A stretch of DNA of 64,000 nucleotides. Origin: Marsupella aquatica (lineage: Eukaryota; Plantae; Marchantiophyta). The notes beneath the pieces were generated by a model. It saw only the letters and a program-made list of their open reading frames with translations, was not told where the DNA came from and ran no database searches. The position numbers were made by a program, and so were the translations under genes. The stretch is from NCBI GenBank assembly GCA_973895155.1, contig OZ316899.1:11996834-12060833 (forward strand). The letters are read 5' to 3'. Within the stretch, counting starts at the first letter, position 1. Every line of letters starts with the position of its first letter. Positions 1 to 64,000 of this stretch are shown in pieces.

Positions 1-862
1 AGCTTCCTGGTATTGCGGAAGGTGATTGCAACTCTTTGCGAAAGGTGATTAGTGCGGATGTGAAGGGAGGTGATTGCTTTGTTCGATCTGTAAGGTGGAC
101 TGCAAAGCTCACAGAGGCAGTGAAACTTTAGTCACGACGCGGACTAAAGTGAAGCTTGGGAGTTTAGAGTGGGCACAATAAAAATCACTAGTTTGCAATT
201 TTCCTTGTCAACTAGCCCATTTACACATTCTTTACAGGGTCTACAAGTCAAGCCTTGCACACATGTACATTCCCTCACAACTTCTCACTTCTAATTTGGC
301 TTTGGAACTCAACCCTTACACTTAAAAGATCATCCAGATTGACTCGGGCCGCTGTCAACTTGGGTTCTAAAACCAAACTTAACACCAATTTGTAATCTTT
401 TTTACAGGCCTACAAGGAGCTACTTGTAGTGTAAAATGGCATTTGCTACGTCTTCATTTTGCAGTTTCAAAATCTCACTCCCAAAAAGTGTTGCCTTCAC
501 TACTTTGGGTTGCTTTAATTTAGGCTTTTCAAACTCTAATTAAATTCTATGGAGCTGTGGACCTAATGTCTATCTTTCACACTAATGACCCTAGTTTGTT
601 CACTCTTTTAGATGCACTTCTTCATCACAACAAATTCTTCAGCTTTTTTATCAACTAGCCCATTTACACCCTGTTTACATATGATTTACACACTATTTAC
701 ACCTCTGTTATAGGGTATTTAAATCCAAGCTTGAGCACCGTCTCTCCAATGGCCTGAGCCTGCGCTTGTACCTCACCTTTTGTCTTTGGTAAGGGTTTCT
801 TCCAACCTGGCATTCACCTTACCTTTGTCTTTTCTGAGGGTTTCTCCCGACCTGGGTGACGA

Positions 863-1040
863 CTTCCTCCTGTCCTAGCCACCTTCCCGCCGCTACCCAA
901 TTTGAAAATGCAAGAGCTTGTTTCAATCACTGAAACCTGCCGTGCTCACGGCTTCCTCCTGTCCTAGCGACCTTCCAGCCGCTACCCAATTTGAAAATGC
1001 AAGAGCTTGTTTCAGTCTCCCTGAAATCTGCCCTGCTCAT
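863..1040. repeat. 89-bp tandem duplication (2 copies)
   Basis: CTTCCTCCTGTCCTAGC...GCTACCCAATTTGAAAATGCAAGAGCTTGTTTCA starts at 863 and again at 952. Confidence 0.9.
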
Positions 1041-1429
1041 GAGCTCAGCACTTGCGCTAGCAAAACTGCCTAATATTTCTTACGCGTAGCTTTCATGGTA
1101 TCTAGTGGCAGTGGTGGAATATTTGAGAAGGAAGTGGATCGGGGACTCAAGGATAAGGCAGCGGCTCATTCGAACAATGCGCACCTTTGTAGTCAGAGCA
1201 AGGTCTCGCTGAATTGCACTACGACACAGAATCAGTGTTCCCTATTTTCTGCATTGTTCCATATGTTTGTGGGAGAATACAAAAGCTTTGGATAGACTTT
1301 TTCTATTTGTTTGAACCACAAATCTTGGTGTTGGAAGACTGTTTTGTTGGAAATCGATCTAGCTATGTTGATACTCTTGCTCATGCGCCCAACGTGGATC
1401 AACCTGCTGGTGCCAAAGTCGTTCTAGTG

Positions 1430-2130
1430 TTCAAGTTTCTTCTCAATATGGTACGTGGATTTTTTCAAGTTCCAATGTCCACACAGTGAACTGCAAAATC
1501 CATTTTTTAAATTACTCACTCGATTCTTGATGAATGTTGACAATCATTGGCTAGTTAGAATCGTCTCTTGAAGATCTTTCCAATGATGTATTCCACGCAG
1601 AATTTCATTAGGATTTGACTCGGGAATGTCAAATCGAAAATTGCTGTCAAAAAAAGTTCTGCGAAAATCTGAGAAATTCAATTTAGTGTAACTTTTTCAA
1701 ATCTTAAGTATAATCTGTGATCTTGGAGTGGTTAGAAGCGGATTTAACATATCTTTCTGATGCACCATGCCACAACCATTCAACTCTTGAAGTTTCTCCT
1801 CAGTACAGTACGTGGATGTTTTCAAGCTTCACTGTCCATACGTACAATGAACTGCAAAATCTACTTTTCAAATTACTCACTCAATTCTTGATGAATGTTG
1901 ATAATCATGGGCTCATTAGAATAGTCTCTTGAAGATCTTTCCAACGATGTATTCCACACAGAATTTCACGAGGATTTGACTCAACAATGTCAAATCGAAA
2001 ATAGTTGTCAAGAAAAGTTCTGCAAAAATCTAAGAAATTCAATTTAGTGTAACTATTTCAAATCTTAAGTAAAATTTGCGATCTTGGAGTCTTTAGAAGC
2101 AGATTGAAGAGATCATCCTAATGCATCATA
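1430..2130. repeat. ~360-bp diverged tandem duplication
   Basis: Blocks TGAACTGCAAAATC..AAATTACTCACTC..AATGTCAAATCGAAAA..GAAATTCAATTTAGTGTAACT recur with ~360-bp period. Confidence 0.85.
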
Positions 2131-2840
2131 GTACTCTCTGTTTTGTTGCGGATTGACAATGTCATTAACTCAAAATTATGTTGCTTTACAGGTATGTCAG
2201 CCTAGAGAGGTTTTGAAAACGAATTTCTGCAAAAAACATTTTGGATTTAGAGAATTGCAGAATTGCCTCTGGCTTGCTACGCTTCCATTGACACTCAGGT
2301 CCTGCACTCATTTCAAGAGTTGTGTAAGGACTGTACCACATCTAAGAGATCTGTAGAGAGATTTTTGCATGGAATTTCTGAAGTAGAAAATGACCTGGTA
2401 TTTGGCAGGTGGCAATCTCTTTCTCTCTCCCTTGTTTTTTTGGCTATCACGTTTTCCCTCTGTCCCTCTTTGTTTTGTAGACTGCTGCCTGAGAAATCTG
2501 AACATGTGTATATCTCCAATGCAGCGTTTCAAGTGTTCTCGGCAATGTACACTTCTGGGCGGGCACGAAGTGGATGCAGCATAAGGTTGGGGAGGGATCT
2601 GGGTGCCTCAAAGCTTAGAAGCATCCTTAATTCTAATTTGGGGAGTTCTCGTTTTTAATGAATCAAAGTTTGGTCCAAGAAGTTTCTCATCTCTTGTGGC
2701 CTTGGTGATTGCATAATAGAAAACGAGAGAGCATGAATAGGACAACCTATTGATACTTCTGGGCCACCTCTGGGCCACAAAGTTGATGCAGCATAAGGAG
2801 GGGGGATCTGAGAGGCGCTGTGATCACAAACATAGCATGT

Positions 2841-3301
2841 TAATCTCTTTTAACATAACTTTAGTTTGTTCTCTGTTGTGTACAGTAATGCTATGGCCAT
2901 CCTATGGGTTTTGAGGACTTCACATTATAAGGTGATCATTTTTTTTCTATTCTACCTTTGTGTGTGTCTTGCAATAAGCTACTTACTGCATATCACTTGT
3001 AAAACTTAAAGTATAAATATAGTGAAGTTTTTGTGTGGTGCAGGACAGTTTGGTTTGAAAAGGTTATTTCTTGGAGGGTGAAACAAGAGCATTTGTGCCT
3101 AATCTCTTCTAAAATAACTGTAGTTTGTTCTCTGTTGTGTACAGTAGTGCTATGGCCATCCTATGGGTTTTGAGGACTTCACATCCTAAGGTGATCATTT
3201 TTTTCTATTCTACCTTTGTGTGTTTCTTGCAATAAGCTACTTACTGCATATCACTTGTACAGATTAAAGTACAAATGTAGTGAAGTTTTTGTGTGGTGCA
3301 G
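2841..3301. repeat. ~200-bp direct duplication, 259-bp period
   Basis: TAATCTCTT...GTGTACAGTA(A/G)TGCTATGGCCATCC...TTTTGTGTGGTGCAG at 2841-3043 and 3100-3301. Confidence 0.85.
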
Positions 3302-3820
3302 TAGTTTTGATTCTCAAGTTGGCATGGCAAAGTTGGGATTAATTTCTGAAAGATTAAAGTAATTCTTCATGCAGGAGTAAGTAATCCTTGAGATGATAGT
3401 GCAACTGGTATGCTCCAACTGTACCTTTAACTGTTAGATTGAGCTCATCATATTCCTCTGCCCAGGTGAACAATGTCCCAACAGAGCCTCTGCCCAGGTG
3501 AATTTTCATTTTGTCTAACCAATTGGAACCAGACTGCCTAACAATTATTTCACATAATAGAGATTACATGATGTCTCACAACTCTTGTGTGTGATTACAG
3601 GACTGCTGTTGCATCAATTGTACATGTCTTGCCATGATCAATTTTTGGTGAGCAATGAAATCACTCCTTGAGCAAGTTTGACAAAGTTCAAGGAGCATAA
3701 GCTAGTTTGGGGGATAGGATTAGACGGTCATGATTGCCCACATAGTAGATCTATTGACAGTTTCTAAAATGTACAATTGTTAACAATAAAAATGTCTGGA
3801 TCCTTTCAATATAAGATCTA

Positions 3821-3963
3821 TGTTGTAACTCATACTTGAGTTAAGTCTACCTTTGGGATAACTACCTATGTAACTACCCTAACTACTTAGGCCGTAGCCA
3901 CATGTACATATTCTACCAAGAGTAAAGATGGAACCAACTCTTTGTCTCATTTCTCCCACAACA
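3821..3963 (+). repeat. 5' LTR (143 bp)
   Basis: Identical to 6629-6771. Confidence 0.95.
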
Positions 3964-6628
3964 CGTTATCAGCACGAGCCTAAGACTGGCTGAATTTTTT
4001 TTTAGGCCATGACTGATTCACTCTAAGACGAAGAAAGAAGGGAAAAGACGTGATTCGAATGTGCCAAAGTTTTTTTTGCGAGAGCTGCTTGAAGCGCTGC
4101 ACGAGCAATTTTTCTTTGGAAGAAAGGCCAAGGAAGAATTGATCCCAGCTATGGTGAATTGAATATCAAGGCGCCATCTTATTCGGTGCACGCTTTTCAA
4201 GTCAGTATAGCAGTAAGGCAATAGCAACAGTCAGTCAGAGCCAATGTTGTTGACGCGTTCACAAATCTGGAAACGAGCCAGCGATTGGAACTCCAGCCAT
4301 TTCGAGGAGTCGGAAGTTGGTGGCCAAGGTGTTTTCTCACTCCCTGGCGAGCAAGACCCTCACACCAACTACATCTTTTATTGATAAGATTTCTAGCGAG
4401 CACCAGCTCACTGACGGCTGGTCGTGAGCGCACAACAGATTGGAGTACGACAACCTACTCTATTTCCTGTGTTTGCTTCCAGTTCTACTCGAGTCTACCG
4501 CTGGAGGCATTCGAAATGGACGAAGCAGTAACAGGATGTTGTGATTTCTTTCCCGACACTACGCTTTCCCGACACTATGCTGACAGAAAAGCAGGACAAA
4601 CATGGGGAAATTAAACCCGTTGGTCGCATCACTGGAAAACGAAAGAAGGATTTGGAGCAATCGCGTAAGAAGTGCAAAAAGAAGCAAGTGAAGAAAGTCG
4701 CGACTTACAGACCATAGAAAGTAGCGACCTCCACTTCAGGCAGCGAGATCATCACACAAGCAAACCGATCCAAGGCGCAGATCACAGCCTCAATTCCATA
4801 AGGAACTCGTAAGGATAGCAGGAGATAAGGAAATTTTTCTTAGAAGATTCGAAGAGAACTCAAGAAGAAAGCAGAACAGAACGGAAGTCTATCCCCAACC
4901 GAGGATCACAAGATTACATTCTTCGTTAGTCATTGATGAGTCTTTTGCCCTTCGAGAGTAACCGATCTTGAAAAGCAGCATTCCCCTCCAGGGTGAAAAG
5001 GATAAGAAGAGCAAGACGACAGCAATAGAGAGAAGACGATCGAAAAGCGTAGGCAGGTCCCGTGAATTACCCTCATTCGCCGTTGCCCCTTCTGGAGAGC
5101 AACGATGGGTTTGTTCGAGAGCAGCTGGTACCCTGAAGGAAGATGATAAAGAAGAGGAAACCGAGCTACTGGATGCTCTAGTTTCTAAGCCGTACTGCGA
5201 TGATGACGGCCTTTCCTACCGGCATTCTCACCAGACTTTACTATGTTGATGGAGACACCAAGAGCTTGATCGACTTTACACATCCATGACAATGGAGATT
5301 GAAGGAAGATTTCACATTTAGGGAGCACGAACAAAAGACCCTCGGAGAAAAGAGGATAAGAGCACGAAGGGAACGCGCGCAGCAAAGAACAAATCTCGCA
5401 ACAAAAATGCTGAAACGTCGAGAAAACGTCGAGAACATACCGCTAAGTGCAAACCCTCCTTAATTGCAAAACCCGTCAAATAGATTTGCGTATACAAAGA
5501 ACAATGTGCACTGAACCAGGGAAACACACATACTAAGAACGGGGACGAAATGGCATTAAAATGAAAGATATCTATTGGGAATATTACCATATAAGAATTG
5601 CCATTCACAAATTCAGGGGGAGAATTGTTTTTCCCAACGTGCCTACTGCACTTAAAAGTTAAGCTCCGTGCCTACTACACATGGAAGCCAATGAGTGCCT
5701 ACTGCACATGGAAGTAAATGACAAATTGAGGGGGAGACCTCAAGTAAGACTTGACATCAAGCAATGTAACCCATGGGATGTGCCTATTGCACAAGTGCCT
5801 TTCGCACCAATGAATACCTAAAAATGGAACTCTATTCCATGCATATGGCAAATCATGAAATCTAAGGAATTTTTATAAATGATTGAATATGGTGTTAACA
5901 CAATCACTTACCAATACTTGATGAGGTATACTGGATATTAAAGTACCATATGATAATATGAGGTACAGTACCAGGTCATAAGGTACCATAAGGTGAGACA
6001 TGGCATGGTAAGGCACCATAAGAGATGGTGCGCCATACCCCAATATGATAACCCTACGTTGTGGATATGGTACGTGATGTGGTGCAAATAGGTTATGCCC
6101 ACACCAAATCTAGGGTTGGACACCCAATCCAATTCCAAGGCCATGGATTACACCATATCATCTTCGTTTTGTACTAATACTTTACTTTGTCATGGCATGT
6201 AATCGGTGACCATCAAGGAGTCTCCATTTCCAGATTGGAAGGAGACACGAGAAACAATCAACCAAGGAAGATCTTCAACAAGCCTATAGTGTTGACAAAC
6301 ACCTTAAGAGACTTTGTAGAAATTACACATACACTATATTCTTAAACCCAATTATGTTACACCCATGGGGATGGTAATACTCTTTCCTCCCACAAAGAAA
6401 GTAGGGGAGGTTTTAATGAGGTTACATCCCCCACTTACACTTTACCATGCAACATGAATTATAAGACATCTATTAGGAGAAGCTTGACATTCATTTATAG
6501 TAGACTTGAGATGGCTACACCATTTATAAAATAGGCTAGACATAAACAAAACCTATTGTATACCACTGAATATACCCAAAGTAGACTCTTGATTGTAACA
6601 TTTCAACCCCAATGTTACAAAGGGGGAG

Positions 6629-6771
6629 TGTTGTAACTCATACTTGAGTTAAGTCTACCTTTGGGATAACTACCTATGTAACTACCCTAACTACTTAGGC
6701 CGTAGCCACATGTACATATTCTACCAAGAGTAAAGATGGAACCAACTCTTTGTCTCATTTCTCCCACAACA
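6629..6771 (+). repeat. 3' LTR (143 bp)
   Basis: Identical to 3821-3963, preceded by PPT. Confidence 0.95.
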
Positions 6772-6963
6772 ATCTAGGAGTTCTTTGAGTTCTTTATTGT
6801 GAATGTCATATATATGATGTTTTTGTTATTGTTTAGTGGTTTCCAATCATTGTGATGTAACATGCTTACATTTTTAATCTTGTTGTGGGTCTTGTTGTGG
6901 ACGCATTGTGGATTTCATTTTGAATATCAATCATGTGAAAACATTTTGGATTTAAAGACAATG

Positions 6964-6976
6964 TTTTCTACTAGTG
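6964..6976 (-). repeat. CACTA-type terminal inverted repeat (element extends leftwards)
   Basis: TTTTCTACTAGTG = reverse complement of CACTAGTAGAAAA. Confidence 0.6.
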
Positions 6977-7215
6977 TATAAAAGACTGAAAACGACTCAC
7001 CAAAGCTACCGACACAAAGACTACAATAGACTGAAAATCCAGTCTATTAAACGACTTACAAACCAGTTCTATAAAGGACTCAGTTAATTATAGTAACAAA
7101 ACATACGACTCGCAGTCCTAAAAAGGACTGGAGTCCTTCCCAGTCGTTTCCAAGTCCTATACGGTACTGAATAGTCGTTTAATGGGGTCTAAATACCCCC
7201 CGGTTTCTACTAGTG
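6977..7215 (-). mobile_element. CACTA element terminus with subterminal repeats
   Basis: Ends in TTTCTACTAGTG (7204-7215); direct and inverted AAACGACT/AGTCGTTT and AAAGGACT/AGTCCT motifs. Confidence 0.75.
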
Positions 7216-10200
7216 AGACGCACACAACGAGATACACATACAGCTCATACTATGCACAGTCCCTTACATATCCAAAATAGCCTCTTGCACATCACCCAAC
7301 AGGGCTGCGGCACATTGGCGAACCCATGCTTGGTGTTTCACAGCCTACTTCTCATACTCACACATGCCATTTTCGTCTGGCATCCTACTCACCAAGTTAC
7401 TGCGGTTGCACAAACAAGTCATCCATTTATTGCTCATACTTGCTACTCATTGCACTTCAAAGAGTCACCTACTCACAACAAAACAAATCCAACTACTCAT
7501 CATCTTCGTCCATGTCAGCTTCAACCTCTCCCTCATAAGTCTGTCTCATTGTCAAGGGGATGTACTCCTTGGTCCCCTGGCCCCGATGTACAACGTCTAC
7601 TGGCGGCTGTTCAAAGGCCCCATGTGCATCCAAACTGAACTCTATTTTAGTACCCTCCATCCTTCGAACTGTAGGTGAGCTATGGCAGACTACACGCCAA
7701 CCACGAGACTCCTCCACATCTAAAAAAAATACTTGCTCCACTTGACTTGGGAACACAAAAGGCTCCATCCATTCTGCCAGTCTTTGGTTAAAATTGACCA
7801 TTAGAAAGCCATCCATATCCCGTTTCATGGTCGCTCTTGGCCCATGCCAATCTGGCTTCACCCATGAACCTTTCATTAGGATGATTTGTTGTGATGTGTT
7901 CCCATAATTCAGTGCCCAGATGTCTGCCAACTCCCCAACATATCCCATCTCCATCCAGCCCCTGTTGCTTTGAGCATCTATATGCTCAAACACAGATATT
8001 ACCCCCAAATTATATGTCACTAAATGCTTGTCCTCATCATCATGCACACGGTACTGATTCCCATATGCTTTCATCCATTTATACCGCTGTACAATACGTC
8101 TGGGAGGCACAGACAAGAGGAGAACATCTCTATCCATGTTTGGGTTCTGCCTACTATGCTCTCGAATTGTTGTCCTGATCCACTCAGGAAAAGTAGGGAA
8201 TGCCTGGTGATTTAACCCTAATTGGGCGGCCTTCTGCACATTGTATTCCCTGCATGATGACAATGAGAACAATTTCTCAATACAATGTACATATCCTACC
8301 AAAATGGATATGAATAAAGAAGGAATGCAGGGAGGGTGCGGAAACATGAGTACTCACTGCCACCAAGGTTGCATCATGACTGTATTGTGTAAGACATATA
8401 AGTGTGCTGCATCACGAACTTCTGCAGACAATTGCAAGGAAGTAAAAGCGCCTTGAAGAACCTCTCCAGCCACCCCCTCTTCTTCCTCAGCATCCCACAT
8501 CCTGCTCCTAACACTGTCTACACCAGCCATGTACTCTGTAAGGAACCCCAAGGTCTCTTCTTGAATGTAACCAAGAGCCATGCTTGCTTCAAGCCTGTAA
8601 TAAGTACGTACATGGCCTTTTAGCAACTTCATGTACCGTTCCATCGGATACATCCACCTTGTACTCACTGGGCCATAGTGGCCCAGATCTTCAACCGCAT
8701 GGATGATCAAATGAGTCATGACATCAAAAAATGTTGGCGGGAAATAAATCTCCAAGTCACAAAGCACACGCACAGTATCTGCCTTTAACTGAGGAAATGT
8801 TGTAGGGTCCCACACCTTCACACAAATACGACGAAAGATCTGACACAGTCTCAAAATGACATTGCGAACTGGTTTTTGCATCAATCCCCTCAGACATACT
8901 GGTAGAATGTCTTGCATCATAACATGGAAGTCATGAGTTTTCATGCTTCCCAACTTCTTCTTCCTTATATGCTTTGCAAAGGCTCCAGCGTACCCAGAGG
9001 GTACTTTGAACGAACTCAGCCTAGACAAAATTGTGTTCCACTCGTTCTGGGTGCAAACATATGGAGCTTGGTACTTGAAAACCACACCCGACCTATTCTG
9101 GGATTCTTGCAGCCAAAGTTGAGGACGAATGCCCTTCTCCTGAAGGTCCTTTCGTACTGCTGCAGTATCGTTGTCCCCCGACAGAAACTTCAAAAGACTT
9201 TCGCATACATTCTTCTCAATGTGCATAACATCAATGTTATGTTTGCTTGGCTCAAAATCCTGCACCCATGAAGTACGCATGATTGCCACAATTAGGTTCA
9301 GACACAAGAACTAAAAACTGTTGTGCATAGGATCTGAAGAGGTTCACTGAGTACAAGTGAATATGCAAATGTTACCTTCCAATACTCCAATGATGTGTCC
9401 ATCATTGTCTGCCTTTTGATGCCATGAGTCTTTGCTGGGTCATCTGGCACGTCTCTACAAGCACCATATTCATCATAAGACACCTTGTTCAGTCCCCACT
9501 GCAGAAGTTGGTCTCTACTAACCAACACAGGAGACTCTCAAAGCTCCCTCTGGTTGTTGAAGCGGGCTATGTGGGATTGCCTATGCCTGAAAGGGTGGTC
9601 GGCAGGAAGATATCGCCTGTGGCCTTGGAATTTGATACTGCCCAAGGAAACGGACCGTTCAGATGTAACATCTGGGCCACATCGTGTGCAACCCAGATAT
9701 CCCTTCCCTACCTGCCCAGATATCATGCTATGTCCAGGGTAGTCTGCTATTGAATTAACACACATTGCACGTAGGTTGAATGTCCTCGGTCTACCAGGTC
9801 CACAAAGTGCATCAACTGTCATAACTCCATGTGTCCATAGAGTAACCCATTCCTCCACCGCAGGGGCCAACCAAACATCTATGTTTGCACTTATAGCAGA
9901 TTTTGGGCCGGGAATCATAAGACACAAGATCACAAAAAAAACGCTTGGTGGATATCCAAGGTGGGAGATTATAATTTATCAAAGTCACTGGCCAGCAAGA
10001 ATACACGTTGTTCTTGTCTCCAAAAGGATTAGCACCGTCAAGGCTTAGACCAAACCTCACATTTCTGCTCTCTGCTGCAAAGTCCGGCCACTTCTCATCT
10101 ATGTACTTCCAGTGGTTGGAATCTCCAACGTGACGTTGCAAACCATCTGTACTCTTCTGATCAGAGATCCAAGTCATCATCTTAGAAATGGATGGACACC

Positions 10201-11112
10201 TATAGAGTCGCTGCAATCTTGGAATGAGAGGGAAATGCCGTAGGACCTTAGCAGGTTGAGTTGACTTCCCCACGTTCTTATATCTGTGCTTTCCGCAGAT
10301 AGGGCAGGATAGGCAATCAGCATATTCTTTTCTGAAAAGTACATGGCCATTTGGGCATGCATGGATGGACACATAATTCAAACCAAGTTTTCTCATCACC
10401 TTCTTTGCCTCATACATGTTCTTAGGAGCAATGTTTCCAGCGGGTAGTACTGTCCTCTGTAGGAACATCAACAACTCTGTTACACATATGTTGGGCACAC
10501 GGTGACATCCACATATATTGAGGAACATCACTATGAACCCTAGTTTGGAGCAATTTGCACCACCATACAATGGGGACGTAGCTTCCTCCAAGTAGGCCCC
10601 AGTTCCCAAGAATTGACCATCATCTCCAGCTCCTTCTCCAATGTCAAACTCTTCTTGGTCCGATGGATCTGCACCATGCATGTCTGGTTCTTCGTCCCCC
10701 TGTGCCTCTGCATCTTCATAAAGTGCATCCAGGTCTTGAAAAATGTCTGAAACCATCCTAGGAACATCTGCCCCGTCCTCATTAGAAGTCTCGGGACCTC
10801 CCTATGGAAGATACTCATCTTCGGCATTGTTGCCTGCATGACCAGTGACGTTATGAAAGAATGCAAAGCGTCTTGCTGTATTCACATTTTCAAAATCTGC
10901 TCTCCATTCATCATCCGATGAATCCTCTTCCTCTCGCACATTCCACACCCTGCGGATTGGATGTCTTCCATGCCTTTGAAGATGAGAATGCACTTGGTTC
11001 AGGGTCATCGAGTGGTATCCTTGACATTGCATGCAGGGGCATCTCATCCGGGCATTTCTGCCCCGACTTGCTCTAAGCACCTCTCTATTCCACAACTTGG
11101 AGTCATGACGTG

Positions 11113-12330
11113 TGTGATGCCTAGACAGGAATCACTCGGCCAGTTAAGTGGGTAAAGCAGGAAGGCACCCTAGGAACACCTTAGTATAGGGACAAAACAA
11201 GGAAAATATAAACAATTAGGGGCAACCATGGAACCCGGGCCGAGGCCGGAGGTAAGGACGCTGAGGGTGAAAACTCGATTAGGGTTAGGGCACGTTAAGC
11301 GTCGGCGGCTAGGAAGGATCAACGGGAAGAAGGACCGGCAGTGGCTGAGGAGGAAGCGTTGGGGGCGTCCATTAAGGATCCACCACCGGTGTCGTGACGG
11401 TGCAAGGGCGCCGTTCCTTTTAGGGAGGGCGGACGTGGAGGGAGGAGGCGTGAGTGGGCAGGGAGGAGGCGTGAGTGGGCAGGGCGGGCGCTGATCTCCA
11501 AGTTTAAGATTAGGATCAGGACCAGGAGCGACCCTGACACTTAGCTTAGTGGGATTGCGGTCCCACTGGTAGGAGCAACACTTGTGCTCCTGCCTTGCTG
11601 TACATAGGTAGATTCGGGCAAGTAGATTACTGTTAAATAGATTAGGCTTACGATGCAAAGAATGGCGGATCCACTACCAGGATAAGTACCTGGGCAGTGG
11701 GGAGCTCAGGGCCTCTTCTTTAGCAAGTTTTTAGTTTGCACCAGCCGGGCTGGGATCAAGTAGTACGAGAAGCTCTCGGTTAGTCATACAGTGACCCTTG
11801 TGTATATTCATGTTTCCTCATGCCTAAGAGCTGAATAGAGTTGGCCTCACGGCTTAGTTCGCAGAGCTTGTGTATGAGATGTACTGTTTGTATGGCAAGT
11901 GCATGGTATGACTCAGTCAGAATGAGTCATTTTGCTATTTGTGTGTCGCATTAACTTGTGTGAAGAGTGCCCACATCAACCAAAAGGAAGGAAAGTAAGC
12001 AGGGGAGTGAGAGTTGGATGTGTCGAGCTGAGAGAGGTCTTAGCGGCTTAACCAAGCCTATTGGGGATCATTCCGGCGGCGGAATCCAAACATACCTAAC
12101 AAGACGGAGGGGAAGACAGGGGAAGGCCTAGATTAGGCCGGCTACGTATCTCATGACCCGATGAAGGATCTGTCCAGTATATGTGTGTAAAATGTTAATA
12201 GTAGTAGTAGAAGGTTAGCAGCGTCCCATGCCGCTAAGCCGCGGAAACGGCCTCGCCAAGCGCGAAACCTGCGGGAATCGGCTTGAGCTGGGGGGTTTCT
12301 TGGGTTTAGGGAGCCATGGGACGCACCACA
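11113..12330 (+). repeat. 5' LTR (1218 bp, with 21-bp internal duplication)
   Basis: Near-identical to 17905-19101; extra GGGAGGAGGCGTGAGTGGGCA copy near 11440-11481. Confidence 0.95.
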
Positions 12331-12399
12331 TTTTTGGCGCTAGATGGAGGGGGCATTTCTTAAGCCATGAGATATGAAGTTAGAACGGAAGCGTAGGTA

Positions 12400-13671
12400 A
12401 TGACTGACCTTACGCCGAGGGAAGAAAGAGTGATTCAACGGGAGAGAGCTCGACTGCAGCAGCTCGCTGGGTGGCATGATACACAGCGACTGAGAGGGGC
12501 AGAAAGAGCTGGTAGCTCCGAAACTGGAAGTGGCGTCGAAGAAGACATACCAGAAGAAGAGTCGGTAAGGAGAAGTGAGTCTCCAACCGACATGGGGGAA
12601 CCAGAGGCACGGCCAGACGAGAGGCCAGGGACCAGATTGAGCCAGCGGTCGCGCATACATTACAAGGCATTTCATGGGAGAGGAGATGAGGATCCGGACG
12701 AATGGTTGGATGATTTCGAGGGAACCGCTGCAGCAAATGGAGAATCGGCCATCAAGATGCAGATTCTTCCCGGCCTGTTCAAGGGTGAGGCTAGGCCTTG
12801 GTACAGAGCATTAGATGTGGAAGATCAAGCCATCTGGGATATCTTCAAAACACTCTTTGTTAAGGAGTTTCGACCAATTGGAACTTCAGAACTAGCAGTG
12901 CTGAAGTTGGGACGACTTCGGTTCAAGGAGAACAAATCCTTCAGGAAGTTCTTGCAACGCTTTCAGAAACTGGTAAGACGTACAAAGACCAATGCATCTG
13001 AAGGTATGCAACTTCAATGGTTGGTGAATGCTTTGCCACAGAAGATGAGTTTTGCAATTAGGAAGGAGAACCCGGAGACTTTAGCCGAAGCAATTAAGGA
13101 TATTCAATTATACATTAATGCAGATATCACAAGCCGGAAGAAACAGCTTAAGTCTGAGAGTTCCTCATCAGAAGAGGGATCACCCCATAAGAAAAAAGAT
13201 AAGAAGAAGAAACATTCCAAGAAGTCTAGAAGTGATAAGTCAAGCTCGGATAGTGGGAGTAGCAAGAGTGAGTCATCTTCTAGTTCTGAAGAAGAAAAAA
13301 CTACCAAAAGGAAGGGCAGAAGGAGAGGGAAGACGAAAGTCAAGCTGGAGGCTAAGCCACCAGATAACATCGTAGCCCTTACCGAGCAACTTAAGGCTAT
13401 CATTGTAGAGGTAAAACCGAAGAAGAAGGTATTACAGGAGGATAGCTCTGTATGGTGTGCCTTATGTTATAAAACCGGACACCATAAAGATGCGTGTCCT
13501 AAGCTTAATACTAATCATGTTCGGCATGTGGCCGAGATCAGACCATGTCAGGGAGAAGTAGAGTACTTTTTAGGAGATGCCGCTGATAGTGTTTTCGGCA
13601 TCAGTGAGACTGGAGCACGAGACCTATCCAACAGACCTACATCTCTATGGTCAGGGTTAAGGAACAACTAA
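12400..13671 (+). CDS. gag: Gag (retrotransposon gag domain, CCHC zinc knuckle)
   Basis: FHGRGDEDPDEWLDDFE, FKGEARPWY; knuckle CALCYKTGHHKDAC. Confidence 0.9.
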   Translation: MTDLTPREERVIQRERARLQQLAGWHDTQRLRGAERAGSSETGSGVEEDIPEEESVRRSESPTDMGEPEARPDERPGTRLSQRSRIHYKAFHGRGDEDPDEWLDDFEGTAAANGESAIKMQILPGLFKGEARPWYRALDVEDQAIWDIFKTLFVKEFRPIGTSELAVLKLGRLRFKENKSFRKFLQRFQKLVRRTKTNASEGMQLQWLVNALPQKMSFAIRKENPETLAEAIKDIQLYINADITSRKKQLKSESSSSEEGSPHKKKDKKKKHSKKSRSDKSSSDSGSSKSESSSSSEEEKTTKRKGRRRGKTKVKLEAKPPDNIVALTEQLKAIIVEVKPKKKVLQEDSSVWCALCYKTGHHKDACPKLNTNHVRHVAEIRPCQGEVEYFLGDAADSVFGISETGARDLSNRPTSLWSGLRNN

Positions 13672-13733
13672 GAGAATTAGAAACCCTGGAGAATACCGAA
13701 GCCATTGCCAAGGATGTAAAATGAGCAAAAGCA

Positions 13734-15246
13734 TTGTTTGCTTCGGAAGACCCAACAGCTGTGGAGACTAGCGTGGCAAAACTGGCCGAATCCAAGACGG
13801 AGACACCACCAGAGGAGAAGCCGATTGTTCCCTATGACCTGGCTAAAGATGTACTAGAATCTAGAGTCTCGGCAACAGTAGGTCAACTATTGAAAAATAG
13901 CCCGTACTTCCGGAAGCAATTAAGGAAGGCTATTCTCGGCAAGCCGAGATTACCCAAGGTAGCAACCAGATCCGACGTACTAATGATAGAAGAAGATCAA
14001 GGAGCCCCAGCATTACCATTAATGATTCAAGGAGAATTATTACTACGGGTACCCATCGATGGAGGATCAGGGGTATGTATTATGATTGATTCAACAGCAA
14101 AAGGGTGGGGTCTAACACCGGAGATGACTGGAAGAGTGTTGAACATGGCCAATGGATATCAGGTCATTCCCACGGGAGTGTTAACCGGCATCAAGACAGA
14201 GATAGGAGGTATCTTCTTTAGCATTAACTATGTAGTAATGAAGCCGGTAAATCCTACGTCATTCCGGCTATTGATTGGTAGGCCATGGCTGTACCTAGCC
14301 GAGGTAATAGAAGATTGGGGTAAAAAGCAATTCACTTTCGGGACCCCCTCTATCACGGTATCCTGGGACACTAAGGATGACCGTAGGAAAAGCATAAGGG
14401 AAGTAGATGGGTATGACAGTGGACTGGAGTCAGCCGATGAAGTACGTTGGTTAGAATGCCTCACTGACCTAACCGAAGAAAGTGTCTTTGGACCAGAGGT
14501 ACCCCCCAGCGGATTATGGCAAGAACCAATGGAAGGTGACTTGGAAGAAGAAGACGAAGAGGTCAAGGACTGCTTTACAATAGAATCCACCTTTTTAGCT
14601 GCAATTCCGGAGGAAGTAAAGGATGTAGACCAATTGGATGAAACGGCTAAGTGGGGAGCAGTAGCAGGGACAGTGGATTTTCTGCAGGCGTTGTGGCAGA
14701 GCCGGCAGGGTTCACAACGCCATCGATCATCGACAAGGAATTAAATACCAAGGGATCGGCATACAAGCTGATTACGAGGGCAGAACAAATTGAGGCCCTA
14801 TTAGAAGCCGAGAGAGCACAGCGGCCTGACTCTCAGGAGCAAGAGGTGGATGAGATGGACAGACACAATCCAGAGCCAAGGCAGGAAGGGGAGCCGACCA
14901 CCAATTCAAAACCGAATAGACCGGCAAGGGGACAATCTATGGACACCAAGGAAGGGACCGACTCGGCTAGTCCAGCCGAGATTCCAGTTTATGGAGGTAT
15001 GAGATTGGAGAGACTGGAAGCCGAACTGGACCCGAATTTGAAGAAGCAGATTAATATGATCCAAGCACGGCAATATCGGAAGCTCGACTTAGGAGAGGGA
15101 AGAGAACTGAACTTAGGGAGAAACCTAGCACCTGAGCTCTAGAAAGAGATCAATGACTTATTGATTGAATTTCAGGATGTGTTGCATGGAGTCACCAAGA
15201 TCTAAAGGGAGTAGATCCAACACTAGGGGAACATCGAATTGATCTC
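13734..15246 (+). pseudogene. Aspartic protease and linker, frameshifted
   Basis: VPIDGGSGVCIM and LLIGRPWL motifs; frame changes near 14680 and 15185, stop at 15140-15142. Confidence 0.85.
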
Positions 15247-17916
15247 ATGTTAGGAGCCAAATCATTTCGACAACCAATTCGAAGGATGAACCCGAAGTAT
15301 TCCCTGCTGGTCAAAACAGAAATCGACAAACTAGTGGAAGCTGGATTCATCACTCCAGTCCTGCATTCAGACTGGGTGTCTCCAATTGTGATAGTTCCCA
15401 AGAAAGCTGGACCCGATGGTAAACCCAAGATCCGGGTTTGTCAGGATTACAGGAAGCTGAATGAAGCAACATTAAAAGACCATTTTCCTTTACCGTTTAC
15501 TGATATGGTACTAGACATGGTAGCCAGTCATGAACTATATTCATTCATGGATGGATACTCTGGTTATAACCAAATCAGGATTCGGCAGGAAGACCAAATC
15601 AAGACGGCCTTCATCACGGAATGGGGGATCTATGTCTTCAATCGTATGTCGTTTGGACTCTGCAACGCACCAGCTATGTTTCAACGATTAATGGTGAACA
15701 TTTTTCATGATTACTTGAGAAAGTTCATGAAAATCTTCATTGATGACTTTGCAGTATTCGGGAAGGCATCGAAACATGCTAAATACCTCAGGAAAACCTT
15801 CATGAGATGTAGAGAGGTGGGTCTCAAGTTACACCCAGATAAATGTTTCTTTGCAGTAACCGAGGGGGTGTTACTAGGTCACAAGGTATCAAGGAAGGGC
15901 ATTGAGATTGACAAAGGTAAGCTAGCAGTATGGCTAGATATCATGCAACCTAAGAACATAAAGGATGTAAGATCCTTCTTGGGATGCATTGGTTACTATC
16001 GCCGGTTCATCAAGGATTTTGCCAAGCTAGCTTTACCATTAACCAACATGCTCAAGACAGGAGCAGACTTCGAACCCACACCCGAACGAGTCACAGCGGT
16101 GGTAGAATTGAAGCAGATGTTAGTAGAGGCCCCAGTCATGATAGCACCGGACTGGAACAAAGATTTTCATGTTTTTGTAGATGTCTCGGGCTTCTGTATC
16201 GGCTCAGTACTAAGTCAGTTGGATGAGAAAGGAAGGGACCATCCCATATACTTCGCAAGCCGTCAGCTTGCCGATGCCGAACGGAACTACTCCACCACAG
16301 AGAGAGAAGCATTAGGAGTCATTTATTCTTGTAAAAAGTTTAGGCATTATTTACTAGGGTACAAGGTAATCTTTCATACCAATCATGAAAGTTTGAAGTA
16401 CCTAGTCAATAAGCCGGACCTTATAGGCAGAGTAGCAAGATGGATTTTGCTATTACAGGAGTTTGACTATGAGCTGAGGATCAAGCCGGGAAAGTTACAC
16501 GCCAATGCCGACTTCTTTTCAAGGATCACAGGTAAACCTGCCACGGATTGCATCGATGATCGATTCCCCGACGAGGAGCTATTCGTTGTGGAAATAGCTG
16601 ATACATGGTACCCTGAGATTTTACAATTTCTCAGCACTTCCAGATTACAGTCAGGATTAAGCCGAGAGCAAGCCGCAGTCTTTGTGCGGAAGGTCAGACA
16701 GTATCAGTGCATTAAAGGCATACTGCACAAGCATGGAATCAACGGCACGATTCAAAGGTGTTTGGAAAAGGGAGAGGTAAAACGAGTCCTACGGGCCATG
16801 CATGGAGAGGAAGCCGGAGGACATTTTGCCCCAGTAACCACGTCTAAGAAGATATTAAATGCCGGTTACTGGTGGCCCACCTTGCACAAGGATGTCTATC
16901 AGTTTATCAAACAATGCGATCCTTGTCAACGAGCGGGAGGACCAAGGGCGTCCACCAGACATCCACTGCACCCTATTCTACCTCTGGCACCATTCGAGAA
17001 GTGGGGTATTGATTACATTGGACCTCTGAAACCACTGACCCACCCTCGACGGAACAAGTACATAATCCTGGCTACGGATTGTGCAACTAAATGGGTAGAG
17101 GCCAGACCAACAACGAAGGATGATGCAATTACTACGGCTAGATTCATGTATGAGCAGATCTTCACCAGGTATGGAGCACCCCTAGAATTAGTTAGTGATA
17201 GAGGAACCCATTTTTTGAATGATATAATTAGTCGTTTAAATGAGCAGTATTTAGTTAAACATAGGCCTACTACTCCCTACCATCCAAAGGCAAATGGGTT
17301 GACAGAACGAGCAAACGGAATTATAGGAAAGATATTGAACAAGACAGTAGCTCAGAACAAACTCGATTGGGATGATAAATTGTTTGCTGCTGTTTTTGCT
17401 TACAATCTTGCCTATAAATCCACTACCGGTCATACACCCTTCTTCTTCACCTTTGGACAAGAAGCCCTGGTACCCATGCAACTTGAGATACCGACATTTC
17501 AAGTTACAATTGAGGAAAGAGCCTCAGCGGAGGAGAGCCTAAAGGAGCGAGAATATAGGTTAGAAGCTTTAGAGGAGGCGAGAATGATTTCAGCCGAGAG
17601 AGTAGAATATAGACAGAATATCATGAAGCAGCAGTATGATAAAAAGTTGAAAGTAGTTAGTATTCACACCGGTGATCTTGTGCTACTTTATGACAGTAGG
17701 TATAGTAGGTTTCCAGGAAAGCTTTACACTCGCTGGTTAGGACCCTTTAGAGTAACCATGATGTTCCCCAATGGCTCCGTACAATTGGCCAACATTACGG
17801 GAGAGGTATATCCAGTTCGCATCCATTATGACCGCCTCAAGAAATACTATATGGACAAAGATGAAGTGGTTCGCGAGGACGCTTCACAATTAAGTGGGGA
17901 GCTATGTGATGCCTAG
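15247..17916 (+). CDS. pol: Pol: reverse transcriptase, RNase H, integrase
   Basis: RVCQDYRKLN, DGYSGYNQI, FIDD, RNYSTTERE, H..GHF..CDPCQ, WGIDYIGP, SDRGTHF, NGLTER, WLGPF; no chromodomain; stop codon lies 12 nt inside the 3' LTR. Confidence 0.95.
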   Translation: MLGAKSFRQPIRRMNPKYSLLVKTEIDKLVEAGFITPVLHSDWVSPIVIVPKKAGPDGKPKIRVCQDYRKLNEATLKDHFPLPFTDMVLDMVASHELYSFMDGYSGYNQIRIRQEDQIKTAFITEWGIYVFNRMSFGLCNAPAMFQRLMVNIFHDYLRKFMKIFIDDFAVFGKASKHAKYLRKTFMRCREVGLKLHPDKCFFAVTEGVLLGHKVSRKGIEIDKGKLAVWLDIMQPKNIKDVRSFLGCIGYYRRFIKDFAKLALPLTNMLKTGADFEPTPERVTAVVELKQMLVEAPVMIAPDWNKDFHVFVDVSGFCIGSVLSQLDEKGRDHPIYFASRQLADAERNYSTTEREALGVIYSCKKFRHYLLGYKVIFHTNHESLKYLVNKPDLIGRVARWILLLQEFDYELRIKPGKLHANADFFSRITGKPATDCIDDRFPDEELFVVEIADTWYPEILQFLSTSRLQSGLSREQAAVFVRKVRQYQCIKGILHKHGINGTIQRCLEKGEVKRVLRAMHGEEAGGHFAPVTTSKKILNAGYWWPTLHKDVYQFIKQCDPCQRAGGPRASTRHPLHPILPLAPFEKWGIDYIGPLKPLTHPRRNKYIILATDCATKWVEARPTTKDDAITTARFMYEQIFTRYGAPLELVSDRGTHFLNDIISRLNEQYLVKHRPTTPYHPKANGLTERANGIIGKILNKTVAQNKLDWDDKLFAAVFAYNLAYKSTTGHTPFFFTFGQEALVPMQLEIPTFQVTIEERASAEESLKEREYRLEALEEARMISAERVEYRQNIMKQQYDKKLKVVSIHTGDLVLLYDSRYSRFPGKLYTRWLGPFRVTMMFPNGSVQLANITGEVYPVRIHYDRLKKYYMDKDEVVREDASQLSGELCDA

Positions 17917-19101
17917 ACAGGAATCACTCGGCCAGTTAAGTGGGTAAAGCAGGAAGGCACCCTAGGAACACCTTAGTATAGGGACAAAACAAGGAAAATA
18001 TAAACAATTAGGGGCAACCATGGAACCCGGGCCGAGGCCGGAGGTAAGGACGCTGAGGGTGAAAACTCGATTAGGGTTAGGGCGCGTTAAGCGTCGGCGG
18101 CTAGGAAGGATCAACGGGAAGAAGGACCGGCAGTGGCTGAGGAGGAAGCGTTGGGGGCGTCCATTAAGGATCCACCACCGGTGTCGTGACGGTGCAAGGG
18201 CGCCGTTCCTTTTAGGGAGGGCGGACGTGGAGGGAGGAGGCGTGAGTGGGCAGGGCGGGCGCTGATCTCCAAGTTTAAGATTTGGATCAGGACCAGGAGC
18301 GGCCCTGACACTTAGCTTAGTGGGATTGCGGTCCCACTGGTAGGAGCAACACTTGTGCTCCTGCCTTGCTGTACATAGGTAGATTCGGGCAAGTAGATTA
18401 CTGTTAAGTAGATTAGGCTTATGATGCAAAGAATGGCGGATCCACTACCAGGATAAGTACCTGGGCAGCGGGGAGCTCAGGGCCTCTTCTTTAGCAAGTT
18501 TTTAGTTTGCACCAGCCGGGCTGGGATCAAGTAGTACGAGAAGCTCTCGGTTAGTCATACAGTGACCCTTGTGTATATTCATGTTTCCTCATGCCTAAGA
18601 GCTGAATAGAGTTGGCCTCACGGCTTAGTTTGCAGAGCTTGTGTATGAGATGTACTGTTTGTATGGCAAGTGCATGGTATGACTCAGTCAGAATGAGTCA
18701 TTTTGCTATTTGTGTGTCGCATTAACTTGTGTGAAGAGTGCCCACATCAACCAAAAGGAAGGAAAGTAAGCAGGGGAGTGAGAGTTGGATGTGTCGAGCT
18801 GAGAGAGGTCTTAGCGGCTTAACCAAGCCTATTGGGGATCATTTCGGCGGCGGAATCCAAACATACCTAACAAGACGGAGGGGAAGACAGGGGAAGGCCT
18901 AGATTAGGCCGGCTACGTATCTCATGACCCGATGAAGGATCTGTCCAGTATATGTGTGTAAAATGTTAATAGTAGTAGTAGAAGGTTAGCAGCGTCCCAT
19001 GCCGCTAAGCCGCGGAAACGGCCTCGCCAAGCGTGAAACCTGCGGGAATCGGCTTGAGCTGGGGGGTTTCTTGGGTTTAGGGAGCCATGGGACGCACCAC
19101 A
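17905..19101 (+). repeat. 3' LTR (1197 bp)
   Basis: Near-identical to the 5' LTR. Confidence 0.95.
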
Positions 19102-19608
19102 ACGTGTAATCCTCAGTGGGTGATGCAAAGGGAGTCGCACTTCATTGGTATGTCTCTGATTCCTTTGCCCCAACTGTCCATCCTCATTTGCCTGATCCAT
19201 ACCTTCAGTTGTCGTAGGCACCCCTTGGCTATGTACCCTTTGCACTAGACAGGCTTATACAATTGCATATTCTAAGTACATGGAGGGGACACATGCAAGT
19301 TTCATGAAGGAAATATCATAGACGCTAAACACACTCACTATCAAGTCCGCTCTGTGCTGGCGCCCGACCTGCTCACGTATCATCTGCTCACTGCAGGCAG
19401 CAACATCATAACAGACTTACTATAATCAGTGAAGTGCTTGGTCGTTGACCAGTCAATGGTACAACGTACATCATACACTGCCATACATCTCCACATGCAA
19501 AACCAAGACATTTGGAGGATGAAAAGGAGTAATGTCTTGTAGACAAAAAATAACACACAAAAGTTTATTTCAAAAATGTAACCATCTAGCATACAGACAG
19601 TTGAGACC

Positions 19609-20535
19609 TTATTCATAATCATTAGGGCTAACAGAATCATACGCACTATCAGAAAACTCTTCATCCGTGGTCTGGAACTCAGAAGTAACATATTCTGGGT
19701 CGTCATAGGGAATGAATGGCTTTGCTGGCCATATTTCATATAAATCATATTTATGCTCATCTAATCGCATATTTGTTGAAAGTGACTGCCTGACCCATTC
19801 AGGGCAGACCACACGCAGCCCATGTGTGATGAGCCATCGTACTGTGGACTTTCCATACTCTCGGCATGCCTTAGAATATGAATGAGCAATGAGATGGGTG
19901 GTCTCATTAGTGAGCTTCTCAATCACTGTACCACCTCTTCTACTGATCTCCCTCTTGAAACGACAGACCCTATATGGCTTGATAGACTTGTCAAGTATAA
20001 CAGCCCTCACACCTCTGAACATGGTACGGTCTGGGATGGGTTCTGTCTCATATGGGATAATGTTGTTGTATACTTTTGTGATCTGGTCAATAGACGGAAC
20101 CCTACTCCCACCTCTCCCTGCAATTCTACGAGCCTTGTGCCAATCTCAACTGTCTTTCATCATTTGGACGCTATTGTACTTGCTCTCAAACAAATTGTAA
20201 TCATCAGGATCTTGGACACTCCCTTTTCTAAGGGAGTCAGACATCCATTCTGCTGAAAGTATTTTGACATGCCTCAAGAAGACTTTGTCATAGAAAACCG
20301 ACCAAGATGCCATTTTCAGACAATGTTCCCATGTTTCTGCAATAATATGGGTGACTTCAATGTCCTGTAGTTGAGATTGTGTCTCTGTACCGTGACACTC
20401 AATGAGTTTTCTCCTAAGGATATCCAATCTTGCACTCTGAATACCTGGGACAAAAAAGACTCTGACCCCTTGGAAGATGGGAGCACACTGGGAAGTTGGA
20501 AGGGGGACAGGTTCATGCTTCCGTTTGGAAGGCAT
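19609..20535 (-). pseudogene. Tandem BRCT-domain protein (Pol lambda-like BRCT), one in-frame TGA between the domains
   Basis: IFQGVRVFF..VTHIIA..ILSAEWMSDSLRKG..DDY and MFRGVRAVIL..GGTV..TTHLIA..VVCPEWVRQSL..KY; both ORFs share a frame, separated by TGA at 20146-20148 plus 41 open codons. Confidence 0.8.
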
Positions 20536-21437
20536 GATGCCTCCTGTAATAAAAGCCAATAGAGAAATACCAGTGCCCGCGTTTCCTGTCCCTCAATGCT
20601 TCAGCCCAATGCTCTCTGATGACACAAAGTGCACTCTAGCTCCCTGATTGTGGCACACATGACAAGATTGAAAGTCAATACATGCAGTAAATCCCAGCAC
20701 GAGTTATAGGACAAACCATATACTCTTCAGTCAAATTATTTTCACCATGTGTTCATGTAATTACATTGATGAAAGTAGAGCGACAGCCTACTTGAGTATA
20801 CACATAGCATACATGTGGCCCTTTATATTGTCTTGTCTGCATATAGCCTGAATTCACATTCGAATACCTGTATCTTACGTGATAGTGGTGGGGACTGAGA
20901 ATGATATCATTCAACTGCCCAATTTCCAGTCACATCTGTAATTGTACAAATGTATGGGTCAGGCACACGACTTAAGATGACCTTTGTTAAGAGCAGAAAC
21001 AAATACATAATTTGAGCTATATATGTATTTTCATACTCCAATGCATGCATGTTGTTTTACTCCAGGCAACAGTCTGCTTGGAATCTTTAGTCTTTCACAG
21101 TTATGGTCTCTTGCCATACACATGATTCACTCAAAGTGGAAAAAACACAGACATCCTTGTGCAGGCCCTAACTTTGAAATTGCAATTAACTTAATCAGTC
21201 TTCAAAAAATAAGTTAACTTAGTTAGTTTTGGAGGTGTCATCGTGTACGAAAGTATAAGGACAGAACCATGTATGGCTGAACTGAAAAAGCAAGATCCAA
21301 ATTTACTATGCAGTCACAAAGTCGATCGATAGCTCACTGTAGCGGGGTGTGTCTGAGCTATGGTTGACAGCGCAGTGAGGTGCCCACTTCATTAAAAAGT
21401 CCAAAATGTGAGATGTGCAATGTTGGATTCATTTAGC

Positions 21438-22160
21438 TCAGCCTGTTGGTGCTGATCCACTTGTTTTGTTGCTGGCACTAGAGGTGTCATCCAGCAATAG
21501 CCAAGTCAAGTGGTCTCTCACAGGGGTCTGCAAATGAGGGTCAATCGTATGGAGGTGGCAATACAAAAACCACCTATCAACCCCGTGTGCAGAGTGGGAA
21601 TAAATTTGGCGGTCACATGCATACCCTTCTGCCTGAAGGGCTAGTAAACACTCATGGTGCCAGGCTGTGGGACATCTGGGACAATGGACCATGTCTATCC
21701 AGTAGTCATCATCAGGCTCCCCACAAGCAGGACAAATATGTAGTGGGCAAAGGGAGTTATCATGGGGCAGGCATGTCAAACAAAAAAAATGAACACAAAA
21801 CCTGTCAGGACATTTCCGCAGCTCTGGTTGATCCCCCCCAACAGTGCCGTTTGTGCCACATTGAGCACACTTGCTGATATTAGTGGCACAATCAAAGCAA
21901 GTCCAAGCACCCCGATGGTCCCCCCGGAGCCCAACCCCAGGGCATGCATTTTGTGGTGCATAAGTGGACCAGGAATTGACATGGAATTGTCTCAGGCAGG
22001 GGCCATCACACATGACCAGGTCACCTCCATCGTCACAAATGGCACAGACATGAGCGGCTTTCTGATGAATTTGTGCATTGGACCAATGATGATGTCTACT
22101 CATGGAATCGTGCCTCACCTGTGATCCGCCTCTGTGTGCTGACCGTTTTGGACGAGCCAT
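21438..22160 (-). CDS. EDM2-like composite PHD-finger protein (intronless, PHD module only)
   Basis: VCAICDDGGDLVMCDGPCLRQFH..C..C..CPLHICPAC..CPRCPTAWHHECL..LYCHLHTIDPHLQTPVRDHL follows the plant EDM2 PHD region as I recall it (..IYCQEHEIDEELLTPVRDH..). Confidence 0.85.
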   Translation of the reverse strand: MARPKRSAHRGGSQVRHDSMSRHHHWSNAQIHQKAAHVCAICDDGGDLVMCDGPCLRQFHVNSWSTYAPQNACPGVGLRGDHRGAWTCFDCATNISKCAQCGTNGTVGGDQPELRKCPDRFCVHFFCLTCLPHDNSLCPLHICPACGEPDDDYWIDMVHCPRCPTAWHHECLLALQAEGYACDRQIYSHSAHGVDRWFLYCHLHTIDPHLQTPVRDHLTWLLLDDTSSASNKTSGSAPTG

Positions 22161-22569
22161 GACTTCTACCCCGATAGAAAACAACACAATATATGGCCAG
22201 AGTCAGTGACGTAGTGAAGCATGCAAAGAATGAGAAACTAAAACTATGAATTAATACCAAAGATTTGAGAAACTGTAATTTCAAGTTCTAAATTCAAGAC
22301 AGGTTGTGTGCATGGAGGAAATTTTAAGTTTAGGACTCTGAGATTGTACACAGGCAATTACTGAACGATTTCTGCCATTAAAGGTGGGCAATTGTTGGGC
22401 TAGCATTTTCACACATTAATTTTTATAAATTTTGGGGGCCACGAAAATAAGGGGAACCAGTAGAAGAATTCAAAAGTCCACAACAGGACATTGCTCAGCA
22501 CAACAAGAAGGCCAGTAGAATACAATCGACACCCCATACATAAAATCCAATCAAATAACCCAAATCCAG

Positions 22570-23548
22570 TCTACACTTCCATAGTGAAATCCTGGCTTGA
22601 CCCTGGCCCCGACCTGAGATTGCTATAGTGATGGGCATGCATAAGAGAGGGAGAGATTTCTGTACATACTTGAGGATAAGCAGCACAAACGCTCGACCCT
22701 GAGACCACCAGTGAAGACAAAGAATGACAATGTAGAGGGCTCTGAGTGATTACAGACCTCAGGAGTTGACAAAACCCTGGAATGATTTCTTTGTGCCTAG
22801 CTTGGCAAAAGAGAAAGCTCTCGAACGGGTGGAAAAATGATCTGCAAGTGCCACAGACAGAGTGTGGCTCATCAGTTCTGTGGCTCATTAGTTGTTCGTG
22901 GAGGAGTACATTATAGAGTATCACATTTGACTAATGTCCTGTACATTGAATACATACAGTGGCAAAGTAGTCAATGGAAGAGTGACCTGCTCCCTTTGCG
23001 TTCTTCCTGTTGCCGAAACATGAATGTAGAGGTAGAATTGCATGCAGGAAAATTTGAAGTTTAGGGCTATGACATCCATGCTTTGTGCAACCTCTAATCC
23101 GAAAGCCTCCAAAGACACAAGTGAAGCATGTAGGCGCGCGTAATAACTTCTAATTTAGTCATTGATAGTACAAGAGTATACTCTAAAGTCTGCGATTATG
23201 AAAGTACAAGCAGTGCAGGCGCGCAGGTCTGAAAAGTTGTTGCAAGACACAAATAAGCACTAAGCGACTAAGGACAGGACCGTTGAGTTGAAATCACAGC
23301 TCAGCAAAGGCAAAGAAAAACCCCCCGCACCCCACCTTAGTTCTGCACAACACTTCTGCACACTAGAATACTAGTGTATGAGATTAGAGCAATTCAAGCC
23401 GAAGCAGAATGAAAGTGCCGACAATATACTGTGATCCCATCTACATTTCCATAGTGAAATCCAAGTTCGACGCCGACCCCGACATGAGATTGCTATAGTG
23501 ATGGGCATGCATAAGAGAGGGAGAGATGATGACACGTACTTGAGGATT
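22570..23548. repeat. ~110-bp dispersed duplicate (22570-22678 and 23440-23548), each with a minus-strand splice-donor-like TCCTCAA|GTAYGT
   Basis: TTCCATAGTGAAATCC..GAGATTGCTATAGTGATGGGCATGCATAAGAGAGGGAGAGAT..TACTTGAGGAT occurs twice. Confidence 0.8.
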
Positions 23549-23569
23549 GCGAGAGAGAGAAATTTGCAA

Positions 23570-23692
23570 CAGAGAGTGGACAAAATGGAAGAGCGAGACA
23601 CGATGGAAGAGCGAGACCGAGAGAGAGGGCGAGAGAGAGTGAGGTGAGAATTCAGCAAGAGAGGTCTCGAATAGGGACAACCTTCTATATAT
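23570..23692 (-). promoter_or_regulatory. Putative TATA box and CT-rich 5'UTR for the PHD cargo gene
   Basis: Minus-strand ATATATAG at 23692-23685, followed ~30 nt later by a long CT-rich tract. Confidence 0.4.
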
Positions 23693-23697
23693 GAACC

Positions 23698-26600
23698 TGT
23701 TATGAATACACAAGATGATAGTAGTCAATAATCCCCACACACTTCCATTATGCCAAGGACTTATATAGTCCAGAAGGGTTAACATGGTTGGGTTAATGTT
23801 AACCTATCCTATACTAGGGTTAAGTCATATTATGGGTTATAACACTTCCCCTTGGTTACTTGGACGGGGTGTCAAGGAACCACACATTTAACCCTAGTTT
23901 AAAAGTGGGAGTCACTTATGATGTAGCCTCATCAAACCTTGCTGCTTTCCTCTCAAGGAAGAGTACTACCATCATTACAATTTGTGGTCCCTAATTCAGA
24001 AAGTCTCTAATGTGTATGCTCTAAGTCTAAAAGTAGCCTATTACTGTCTAAGCCAGTGGGCTAAGAGTAAGTAAGCGTTTATTTGTTACTCTAGTCGGGG
24101 TAGTATTGTATTCATGACGGGGGAACATGTGTCTCTCTGTAAACTGTTCGTTAGATACTATGATTTAGTAGTTTGTCGAGGTTCTACTTCGATTTTGCGT
24201 TGGCTGTGTGTTCGTGTCGGGAGTTGTCGTTAGTCGAGGAGGTTAGGGAGGAGAGACGATGCATTCCAATGGCGCTGACGTGCTTTCGATGTGTAGTCGC
24301 TGGTAGCGGCTTGGTGAAGAGGTCGGCGCAATTGTCTTGTGAGCTTATCCACTTTACTTGTATTTGCTTTCCGCTGTGTTCGTGCGTAAAGAAAAATTTC
24401 GGGTCTATGTGCTTGGTTCGATCGGTCTTCATGTAGCCTGTAACTATCTGGTCGACGCATGCCCTATTGTCCTCGTAGATGGTGGTTGGATTTGTGAGTA
24501 AGGTTTTTCCTGTCTGTTTGAGTATATGTGTGATTATACTACGGAGCCAAATCGCTTCGCGGCATGCCTCATAGAGGGCAATTACTTCGGCGTGATTCGA
24601 TGACGTTGTGGTTAGGCTCTGCTTCGTGCTTCTCCAAGATATGGCGGTTTTACCCTGCAAGAAGACGTATCCTGTCTGCGACTTTGAATCTTGGGGGTCT
24701 GAGAGGTATCCAGCGTCCGCGTATCCTGTAAGTTCATCCTCGCTTTCGTTGGGGAAGAATAGTCCCATGTCAATTGTTCCTTGGAGGTATCGGAATACTT
24801 GTTTTATGTCGTTCCAGTGGCGTATTGTCGGGTGCGCGCTATGTCGTGCGAGGAGGCTCACTGCAAAGGATATATCCGGTCGGGTGTTGTTGGCCAGGTA
24901 AAGGAGGGCTCCGATAGCCGATAAGTATGGCTTATCTGAATCTAGTATTGGTTCGTTGTCCTGTCTTTGCCTGAACATGTCCTTCGCAGTGTCTAAGGAT
25001 CTCAGCTCCATTGGTGTTGATACCGGGTATGCCTTTTGCATATTGAATTGTTGGAGGATTTTGTTTGTATAGGTAGACTGGCTAATGAATGTGCCTGTCT
25101 GTAGGTGATCGAACTGAAGGCCGAGGCAGTAAGTCGGTTCTCCCAGTTCTTTCATCTCGAAAATGCCCTTCATTGTGTTGATTGTTTGTCGTAATAGTCG
25201 TTGTGTACCGAAGAGATTAATGTCATCGACATATAGCGCTAACACGACGAACTCTGTGTCTACTCTTTTGATGAATATACAGGGCGCTATGTCTTCTGTA
25301 ATAAATCCGAGTGCTTGTATTTCGGTTTTAAATTTCTGGTACCATATACGGCCGCTTTGTTTCAGGCCGTTTATGGATTTCAATACTTGCACAGCAAATG
25401 CCTGCTGTCCAGTCCTTCGTTTTCCGGGGTACTGGAGTGGTGCTTTCTGTGTGTTGCCACTGCTCAACACAAGGCCTTTACAATCATCATTAGGGATAAT
25501 CTGGTCAATTCCCGACTTCATATCCTTGCTCAGGTTCGGGTATTGCTTCCCCTGAATGTGTTCTGCCACTCTTTCGAGTAATTCCTTTGGTGCTTTCATA
25601 TGAATTTCGGAGTCTAAGACTCCATATAGGTATGCCGTTACTACGTCCATAAGGATATTGCATAACTGGTGTTTGCGAGAGAAAGCAATTAAATACCTGA
25701 ATGTCGTCACGTCCATTACTGGTGAATATGTTAGATCATAGTCCCTGCCTGGGATCTGGGTGTATCCTTTTGCTACTAACCGCGCTCTGTATCTGATAAC
25801 ATCACCTTTTGCATTTCGCTTTTTAATGAACGTAAATCGGCTGTCTGTATAGTCATTGTTAGGATCAACTTGTTTGACTGGTCCGAAGACTTGTCGACAG
25901 ATTAGCGCATCCATTTCTGTGTCAATGGCCTCTTTCCAGTGTGGCCAATCTGACCTTGTTTGTGCTTCTTTGATTGTTAAAGGGTCCGAAGTATCATTGG
26001 TTATTTCTTGAGCTATATGGTAAGCAAATTGTTCGTCGACAGTAGTGTTTTGTCTCGTGTAAATTTGTCCTGTATGCTTATACTGAATTGACATCTCCTC
26101 ATTACCCGATATGTCTGGTGTCTCGGATTCATTATTAATGAAGTGAAAAGTAGTTTCAGGAATTACCTGATGGGGGCGTCTTTGGCGGGGTCGGGTATCA
26201 TGTGATCCTGGTGGCCTACCTCTTTTCGCCTTAGGGGCAGCTACTGTTGCTGGAGGAGTATTCATTTGTACTCTGGCTGGTACATTGGTTGCCTCGTTGT
26301 GGGATTTTGTAACATTTGCTGCATCATTAAATGCATCTGGGATCTTATCCAGCATCTCGTGGAGGTGGAGTAATCGTCTAACTTCTGCATCCGTTTGTTT
26401 CGTCCTCGGGTCCTGGTTGAGTAAGTTTCTGCTGTTCCAGTTGATCTTGTGTGGGTGCAAGTCCCCTGTCATTTGTTTGTCTATGCTTAGGGTGGGAAAA
26501 GTGTCTTCGTAAAAATGACAATCTGTATGTCTGGCCTTAAACACATCGGCTGTTGTCGGTTCCAGGTAGCGAATGATCGAGGATGAGTCATTTCCGATGT

Positions 26601-29490
26601 AGATTCCTTCTTGTCTTTGAGGTCCGATTTTTGTACGCTTGGGTCCCAGTATTGGGACCATGACTTTGCATCCAAATACCCGCAGGTGTGACAGGTCTGG
26701 AGGTAGTCCGAACGCTAAGTGGTGTGGAGTCTTTGTGTTGAACGTCGATGGTCTGTATTGAAGCAGTGTGGCAGCATGGAGGACTGCGTGTCCCCATGTG
26801 GATAGGGGTAACTTTGAATTCATTAACAGGGGTCTGGTTATCATCTGTATACGCTTGATAACGGATTCTGCCATTCCGTTTTGGAAATGGACATATGGGA
26901 CTGAGTATTCAGTGTCAATGCCCGCTGCCCAGCAAAACTCATCGAATGCTTTTGAGGTGAATTCCCCTGCACCATCCACTCTCAGTTTCCGAATTGGATG
27001 TTCTGGGAATTGTGCTTTAAGCTTTAGAATGTTGGCCAGTATCCTAGCGAAGACCAAGTTGCGTGTAGAGAGTAGAGATACTTGCAGCCATTTGGTCGAA
27101 GAGTCGATGATGGCCAGGAAATACTTAAACGGTCCACTTGGTGGGTGGATCGGGCCGCATACATCTGCGTTCAGGTGTTCCAGGAAGTTCGGGATGGCAT
27201 AGATTGTCTTCTGTATTTGTGGGCGTGTAATCAGCTTCCCCTGAGAGCACGCCAGGCATTGCCTTTGTTTTGTTGATGGGTTGACTCCTTGGGGGATTCC
27301 ACGGGAGTCATGAATAATTCTGCGGTACATATTTACTCCGGGGTGTCCCAGTCGACAGTGCCATAAGTATGTGATATCAGGTAAGTCTGCAGTGACATAG
27401 TGAGCTTGAATTTGAGTTGCGTAGAGGCCTGGTGGTATAAGGGGTAAGGTTTCTTTAATATGTATACCTTGTTCGGTAACCTCCACGATTTGGAGGGTAT
27501 CTTCCTCGTCTGTTTTCACTGTGCGCAGTTGATATTTATTTGCGACTATGTCTCGGAAGCTGATGAGGTTCCTTGTAGCTCGCGGGGCGAATATCGCTGC
27601 TTCGATGGCGAGTGCAGTGCCTCCTGGGAATATTACCGTGGCTGTGCCTTTACCCTCCTCAATCTGGTTTGTGCCTGAAATGGTGGTCATATGCCGGGCT
27701 GATGGGGTAATTGAGTGGAAATATTTCTTGTCCTTTAGTATTGTATGAGACGTACCGCTGTCAATTATGCCCAGATTGGGGTCTTGTAGTGTGTAGGGTC
27801 CTCTTGCTGGAGTTACTATGTGGGTCTCCACTTCATGAGGTTGTTCGGGGTCTTTGTAGGTGGCTATTGCTTCTTCTAGCTCCATGTAGTTCCCTGCTGG
27901 GTTTTGTTTGAGTCTAGCTCTTGATTCTGTATGTTTCCTGGCTGTTTGGTCTGATGCCCAACAATTTTTCTTCAGGTGTCCTATTTTTCCGCATCGGTAG
28001 CACATCCTGTCATCTTTGGTGTTGTCCGATGCATTATCACTCATCCTGCCTCTGCCGCCTACTCCCCTGCCTCTTGTGTTGTATGATTGTCGATATCCTC
28101 GACCTCTGTAGGATTGGTTTCTACCTCTGCCTTGGTATCCGCCTCTGCCTCTTGGTCGGCCTCGTCCCATGTTATCTCGCTGATAGTAATTTATCTCTGG
28201 TTTGTGTGGTGGTGGTTCTGTTCCCGCAGGTCTTTTTCGGGCGTTTTGCATGGCGATCACCTGTTGCTTCTCTTCTACAAGTAAATGTGCGATAAGATCT
28301 GAATATGTGGTGAATTGCATATTTCGGTACTGTGTACCGAGTGCAATGTTTGATTCGGGGAATGTACTCAGTGTCTTGTCGATCTTATCTGCGTCTGGGA
28401 CTGGATGGCCGCAGAGTTCTAGTTGAGAGGTAATTTTAAATAGAGCGCTGTTGTAGTTAGCAATGGAAGTATGATCCATCACTCGTAGGTTGTACCAATC
28501 GCGGCGAGCCTCAGGAAGCCATATTTCGCGCATATGGTCGAATCGGGCCTTTAACTTGTCCCACAGGAGTCGTGGATTGACTTCGTTCATGTATTGGGAT
28601 TTTAGTGAGGGAACCAAGTGCTGGCGCAAAAGGAACACGGCCTTGGCCTTCTGTTGTAGAGTCAGATTTTGGTCTGTGATTAATGTATCTTCAAGCTCCA
28701 ACGATGCGAAGTATGTTTCCGCATCTACGGCCCATGTCAAGTAGTTGCTGCCGTCTACTAGTAGGGCTGGGAAATGTAACTTCTCCAATGTCGCCATGTC
28801 TATTTCGCCTGATTTTGGGCCTTATAAATATATGGTGTTCCTTTGTATCAAATGCCTATGACTTTCGCCTTGTCCCGCCCGATCGATCGGCTGTTGTTAT
28901 GGATCAAGTTAACCAAAAGAAAGAGAAACGATAGCGATCCTTTCGCTCAAGGCACGGGACTCATCTGCCCCTTGAATCGCATCCAAATTGTCCCCGATGG
29001 AGTTCGTTCGTATGTCCTTGTGTGCGGTCCTCAAAGTTTTCAGTTTTCGCCAATGTCTTTTATTTTGTTTTTCGCGTCTCGTCACGTTGTCTCCTTCGTT
29101 CAAGGTTGAGAATCTTCGCTCGTGATTAGGCTCGACGCTCTATGGCCAGTTCTTTGTTCTTCGATCATAAGCTTGTTTTCTCTATTCTCGGGAGGTAGTT
29201 AGGCGGTTATTCTCGCCATTAGAGCAAAAAACACACAACATTGTGTTGTTTTCTTTGTGTGGACCTCGATCTATTGAGTTGTCAGATTTTGGGGAGGGAG
29301 CACATGTAAAAAAAATGTAATTGAGCAAGTCGCGCTGATAACGTGTTATGAATACACAAGATGATAGTAGTCAATAATCCCCACACACTTCCATTATGCC
29401 AAGGACTTATATAGTCCAGAAGGGTTAACATGGTTGGGTTAATGTTAACCTATCCTATACTAGGGTTAAGTCATATTATGGGTTATAACA
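23698..29490 (-). mobile_element. Ty1/copia LTR retrotransposon, Bianca lineage, intact
   Basis: Identical 147-bp LTRs at 23698-23844 and 29344-29490; TSD GAACC; PBS CGTTATCAGCGCGA (minus, 29343-29330); PPT AAGGGGAAG; single uninterrupted ORF. Confidence 0.97.
24184..28797 (-). CDS. Copia Gag-Pol polyprotein (1537 aa)
   Basis: DGSNYLTWA gag, CYRCGKIGHLKKNC knuckle, DSGTSH protease, WHCRLGH..CLAC, DVCGP/DGAGEF/NGMAE integrase, YRARLVAKG/YVDD RT, GYADAGY/YEDN/ADLFTKPL RNase H. Confidence 0.97.
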   Translation of the reverse strand: MATLEKLHFPALLVDGSNYLTWAVDAETYFASLELEDTLITDQNLTLQQKAKAVFLLRQHLVPSLKSQYMNEVNPRLLWDKLKARFDHMREIWLPEARRDWYNLRVMDHTSIANYNSALFKITSQLELCGHPVPDADKIDKTLSTFPESNIALGTQYRNMQFTTYSDLIAHLLVEEKQQVIAMQNARKRPAGTEPPPHKPEINYYQRDNMGRGRPRGRGGYQGRGRNQSYRGRGYRQSYNTRGRGVGGRGRMSDNASDNTKDDRMCYRCGKIGHLKKNCWASDQTARKHTESRARLKQNPAGNYMELEEAIATYKDPEQPHEVETHIVTPARGPYTLQDPNLGIIDSGTSHTILKDKKYFHSITPSARHMTTISGTNQIEEGKGTATVIFPGGTALAIEAAIFAPRATRNLISFRDIVANKYQLRTVKTDEEDTLQIVEVTEQGIHIKETLPLIPPGLYATQIQAHYVTADLPDITYLWHCRLGHPGVNMYRRIIHDSRGIPQGVNPSTKQRQCLACSQGKLITRPQIQKTIYAIPNFLEHLNADVCGPIHPPSGPFKYFLAIIDSSTKWLQVSLLSTRNLVFARILANILKLKAQFPEHPIRKLRVDGAGEFTSKAFDEFCWAAGIDTEYSVPYVHFQNGMAESVIKRIQMITRPLLMNSKLPLSTWGHAVLHAATLLQYRPSTFNTKTPHHLAFGLPPDLSHLRVFGCKVMVPILGPKRTKIGPQRQEGIYIGNDSSSIIRYLEPTTADVFKARHTDCHFYEDTFPTLSIDKQMTGDLHPHKINWNSRNLLNQDPRTKQTDAEVRRLLHLHEMLDKIPDAFNDAANVTKSHNEATNVPARVQMNTPPATVAAPKAKRGRPPGSHDTRPRQRRPHQVIPETTFHFINNESETPDISGNEEMSIQYKHTGQIYTRQNTTVDEQFAYHIAQEITNDTSDPLTIKEAQTRSDWPHWKEAIDTEMDALICRQVFGPVKQVDPNNDYTDSRFTFIKKRNAKGDVIRYRARLVAKGYTQIPGRDYDLTYSPVMDVTTFRYLIAFSRKHQLCNILMDVVTAYLYGVLDSEIHMKAPKELLERVAEHIQGKQYPNLSKDMKSGIDQIIPNDDCKGLVLSSGNTQKAPLQYPGKRRTGQQAFAVQVLKSINGLKQSGRIWYQKFKTEIQALGFITEDIAPCIFIKRVDTEFVVLALYVDDINLFGTQRLLRQTINTMKGIFEMKELGEPTYCLGLQFDHLQTGTFISQSTYTNKILQQFNMQKAYPVSTPMELRSLDTAKDMFRQRQDNEPILDSDKPYLSAIGALLYLANNTRPDISFAVSLLARHSAHPTIRHWNDIKQVFRYLQGTIDMGLFFPNESEDELTGYADAGYLSDPQDSKSQTGYVFLQGKTAISWRSTKQSLTTTSSNHAEVIALYEACREAIWLRSIITHILKQTGKTLLTNPTTIYEDNRACVDQIVTGYMKTDRTKHIDPKFFFTHEHSGKQIQVKWISSQDNCADLFTKPLPATTHRKHVSAIGMHRLSSLTSSTNDNSRHEHTANAKSK

Positions 29491-30288
29491 GAACCATAGT
29501 TTTTGCTGTCATTAATTTTCCAGAGTTAAGATGAACAAACAGAGTACAAACAGAGCACAATGAAGCACCACAGTGTGTCGCACGGGACCTCTCACCTCTG
29601 CCTGAACACCAGCCGCACCCAACACCACACCAGAGATCAGCGGTCTTGAAAACAAGTTGACACCCTAAACCCGGCACTTCCAATGTCGCCCGTTCCAATG
29701 TCGCAGCGCGTTTTTGTTCTAGCTCGTTCTCCTCTTGACCGAAGAACAACCCAACAAGCAAATGGCGGAAGATGGACGCACTTAGCACCTGGGTGAATGT
29801 GGTCACGTTGCGCTTCAAGTGTGGCCTAAACCCTTCCTCCTCCCTTCAATCACAGAGAGTCTTCGACCGCAAGAGCAAGAAGCACTTCCTCTCCTCTCAT
29901 CTCCCAATGCTATGCAAGGCAAAGAGGTAAAGACTTACAAAGCTAATGGCGGAAGACGGACCCCCGCACCACGAACTTGGCGTCCGACCCTAAAATTTCC
30001 CGCAATGCCCCCGCAATGCCTTCAGGGAGCACTCACAAACGCACCCAACACCCGATTGAATGTGGTCAGGTCGCTTCAAGTGTGGTGTCAAACCCTTCCT
30101 CCTCCCTGAAATCACAGAGAGCCCGACACACTGCACACTAAGAATCCCATTGTTTCTCCATAAACCTTCGTTCCCTCCTTGATTGATCGACTATCGATCG
30201 CCCCTCTCAATGAGTCGCCTCATTCGCTCCACCTCCCCTCCCCTTTGTAAACCCTCTTTGCGGACGAAGACCCTACATTTGCTCCCGC

Positions 30289-30421
30289 GCACAAGGGTGG
30301 AGAGTACTAAGGTTCTCAGCCAGTGACATGTAAGGGGCTCATGTAAGGGGGTACTGCACAACGGTGGAGAGTACTAAGGTACTCAGCCAGTGACATGTAA
30401 GGGGCTCATGTAAGGGGGTAC
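30289..30421. repeat. 67-bp tandem duplication in the CACTA subterminal region
   Basis: GCACAA(G/C)GGTGGAGAGTACTAAGGT..CATGTAAGGGGGTAC twice. Confidence 0.85.
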
Positions 30422-30807
30422 CTCTACTATTTGAAGCTTTCTCACATAAAAAGCTTGAATGTTTGGCAATTGGTGAGTAGCACTCACTCACATAAGAACC
30501 CTAAACTAAGACAATCAGCTTAGATAGTGGACCTGCCATTTTCCTTATGATGGGATGTTGTAATTAAGTGGTATCCCCCATCCAACTTCAAAGGTGCATG
30601 GACAACCTTGAACCATGAACAATGTCCCTTGCACCTTGAAGAATGAGTGATTGAAAAGAGTAGGTAAAGTCAACATCGCAAAGGAGTCGCAACAAATGAG
30701 TGGAAACTTTGTGGAAGTGATACTTAAGACATATGTAGTGATAACACCCTAAACTTCCATAACCTTGTCACAGTAGTCAATAGTGGTTTGGTAAAAAATA
30801 GGGGGTA

Positions 30808-30819
30808 TTTCTACTAGTG
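30808..30819 (-). repeat. CACTA 5' TIR
   Basis: TTTCTACTAGTG = reverse complement of CACTAGTAGAAA. Confidence 0.7.
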
Positions 30820-33744
30820 CTTTTCATAGAGAAAATGGAGTTTTTCCTTATATCTATTTGCCTTCCTCCTTCAGTTATAGATGGAAATTGAGAAGAATAA
30901 CAAAGATAACTTCCTTGCAAATGGAGGTCTCCTTACCCCACTTGTGATGGTTCCTCTTCCTCTCTTCACAAATCCATCTAATCACTCAAGGTCCCAATTA
31001 ATTAGTCATTCTCTCTTGAATGTGCAACATGTGGTGCGTCCCATGGCTCCCTAAACCCAAGAAACCCCCTTGCACAAGCCGATTCCTGCAGGTTTCGCTC
31101 TTGGCAAGGCCGGTTCCGTGGCTGTAGCGGCATGGGGCGCTGCTAACTTCACTACTAACATTTTACACACATATACTAGACAGATCCTTCATCGGGTCAT
31201 GAGATACGTAGCCGGCCTATTCTATGCCTTCCCTTGTCTTCCTCTCATGGTCTTCCTTTAGGTATGTTTGGATTCCGCCACCGGAATGATCCCCAACTGG
31301 CTTGGGTAAGCCGCTAAGACCTCTCTCAGTTCGACACATCCAACTCTTACTATCTTGCTTACTCCCTTCTCTTGGTTGATGTGGGAAATCTTCAAACAAG
31401 TTAATGCGACACACAAATTAATAGCAAAATGACTCCTTCTGACTGAGTTATACCATGCACTTGTCATACAAACAGTACTTCTCATACACAAGACCTGCGA
31501 ACTAAGCCGTGAGGCCAACTCTATTCATCTCTTAGGCATGAGGAAACATGAATATACACAAGGGTCATAGTATAACTAACCAAGAGCTTCTTTTACTACT
31601 TGAATCCCAGCCCTACTGGTGCACTAAAAACTTGCTAAGGAAGAAGGCCCTAAACTCCCCGTTGCCCAGGTACTTATCCTAACAGTGGATCCGCCTAATT
31701 CCTTGCAGCGTAAGCCTAATCTATCCTAACTGAAATCTACCTATGTACAGCAAGGTAGGAGCACAAGTATTGCTCTTACCAGTGGATCCGCTCTCCCACT
31801 AATCTAAGTGTCAGGGCCGCCTCCTGGTTCTGATCCTAATTCTAAACTTGGAGATCTGAGCCCGCCCTGCCCACTCACGCCTCCTTCCACATCCGCCCTC
31901 CTTAAAAGGAGCGGCCCTCCACCACCGTCATGGTAGCGGTGGCTGATCCTCAATGGACGCCCCCAACACTTCCTCCGCAGCCATTGCCGTAGGTCCGTCT
32001 TCTGACAGATTACCTGCCCCAGACCGAGTCAACTCTCCATTGGCCTGACTGGGTCCACCCTCGGCTTCAGCATTAGCATCGGCCACGGCTTCCAATACGG
32101 CTACGGCCTCCCCGACATGCTCTAGTGGTGGATCTGGTACCCCAACTTCATCACTAATTGTCCTGGCCTTGGCTTTGCTATCCCCGCCTTCTAGGACAGT
32201 TGGATCCTCTGCCGTGACCCTGCCTGAGGTTGGTGTTGGGTTCTCCTCCGTGGTCACAACGGCTTGAGAAGCCGTGTTACTCCCTGACCTAGAAGGTTTC
32301 CGCTTCTTCTTCTTCCCTGTTTCGGCAATTGGTCCCTTCCCCTTGCCACTTACTTCCGGCACCGGTGCGAGTGTCGCGGCTTGTCCTTTGGCTAGTACTA
32401 CCCCTGGCAACTTGGTTGCCCCACTTGGAGTTGGAACTGATGAAGCCAAGCACTTAAATACTGCGGCTTGTTTCTTTAGCCGCTCTGTTTGGTTGTCGGC
32501 CCACCGCTGTAAGTTCTCCATCTTCCTCGTGCTTTCTTCCAACTCCTCCTGCATTTCGTCCAAGTCTTTCCGCGCCTCCTCCAGCTCCTTCGGGGCTTCC
32601 TCCAATTCCTTCTGGGCTTCCTCCAATCCCTTCTTCAAGGTAGCCCTCTCCTCTTGGGTTTCTCTCAGCTCCTTGTCAAGCTCCGTCATAACCTCAGACT
32701 CCATCTTGTTCATCTTGGTATAAGTCTGATCGAGCTGGTCGTCTTTCTCACGCAGGTCGGCCTTGAAGCTGGCTGTCAGGGATGCAAGCTCCTGCTGCAG
32801 CACAATAATCCCTTGATAGGATCTCCCTAACTCGGCCTCCTTCTGCTCAAGGGCTCCACAGATATCCTCAAGCTCCCCCTTCAACGCCCTCTCCCTCCTT
32901 TGGGTCTCCTCCATGGCCCGATTGTTGGTTGCTATGTGGGCCTCCTTTGCGTCCCTCAGCTCTCGCTTCCACTTCTCCCTTTCCTTGATCGCATCGGCCA
33001 ACTCCCCTTGGGTCCGAGTTAGTTTATCCTTGATAATCTGATTATCAGACTGAGCGGTATCCAGTTGCCCCTCATGATGTTTAGCTCATGCTGCTTAATC
33101 CGCAACTCATCTTGGGCTTTCTTAGCCGCCTTTAGATCCTCTGCCTTGGCTTCCTTCTCTCTAAGCCATCGGATGACCTCGTCCTTCTTTCTTCTCTCCA
33201 AAGCCACCGCTTCTTCCAATCGGCGTTTTTCCAACATCTCTCTCTGGAAAAAAGGTCCCTACTCCAACTCCACCCCAAAGATGTTGAGCGCAAGTTCCCC
33301 AGACATCTCCCCATACTCCATGGCTCTTTCTTTAGCATGTGGAGTGAGTAGTAGTCATCGGCATCAACCACCGCGGTCTTTGTTCCCAAGCCGCCTTCCT
33401 TATTTCTTCTATATTGGTTGGAGGGTTGCCCCATCTTTCTGGAAGCCGCCGGATGTCCTCTGGCCATTCTCCCCCACGTAAATCCTTCTCCCTAGCCAGG
33501 GCTACCTCCTCTGCTTCCCTGAGTCACTCCTAAAACTCCTGTGCCGTCTGTTTTATCCCGTCAAATCTTGGGGGAGTGACATGCGGTGGGGGAGACTCCG
33601 GGCTGCTCTGCTGGGTGGGGTCCCCTCGAACTACTCTTGGAAGCGTGGGGATGAAACGGCCACAGGTCCTTACTCCTGGGACATGATGGTCCGACCCATA
33701 GTCAGAGTCATTATTGTCGTAGTCCTCCACCACCTCCTCCCCGG

Positions 33745-36094
33745 TGTCACGCGATTGACATGGGTCTCAACACCAAAACCGTCACTATTGGGTGCCAAAA
33801 CCATCTCCTTGTACCTGAGGATCACAAAGGGATGCTATGAAGGCCGGTAAACACCAATTTATACCCTTAACACCAGACTATCATAGCAAGACTCTGTCAC
33901 ACATCACCCAAGCTCAATCCCTAGGAACCAAGGTTGGGATTCAGATCCTGTGCTCATGATAGTTCTGGTGAGAAAGGGTCTTCATAGGTATATTTCTATT
34001 CCGCCGTCGGAATGTACCCATAAACTAGTGACTCCCGACTGATTCCCGGCTTAGGGACTTCTAAGCCATTGCCCCACCACTCTGCCATTCCACTCTCAGC
34101 AATCAGAGCTATGATAGCCCTCACCCAACCCACTTCAATGCACCCGGTACACCTCTCAGTGGCGCTGCTAGTCCCATCATACACTCAAATTGCCTCACAC
34201 ACACAAACACATCCATGAGAGAAATGAGGCCTGAGAGGAAAACTCAATTAGATTCAAAGATTGCACAATAGTTCACTGAGAACACTTGATCTGAACACTA
34301 GGCCCGAAGGCTGTCTCCTCCAGATTGCGACATGCTTGCCAAACAAGCCCCGTGCTTGCCATGCAAGCTCAATCCTGAACCTGAGCCCGGCTCACTCTAG
34401 ATTGCGATGGTAGATTGGACTCAAACCAATCCCGTACTTGCCTTGCAAACTCAATCCTGAACTCAACCTCCTTCATTGCACTTCATTCTTGGGGACACGT
34501 ACAGATCTCACACCTCCATTTCAAAATAGCAAGTTACGCATGCACAGTTGACTTGACTTCAAAGCTGGTACCAGGTCTAAAGGCGATCTACCCCAGACTA
34601 TAATGAGGCCCGGCCTCATGCTTGCCCTGCAAGCTCAGCCCTGGCCATAAATCCCTTAGTGCTCTCTACCAGACAAAGGCCGGGACTCCCCATGGATCAC
34701 GTAGCCTTGCCAGACTGAACTGTAAATGTTCCTCCTGTTGCCCCTCAATCAGTGTCTCAGCCTTCCTAATGTGCTCACCGCAAATCACATTGAAATCCTC
34801 CCCACAGTTTACAATCACCAACACATCACCTATCACCAAGGCTTTGTATTGGGGAAAAAGAACCCAGTTGTGTTGCCTACTAGAAAGAGCCACAATCCAG
34901 CTTGCAAACCTGGCCAACTGTTGCTGTGACGCGTGGTTGATTACTCCCTGAGTAATAGCACAACCAAGCTCTCCCCAACGCACAGCTTCCAAGCCCAACC
35001 TTCTTTGCACAGAGCTCCTCCCTGCTGCTCAGTCTACGTGAGATCACACAAATGAAGTCCCCCCTGCCTCTATCGGGGGGCTGCTCTATATACTCTCATA
35101 CTGAGCCCAAATGGATGGATACTACGCTGTGGAGCCCCATCCCAGCCCTAACAAAGCCGCCACTATCTCTAACTACTGAACCCTAACTCGCAACTTTATT
35201 TCTATCTCAAATTGGCTATGTACTTCGAATTTCGCCCTCCTCCATGGTTTTTGCAAGCTTGCGCCTCCTCTCCCAATTTCTCTATTCAACCATTTGCTGC
35301 GTTGATAGCAGTGTTGGAAGCGACTTGAGCTCCTCTTTCCAACGAGGTCAATTATAGCCGATTTGGTCAAATACATAGAGTTATGCCCCACAACCGAGAG
35401 AGGGTACTCACTGCTGCGCTAACCCGAGTTACATAGCTAACCCGAGTTCGGTTAACCTAGCTATCCTATCTAACCCGAGTAGAGCTAACCCGTGGTCTCG
35501 GGTTAGGCCGCTACCCACTATCCGCTAACCTAGGCTAAGCTGAGCCCGAACCCGAGCTTGCCTATGCTAACCCAAGCCCGAGTTTAGGCTAACCCAAGTT
35601 CAGTCTAACCCAGGATCAATCTAATCCAAACCCGGGTTAAGCCTAAGCTGAAGCTGTGCTGACCTGAGCTAAGTTGAAGCCGTGCTTACCTGAGCTAAGC
35701 TGAAGCCGTGCTTACCTAAGCTAAGCCATGGCCGAGCTTGGGTTAACTTGAAACTGAAGCCGAATCCGCTAATTCCGGTCACAAGTTAACCCGTCACACT
35801 AATCAGGCCATATCTTCCTTAATACACCTCCGTTTCCCAAGTGTTTTATATCGATTTTACTCATCTTGACCAGATCTTTCCAATGCTCTTTATAGATCCG
35901 GATTTGGTGATATATTGAAAGAGATATGGTCGTCGATCACCCGCGACATTTCTTTTATTTCTCTACTCTTAACGCCATGATTGCCCTTATTCTTGCCATC
36001 TTGCTAATTGTTATGTAATATCAATAGCTACTCCTTGCATACAACAACCTACTTAATCAAATTACAGAATAAGGACCATGTCATTGGCGTCACA
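33745..36094 (-). mobile_element. Probable solo LTR (2350 bp) of a different family
   Basis: TG..CA ends; flanks CCCGG/CTCGG; interrupts the LTR ORF; shares a U5-position box with the gypsy LTR. Confidence 0.75.
35410..35790. repeat. Array of short direct and inverted GCTAACCCGAG / GCTAAGCTGAAGCCG repeats
   Basis: Many AACCCGAG/CTCGGGTT and GCTAAGCTGAAGCCGTGCTTACCT units. Confidence 0.75.
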
Positions 36095-38147
36095 CTCGGC
36101 TTGGACTACCGATTCCCCCTGCTGCTCTCCTTGTCTTGCTGTGAACACGGCCTCTTGCCAATCATAACTCATAGGTCCTAGTTCCTCCTCCAGCTTCTAG
36201 GCTGTCTTCTCCCTCTATTTACCGCAAACAGGAGCTTTAGGCTGCTCTCCCTTGGCTTTGGGACTCGAGGCTCCTACATACATTCGAACCCCCGACTCGT
36301 GTTCCGGCCTCCTTCTTTCCTTGGCTCCGGTAAAGGGGTTTTCCCTCATGAGTCGGCTTAGGCCGACTTCTGGGGCAATGTCCTGTACCGGTGCCGTTGC
36401 CATTGCCGTTGCCGTTGCTGTCCTCTTCTCCTTCTCCAGCAATTTCAGTAGATTCTGCATGCCTGGTTGCTGCATCGGCAAGTCTTTCGTCTTCGGCCTA
36501 AACACCTGCTCAATCGTAGGACTATCGGGCTGGTTGGGTTCCTCTGCTGCCGGCCTCTATTCCGGAACCTCCTCTAGTGTCCTTGCCTGCAGGGGAAGTA
36601 CCGGGGCAAAGATCTGACTACGGGCATACCGGCACAAGAGCGGCATCTGATAGCCAAGCTGGGACACGCTTCCCTTGCCGATCACCTGCTGTTCCTCCTG
36701 CAAGATCTTCTCCAGTTGGGTGAGGAGGTACCCGTTGTAATCCCAGCTTGGGTCTAGCCTCTCCGCCAGGTAGACCTGTGCCTTGTCGATCTCTGGCCTT
36801 GGCAAGTTACAATGCATGGTTACCCACAAGAAATCGATTATCTCTCCGATGTGCGGGTTGGTGTAGGTGTTCCGAAAGAAGCCATTCTTCGTTGATGGCC
36901 CTGGGAACGACCGGAACGACCGGAACAGGCAAGGTCTTCCTGGTATCTACTTTGGTCTTATTGCCTATTGGCAAGCCAAACGCTTCGGCAATCACCCGGG
37001 GAGTGAGATAGAAATCCTTCCCATGCACCCTTGTGGAATTGGTCTTGGGCTCCCATGATCCCACAAATTCTAATAAGTCTGAATCCGGCACCTCCGGCTT
37101 CAGCTATGGTAATTTCACAAAGGCTTCCAAGCCAGATCCGGCCATGAAGCCCTGGTACTTCCGAGTCTGCATAGCCGTAAAGCATGCATCCTCTTCATGT
37201 GCAAAGTGTAATTGCACTTCCTCGGGGAGGGTTGCCGCCCAGCCTTTCCAGGTGTCATCCCTTGTTGGAATGACATTGATGGGGTTGACCTCCTCTTCTT
37301 TGGCTTCTTCCTGCTTCCTGCTTCCCTGCTCGGCTGGCTTCCTTGGTGCCGCCGACCTTGTTCTCTTTGCAGGGGTGGCCTCTTCATTGTTGGCCCCTTT
37401 CCTCTTCATAGCGGCTGCCATGGATGTTTCTCCAAGCACGGTTGCCTTCGTCCACCCATCTGTGCTACCCTTCAACTCCCAGTGTATGTCGTTGCAGCGG
37501 TTGATGGCTTCCCCGATGCCGACAATTTTGTTCTCGCAAAATAGAGGGTCGTCTAGCTCATTGCCAGTAGGTGTCCTCAGGAATTCAGCCTTGATGAGTT
37601 CTCCTCCTAAGAAGGTAGACTTTTGCAGCTCCCACAGTCGAGCGAGCTCCTGCCATTCTCGAGCTGCTCTTTCCAATTCTTTGTCCTTGTAGGTCCCAAT
37701 GTCCTCAGTTGCCCATTCAAATTGGCATCCCCAAAAATGAGCAGCTTGATTGATGTTGCTCATACCCTTCTTGAGTTGATAGTCGGTATCTGCTCCCGTC
37801 CAGAGTGTTTGCCTAAGTAGCTGACAGTAGTTAGCTTCATGTAGTTGTCTGCTTAGTTCATGCTTGCAAATGAGCCACCATTCCTTGCGATCGGTCCTTA
37901 CCCCCCCTTGCCTGGTCTTCCTTTCCGTTAGTTACCCATAGCCTCCGGCACTTAGCGCGCCCTAACCCTAATCATGTTCCCTGTTGGGGCATCCTTACTT
38001 CCGGCCTCGGCCTGGGTTCCATAGTCACCCTTGATTGTTTATATTTTACTTGTTTTTGTTACTATACTAATGTGTTTCCAGGGTACACTCCTAATTCCTG
38101 GCCTAGTGATTCCTGGCTAGGCATGACACAACCTTTCCTGAATCTGT

Positions 38148-38165
38148 TCCCCGGCAGCGGCGCCA
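38148..38165 (-). promoter_or_regulatory. Primer binding site, tRNA-Asp type (Athila-like)
   Basis: Minus strand TGGCGCCGCTGCCGGGGA, 1 mismatch to the canonical TGGCGCCGTTGCCGGGGA, 4 nt after ..ACCA. Confidence 0.85.
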
Positions 38166-39611
38166 AAATTGGTATGTCGTATTGTACTAGAGACACAAAT
38201 CATCATTTAAGCTCTAAACTTCCCATGGAAGAACATGTTGGGAATGGTTTACAATCATTTAACACGAATGAATGACTAAGATAACAAAACACAATGATAA
38301 GCCTTTTACTTTGAATGCTCAGCAAGACATAGATTTAAATGTCTGCTTGACATTGTAAATATAATTAACAAAATGGATGAAATTAACAAAATACAAAGAA
38401 ATCTTGAGGCATGATGAGAGAGTCTGGAAAACACCAAGGTAACTTCTCAACAACACTTAATTTGTAATGATTTAAGGTATTGAACTTGCAAGGACATTTC
38501 TGGAATGAAATACTTTACTGGGATGGTTGTTAGGGTGCCGTCTACACATCTCAACCTTTCCTTCCGAGGTACTCAGTTAGGATTAACAACCAATCACTTC
38601 AGTATCCAGTCGGTACTTGGAGTCGCAAATCACAATTACCGTCATCAACAAACTAAATCATGGAAAATTGGTCAATGACATTCTTTGCAGGTCGTGCACA
38701 AGCAATGTCAAATCCAAAAACCATATGCATCAAGAACTTGAGTATGCATAGCCTTCACCGTCATGAAATCTATCTCTATATATTCAAAAGATTTTGACAT
38801 GAAACTATGTTTTACTTCATTGCTCAAAATTCACAACATTCCACGTCAAGGAAGGGGGAAGAAATCCTTTGTATGCATTCACTCTTGACAAAAGCCAGAG
38901 TTTCTCTCTACAAAGTGAAGCTTGCCATGCTGCAAATCTGCAACATAGGGCTACATAATTTCCTCACACCAAAAGTGTCACAAAGTTTGCTACATATAAG
39001 TCAGCAAGAACCCCAAGAAAAAAAGGAGATACCGAAGGGACATGCCCATTCAGATCTCAAAGGTTCTTGACTGAGAATTAAAGGTAACAAAAATATGTTA
39101 CAAGGGTGCCTAAGATACACTAAAATACTCCTAGAATGTGAAACTAACTAAAAAGAATGTCACTAGTGAAAATTGACACAAAGGTATCGTTTCAATTTTT
39201 ACCGGGAAAGTAGAAAAAGTGAGTTTGCCCTAATTTTAACTTCTACATCAAAAGTCACAATGAAGTGAAACTTTGTCAAGTGATAGATCTACATTCATAT
39301 TTCATAGTGGCAAAATTTCAGATTTTTCGGAGGTGTCTAGGTGCCTCAAATAAATCGGAGATAAGTGTTGTGTGACAAAAATTGCACAACTCCGGAAAAC
39401 TTTCTTAAGTGTCGGGAGCGCCAAAGCGCCAAAGTGCAAAAGCTACAAAAAAACCTTCTAATTCTCAGATCACAAGTCGGTTTGAGTTGTAACTTTCGGG
39501 GTAGCTTCTACTACGTAAGCGTTATCTACTGGTGAAGTTTCAAGCATTCCTGAATACTTCAACAATTTAACAACAAATCTAATCTAACTGCGAAAATTCA
39601 ATCTTGCTACA

Positions 39612-40265
39612 TTAAAGCTTTAGGTACCTATGGTTGCTGTACTCGTCTAAAGATCGCTCTCTGAATGACTTCACAGATCGCATCCATATCCTTGGAGTGG
39701 TGTCAAATGAAAGGAAGTGATTTCGCTGACGCTCTATATTCAACTTTGGAAGTAACCGCCTAGTAAACATGGTGTTGATCTTGCTGGCTTGCATGTAAAT
39801 ACCAAACAGGTCATAGGAACAATAGGAAGCATGATAGTTATGTGGGAATTTTTGAATGAATGTTTCAGTATCCCTAGCAAAATCGAGAAGTGGATGAAGG
39901 GTAGAGGAAAGAACATGCCATTTCCTGGTATAATCTTTGAGTCGTTGGGAAGTGATGTTGTTCCAGATCCTTTGTTTCTCAGTAACTGGAGTGATAAACT
40001 TGTGTTTGATGAAAGGATACTCTGGAATGTTACGAGGATCAACTCGACTCTTCCTGTTAGTCTGCTTTAGAAATGAGATAATAAACTCAAGATGGTAGGC
40101 AGGAAGATTTCCCAAATAAGCTAAAGCTAAATCTCCATTCTCCAACACAATGTCACCAACCAGAATCATGGCAGCAAGGATGGGCTTGAAATATTCTGCC
40201 TCAGTCCAGATTTCATCCATCTCAGCTATTTCCAAGCGAGTGGTATCCCTCAAATGTAGCTTCAA
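39612..40265 (-). CDS. Hypothetical 217-aa ORF within the putative LTR
   Basis: Long open frame, co-oriented with the upstream accessory ORF; no recognised motif. Confidence 0.35.
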   Translation of the reverse strand: MKLHLRDTTRLEIAEMDEIWTEAEYFKPILAAMILVGDIVLENGDLALAYLGNLPAYHLEFIISFLKQTNRKSRVDPRNIPEYPFIKHKFITPVTEKQRIWNNITSQRLKDYTRKWHVLSSTLHPLLDFARDTETFIQKFPHNYHASYCSYDLFGIYMQASKINTMFTRRLLPKLNIERQRNHFLSFDTTPRIWMRSVKSFRERSLDEYSNHRYLKL

Positions 40266-40373
40266 GATATAGAGGCATTCAATTCTCCTCTTGTGATAGT
40301 AATTCCAGTATTCTAAGATGGGAGGAGTTATGAGATCTACTACTTTAAGAAATTCAGAAAACAGTTTGATATT

Positions 40374-42107
40374 CTATGTGGTGGTCTTAGGATCTATATG
40401 GATGGTAGTGATAAGATTAACTTGGCAGGACTTATTCTTCCCAGGAGGTAGGGAATCAGGATAGCCGACAGCCAGAGCTTCATCTGCAGGTGTGATGGTA
40501 AGGATTGGGAAACTAGGAAAATGGTGATCAGGATGATCGGAAGGACTATAAGGTGAGGTGGGAGAATGATCAGGAGAAGAGTGGGAGAGGGGAGAACCAA
40601 ACTTGGAGATGTGGTAGTGTACTGCAACGTACACTTGAGTAGGTTCGCAGTTGAACATCTGGGTAAGCCTGATAACAAGATTCTCACAATACTCCAAGTG
40701 ATGATCTAGACTTATAACAGCAGTGGCTCTCTGCAATACTTCCTCCATCACTTCAACTATGTGCTCTGGATCGCACTCTAACATAGAGGTAATCTTTGCA
40801 ATTAATTCAGAATGATACTGAACCTCTTCTAAAGCATGTTGAGGGATCGGAGGTTGCTGTTGGAGCTGCTGATTAACATCAGCCACTGGTTGATGTTCTT
40901 CTGCAATCCCAACAATGTCAATGTCCATATCCTCATCACCAACCTGTTCTTCAACTTCATGAGAAGGTGGTTCCTATAACAAACTTTGGATAACAGCTAG
41001 GGGTCCTTTGGTAGGTGAGTAGATAGATGTAGGGTCCTGAGGTTCAGAGATAAGGACATCAGGAAAAACTTCTCTCTGTGGGACCATTTTCAAGTCACGC
41101 ACAAGAGTAACTACTTTTCCAGGGTATAAGATAAAATATCAGTCAAGGCTTCCACAATACCTTGGTAATAGAAAATCTGTCTTGCTTCTTGATCAAGAGG
41201 ATCTACTGGGGAGAGAGGAGCTTGGGGATTCTCAACACAATCTGTCAGCAGAGCAGCTGCAGGGGGAATAACTTCAGCGGGTTTGGAAAGGAGAGGTGAG
41301 CTTGGCGATGCAACGGGATCCCTTTCCTCACTGGTAGGACCATGCTGTTGATCTACTGGGGAAGGTATTGGTGTCTCTTCCTCACCTTCACCTTCAGGTA
41401 GATCTCCTTCGTCTGGAACTTCAAAGGGAAGTTCATCAAGTAGCCTTTGGCACTCTATTTTCTCCTCAAGCAGCAAGCAAGCAATCTCCCTGGAAGTAAA
41501 GTTGGCTGAGATAAGCAGGTAAGCAGTTTAGCTTTCCAGTTTTAACTTCCTTCACTTGTGAGAGCACTGTCCTTTGTAGCAGTAGAGCCCAATTTACTTC
41601 AAGAATCTTCTTCCATGAAGTGTATAGAGTATTAGCTAAAGACACAGGAACCATCTGGGGTCGGTTCGGATGCAGGATAGGAACGAGGAAATCAAGAATC
41701 AGTCGGAAGGTGTAGTCAATGCACTGATGCAGCTTCCAACCGTGTTTACTTTGTTGAACCCCTGCAAACATGGATTCGGAAACCGTGTCCCTTCCAGATA
41801 CCAGATTAATCCCAGTCAAAGGACAATGAAAAGCTTGGGCAAATAAATCAATATCCCATTGTTCCGGTTTGGCCCTCACTGTATCCTCCATACCTTTGAG
41901 ATGCGGGAAACGATCCTGAAATCCCTGCAAGTACGTAGGAGAAATAGTGTTCCAGGGCATAAGAAGGAGTCGTTTAAGATGCATCGCTTCCAATGCCTTG
42001 GCAAGTGCCATCAAATCCTGAGGAAGTGTTGGAAGTAGAGCTAGTACTGCTCTTGGGAGGCCGTCGCCCACCACAAGGTCTTCATCACTTCCTGTGGGCA
42101 AAGTCAT
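40374..42107 (-). pseudogene. Retroelement accessory protein, frameshifted; N-terminal domain resembles the LTR ORF at 48713
   Basis: LLMPW..AQAFHCPLTG..SKHGWKLHQC..ILDFLVPILHP..VNWALLL..YLSQLY; frameshift near 41470, acidic/Pro-rich tail. Confidence 0.6.
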
Positions 42108-42530
42108 GGTGAACTTGTCAAAAACGCAAGGGCGTAGAAACTCCAAAACACAAAAACGCAAGGGCTCCAAAGCTCCAAAGCGCAAAGGCGTAAAGGTGCC
42201 TAAGTGCTTTCGCTCTACTCGGGAAAAAGAAAAGATCACGGCACTGGGGTAGACGTCGCAAGGTCCGCACTATAAGGAGTCCGGGGCTGCGTAGTTATCT
42301 TCTTTGGTGCGCAGGGAGGATTAGGTCGATCCTCCTGGTTGATCTTGAGGTGTTGATCTTCTCTCCAAACTAATAGTTAGTCACTAATCTACAGTTTAAG
42401 TGGTGTTCAACTCCTAATAACTTCTAAGTTCCTATAACACTACGCAGAGTAGTTATAAAGTCTTTGTTAGTTACAAAAAATTTAAAATTTTACTATTTTT
42501 TATTATTCCTACTTAACCTACTATATTACA

Positions 42531-44291
42531 AACCCTTTCCAAGCCATGAAAGGTGTGAACAATGTGGCATTACGCATTGTTTGCATATCACACCACGTAT
42601 CAAACTCCTGGATGAAATCATCCAAATCAATCGTGCCAACTGCACCAAAGTATCTCCTTGGCCCTTTTGTGGCCCCATACATCTCTTCCATATCCCACAA
42701 CAATGGCATAGTCACTTGATGTTGAGGAGAATTGGCTACTAAGTCCTTGACATAATTACTATCTGAAACCCCACTTGTGACCACTAACAATGTCGTCGGC
42801 TGAAATTTCACTCCACTCCGAGTGAAACCAGACCGTCGTCCCTCGGGTGGCCCCGTATCACCAGAGGACTCCGTGATGACCAATTTTCCCTAATTGGTCA
42901 CCATCAACTCACCACTATCAATAATCAACTGATTGGCGGAATGAAGTTCCGCGGGTACCCATCACTCAATTGCAGAACGGTGTTCCATAATGCACCACCA
43001 CCAATCTCCAAGACAATTGACAAAATGGTGTTCCGTAAACTGCTTAGTTGCAGGACAGTGTTCCGCAACCTTCCATCACCAATAGCCAAGCTAATTGGCG
43101 GAACAGTGTTCCGTGAGCTGCTTAGTTGCGGGATAGTGTTCCACAACCAACCCTTTGTCACATAGCAGTCATGACGTGTTCTGGGGCAGACCAATCTTCA
43201 ATATGCACTCACGATGGAACAGTGTTCCGTGGAAGACCAATCTTCCCAAAATTACCATGATGGAACGGTGTTCCGCAGTTGACCAGTCTCCAATATGCCC
43301 CCTCAATGGAACAGTGTTCCGTGGAAGACCTTCACAACCCTGTTGCTGCAAAAACCCCGTCGCAATTCTCAGACAAAGTCACTATTCACTAACTTTGTCG
43401 TTTTTCTTGTGCCCTAGGTTGTCACCCGCACCTCGCCTCTCCGCGGTGCACTACGTCGCAGAAGGAAACAAAATTTGCCAACATCCAACGTTGCTTTCTT
43501 CAAAGAAATGCACTATCCGTCAGCATCAAACTTGACGAATCTCAAATCCAGAGCATAGAACTTCAACTATCAACTCCCGATTGAAACCATCCCCAACCAG
43601 AATCACAAATAATCACAAGTCCAACCGACTTGCCTTCAATAAACAACAACAAATACTCTTAGCAATCCACGCACAATAGTTGACAATAGCTTCCGATCAT
43701 GGACCGCACACTTAGTCTTCCAAAATGCTGCAATGTCGATCGATGCGAACCGCAACTCCAAACTTGCAACTCAACAACTCAAAGCTCCGCATTCACTAGA
43801 GCTTTCTCAACGCCAACTTGTAACTAATCGAGATACCAGCGATCCGTTCAACAGCAAAACCCGATCCGAGATACCACAAATCGTCAACAACAAAACCACA
43901 ACAAAATTGAACTTCTGTTTGCACAGTCCACACACCAGAGTTCAAACCTCATATTTCAATGTAATCTACTTCAATAGTGCAAATCAAACAATGATCGGTG
44001 CTAATCCAAAAACGATCCCATCCGACGCGATCACACATGTATGACAAGTCCAACGCACCTTGTGCTTCAAGGAATCCATGTTACATGCACACAACCTGGT
44101 CAGCCACACCATAGCCACCAAGCTCATGCTCAAAGGCTCAACATTGAAAGATGAGGCCTTTGAGCCAACACAAGGGGATAACTATCCCTCACACCAACTC
44201 AAACTAAACATAGTGCTCATATAGCACACATACAAAACCTCTATACCTAGATAGTATGATATACTTTACTACCACTCTAAATGGTGTGACA
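42531..44291 (-). mobile_element. 5' fragment of another LTR retrotransposon (LTR ~43819-44291, leader, truncated gag)
   Basis: gag-like DLDDFIQEFDTWCDMQ..PFMAWKG at 42531-42883; TG..CA segment 44291-43819 followed by PBS-like TGGCG. Confidence 0.55.
42935..43325. repeat. ~9 copies of palindrome GGAACAGTGTTCC in the retroelement leader
   Basis: GGAAC(A/G)GTGTTCC and variants recur every ~30-80 bp. Confidence 0.8.
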
Positions 44292-44494
44292 AGGATGATG
44301 GTTGCTCCCCAAACACACAAATGTTCAACATTGTAATAAACCACATTGGAGTCCGTGGGGACTTGGAAAAAGTTGAATCACTCTTGAAGGAGATGCAGAG
44401 TAGGGGCGTGGTAAGGAATGTGGTCACCTTCACAATGTTGGTGGACATCTACGGATGGAGTGGCCGCTTCCAAGAAGCTATGAAGTGCTTCAAA
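44291..44494 (+). pseudogene. PPR (pentatricopeptide repeat) gene fragment, ~2 motifs
   Basis: GCSPNTQMFNIVINHIGVRGDLEKVESLLKEMQSRGVVRNVVTFTMLVDIYGWSGRFQEAMKCF fits the P-type PPR consensus. Confidence 0.8.
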
Positions 44495-47400
44495 GTTGAC
44501 TTAGTACACAGAGTTGAAGTTTTGCTTGAAATTCTCTGTGCATCGCGCCTAGAATTGTCAACCTGTTGGATTTCATTTCATAGCGTTTGGCCAAAGAAAA
44601 TTGTGCTGAGAAATGGCTGCAGCAAATTAACAGTAGTGCAGTTTCTATGTCTCCTCGATGAGAAGTGAGCCGAGTTGGTAGAGCAATTCTGGTACATCAT
44701 AAAAGTTGTTCTGCAATCGATTGAGAGGTGGAAATTGGTGTGGTTGATGCGTGTTAGGCGATCAAGGAAGAAGACGCTTAACACAAACTTTAGATAGATC
44801 AAGGCATTGTTTGCAAACAGAGGATTTAATTGTAGAAAGCTTGCTTGACAGATAGGTTTAGGTTTTAAACCTTGACAAAAGGCAGAGAGTTGTGGTTATG
44901 AATGTTGGAGTTGCAACCTACTTTGATGCAGCGTTGTCTATACTAGATAGTGCAAGCTCAAGTTGTCTATACTAGATAGTGCAAGCTCCAGTTAATTGAA
45001 GTAAATTTTGAGACTGGAGCTTCTTTCTCCGGAGACGAGTTAGGGACTTAGGGAAGATCTTGCAAGTGAGGCAAGGGTTTTGAAAAACATACTCACATGG
45101 GCCGTTCTTTGTTTCATGGCCCTAATTCAAAACCTGGTTTACTTCATAGTACTACATAGTACCTGTTTGGCAAAACAAATAGGTATTAGAATGGACCATT
45201 CTTTGTTTCATGGCCCTCTTTGGAGAGAATATTTGGCACGGGATGTCCAGTCTATTACGTCTTAGAATCTGAGATTTTTATGAGATCATTTGCTCCATTT
45301 CCGACGAGCACAAAAATGGTCAAGTATTATCAACCAACTGCCAACGAACGCTTGGGTTTTGTGGGAAACGCCCAGACTAGTTTGGGCATGAGCAACAAAC
45401 TGCCAAGACGTCCATAAGAGCCATCTTGACATTTGGAAGGGCCGTCTTGACGTCCGGAAGGGCCGCTTTGACATCGGGACGCTTGTAGAAGCCGCTAAAA
45501 GGCTATGAAGGAGGCTTTTCACGGTGACAGCAAACAGCAAACAGCTAATAGTAAAGCTCATAACAGCAAATGTCTGCACCAAAAAAATCTCCCCTAAACC
45601 TACATCTCTCGCAAAATGAAATTGAAACCTCTAAAATCCATTATTTTGAAACATATCGTAATACTAGCGCCCAACGCTACAGTATTGAAACAGTCTAGAA
45701 AACCCGAAACCTCATTCAAAACATCTATATGCAAAAGTATGCCAAAAAACAACTGTATACTAGCGCCAGGCGCTAGTATACAGACCTCAATAACAAACCT
45801 AAAATAACAGAGATGAACTAGAGACCATCAGATGCCAATTTATGAAAAATTGTGAAGGGGGGCAGTGGCATTCTAATATCACCAAATTATAATACATTAA
45901 TCCAACTTAAGATTCTCCTCTTCCCAGAGGAAAGTAGAGTCAAAAAACAATCTGGACAGCACATGTCTCACTTTGTAAACACCCATCAAAATTACAATCC
46001 CATCCGACAACTATTTTTAAAGTCTGGCTAGCCATCAGATTCTGAATCGGTTGTATCTAGTTCTGATTCTTCTTCACTACTTTGTGATCTATTAGTAGAC
46101 TCAGCTTCATCGTCTACATACTTGCTCGGCACGATGTCATCAACATAACGGTTCTTCAAAAACTTCCTATCCAAGCCCCTTTTGAGCCTTAGGCCTTTAC
46201 TTTCCCAAGTCATCATTCTCACAGAATCTGCCTTTTGAGCCGCCTTTTCTGCATAAGAAGGCAAGACAAACGGCTTCTCCGAGGTTTCTATTGCATTCCT
46301 AGCAACTTTCCTCCGTAGTTGAAAGCACTTCCAAAGATTCCACTCAGACCTGGAAAGTTGAATCCGATATCTTTAGTCGCATCTGGGAAAATGGTGGAAT
46401 TTTGGAGACACTAACGTCACCCTTAAAACGAAAAGAAAAAGGCAGGAAAGCTGAAGATCATTACTCAGGAGACTCTTCACTATCCTTAGATTCAGAAGAC
46501 CCGAGATTCACCACATTCTTGGAGGCACCATTATCTTTGGACTGTTGAGTACCGTCGCCTCCATCATTGTCCTCGTCAGAATCAAAATTAAGAATAGCAC
46601 GGAGTTTGTCATGCTTCTTACTCCCCACCTGCCGATGCGGAGGCGTGGACGTGGAGGCTTCTTTGTTCTTAAGAAGTCCAAAGAAAACTTTTGTGGCAGT
46701 GTCAAGAAACTCTTTACAATTTTCAATCCCAACTACAAACCTCCTACAATGATCTCCAACAACAAATGTACTTTCGCCCCCAACTATCCAGTCCATGACA
46801 ATATCCCCAGGGAGGGTAATTAATTCTAAAACTGACTGCATGAAACCCACAGGCAGCCTTGAATTCCCAACGAACGCAAGCTTTGGAAGAGGATCATTTT
46901 TTGGCACAGGAAAACCAATGAGATTGGTTATCAAAGGATCCTCTGTATGTGAAAGAGGTCAAAATTTGGGATCCTTCGGGACCTACCTTTGGACGAAACA
47001 TGCCCAAAAACATTGAGAGTGAGCGTAAAAATTTGCCCATCGAATTATGTTTTGTTCAAAATAAACATCAGATACTTCTTCGAGAATACGAAAACCATTC
47101 ATCAAGAGGATATGCCACACTAGCGCCTGGCGCTAGCGTCACCTTCAATGTCAAAAGGAGGACACAAAACAAAAACTCCAGAATAGCGCTCGACGCTATT
47201 ATACGTAACTGAATATCCAAGCGAGGCCTGTACATTGGGGTGCCCATCACAACATTGTGTGTCAAGATACACTGAAATTTCTGTGAATCTTGACAAGCTG
47301 CAATGACTTCAGAGACTTGGTCATAGTCGACCCTGTGCAAAATCGCCACATCATGGATCATCTGCCAGGAAAGGATCCATTATTCTGAAGAAGGCACTTG

Positions 47401-48336
47401 GAATCGTATAATCTTGAAGGTTCCATTTAGGAACCTTCCTTTCCACAAGTGTTAGTTTCAACCCATTCGGAAGATATATGAAACCAGCATCAACTCCAAA
47501 AGCCCTTTCCTTTCCCCCTCGGACAACCCCTTTTGCGCGATCCCCAGACTTCACCAGCTCTTTCCCCCAACCTTCAATATTAGAAACCCAATCCGATTTT
47601 TCTCCCTTGTTAAACAGCAAATCAAAACATTTTGTAACACTCGACTTGACAAAACAATGTCAAGTACACTTTCATTTGAAATTCCCTACATCTCTCTGCA
47701 ATCCAGTTGACGCAACTGAATCTCAAGAAGAAGATCCAAGCCTATCATCAACTGGTCCTCTCTTTTTCTTCTCCTTCATACTTGTGGCGTCCATTGGAAC
47801 CACTGCCTTTCCACTCTCCCCAGGGGTTCCCGGATCTGGTGTATTTTCCGCACCAGTGTTAGCTTCAGAGGCTTGAGGAGTAGCGTCATCTTTTACATCA
47901 GCGGTGGCATCCAACTTCCTTCCCCCTGAATGACAAAGATACCTTACTAAATGGAACTAGTTCTCGTAATAGCGCTCGGTGCTAGTATCAATAGGGGAAA
48001 AACATCTCATATGAACAAGAGCAAAAATCCCTAACTGAATCCTATGGGGCATACTTACATTTTTTAAGAGATCGAGTTGATTCACTAGGAGCTGCAGATC
48101 CATTCTTGGCCTTCACTCTTGGCTTTTGGCTCCGATCAACATGCACGACAACTGTCTTGCATTCTTCTGCAGCTCAGTTGTCGACACGTCCACTTCAATC
48201 GCACGACCCTGCTTCATCTCCGAGACATACCTTGTTGGGATTTGCAACTTTTGCAACTTCATGAAAGCGTCTTTCTCCACCTTGTCGAAAGGCAGATCCC
48301 ATTTGTTAGTGTCTAAATACCATGGGCAGTGGAGTC

Positions 48337-51300
48337 TGTGATGCCTAGCCAGGAATCACTCGGCCAGTTAAGTGGGTAAAGTAGGAGTGCACCCTAGAAA
48401 CACCTTAGTATAGGGACAAAACAAGGAAAATATAAACAATTAGGGGCGACCATGGAACCCGGGCCGAGGCCGGAGGTAAGGACGCTGGGGGTGAAAACTC
48501 GATTAGGGTTAGGGCGCGTTAAGCGTCGGCGGCTAGGAAGGATCAACGGGAGGAAGGACCGGAAGAGGAGAGGGGCAAGGAGCGCTTGCAGGAGATGGTG
48601 GCTCATTTACGAGCACAAACTAGGCAGACGACTAAGGGAGGCCAACTACTGTCAGCTGCTTAGGCAAGCACTCGGGGAGAGAGTAGATACCGACGATCGA
48701 CCTAAGGAGGGTATGAGCAACGTCAATCAAGCGGCACATTTCTGGGGATGCCTGTTCGAACGGGCAACTAAGTACATCAAGACTTACGAGGACGAGGAAT
48801 CAGAAAGGGCAGCTCGAGAACGGCAGGAGCTCGCTCGATTGTGGGAGCTGCAGAAGACGGCTTTCTTAGGAGGCAAACTCATCAACGCCGAGTTCTTGTG
48901 GACTCCTACTTCCAATCAGCTCGACGATCTTCTGTTTTGTAAAGACAGAATCATCGGCATTCGAGAGGCCATCAAGAACTGCAACGACATACACTGGGAA
49001 TTGAAGGGTAGCACGGAAAGGTGGACCCCGGCAACAGTGCTAGGAGAAACCTCCACGACAGCAGAGATGAAGAGGAAGGGAGCCGTCAACGATGAAGCCA
49101 CCCCGGCAAAAAGAACGAGGTCGGCGGCACCAAAGAAGCCAGTCGAGCAGCAGAGCAGGAGGCAGGGAGAAGCCGAAGAGGAGGAGGTTGATCCCATCAA
49201 TGCCATTCCAACCAGGGATGACACCTGGAAAGGCTGGGCGGCAACCCTACCGGTGGAGGTGCAACTACATTTTGCACGGGAGGAGGATGCATGCTTTACG
49301 GCCATGCAGACCAAGAAGTACCAAGGCTTCATGGCCGGATCCGGCTTAGAGGCCTTTGTAAGATTACCATGGCTGAAGCCGGAGGTACCGGATTCAGACC
49401 TATTAGAATTCGTGGGGTCATGGGAACCCGAGACCAATTGCACGAGGATATATGGGAAGGATTTCTATCTTACTCCCAAGGTGATTGCCGAAGTGTTTGG
49501 CTTGCCGATAGGCAATAAGACCAAAGTTGATACCAGGAAGACCTTGCCTGACAAGGAGTTCCGGTCGTTCCTCGGGCCATCAACGAAGAATGGCTTCTTC
49601 CGGAACACCTGCACCAACCCACACATAGGAGAGATGATCGACTTCTTGCGGGTGACAATGCACTGTAACTTGCCGAGGGCAGAGATCGGCAAGGCACAGG
49701 TCTATCTGGCAGAGAGGCCAGACCCAAGCCGGGACTACAACGGGTACCTCCTCAACCAATTGAAGAAGATCTTAAAGGAGGAGCAGCAGGTAATCGGCAT
49801 GGGGAGCGTGTCGCGACTTGGCTATCACATGTCGCTGTTGTGCCGGTATGCCAGAGGTCAGACCTTTGCCCCAGTACTTCCCCTGCAGGTAAGGACACCC
49901 GAGGAAGCTCCAGCACCGAGGCCGGTAGCAGAGAAGCCTCAACCACCTGTTAGCCCTACGATTGAGCAGGTGTTTAGGCCAAGGACGGAGGACTTGCCGA
50001 TGCAGCAACCAGGCATGCAGAATCTGCTGAAACTACTGGAGAAAGAAAAGAGATCGGCATCGGCAACGACAACGACAACGACAATCGCAACAATGCAGGA
50101 CACTGCTCCAAAGGTAGGCCTACACCGGCTTACAAGGGAAAACCCCTTTACTGGAGACAAGGAGAGAATCAGGCCAGAATCCAAGCCGGGTGTTCGAATA
50201 TACGTGGGAGTCTCAAGCTCTGAATCTGAGGCAGAATTGCCTGAAGCTCCTACCGACGAAGAGGAGAGGGAGAAGCCGGAAGTCCAAGAAGTAGAGGAGG
50301 CAGTGGAGGATTGCAGCCATGATAACTCCGGCTATGGGTCGGACCATCACGTTCCAGGAGTAAGGACCTGTGGCCGGTTTATCCCCACACTTCCAAGGGT
50401 AGTACGGGGGGACCCCAACCAGTAGAGTAGCCCTGAGTCTCCCCCACCAGATGTTGCTCCCCCGAGCTTTGACGGCATAAAACAGACGGCGCAGGAATTT
50501 CAGGAGCGAATCAGGCAGGAAGAGAAGGAAGCCCTGGCTAGGGAAAAGGATTTGCCAGGAGGAGATTGGCCGGAGGACATCAGGCGGCTAGCCAAAAAAG
50601 GAAGCAAACCTCTAGCCACGATTGAAGAGATCCGCAAGACGGCTTGGGAGCAGAGGCCGCGGTGGATGATGCCGATGACTTCTACTTCCTCCACCTATGC
50701 TAAAGACAGAGCCATGGAGTATGGGGAGATGTGTGGAGAACTGGCGCTCAACATCTTTGGGGAGGAGTTGGAGCAGGGACCCTTTTTCCAGAGGGAGATG
50801 TTGGAGAAGCGCCAATTAGAAGAAGCGGTGGCCTTGGAAAGAAGCAAGAAGGACGAGGTCATCCGTCGGCTTAGGGAAAGGGAAGCCGAAATCAAGGACC
50901 TGAGGGTGGCCAAGAAAGCCCAAGATGAGCTACGGATTAAGCGACATGAGCTAAATATCATGCAGGGCCAGTTGGATACCGCACAATCTGATAATCGGAT
51001 GATCGAGAATCTACTGACGCGGACCCAAGGAGAGTTGGCCGACGCAATCAAGGACAGGGAGAAATGGAAGCGAGAGCTGAGGAATGCAGAGGAGGCCCAC
51101 ATCACAGCCAACAACTGGGCCATGGCGGAGACCCAAAGAAAGGAATGGGCGTTGAAGGGGGAGCTCGAGAAAATCCGCGGAGCCCTTGAGCAGAAGGAAG
51201 CCGAGTTAGGGAAATCCTATCAAGGGATTATGGCCCTGCAGCAAGAGCTTGCGTCCCTGACGGCCAGCTTCAAGGCCGACCTACGGGAGAAGGACGAGAT

Positions 51301-53038
51301 GCTCGATCAGACTTACGCCAAGATGAACCAGATGGAGTCTGTCATCATTGCAGAGCTCGACAAGGAGCTAAGAGCAACCCGGGACGAGAGGGCTACCTTG
51401 AAGAAAGAACTGGAGGAAGCCCACAGGGAATGGGAGGAAGCCCAGAAGGAACTAGAGGAGGCGCGCAAGGACCTGGACGAGGTGCAGGAGGAGTTGGAGG
51501 AAATCACGAGGAAGATGGAGAACCTACAGCGGCGGGCCGACAACCAAACAGAGCGGCTGAAGAAACAAGCCGCAGTATTTAAGTGCTTGTCTTCATCAGG
51601 CCCAACTCCAATTGGGGCAACCAAGTTACCAGGAGTGGTACTGGCCGAAGAACAAGCCGCGCCACCTGCACCAGTGCCGGAAGTAAGTGGGAAGGGGAAG
51701 GGACCAGCTGCCGAACCAGAAAAGAAGAAGAAGCGGAAACCTTCAGGGTCAAAGAGTAATACGACTCCGCTGGCCGTGGTGACCAAGGAGGTAGACCCAG
51801 CACCAACCTCCGGCATGAACACGGCAATAGATTCCGCTATCACCAAAGGTGGGGATGACGCGGCCCAAGCCGAACTACTCAATAATGAGGCCGGTATCCC
51901 AGATCCGCCTCTTGAGCAGGCCGGGGAGATCATGGCCGAGGCTGAGGCCGTAGCCGAGAATGATTCCCGAGCCGACGCCGATGCCGATGGTAGACCCAGT
52001 CAGGCCGATGGAGAGTTGACTCAGTCAAGGGCAGGTAATCTGTCAGAGAACGAACCTACGACAGTGGCTGAGGAGGAAGCGTTGGGGGCGTCCATTGAGG
52101 ATCCACCACCGGTGTCGTGACGGTGCAAGGGCGCCGTTCCTTTTAGGAAGGGCGGACGTGGAGGTAGGAGGCGTGAGTGGGCAGGGCGAGCGCTGATCTC
52201 CAAGTTTAGGATTAGGATCAGGACCAGGAGGCGGCCCTGACACTTAGCTTAGTGGAATTGCGGTTCCACTGGCAGGAGCAACACTTGTGCTCCTGCCTTG
52301 CTGTACATAGGTAGATTCGGGCAAGTAGATTACTGTTAGGTAGATTAGGCTTATGCTGCAAAGAATTAGGCGGATCCACTACCAGGATAAATACCTGGGC
52401 AGCGGGGAGCTCAGGGCCTCTTCTTTAGCAAGTTTTTAGTTTGCACCAGCCGGGCTGGGATCAAGTAGTAAGAGAAGCTCTCGGTTAGTCATACCGTGAC
52501 CTTGTGTATATTCATGTTTCCTCATGCCTAAGAGCTGAATAGAGTTGGCCTCACGGCTTAGTTCGCAGAGCTTGTGTATGAGATGTACTGTTTGTATGGC
52601 AAGTGCATGGTATGACTCAGTCAGAAGGAGTCATTTTGCTATTTGTGTGTCGTATTAACTTGTGTGAAGAGTGCCCACATCAACCAGAAGGAAGGAAAGT
52701 AAGCAAGGGAGTGAGAGTTGGATGTGTCGAGCTGAGAGAGGTCTTAGCGGCTTAACCAAGCCTATTGGGGATCATTTCGGCGGCGGAATCCAAACATACC
52801 TAACAAGATGGAGGGGAAGACAAGGGAAGGCCTAGATTAGGCCGGCTACGTATCTCATGACCCGATGAAGGATCTGTCCAGTATATGTGTGTAAAATGTT
52901 AATAGTAGTAGTAGAAGGAAGTTAGCAGCGTCCCATGCCGCTAAGCCACGGAAACGGCCTCGCCAAGCATGAAACCTGCGGGAATCGGCTTGAGCTGGGG
53001 GGGTTTCTTGGGTTTAGGGAGCCATGGGACGCACCACA
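48337..53038 (+). mobile_element. 4702-bp solo LTR containing a long ORF
   Basis: TG..CA ends, perfect TSD GAGTC (48332-48336, 53039-53043); first ~226 bp and last ~977 bp match the 1.2-kb LTRs at 11113 and 17905; no PBS, PPT, gag or pol. Confidence 0.95.
48713..52120 (+). CDS. LTR-encoded ~1135-aa protein (Transposase_32/Athila-ORF-like domain plus long coiled coil), one in-frame TAG at 50423
   Basis: ORFs 48452-50425 and 50552-52120 share a frame; the sister copy has CAG (DPTQQSS) at the stop; LLEFVGSW..IYGKDFYLTPKVIAEVFGLP; E/K/L heptad region. Confidence 0.8.
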
Positions 53039-55201
53039 GAGTCTCTCCCACTCTGACAAGGCGCGGGGTGGAAACTTTCCCTCAGCTGGGTACATTGAAT
53101 ATAGATCAACAAGATGGTCACCATCTTTTATCATCACCCACTTTTGAAATGCACCAGGGTAAGCCCACAAAACCTCAAGAGATCTCAACTCCATCCACAT
53201 GTAGAAACGGTAAACATATCATTTGGCACGTTTTTGGTTTCGCTCAGTGTAGTCCTCCTTGTCTGCGTACTTTGATGGCCACATTATGTTGAAAAATTTA
53301 GCCTTGACAAGGTCTCCAAATGATTTGAATTCTTCAATAATGGACTTCATGAGAAAATCCAGGGACTCACAACCAGACTTCACGAGACGATCATCTGGCA
53401 TGCGATCCAAAACCTACTCCAGCAAGGTCAGGATCAATCCAGTAGCAATTTCCTCCACTGAATTCCAGATATGCCAGGTATGACACCACTATTTTACAGG
53501 ATCGTCGTTCACACTAGCCTGATGAAAGAACTGTTTCCGAATCTCCGGAGTACAATGGGTGACGAGAAGTGTACACCTTAACTTCAGATCCAGATAAGTC
53601 ACTGCAATAAACAGGCGAGTGCGATCCATAGTGCAAACAATTGTATCAGGTTTCTTTTCTCTTTTTCTTCTCTGTCACGGAAAACATTTTGGCACATGTG
53701 CCCAAGTAGTCATCAAAATCAGGGTGCAGTAATGGACTGATCTTTGTTACTTTGATCGCCCAATCTTTTGTCGCTTCCTTCATCATAGCTTCATGCCTCT
53801 TCTGTGTCTCCTCTTTGGACCACGGAGTCCCCTGGGTGGCTGCAAAATCCATGTCCACTTTGAAGTGGTTTGTGTAAGATTTAATCTTGTTCTCACACAA
53901 AATGTAGATGAGCGCGTCTTGTGGCATCTTGTGTGTATACCAAGAACCCTTGCGAGTCTTCTTTTGAATGGCTTCAAACTTTGCATAACTTGTAGCATCA
54001 ATGAGGGGTTTGTAGTGCTCTAGGTTGCGTGATAAAAGACGAGAGATTCTATCGGCATCAAGAATCCAAGATGGCTCGACCACAGCTTGTCCCAACCTAC
54101 GTGAAAATTTAAATGGAAATTAGCAGCGTCAGGCACTAGTAAAACACCAACGATAAATATCACATCAAAACTCCATCTTGAACTAGTACGTCATATTAAA
54201 TGAGGTTGTCCTGAACATTGACTTACTGGTTCACAGCGTGCATGGTAGCCTCGAGCTCCACGAGGGAACCTTTATCTCCATTGAAAACAATGCAAGTCAC
54301 ACAAGGGTGGTACTTGATGTTGTCCGGATGCTTTGCTGTCACAATCGACCACGAATACAAACGGTGATTTCCATCGAAGACACAAAACATCTTCTCCTTC
54401 AAAACTTTGAAATCCGGATCAGCGTCACACTCTTCCTCAAACTTGTCATTCTAGGCAACCCAGATTGGGTCCCAAGAGGCTCGAATCTCATTAGTGAAAA
54501 TTTGTGGAACCCCATCTGCATTTGTTGGCTGAACGTAGAATGGCATGCCCATGCGCAAATTGTATCCAGAAATCCGCTCTGCTTTTGCAATGTCCGCACG
54601 ACTTCCGTATGAAGCAATCGATACCCTTCTCCAATCCTCTGAAATCTTTGCCAAAGGACAAGACATGCTTGGAGATGTAATCGTCCATTGAAAGAGGCTG
54701 AAAAGGTCGCTAAGACTCACCTTGCAAAGGAGTTCCAGGCGAATCCACGAGCTACGCCCGCTGGGATAAGAAATGCGGCTACAAACTCTCTAACCAATGC
54801 CCTCTATGAGGATTCCATCAAGGAAATATCTTTGGAAGAGGAGAAGGAGATCTGGGAGTCCCTCATGGTTGTTGCTACCCCCAAAAGTTTGCCTCTGTTC
54901 TGCAAAGTGTGAGGCAAGACTAGAAAGGTAAAGGTGAGCTCAAATATTTGGTGAGGATGCAAAAGTGTGTGAGACTTCCATTTCTTCATAGGTATTTGCT
55001 TCCAGGCCAAGGATGTCGAGACAAAAGTGCTCACATCTTCAAGATGACTGTGAAAGGGGAAGGATCTGGGATTGACCTTCTCCGGAAAATGCAGCCTGGT
55101 GGTTCATTGGAGGGGTCATGGGTGAGTTTCGACGTCATGCATAGAATTACATCAGACTGGCTAACCTTTAGTGTTCATGTATATGATCATCACTATCAGG
55201 G

Positions 55202-57035
55202 TGTGACACGGGTAACGTGTCACATAACCAAACGCATGTCCTAGATTAAAACTTATACGGTCATTAGGACCGTAGCCGTAGCGTAGAATAGCACGGATAG
55301 CCGTTTTTGACATTATGAATAGATTAGGAGTAGATTAGTTCACCAAATGATTACAAATTAAGGAAGAGGATTATTACGCTTGACCAAGGTATGGTGGCGG
55401 CGGTGGAGTAAAAATCCGTTAGGAGATCATGCTTGGACCGAGACGCCGACTTCAGCTCATTAACGACCAAAACGGCCTTGCCCTCTCACGCTCGAGCTCA
55501 CCCTGGCACCCCCCATAAGAGCGGAGTCAATGGCACTGCAGGCCATTTGCTCATTTCTACCTTTCGGAATTTGTGATGCCTTGCCAGGATCACAAAGTAC
55601 TTAGTTAAGCCTAAAATAATGGCTAAATAAAGATTAGGTAGATAGAATAAGGGAGGAATAAGGATCAAAGTTGATTGCAACGTGTTCGGGGGAAATTGTG
55701 ATAGGATAGGATCCAACGGTCGCGATTAAGTAGGATTAGGGTTATGACCTAATCTGGGCTTGATCAGGTAAGCCATCAAGAGGCGGCTTCGTAGGGAGGG
55801 GACAGACACTCTGTACACTTGGTCATTTGCTTGTTTGATCAACCTAGGGAGGAGGAAGCAGCTGCCGATTGATCGGGGGAGGTGGTTAGGGAATTGCTCA
55901 AGCTCTTTTCTCTTTCCCTGGAATGACCACGATGAATCAAGCGGCCAAGTTTTGGGGTTGTTTGCTTGAAGAAGCACGGCAACTCATACCAACTTACAAA
56001 GACGTCGAGCCGGAACAAGCAGCAAGGGAACGGGCGGAGCTCGCGCGGTTATGGGGAATTCATAAGACGGCTTTTGCGGGAACAGAAGAAGTCCTTGAGA
56101 AATTCGCATGGACTCCCACCAGTGCCGAGCTTGACGAATTGCTGATCCAACAGAATCGAGTCGTTGGAATTTGGGAGGCGATTAAGAACGCTGGGCAGCC
56201 GGTGTGGGAGTTGAAAGGTCACACTTTGGCTTGGAGCAAGGAAGCCATTCTTGGAGAGTTCTCAGGAATGGAGGAGATGAAGCGAAAGGGTAGTTCGGCA
56301 TCTGCAACACCAGCTAAGCGGAACCGGTCGGAGAGGCAGGCTAAGGCTGAAGCCGTTCCAGTTTGTGATAGGGCAATAGAGGATAAGTTGATGGCAGGTT
56401 GGGCGGATAGACTACCTGCCGACTTACAACTGCAGTTTGCACGAGAAGAAGATGAGGTCTTTTGTGCTATCCAGGATAACAAGTATTCAGGATACATGAA
56501 CAACACTGGCTTAGAGGGATTCATCTGATTACCATGGCGGTTAAAAAAAATACCAGATGAGGATCTGTTGGACTTTGTGGGATGCTGGGAGGCTTCTTCC
56601 AACATGACGTTGTTGTATGGAAAGGTGTTCGAACTAACACCTACGCTTATCGAAGCCGTCTTCGCTTTACCAACAGGAAGGAAGACTAAGGTGGAGCAGA
56701 GGAAGACGTTGCCGGATGACCAGTTCAAGTCATTTCCAGGGCCTTCCACTAAGAATGGGTTCTTCAGGAATCAATGTACAAACCCGCATATAGGGCAGCT
56801 GATTGATTTCCTGAGAGTCACGTTGCATTGTACCTTGCCAAGAGCAGAAATCGGCAAAGCCCAGGTATTTTTGGTGGAGAATATCGATTCAAGCCGAGAC
56901 TACAACGGCTATCTCTTAATGCAGTTGAAGAAGGCATTAAATGAAGAGAAGCAGAGCATTGGGGAAGGAGCGATATCCAGACTAGGGTACCATCTGCAAT
57001 TACTTTGCCGATATGCAAGAAGCCAGTCTTTCGTA
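55202..57035 (+). mobile_element. Truncated LTR-like insertion carrying a diverged homolog of the LTR ORF
   Basis: Starts TGTGACAC at the break in the transposase; ORF 55923-57030 MTTMNQAAKFWGC..STKNGFFRNQCTNPHIG..LLCRYARSQ; right end lost. Confidence 0.7.
55923..57030 (+). pseudogene. Diverged homolog of the N-terminal part of the LTR-encoded ORF
   Basis: Collinear with 48713-49870; in-frame TGA at 56526. Confidence 0.85.
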
Positions 57036-60000
57036 TGTCAAGAGAGATCGATGATTGGTGGCAAGCTGGAAATTGCCATCATGGGAAGCTTCGAATGTTG
57101 CAAGGATTGCTCTCATGGTGGGTGGTTTGTTGGAGACAGTGGGGAAACTTCATAAGACTGGTAAGTCTTTTCTTAGATTCACAATAGTCTGTTATCAATG
57201 TTTTGTAATAGCGCCCCACGCTACTATGGAAAATTAGTACTTGAAGTCCAATTCCTTGGTCCGATATAGTAGTGCCAAGCGCTAGTGTGAACAAGGAGAC
57301 TTTTGCAACTACCAACATGACATTGATGCAAGAGATTTAATAGCGCCAGGCGCTACTAATAATTAGAGTATAGATAGCGGAAATACAACCAATACTTGCC
57401 GCAAATTATTGTAGTTGCTAAATATATTTATTTGTTTTTGGTGACAGAGCAAGACTACTGAGGAGGCAAGTATGATTCCGAATTGTACTGGATTGGAATC
57501 AGTGCATGTAGGCATGAAGGCGTGGCAAATGAAGAAGCAGGTTGGCCTCATGGAGGGATGCAAAACTAACCAAAACCGAGCCATATGTCAGATTGCAGCT
57601 TATACTGCATACGGTCGAGGATTACATCGGGAATTGGACCCACTATCTTTGAGCTGGCTTTCAAATCTGTGGACATGACAGGGTCTCCACGTCTATTTGA
57701 AGAAGCAACCAATCTCCTTCTTTCCAATGCAGCTGAATTTGATTTGAAAAGAATTGTTCCATTGAATGGAGACGTCATAACGCGATCAGTTAAACAAAAG
57801 GTAATGCAAGTGGGAATGTCTCGGCACAAGACTCTCACAGGCATGATACTATCCTTGTAACTTCACCAAATACAAGGGGTTTGAAGAGGAGAAACCTTCA
57901 TTCCATAGACTTCGAGAAGATGTCTTCCACACCTTTTACTGGTGGAAGTGGCATCGTTAATTTGTCTCAAATTGAGAGTGAAGATTCTGAGGAGGTCATC
58001 GTCCTTGAAACACCTTCACGTCGAACGACAAGATCTTATGTTCCTCCCGTCATACATCAAGCTGAGGCCGCGCCTGAGGAATCTCTTCTCCCGATGGAAA
58101 GTGACATAGCTCCAGGTCTGTGGCAGCTCCGACGAACTTCAAAATATGGTGTTGGTCCAACTTGTGATGGGATGCTCGGTTGGAGAGGGAGCCGCAATGA
58201 ATGTCAAAATTGAGTAAAGAAGATTGGGTTTCCAAATCCAAGAGTTGTCGGAATTTCTGTAAGAGGATGTAGACTTTTTAGAGGAGAACCTCATCCAGAC
58301 CATATATGGTTTTGCCCAAACAACAAATGTCACAAAAGTTGGCCAAGAAGAGGTGTTTCAAACATTCCCAATATACCACCCGTTCTTCCCATTGCGAGAG
58401 GGACCAATCTCTAGGAGGGCAAGATCCAATTCTTGAGAGAACAAGGACTAATTGGGACAGGAGAGGTAAGGGAAGGTCAGGAGCCATCCCCGTCTGAGTT
58501 ACGCATCGATGTGAATTTTTTCCAAGAGAGGATCAATTTAGCGGACTCAATTTTCAGATGTGGCTCCAGGAATGGAAGGAAGTGCTTGCAGAGAGTGAAT
58601 CTAACTCAAACACATTACAAGAAGATCGAAGCATCCGAAACAGAAGTAATGAGACTCGTATGCAAGAGAGATGTCATGAGTGGGAATGCGTGGGGAAAGC
58701 AGTATTGTATCAGAACACATGAACATGAGAGGACTGTTGCCTCTTATTGGGTGCAGATTTGTTGTTTTCCTTGCTGTTCATGTGAGGATTTCTATCATAG
58801 GCACATTTATAGGAAACCTTACATGCCTTGCAAACATCTATATTGGGTATTCAGGACTGTTTTGAAGTTGAGTCTTCACGATTCGACACTATCTAGTCAA
58901 CCAGTTCTGACATTGGGCGAAGTCCGTTACCTACTTGATCGACAAAATGAAACGGACATGTAGTCAATTTGGTGACGTTGAACAGCTCTAAGTGGCATTT
59001 GTCTTTTCTAATGGGGAGAAGAAGTACCCGTTTCTTATCCAAAAATATGTAGTGTCTGTCGCTAGCGTCTAGCGCTAGCCAAAATTTGCAACAGATAGCA
59101 AACATATTGACTGTTAAATAAAGTGCGTCTTCTTATAATGACCTTTATATTGTTTGTTATTTATCATTGAATGGTGGGCCCATTATGTCAGCATTTCAGT
59201 GAGCGCTTATATGGTTGTTGTTTTTTAACATGGAGCCCTTTTCGTCAACTTTGAATAACCTAGAAAACTTGTACAAGTAAATAGTTTCTCGTATGAGTAA
59301 ACAGATTTTCTGCTATGAGTAATTGAATTCCTTGTATGAGTAAATTTTTGCTCGTATCAGCAGAAATTTTGCTCGTAATAGCAAATCTATTTACTATTTG
59401 CTATCACGGTGTCGTGACGAACCATTTTGTACCGAGACCAGGGATGAGGAAGTTGATTGGTGTTCCATATTTAGTGAGCTGCAAGTGTTGTGGAGTCAAA
59501 TCGTTTTGACTTCAAGCTCGACTCTCAGAGTTGATTGGTGTTCCGTTTTCAGTGAGCTGTGAGTGTTGAGGAGTCAAATCATTTTGACTTCAAGCTCAAC
59601 TCTGAGTGACGATTGGTGTTTTGTTTCTGATGAGTTTTGGGCATACAGAAGCTAAGGAGTTGGTTGCGATTGGAATGCAAAAGGCTGTTGGTTTGTCTTT
59701 GGGCAATCAAGAGTCTGGCCGTTGAGTTTTGAACCCGCTTGGCGGTGACTCGTTGGGCGGGGATGCTGTTTCTGAGGTGTATTTGAGGCCTGGGCTTTGG
59801 CTCAGTCTAGGGGAGTCAATCGTTTTATGGAGATTTGGATTGAGGATTGAGGTGCTACCAATTGTGAACCAGCGAGCTTGGGAGTTGGATCGTTGGTGAT
59901 GCAAACTAATAGACTTCGAGTAGGATTGAACTTCTAAGCTTGAGCACTTGAGGAATTGGATTTCGTGGATTTTCCGACTTGATAGCCTTTGAGAGGACGA

Positions 60001-60255
60001 TAGCTCGATGGAAGATAGATAGTAGCCCGCCAAAGGGTTAGAGATCAGACTTTCACAAGTGACCTGCCCAAGGGCACCCATTGTATTGATCACGAGATTT
60101 TCAAAAAGTAAAGTGTTTGAGTTTGGGCCTCAAATCGTGTCTATCACTTGTCTAGATCGTAGCCTAAAACAGTTTGTTTTCCTGAGGTGACCCTTGCATT
60201 GAGTCCATGCAACATTGGCGACCATACTGGGGATACCTTGTGGCAATTAGGCAAG

Positions 60256-61979
60256 ATGGGTGATAGCGACAAGATTGATCGGATTTCCCGCATTGTCATG
60301 ACGATGATGCGGAGTATAAGGAAAGAGGAGATTGAAGCTGAGAAAAAGAACAAAGATGCGGGCAGAACGACCGGTTGTCTCCAAGAGGTTTTGAAGGTAG
60401 AAGGGTAGTTCGATGGGAGGAATGTAGCAAGTTACGTGAAGCGTTACCTGACAATAGCAGCTATCTACAAGTTCAATGAGGATACAACCATGAAGGAGTT
60501 CCTGGTTCTGGTGGAGCCAGAGCTAACCTCCATGGTAAAGTTGATCATTGACTCGGCTGAGAATTGGGATGATTTGATTCCAAGATGAAGGAGGAGTTCC
60601 AGGCTGAGGATGCTGATAGAGTCACTCAAGCCACGTTTCTTGATTGGGTGAATGATCGTAATAAGAAGCTGAAGGGTCCGCAAGAGTTGCTAAGGGAATT
60701 CAAGCGTAAGGTGTCCCAGTTACCAAAGAGAGATGTTGGGATCATTGAGATGCAGCGCTCCACTCTCTTCTTGAGAGCAACGGATGAGGATCTTAGAGAG
60801 GAACTGGAAAATGCAATGGAGTTACTGGAGCCGACTAGGGTGACCTTGTCAAACGATTGGAACCAAGTGGAAAAGGCGATGTCAAAAGTGAGCAATTGGC
60901 ACCGAAGGCAAGAGTTGGACAAGGAAGCCGCAACTCATGAGCTGAAGGTCCCTGAACCGTTGTTGGCTAAGGCAAAACGGGAACTAGCCAAGGAGGAAGC
61001 GTTGCCGGTAATAGATGATCTTGCGAAAATGATGCAGAACTTGAAAATCCTGACTACACATTTGGCTGAAAAGCCGAAGGCTGGAAGCATCCATGAGAGG
61101 AGACGGGAGACCCAAAGCTGGCCATGCATGTGGTGCGACAATAAGGATCATGACAAGAGGGAATGTCAGGACCTGAAGGAAGCAGCTGATAAGGGGCTGG
61201 TCAAGTTCATCGGAGAGATTGGCCAAAAGAAGATATCATTTCCGGACAATGAAGAGCCGATTCCCTTCACTTCAAACAAGGGAGGGATGAAGGCATTGGC
61301 CAAGAGGCGGGCTGGTAAAAGAAGTGGAGAGGCATCCTCTTCACATGTGGAAGCAAACGTTTATGATATAGAGTTGGATGGCCATGTGATCGAGTCGGAT
61401 TATGTCTGTCAAAAGTCGGGATGGGAGGACCCGGTTCTGATCAATATGATTACAGTCAAAGTAGGAGCGGCTTGGGACATACGGGGGGACATAGAAGCAA
61501 ACTCTAAATGGAGGAAAACTGATGAGGATGATACCCCGTTGCAGTCGGGGGAACAAGAAAGACGGGAAACTTGTGAAAGGGAGAGAAAGGTTAGGTTCAA
61601 AGAGGAAGAGGACATTGAGAAGCAACCGGCTGCTGAAAAGCCGATTAGGAAGGATCCAGGTTGGGTGCTCGGAAGGGATTTGGATCAGGCCATGTATCCA
61701 AAAATGGTAGCCAACAAGTTTTGGAGCCAGCAGGCTCAGAGGTTTACCAATGCTAAGCTATTCGGGAGCATGAAGCGAGAGATCCAGGAAGCCATTTTGG
61801 AGAGGTCGAAGAGAAAATGGATATACAAAGAGGGACCTCATACCTTGATGGGGGAGGCCCAAGGATTGGACTTGGGTGGATTTCAAACTTATGCAACCAT
61901 TGCTGATGCGAAAGCTGATGATGAGTTTGAGGATGCGAAGAAGGAATTCAAGGAAGAAGCTGGAAAGAACGGAGTCTAA
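60256..61979 (+). pseudogene. gag: Gag, degenerate
   Basis: FDGRNV, EDADRVTQATFLDWV, knuckle CMWCDNKDHDKREC; stop at 60406 and frameshift near 60583. Confidence 0.75.
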
Positions 61980-62000
61980 CTTGCGCTTGACAATAGGCTC

Positions 62001-62600
62001 GTGGCCAGAGTCAAAAGTCGAGCAGCTGAGGTTCAGGTAAGGTTGTTTGCAGGTTTTGGAACGACAAAGGAAGGTTTCACTTACCAAGATGGGCACTGGG
62101 CAAGGGCTTGTCTAGAAGGCGAGTGCAAAATAAGGGGAATGAAAGGCAAAGTGAGGGCCTTATTTGACTTAGGTTCTGAGATTAACTTGATGTCTAAGAG
62201 TGTTTATGAAAAAGGGCAATGGATGATTGATAAGGAGTTGGTTTGGGCTGTGAATTCCATGAGTTCCATGAGGGATTTCCTTTGGGGTGGTTGTTTTGAT
62301 GTTATTGTGAAGTTCGGGAATGTGGCCCAATCTTGTAATATTTTTGTTCATGAACTATTGTCATTCCCACTCATTTTGGGCATGCCATTCATAACTACGT
62401 TGAGAATGGAGACCAAGGTACTTGATGATACTACGTACATGGTGAAGATTTGGAGTAGCGATGGGATCCAGGTGGTGCAATTCCCTACTGTGTTCCCTAG
62501 AAATGTGCAAAACCGGAAGGAATTGCGAGAACCAAGGACTGAGGTCGAGAGGAACTCTAACGAGGAAAGAGAACAGGGAAACAGGTTTGCGCACTACTGA
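62001..62600 (+). CDS. Retrotransposon aspartic protease
   Basis: VRALFDLGSEINLM and LILGMPF motifs. Confidence 0.75.
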   Translation: MARVKSRAAEVQVRLFAGFGTTKEGFTYQDGHWARACLEGECKIRGMKGKVRALFDLGSEINLMSKSVYEKGQWMIDKELVWAVNSMSSMRDFLWGGCFDVIVKFGNVAQSCNIFVHELLSFPLILGMPFITTLRMETKVLDDTTYMVKIWSSDGIQVVQFPTVFPRNVQNRKELREPRTEVERNSNEEREQGNRFAHY

Positions 62601-62842
62601 AGTTCGTGGAACAGCGGAGTGCTTGTGTTTTGGCTCCACAGGATAACAAGTGTTTTTCCAGTTTGTTTGTAGGTTGCACTCAAACTAGCAAAGTTACCTA
62701 TGTTGGTGGGAGTGAGATGACCAAGCAGCATAAGAGATATGTGAAAGAAGCAAGTCAGACTTTGGCTAAGTCTAATGAGCTTGATGATGATGAGAGTCTG
62801 GAAGGGGTTTTGGTGGAAACCGGATGTGACGAGCCACTCGAG

Positions 62843-64000
62843 AGGAGGCTTTTCACGGTGACAGCAAACAACAAACAGGAAACAGCAAATAGCAAACAGT
62901 AAAGCTCATAGCAGCAAATGTCTGCACCAAAAAATCTTCCCTAATCCGACATCTCTTGTAAAATGAGATCGAAACCTCTAAAATCCATCATTTTGAAACA
63001 CATCGTAATACTAGCGCCCAGCGCTACAGTCCTGAAATAGTCCAAAATACCCGAAACCTCATTCGAAACATCTATATGCAAAAGTATCCCCAAAAACATA
63101 TGTATACTAGCGCCCGACGTTAGTATACAGACCTCAATAACAGACTTAAAACAAAGATCAACTAAAGACCATCAGATGCCAATTGATGAAACATTGGGAA
63201 AGGGGGAAGTCGTATTCTAATATCACCCAACTGTAATACATCCCAAGTTAAGATTGTCCACTTCACAGAGGAAAGTTTAGTCAAAAAACAATGTGGACAG
63301 TCCGTCTCACTTTATAAACACCCATCAATATTACATGTGTTCACAATAGCGCCAAGCGCTATTTTGTAAAATAGCCAATATCTATATCCCCAAAATATAG
63401 TTTTAAAGTCTGGCTAGCCATCAAATTCTGAATCAGTCGAATCTCGTTCTGATTCTTCTTCACTACTTTGTGATCTATCAGTAGACTCAGCTTTGTCGTC
63501 TACATACTTGCTCGGGACGATGTCATCGACATAGCGATTCTTCATAAACTTTCTATCAGAGCCCCTTTTTAGCCTCAGGCCTTTGCTTTCCCAAGTCAGC
63601 ATTCTCACAGAATCTGCTTTTTGAGCCGCCTTTTCTGCATAAGAAGGCAAGACAAACGGCTTCTCCGGGGTTTCTATTGCATTCCTAGCGACTTTCCTCC
63701 ATAGTTGAAAGCGCTTCCAAAGATTCCACTCAGACCTGGAAAGTTGAATCCGATATCTTTAGTCGGGTCCGGGAAAATGGTGGAATGTTGGAGACACTAA
63801 CGTCACACTTAAAAAGAAAAAAAAGACAGGGAAGCTGAAGATCATTACTCAGAAGACTCTTCACTATCCTCAGATTCAGAAGACCCGAGGTTCACCACTT
63901 TCTTGGAGGCCCCATCATCTTTGGACTGTTGCGTACCATCGCCTCCATCATTGTCCTCGTCAGAATCAAAATAAAGAACAGCACGGAGTCTGTCTTGCTT
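62843..64000. mobile_element. MULE-type element copy 2, left end (runs off window)
   Basis: Collinear with 45509-46610, including the C-terminal exon ..PSYAEKAAQKADSVRM..ESDG/EFDG. Confidence 0.9.

Follow-up and report, generated by a model that had tools for sequence, protein, structure and literature searches.

The window analyzed here, a stretch of 64,000 nucleotides from the liverwort Marsupella aquatica, contains on its forward strand a TG...CA unit of 4,702 bp (copy A; 48337–53038). Its termini, TGTGATGCC...CACCACA, are the same as those of the LTRs at 11113–12330 and 17905–19101, and a perfect duplication of the target site GAGTC directly abuts the unit on both sides (48332–48336 and 53039–53043). 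The empty site is documented by contigs of two of the four runs (X1 and X2), which connect position 48331 to position 53039 and skip 4,707 bases, corresponding to the 4,702 bp of the unit plus 5 bp. A scan of the plus strand of copy A detected neither a PBS nor a PPT, whereas the same scan recovered the PBS (12335) and the PPT (17892) of the full element in the window, and a search for gag and pol families within 48337–53038 returned no match. The shared termini, the duplication, the empty site and the lack of PBS and PPT thus confirm the original prediction, which had recognized the segment as a solo LTR on the basis of its ends, its perfect 5-bp duplication and the lack of PBS, PPT, gag and pol.

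Copy A can be subdivided by comparison with the short LTRs of the full element. The 5' segment (48337–48562) is common to both forms with 96% identity, the following 3,499 bp (48563–52061) are absent from the short LTRs and the 3' segment (52062–53038), which starts with the last 19 codons and the stop of a long ORF, is again common with 97% identity and ends with a long hairpin (z −3.96). The 5' part includes a TATA-like ATATAAA (LTR position 94) and a splice-donor-like AGGTAAG (LTR position 138), both of which are motif matches only; ATATAAA is retained at LTR position 85–94 in copy A, the related copy B and the short LTR, and a donor-like GTAAG is found downstream of it in copies A, B and C. 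The 918-bp trailer of the LTR contains no conserved strong TATA or AATAAA. With 90% identity between copies A and B, compared to 80% for the 5' segment, these ~900 bp represent the best-conserved part of the LTR. A comparison with Rfam returned no match.

The long ORF (48713–52120, plus strand) comprises 1,135 codons and is located entirely within the LTR, with its ATG 376 nt after the LTR start. It is interrupted by one in-frame stop (50423–50425), in agreement with the earlier description of 3.4 kb of the LTR as a single reading frame broken once. This stop is private to copy A or rare, and most other copies lack it: a letter other than the stop-making one at position 50423 accounts for 107,881 of 121,062 of the contig depth in X1 and 281,591 of 288,290 in X2, and for the entire depth in X5 (14.3 of 14.3) and X6 (171.9 of 171.9). 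An upstream ATG at 48452, from which the frame is open for 87 more codons, was rejected as the start, because the substitutions between 48452 and 48713 do not follow the pattern of coding sequence (23/23/18 differences at the three codon positions between copies A and B, and a gap of 2 nt); position 48713 is therefore the likely start. The comparison of copies A and B, from which eight stop pairs and two zones close to a frameshift and to the insertion were removed, yielded a dN/dS of 0.29 (bootstrap 0.24–0.34; 1,076 codons), a value far below 1 and at odds with neutral evolution. All six sub-regions of the ORF show a dN/dS below 1 (0.16–0.52), and between copies A and C, where dS is saturated, pN amounts to 0.27. 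Judged from these substitution patterns, the ORF is under purifying selection. It occupies the sense strand, is conserved across copies and is covered in all four runs, which carry four organism labels and belong to four studies; one 376-nt contig of X5 begins at a different insertion site and crosses the LTR start to reach sequence on the ORF side.

The only pol-bearing element of the family in the window (11113–19101, plus strand) has short LTRs of 1.2 kb, an ACGTG duplication, gag and a broken pol with RT, RNase H and integrase. The Pfam order gag, RT, RNase H, integrase assigns it to Ty3/gypsy, its internal region of 5,574 bp encodes little besides gag-pol, and its 915-aa pol frame has no Pfam match to a chromodomain or an additional RNase H. 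Both features tentatively recall the non-chromoviruses Phygy and Selgy from moss and clubmoss, likewise non-seed-plant hosts, whose internal region is nearly all gag-pol and which in the accessible part of PMC6317226 are described as short elements without extra ORFs, Phygy with a preference for NCGN sites. Scans with pol identified two metagenome loci (L001 and L002) from 75 pattern matches, neither of which reaches an LTR-borne ORF, and none in viral contigs or prokaryote genomes. The claim that pol ends 12 nt inside the LTR is correct for the element of the window, but not as a conserved feature, because pol of the 61%-identical relative L001 stops ~40 nt ahead of the LTR; the argument drawn from this overlap is thus incidental. 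PPTs were placed with the above scan, for which the full element served as control, and with an additional scan for the motif GAGGAC. The ORF does not occupy the place usual for additional plant ORFs, the stretch from pol to the PPT ahead of the 3' LTR; since it starts beyond the first base of the LTR, it would lie downstream of the PPT site in a full element of the family. The previously proposed "env position" does not imply an env-like product, given the lack of a membrane helix in the protein.

Two further copies of the long form are present in the window. Copy B (31030–38128, minus strand) is a second long solo LTR of 4,744 bp without its nested insertion, is 82–84% identical to copy A and is flanked by the duplication GGTTG/TGTTG; it harbors the same ORF (37763–31930) with stops and frameshifts. 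Copy C (55572–57035, plus strand) is truncated to the LTR start and the 5' part of the ORF, with an amino acid identity of 58%. The distance between LTR start and ATG amounts to 365 nt in copy B and 351–360 nt in copy C (two candidate ATGs, 352 or 361 nt into the LTR), and the layout is accordingly common to copies that have diverged by 20% (B) and, at the protein level, by ~40% (C). In the shared segments 129 sites unite copy A with the short LTRs, compared to 16 for copies A and B and nine for the short LTRs and copy B, which identifies copy B as the outgroup. Because this outgroup exhibits the long form, the long LTR is ancestral. The 1.2-kb LTRs correspond to the long form minus 3,499 bp with the last 19 ORF codons and the stop retained, and they are derived from the 4.7-kb form by one deletion. 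The comparison supports the view that the ORF has long been a component of the LTR itself. The notion that solo LTRs scatter complete coding cassettes holds for the layout, but not for completeness, as all three ORF copies in the window are broken. The depth in X6 (pol 21–216, LTR 5' end 89–104, ORF ~90–270 and higher) was considered as a sign of two LTRs and two ORFs per pol and discarded, because summed contig depth is not equivalent to copy number. An unrelated Athila-like element of 4.36 kb in the same window (42530–38170) may have the same LTR-borne ORF layout; its ORF had no match in viral contigs.

Three parts of the predicted protein can be distinguished. The N-terminal helical domain (aa 1–115; 48713–49057; dN/dS 0.20) is predicted with high confidence, and its structural matches are generic helical bundles only (best Z 5.8), i.e. 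uninformative with respect to its fold. The core domain (aa 166–385; 49208–49867) is the best-conserved part with a dN/dS of 0.16, and the long predicted coiled coil (aa 691–960; 50783–51592; dN/dS 0.30) lacks proline, contains 44% E/K/R/Q and has only sub-threshold matches to coiled-coil families of Pfam. NLS-like motifs are located at aa 120 and 1004. Hydropathy revealed no membrane helix (best 19-residue mean 0.76), which argues against an env-like protein. Neither the ORF nor the 20 aligned members matched a Pfam family at the curated cut-off, and for PF20167, PF03078 and PF10536 (PMD) this held even at an E value of 10. Word-index searches with the N-terminal 385 aa found no homolog among longer proteins; with a profile they again found none there, and among proteins of near length they recovered only three of its own members. 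Scans for the ORF locus in viral and metagenome contigs were likewise negative. Histones appeared in two rows of a PDB sequence search (E 0.06 and 2) and were judged to be chance matches.

Two leads concern the function of the protein. The Atlas neighbors PF20167 and PF03078 (Transposase_32/ATHILA) score 0.86–0.89, i.e. below 0.9 and with fewer than 170 features in common, and nine of the ten best named matches belong to one family or clan. The core domain exhibits a weak structural match to VANC21-DNA (9lnk_A; Z 4.6, rmsd 4.7, 169 aligned residues, rank 34), the only one of the top 50 rows that covers this domain. This match lies within the chance range for helical matches and comes from a model with a pLDDT of mostly 40–65 in the core domain. 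VANC21 was not among the top 50 matches for model 1 (aa 165–385; pLDDT 48), whose best Z of 5.1 falls on a helix pair and is uninformative. With model 2 (aa 1–385; pLDDT 57), Foldseek searches of PDB and viral libraries had no match at E 0.001, and a second look provided three weak rows. The protein is tentatively modeled as an accessory factor of the Transposase_32/ATHILA/VANC type that would act in the nucleus on chromatin or against silencing, an assignment that seems possible rather than probable.

Genes within LTRs are familiar from retroviruses: sag is located in U3 of MMTV and comprises ~320 codons, compared to ~1,135 here, and nef and genes of foamy viruses overlap the LTR. The sag gene resembles the ORF described here in being a protein gene within the LTR that is duplicated at both ends; the proteins are unrelated, a retrovirus is compared with a plant retrotransposon and the U3 location is putative in our case. 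Natural LTR derivatives without the gene exist in both systems, namely TBLV, in which an LTR deletion removes Sag (bioRxiv 10.1101/2023.11.02.565355, accessible part), and the 1.2-kb LTR of the current study. The Xenopus element xretpos was considered as another precedent of an LTR-borne ORF, which is not supported by the accessible part of PMC4585706. Additional sense ORFs of plant elements (aORF-3S/eORF-3'F) comprise the Athila ORF with PF03078/PF20167, Bagy2, SIRE and the PMD ORF of Ogre, and LTRs of non-chromoviruses are known up to ~5 kb (PMC7264820, PMC6317226 and PMC11728184, each in its accessible part). They have in common with the ORF of copy A that they are additional conserved sense ORFs in Ty3/gypsy elements with a possibly related domain, and the sunflower Athila ORF with PF20167 also has NLS-like motifs; however, according to the same sources they are internal, located either upstream of gag or in the interval from pol to the 3' LTR, whereas our ORF is located inside the LTR and persists in solo LTRs. 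It also differs from them in lacking a membrane helix and a Pfam match at the cut-off. Exact-phrase matching in open-access papers brought up no plant retrotransposon whose LTR contains an ORF. The comparison with VANC of the VANDAL MuDR transposons and with MAIN/PMD is founded on the weak match of the core domain, which is not significant alone (PDB 9lnk). According to the accessible part of PMC13547354, VANC is a transposon-encoded accessory protein with a globular domain and a long coiled coil as in our protein, oligomerization via coiled coils is predicted for both VANC and the Athila domain, and VANC resembles MAIN. In the same source VANC is described as dicot-specific and derived from DNA transposons; the additional N-terminal helical domain is specific to our protein, for which a PDB sequence search found no match to VANC.

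Copy A is probably the solo LTR of a plant Ty3/gypsy family whose 4.7-kb LTR wholly contains a selected gene with a predicted chromatin or anti-silencing product. The architecture itself, a 4.7-kb LTR containing a protein gene, is very likely, and our analysis favors, with fair confidence, a location of the ORF in U3. Autonomous elements would carry two long LTRs and measure ~15 kb in total. Because of the placement in U3, their genomic RNA would contain a single copy of the ORF, near the 3' terminus, which would be transferred to both LTRs during reverse transcription. The ORF would be transcribed from a promoter located at the 5' end of the LTR itself, or its expression would depend on splicing. 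Recombination between the LTRs would leave solo LTRs with the whole gene, and the short-LTR derivatives would use the protein in trans or manage without it. The conserved TATA-like motif at LTR position 85–94 could equally mark the start of the genomic RNA, which would place the ORF in R. Transcription of the genomic RNA would in that case begin close to LTR position 94, the ORF would represent a 5' extra ORF like Ogre ORF1 or the 5' aORFs of Tekay and gag-pol would be expressed via splicing. The conserved order of TATA-like and donor-like motifs and the trailer without strong TATA or AATAAA are compatible with this scenario, to which we assign a slim chance: it requires a minus-strand strong-stop DNA of ~4.5 kb with an R of 4 kb, for which we know of no precedent, the same TATA-like motif suits an ORF-specific promoter and the conservation of the 900-bp trailer is as expected of a promoter/R/U5 region.

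Slimmer still is the chance that the 4.7-kb unit is a non-autonomous cassette with LTR ends that is mobilized as a whole, while gag-pol elements have short LTRs. The long copies are indeed all solo or truncated, the deleted 1.2-kb form is the only one found paired around gag-pol in the window, and no joint of pol or PPT to ORF-specific sequence is present among the 32 of 1,529 contig pieces listed; but a unit without PBS and PPT cannot follow the standard route of reverse transcription, and the derived state of the short LTR implies that the ancestor of the pol-bearing element had a long one. The short-form joint 48562–52062 is missing from the 15 joints with the best support among 91 in the four runs, which weakly suggests that short LTRs are outnumbered by long ones. 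An independent insertion of the 3.5-kb part into a 1.2-kb LTR, for example as a fragment of a DNA transposon with a VANC/PMD-type gene, is highly improbable. Such domains do occur in DNA transposons (PMC13547354, accessible part) and CACTA remnants are present in the window, but the junction lacks inverted termini and a duplication, the ORF terminates inside the shared segment and the outgroup copy B as well as the far more diverged copy C are arranged alike. The search for separate ends of the 3.5-kb part that the original prediction had suggested was accordingly negative, and the ORF may have been captured in ancient times and been part of the LTR thereafter. A different question is whether the same layout encodes an env-like protein or a particle- or integration-targeting factor, which we regard as rather unlikely; this reading overlaps in architecture with the best explanation, and their probabilities are thus not additive. 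The location of the ORF in sense at the 3' terminus of the presumed genomic RNA, the long coiled coil and the weak evidence for a VANC fold would be in line with it, but the protein lacks a hydrophobic segment and carries NLS-like motifs at two sites, and the leads from Atlas and from the fold comparison converge on one group of plant transposon domains. An env-like role is unlikely, and a role in integration targeting or nuclear import may apply.

The extra ORFs of plant retrotransposons are catalogued as internal, and LTRs are regarded as non-coding and serve as neutral clocks. A selected gene of 3.4 kb inside the LTR contradicts both views for the family of copy A and provides a plant parallel to the LTR genes of retroviruses. 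The formation of solo LTRs is normally the host's means of disarming a retrotransposon, but here the accessory gene would survive it. Nature provides both the long LTR and its ORF-deleted counterpart, in a group with haploid, transformable relatives, and the role of Athila/Transposase_32-type accessory proteins can therefore be tested directly. A more far-reaching scenario, which is unlikely, is that a VANC/PMD-like anti-silencing gene was transferred to the LTR of liverwort non-chromoviruses in two or more unrelated lineages represented in this single window, and that every solo LTR would be a self-contained cassette de-silencing the family in trans, including the ORF-deleted short-LTR derivatives. 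If true, each element would carry two copies of this anti-silencing gene, and LTR-based annotation would have overlooked this class of genes.

The 4,702-bp segment at 48337-53038 on the plus strand (copy A) is well supported as a real solo LTR holding a selected gene of 1,135 codons. It starts with TGTGATGCC and ends with CACCACA, as do the LTRs of the Ty3/gypsy element at 11113-19101, and GAGTC adjoins it at either end, which confirms the termini and the perfect 5-bp target site duplication of the original prediction. Copy A interrupts the reading frame of another repeat, and contigs from the sequencing runs X1 and X2 join its two flanks directly with exactly 4,707 bases skipped; these empty-site joints agree with the duplication and fix the boundaries independently. 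The predicted absence of primer binding site (PBS) and polypurine tract (PPT) was borne out by a scan that found neither inside copy A and does recover both in the gypsy element. In copy A, a 3,408-bp frame is preceded by a leader of 376 bp and followed by a trailer of 918 bp. The frame (accessory ORF, 48713-52120, plus strand, 1,135 codons) contains a single stop at 50423-50425, as originally described. Most of the contig depth shows a different letter at position 50423 in all four runs compared, and the stop is therefore a lesion of copy A. A long hairpin is located at its 3' end (52880-53038; -63.4 kcal/mol, z -3.96), and none of 200 shuffles was as good.

The same layout is found in copy B, a second long solo LTR on the minus strand (38128-31030; 4,744 bp without a nested 2.35-kb insertion; duplication GGTTG/TGTTG), which is 82-84% identical to copy A. 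The nested TG...CA insertion in the ORF of copy B (36094-33745, minus strand; flanks CCGAG/CCGGG) probably represents a solo LTR from a third family. Copy C, which begins at 55572 with the same first bases and has its ATG about 350 nt in, shows 58% protein identity up to its break-off. The layout common to all three copies is thus old and stable. The short LTRs of the gypsy element (11113-12330 and 17905-19101) correspond to 48337-48562 fused to 52062-53038 with 96-98% identity, and they retain the ORF's final 19 codons together with its stop. An independent insertion of the 3.5-kb part, the alternative named in the original prediction, would have termini or a duplication of its own; the 3,499 bp missing from the short LTRs have no inverted ends, and the junction shows no duplication. 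Across the shared segments, 129 sites group copy A and the short LTRs versus copy B, while the other two groupings received 16 and 9 sites (gap columns and the nine sites differing between the two short LTRs were left out). Copy B is therefore the outgroup and the short LTR the product of a deletion, a direction from which we infer elements with paired long LTRs.

The comparison of copies A and B proposed in the original prediction yielded a dN/dS of 0.29 (0.24-0.34; 1,076 codons), far below the value of about 1 that would have counted against the prediction. It is lowest for aa 165-385 (0.16) and highest for the tail (0.52), with 0.20 at aa 1-115, 0.30 in the coiled coil, and 0.31 and 0.25 in the linkers. 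Because neutral decay after insertion contributes to these values, selection on active copies was probably stronger. Synonymous sites are saturated between copies A and C (pN 0.27), and the in-frame stretch 5' of 48713 exhibits no comparable selection signal. Runs from four studies, which carry four organism labels, all cover the ORF region, and X1 may stem from the window's own source. The leader harbors a conserved TATA-like motif (LTR position 85-94) and a conserved donor-like motif, which fit a promoter specific for the ORF and the start of the genomic RNA equally well; the latter would place the ORF in R rather than in U3.

The short-LTR element (11113-19101) encodes gag, RT, RNase H and integrase in gypsy order, and no chromodomain was matched in it with Pfam. 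Its PBS is presumably of the tRNA-Asn type, its pol is broken, and its two LTRs differ at 9 of 1,197 sites. The internal region of 5,574 bp is nearly all gag-pol, which resembles the description of Phygy/Selgy (PMC6317226). The predicted end of pol 12 nt inside the LTR holds for this element, but not for its 61%-identical relative L001, whose stop is located about 40 nt before the LTR. A GAGGAC...GGGG motif just upstream of the 3' LTR (17875-17904; 892-934 in L001) is conserved between both elements, although the position of the pol stop differs. None of the 32 contig pieces listed, of 1,529 at the pol-LTR junction, links pol to ORF-side sequence; the sole contig spanning the first 272 bases of the LTR comes from a non-pol flank. 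The PBS directly follows the LTR end in one contig of run X5, which fits a long or a short LTR alike.

No Pfam family passes for the ORF protein, and a search of 1.84 billion representatives retrieved 19 matches at E up to 0.001 with a top identity of 41%; the two that carry an organism name both belong to the leafy liverwort Calypogeia fissa, which makes a liverwort the likely host. The predicted protein lacks a membrane helix. Its N-terminal helical domain (pLDDT mostly 80-96) is joined to the conserved core domain (aa 166-385) by a basic linker carrying an NLS-like motif; a proline-rich linker then leads to a coiled coil of 270 residues, and the acidic tail contains KKKKRK. The neighbours of the core domain in Atlas, a protein-cluster search with language-model features, are Transposase_32 and ATHILA clusters (0.86-0.89, below the 0.9 mark; one source). 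Its predicted fold weakly matches DNA-bound VANC21 (Z 4.6, rmsd 4.7, 169 residues, rank 34), the only one of the best 50 structural rows to cover this domain, and a row absent with the first, poorer model. In PMC13547354, VANC is likened to the chromatin regulator MAIN, and pentamers via long coiled coils are predicted for VANC and the Athila domain. Because these three weak lines agree, a nuclear role in chromatin or anti-silencing would be the most likely one, which we propose tentatively.

A possible second LTR-borne gene is located at 42530-38170 on the minus strand, a candidate 4.36-kb 5' LTR of an unrelated Athila-like element with a TG start, a CA end and a subsequent PBS that we take to be of the Athila type. 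The TG start at 42530 cuts a gag-like frame, and neither an internal repeat nor a PPT match was found in the segment. Its broken ORF (~42106-39612, minus strand) begins 425 nt after the element start. With a profile built without window sequences it ranks first of the non-family frames (794 frames) at 6.7 bits and E 0.21, compared with 3.4 bits for the best of 1,000 shuffles, and hhalign gave E 0.002-0.03 at low probability. Its N-terminal domain appears faintly related to the core domain of the copy A ORF. This case is a lead, since the window shows no 3' LTR or duplication for the element.

Several further elements accompany these copies. A CACTA remnant (7493-10801, minus strand; Transposase_21, DUF4218, DUF4216) adjoins the short-LTR gypsy element. 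The Ty1/copia element at 29490-23694 (minus strand) is young, with 151-bp LTRs that are 99% identical, GGTTC on both sides and an unbroken gag-pol frame of 1,545 codons. The region 22202-19612 (minus strand) contains a frame in which two NSD-type PHD-finger-like matches fall below the cut-off. The two frames after it resemble BRCT domains by eye, and the region may represent the cargo of an unclassified transposon. Another, unclassified retroelement at 60216-62600 exhibits a PBS-like TGGCGA motif and a gag/protease-like frame without Pfam match. A 1.1-kb repeat occurs twice in opposite orientation (45509-46616 and 62843-64000; 85% identity).

Extra ORFs of plants are placed in the internal region (PMC7264820), likewise in two surveys (PMC6317226; PMC11728184), the former of which also documents LTRs reaching about 5 kb; an extra ORF and an LTR of this size are thus not new in themselves. 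Phrase matching in open-access papers retrieved no report of a plant extra ORF inside an LTR, and passages of PMC12885004, PMC7466625 and PMC4585706 contain nothing on LTR-borne ORFs. A functional parallel to the copy A ORF is provided by the LTR genes of retroviruses, such as MMTV Sag, which is reported to be removed by an LTR deletion (bioRxiv 10.1101/2023.11.02.565355). The novelty lies in the union of extra ORF and LTR, a position of an accessory ORF for which we could find no precedent in plants and which would accordingly be new for them.
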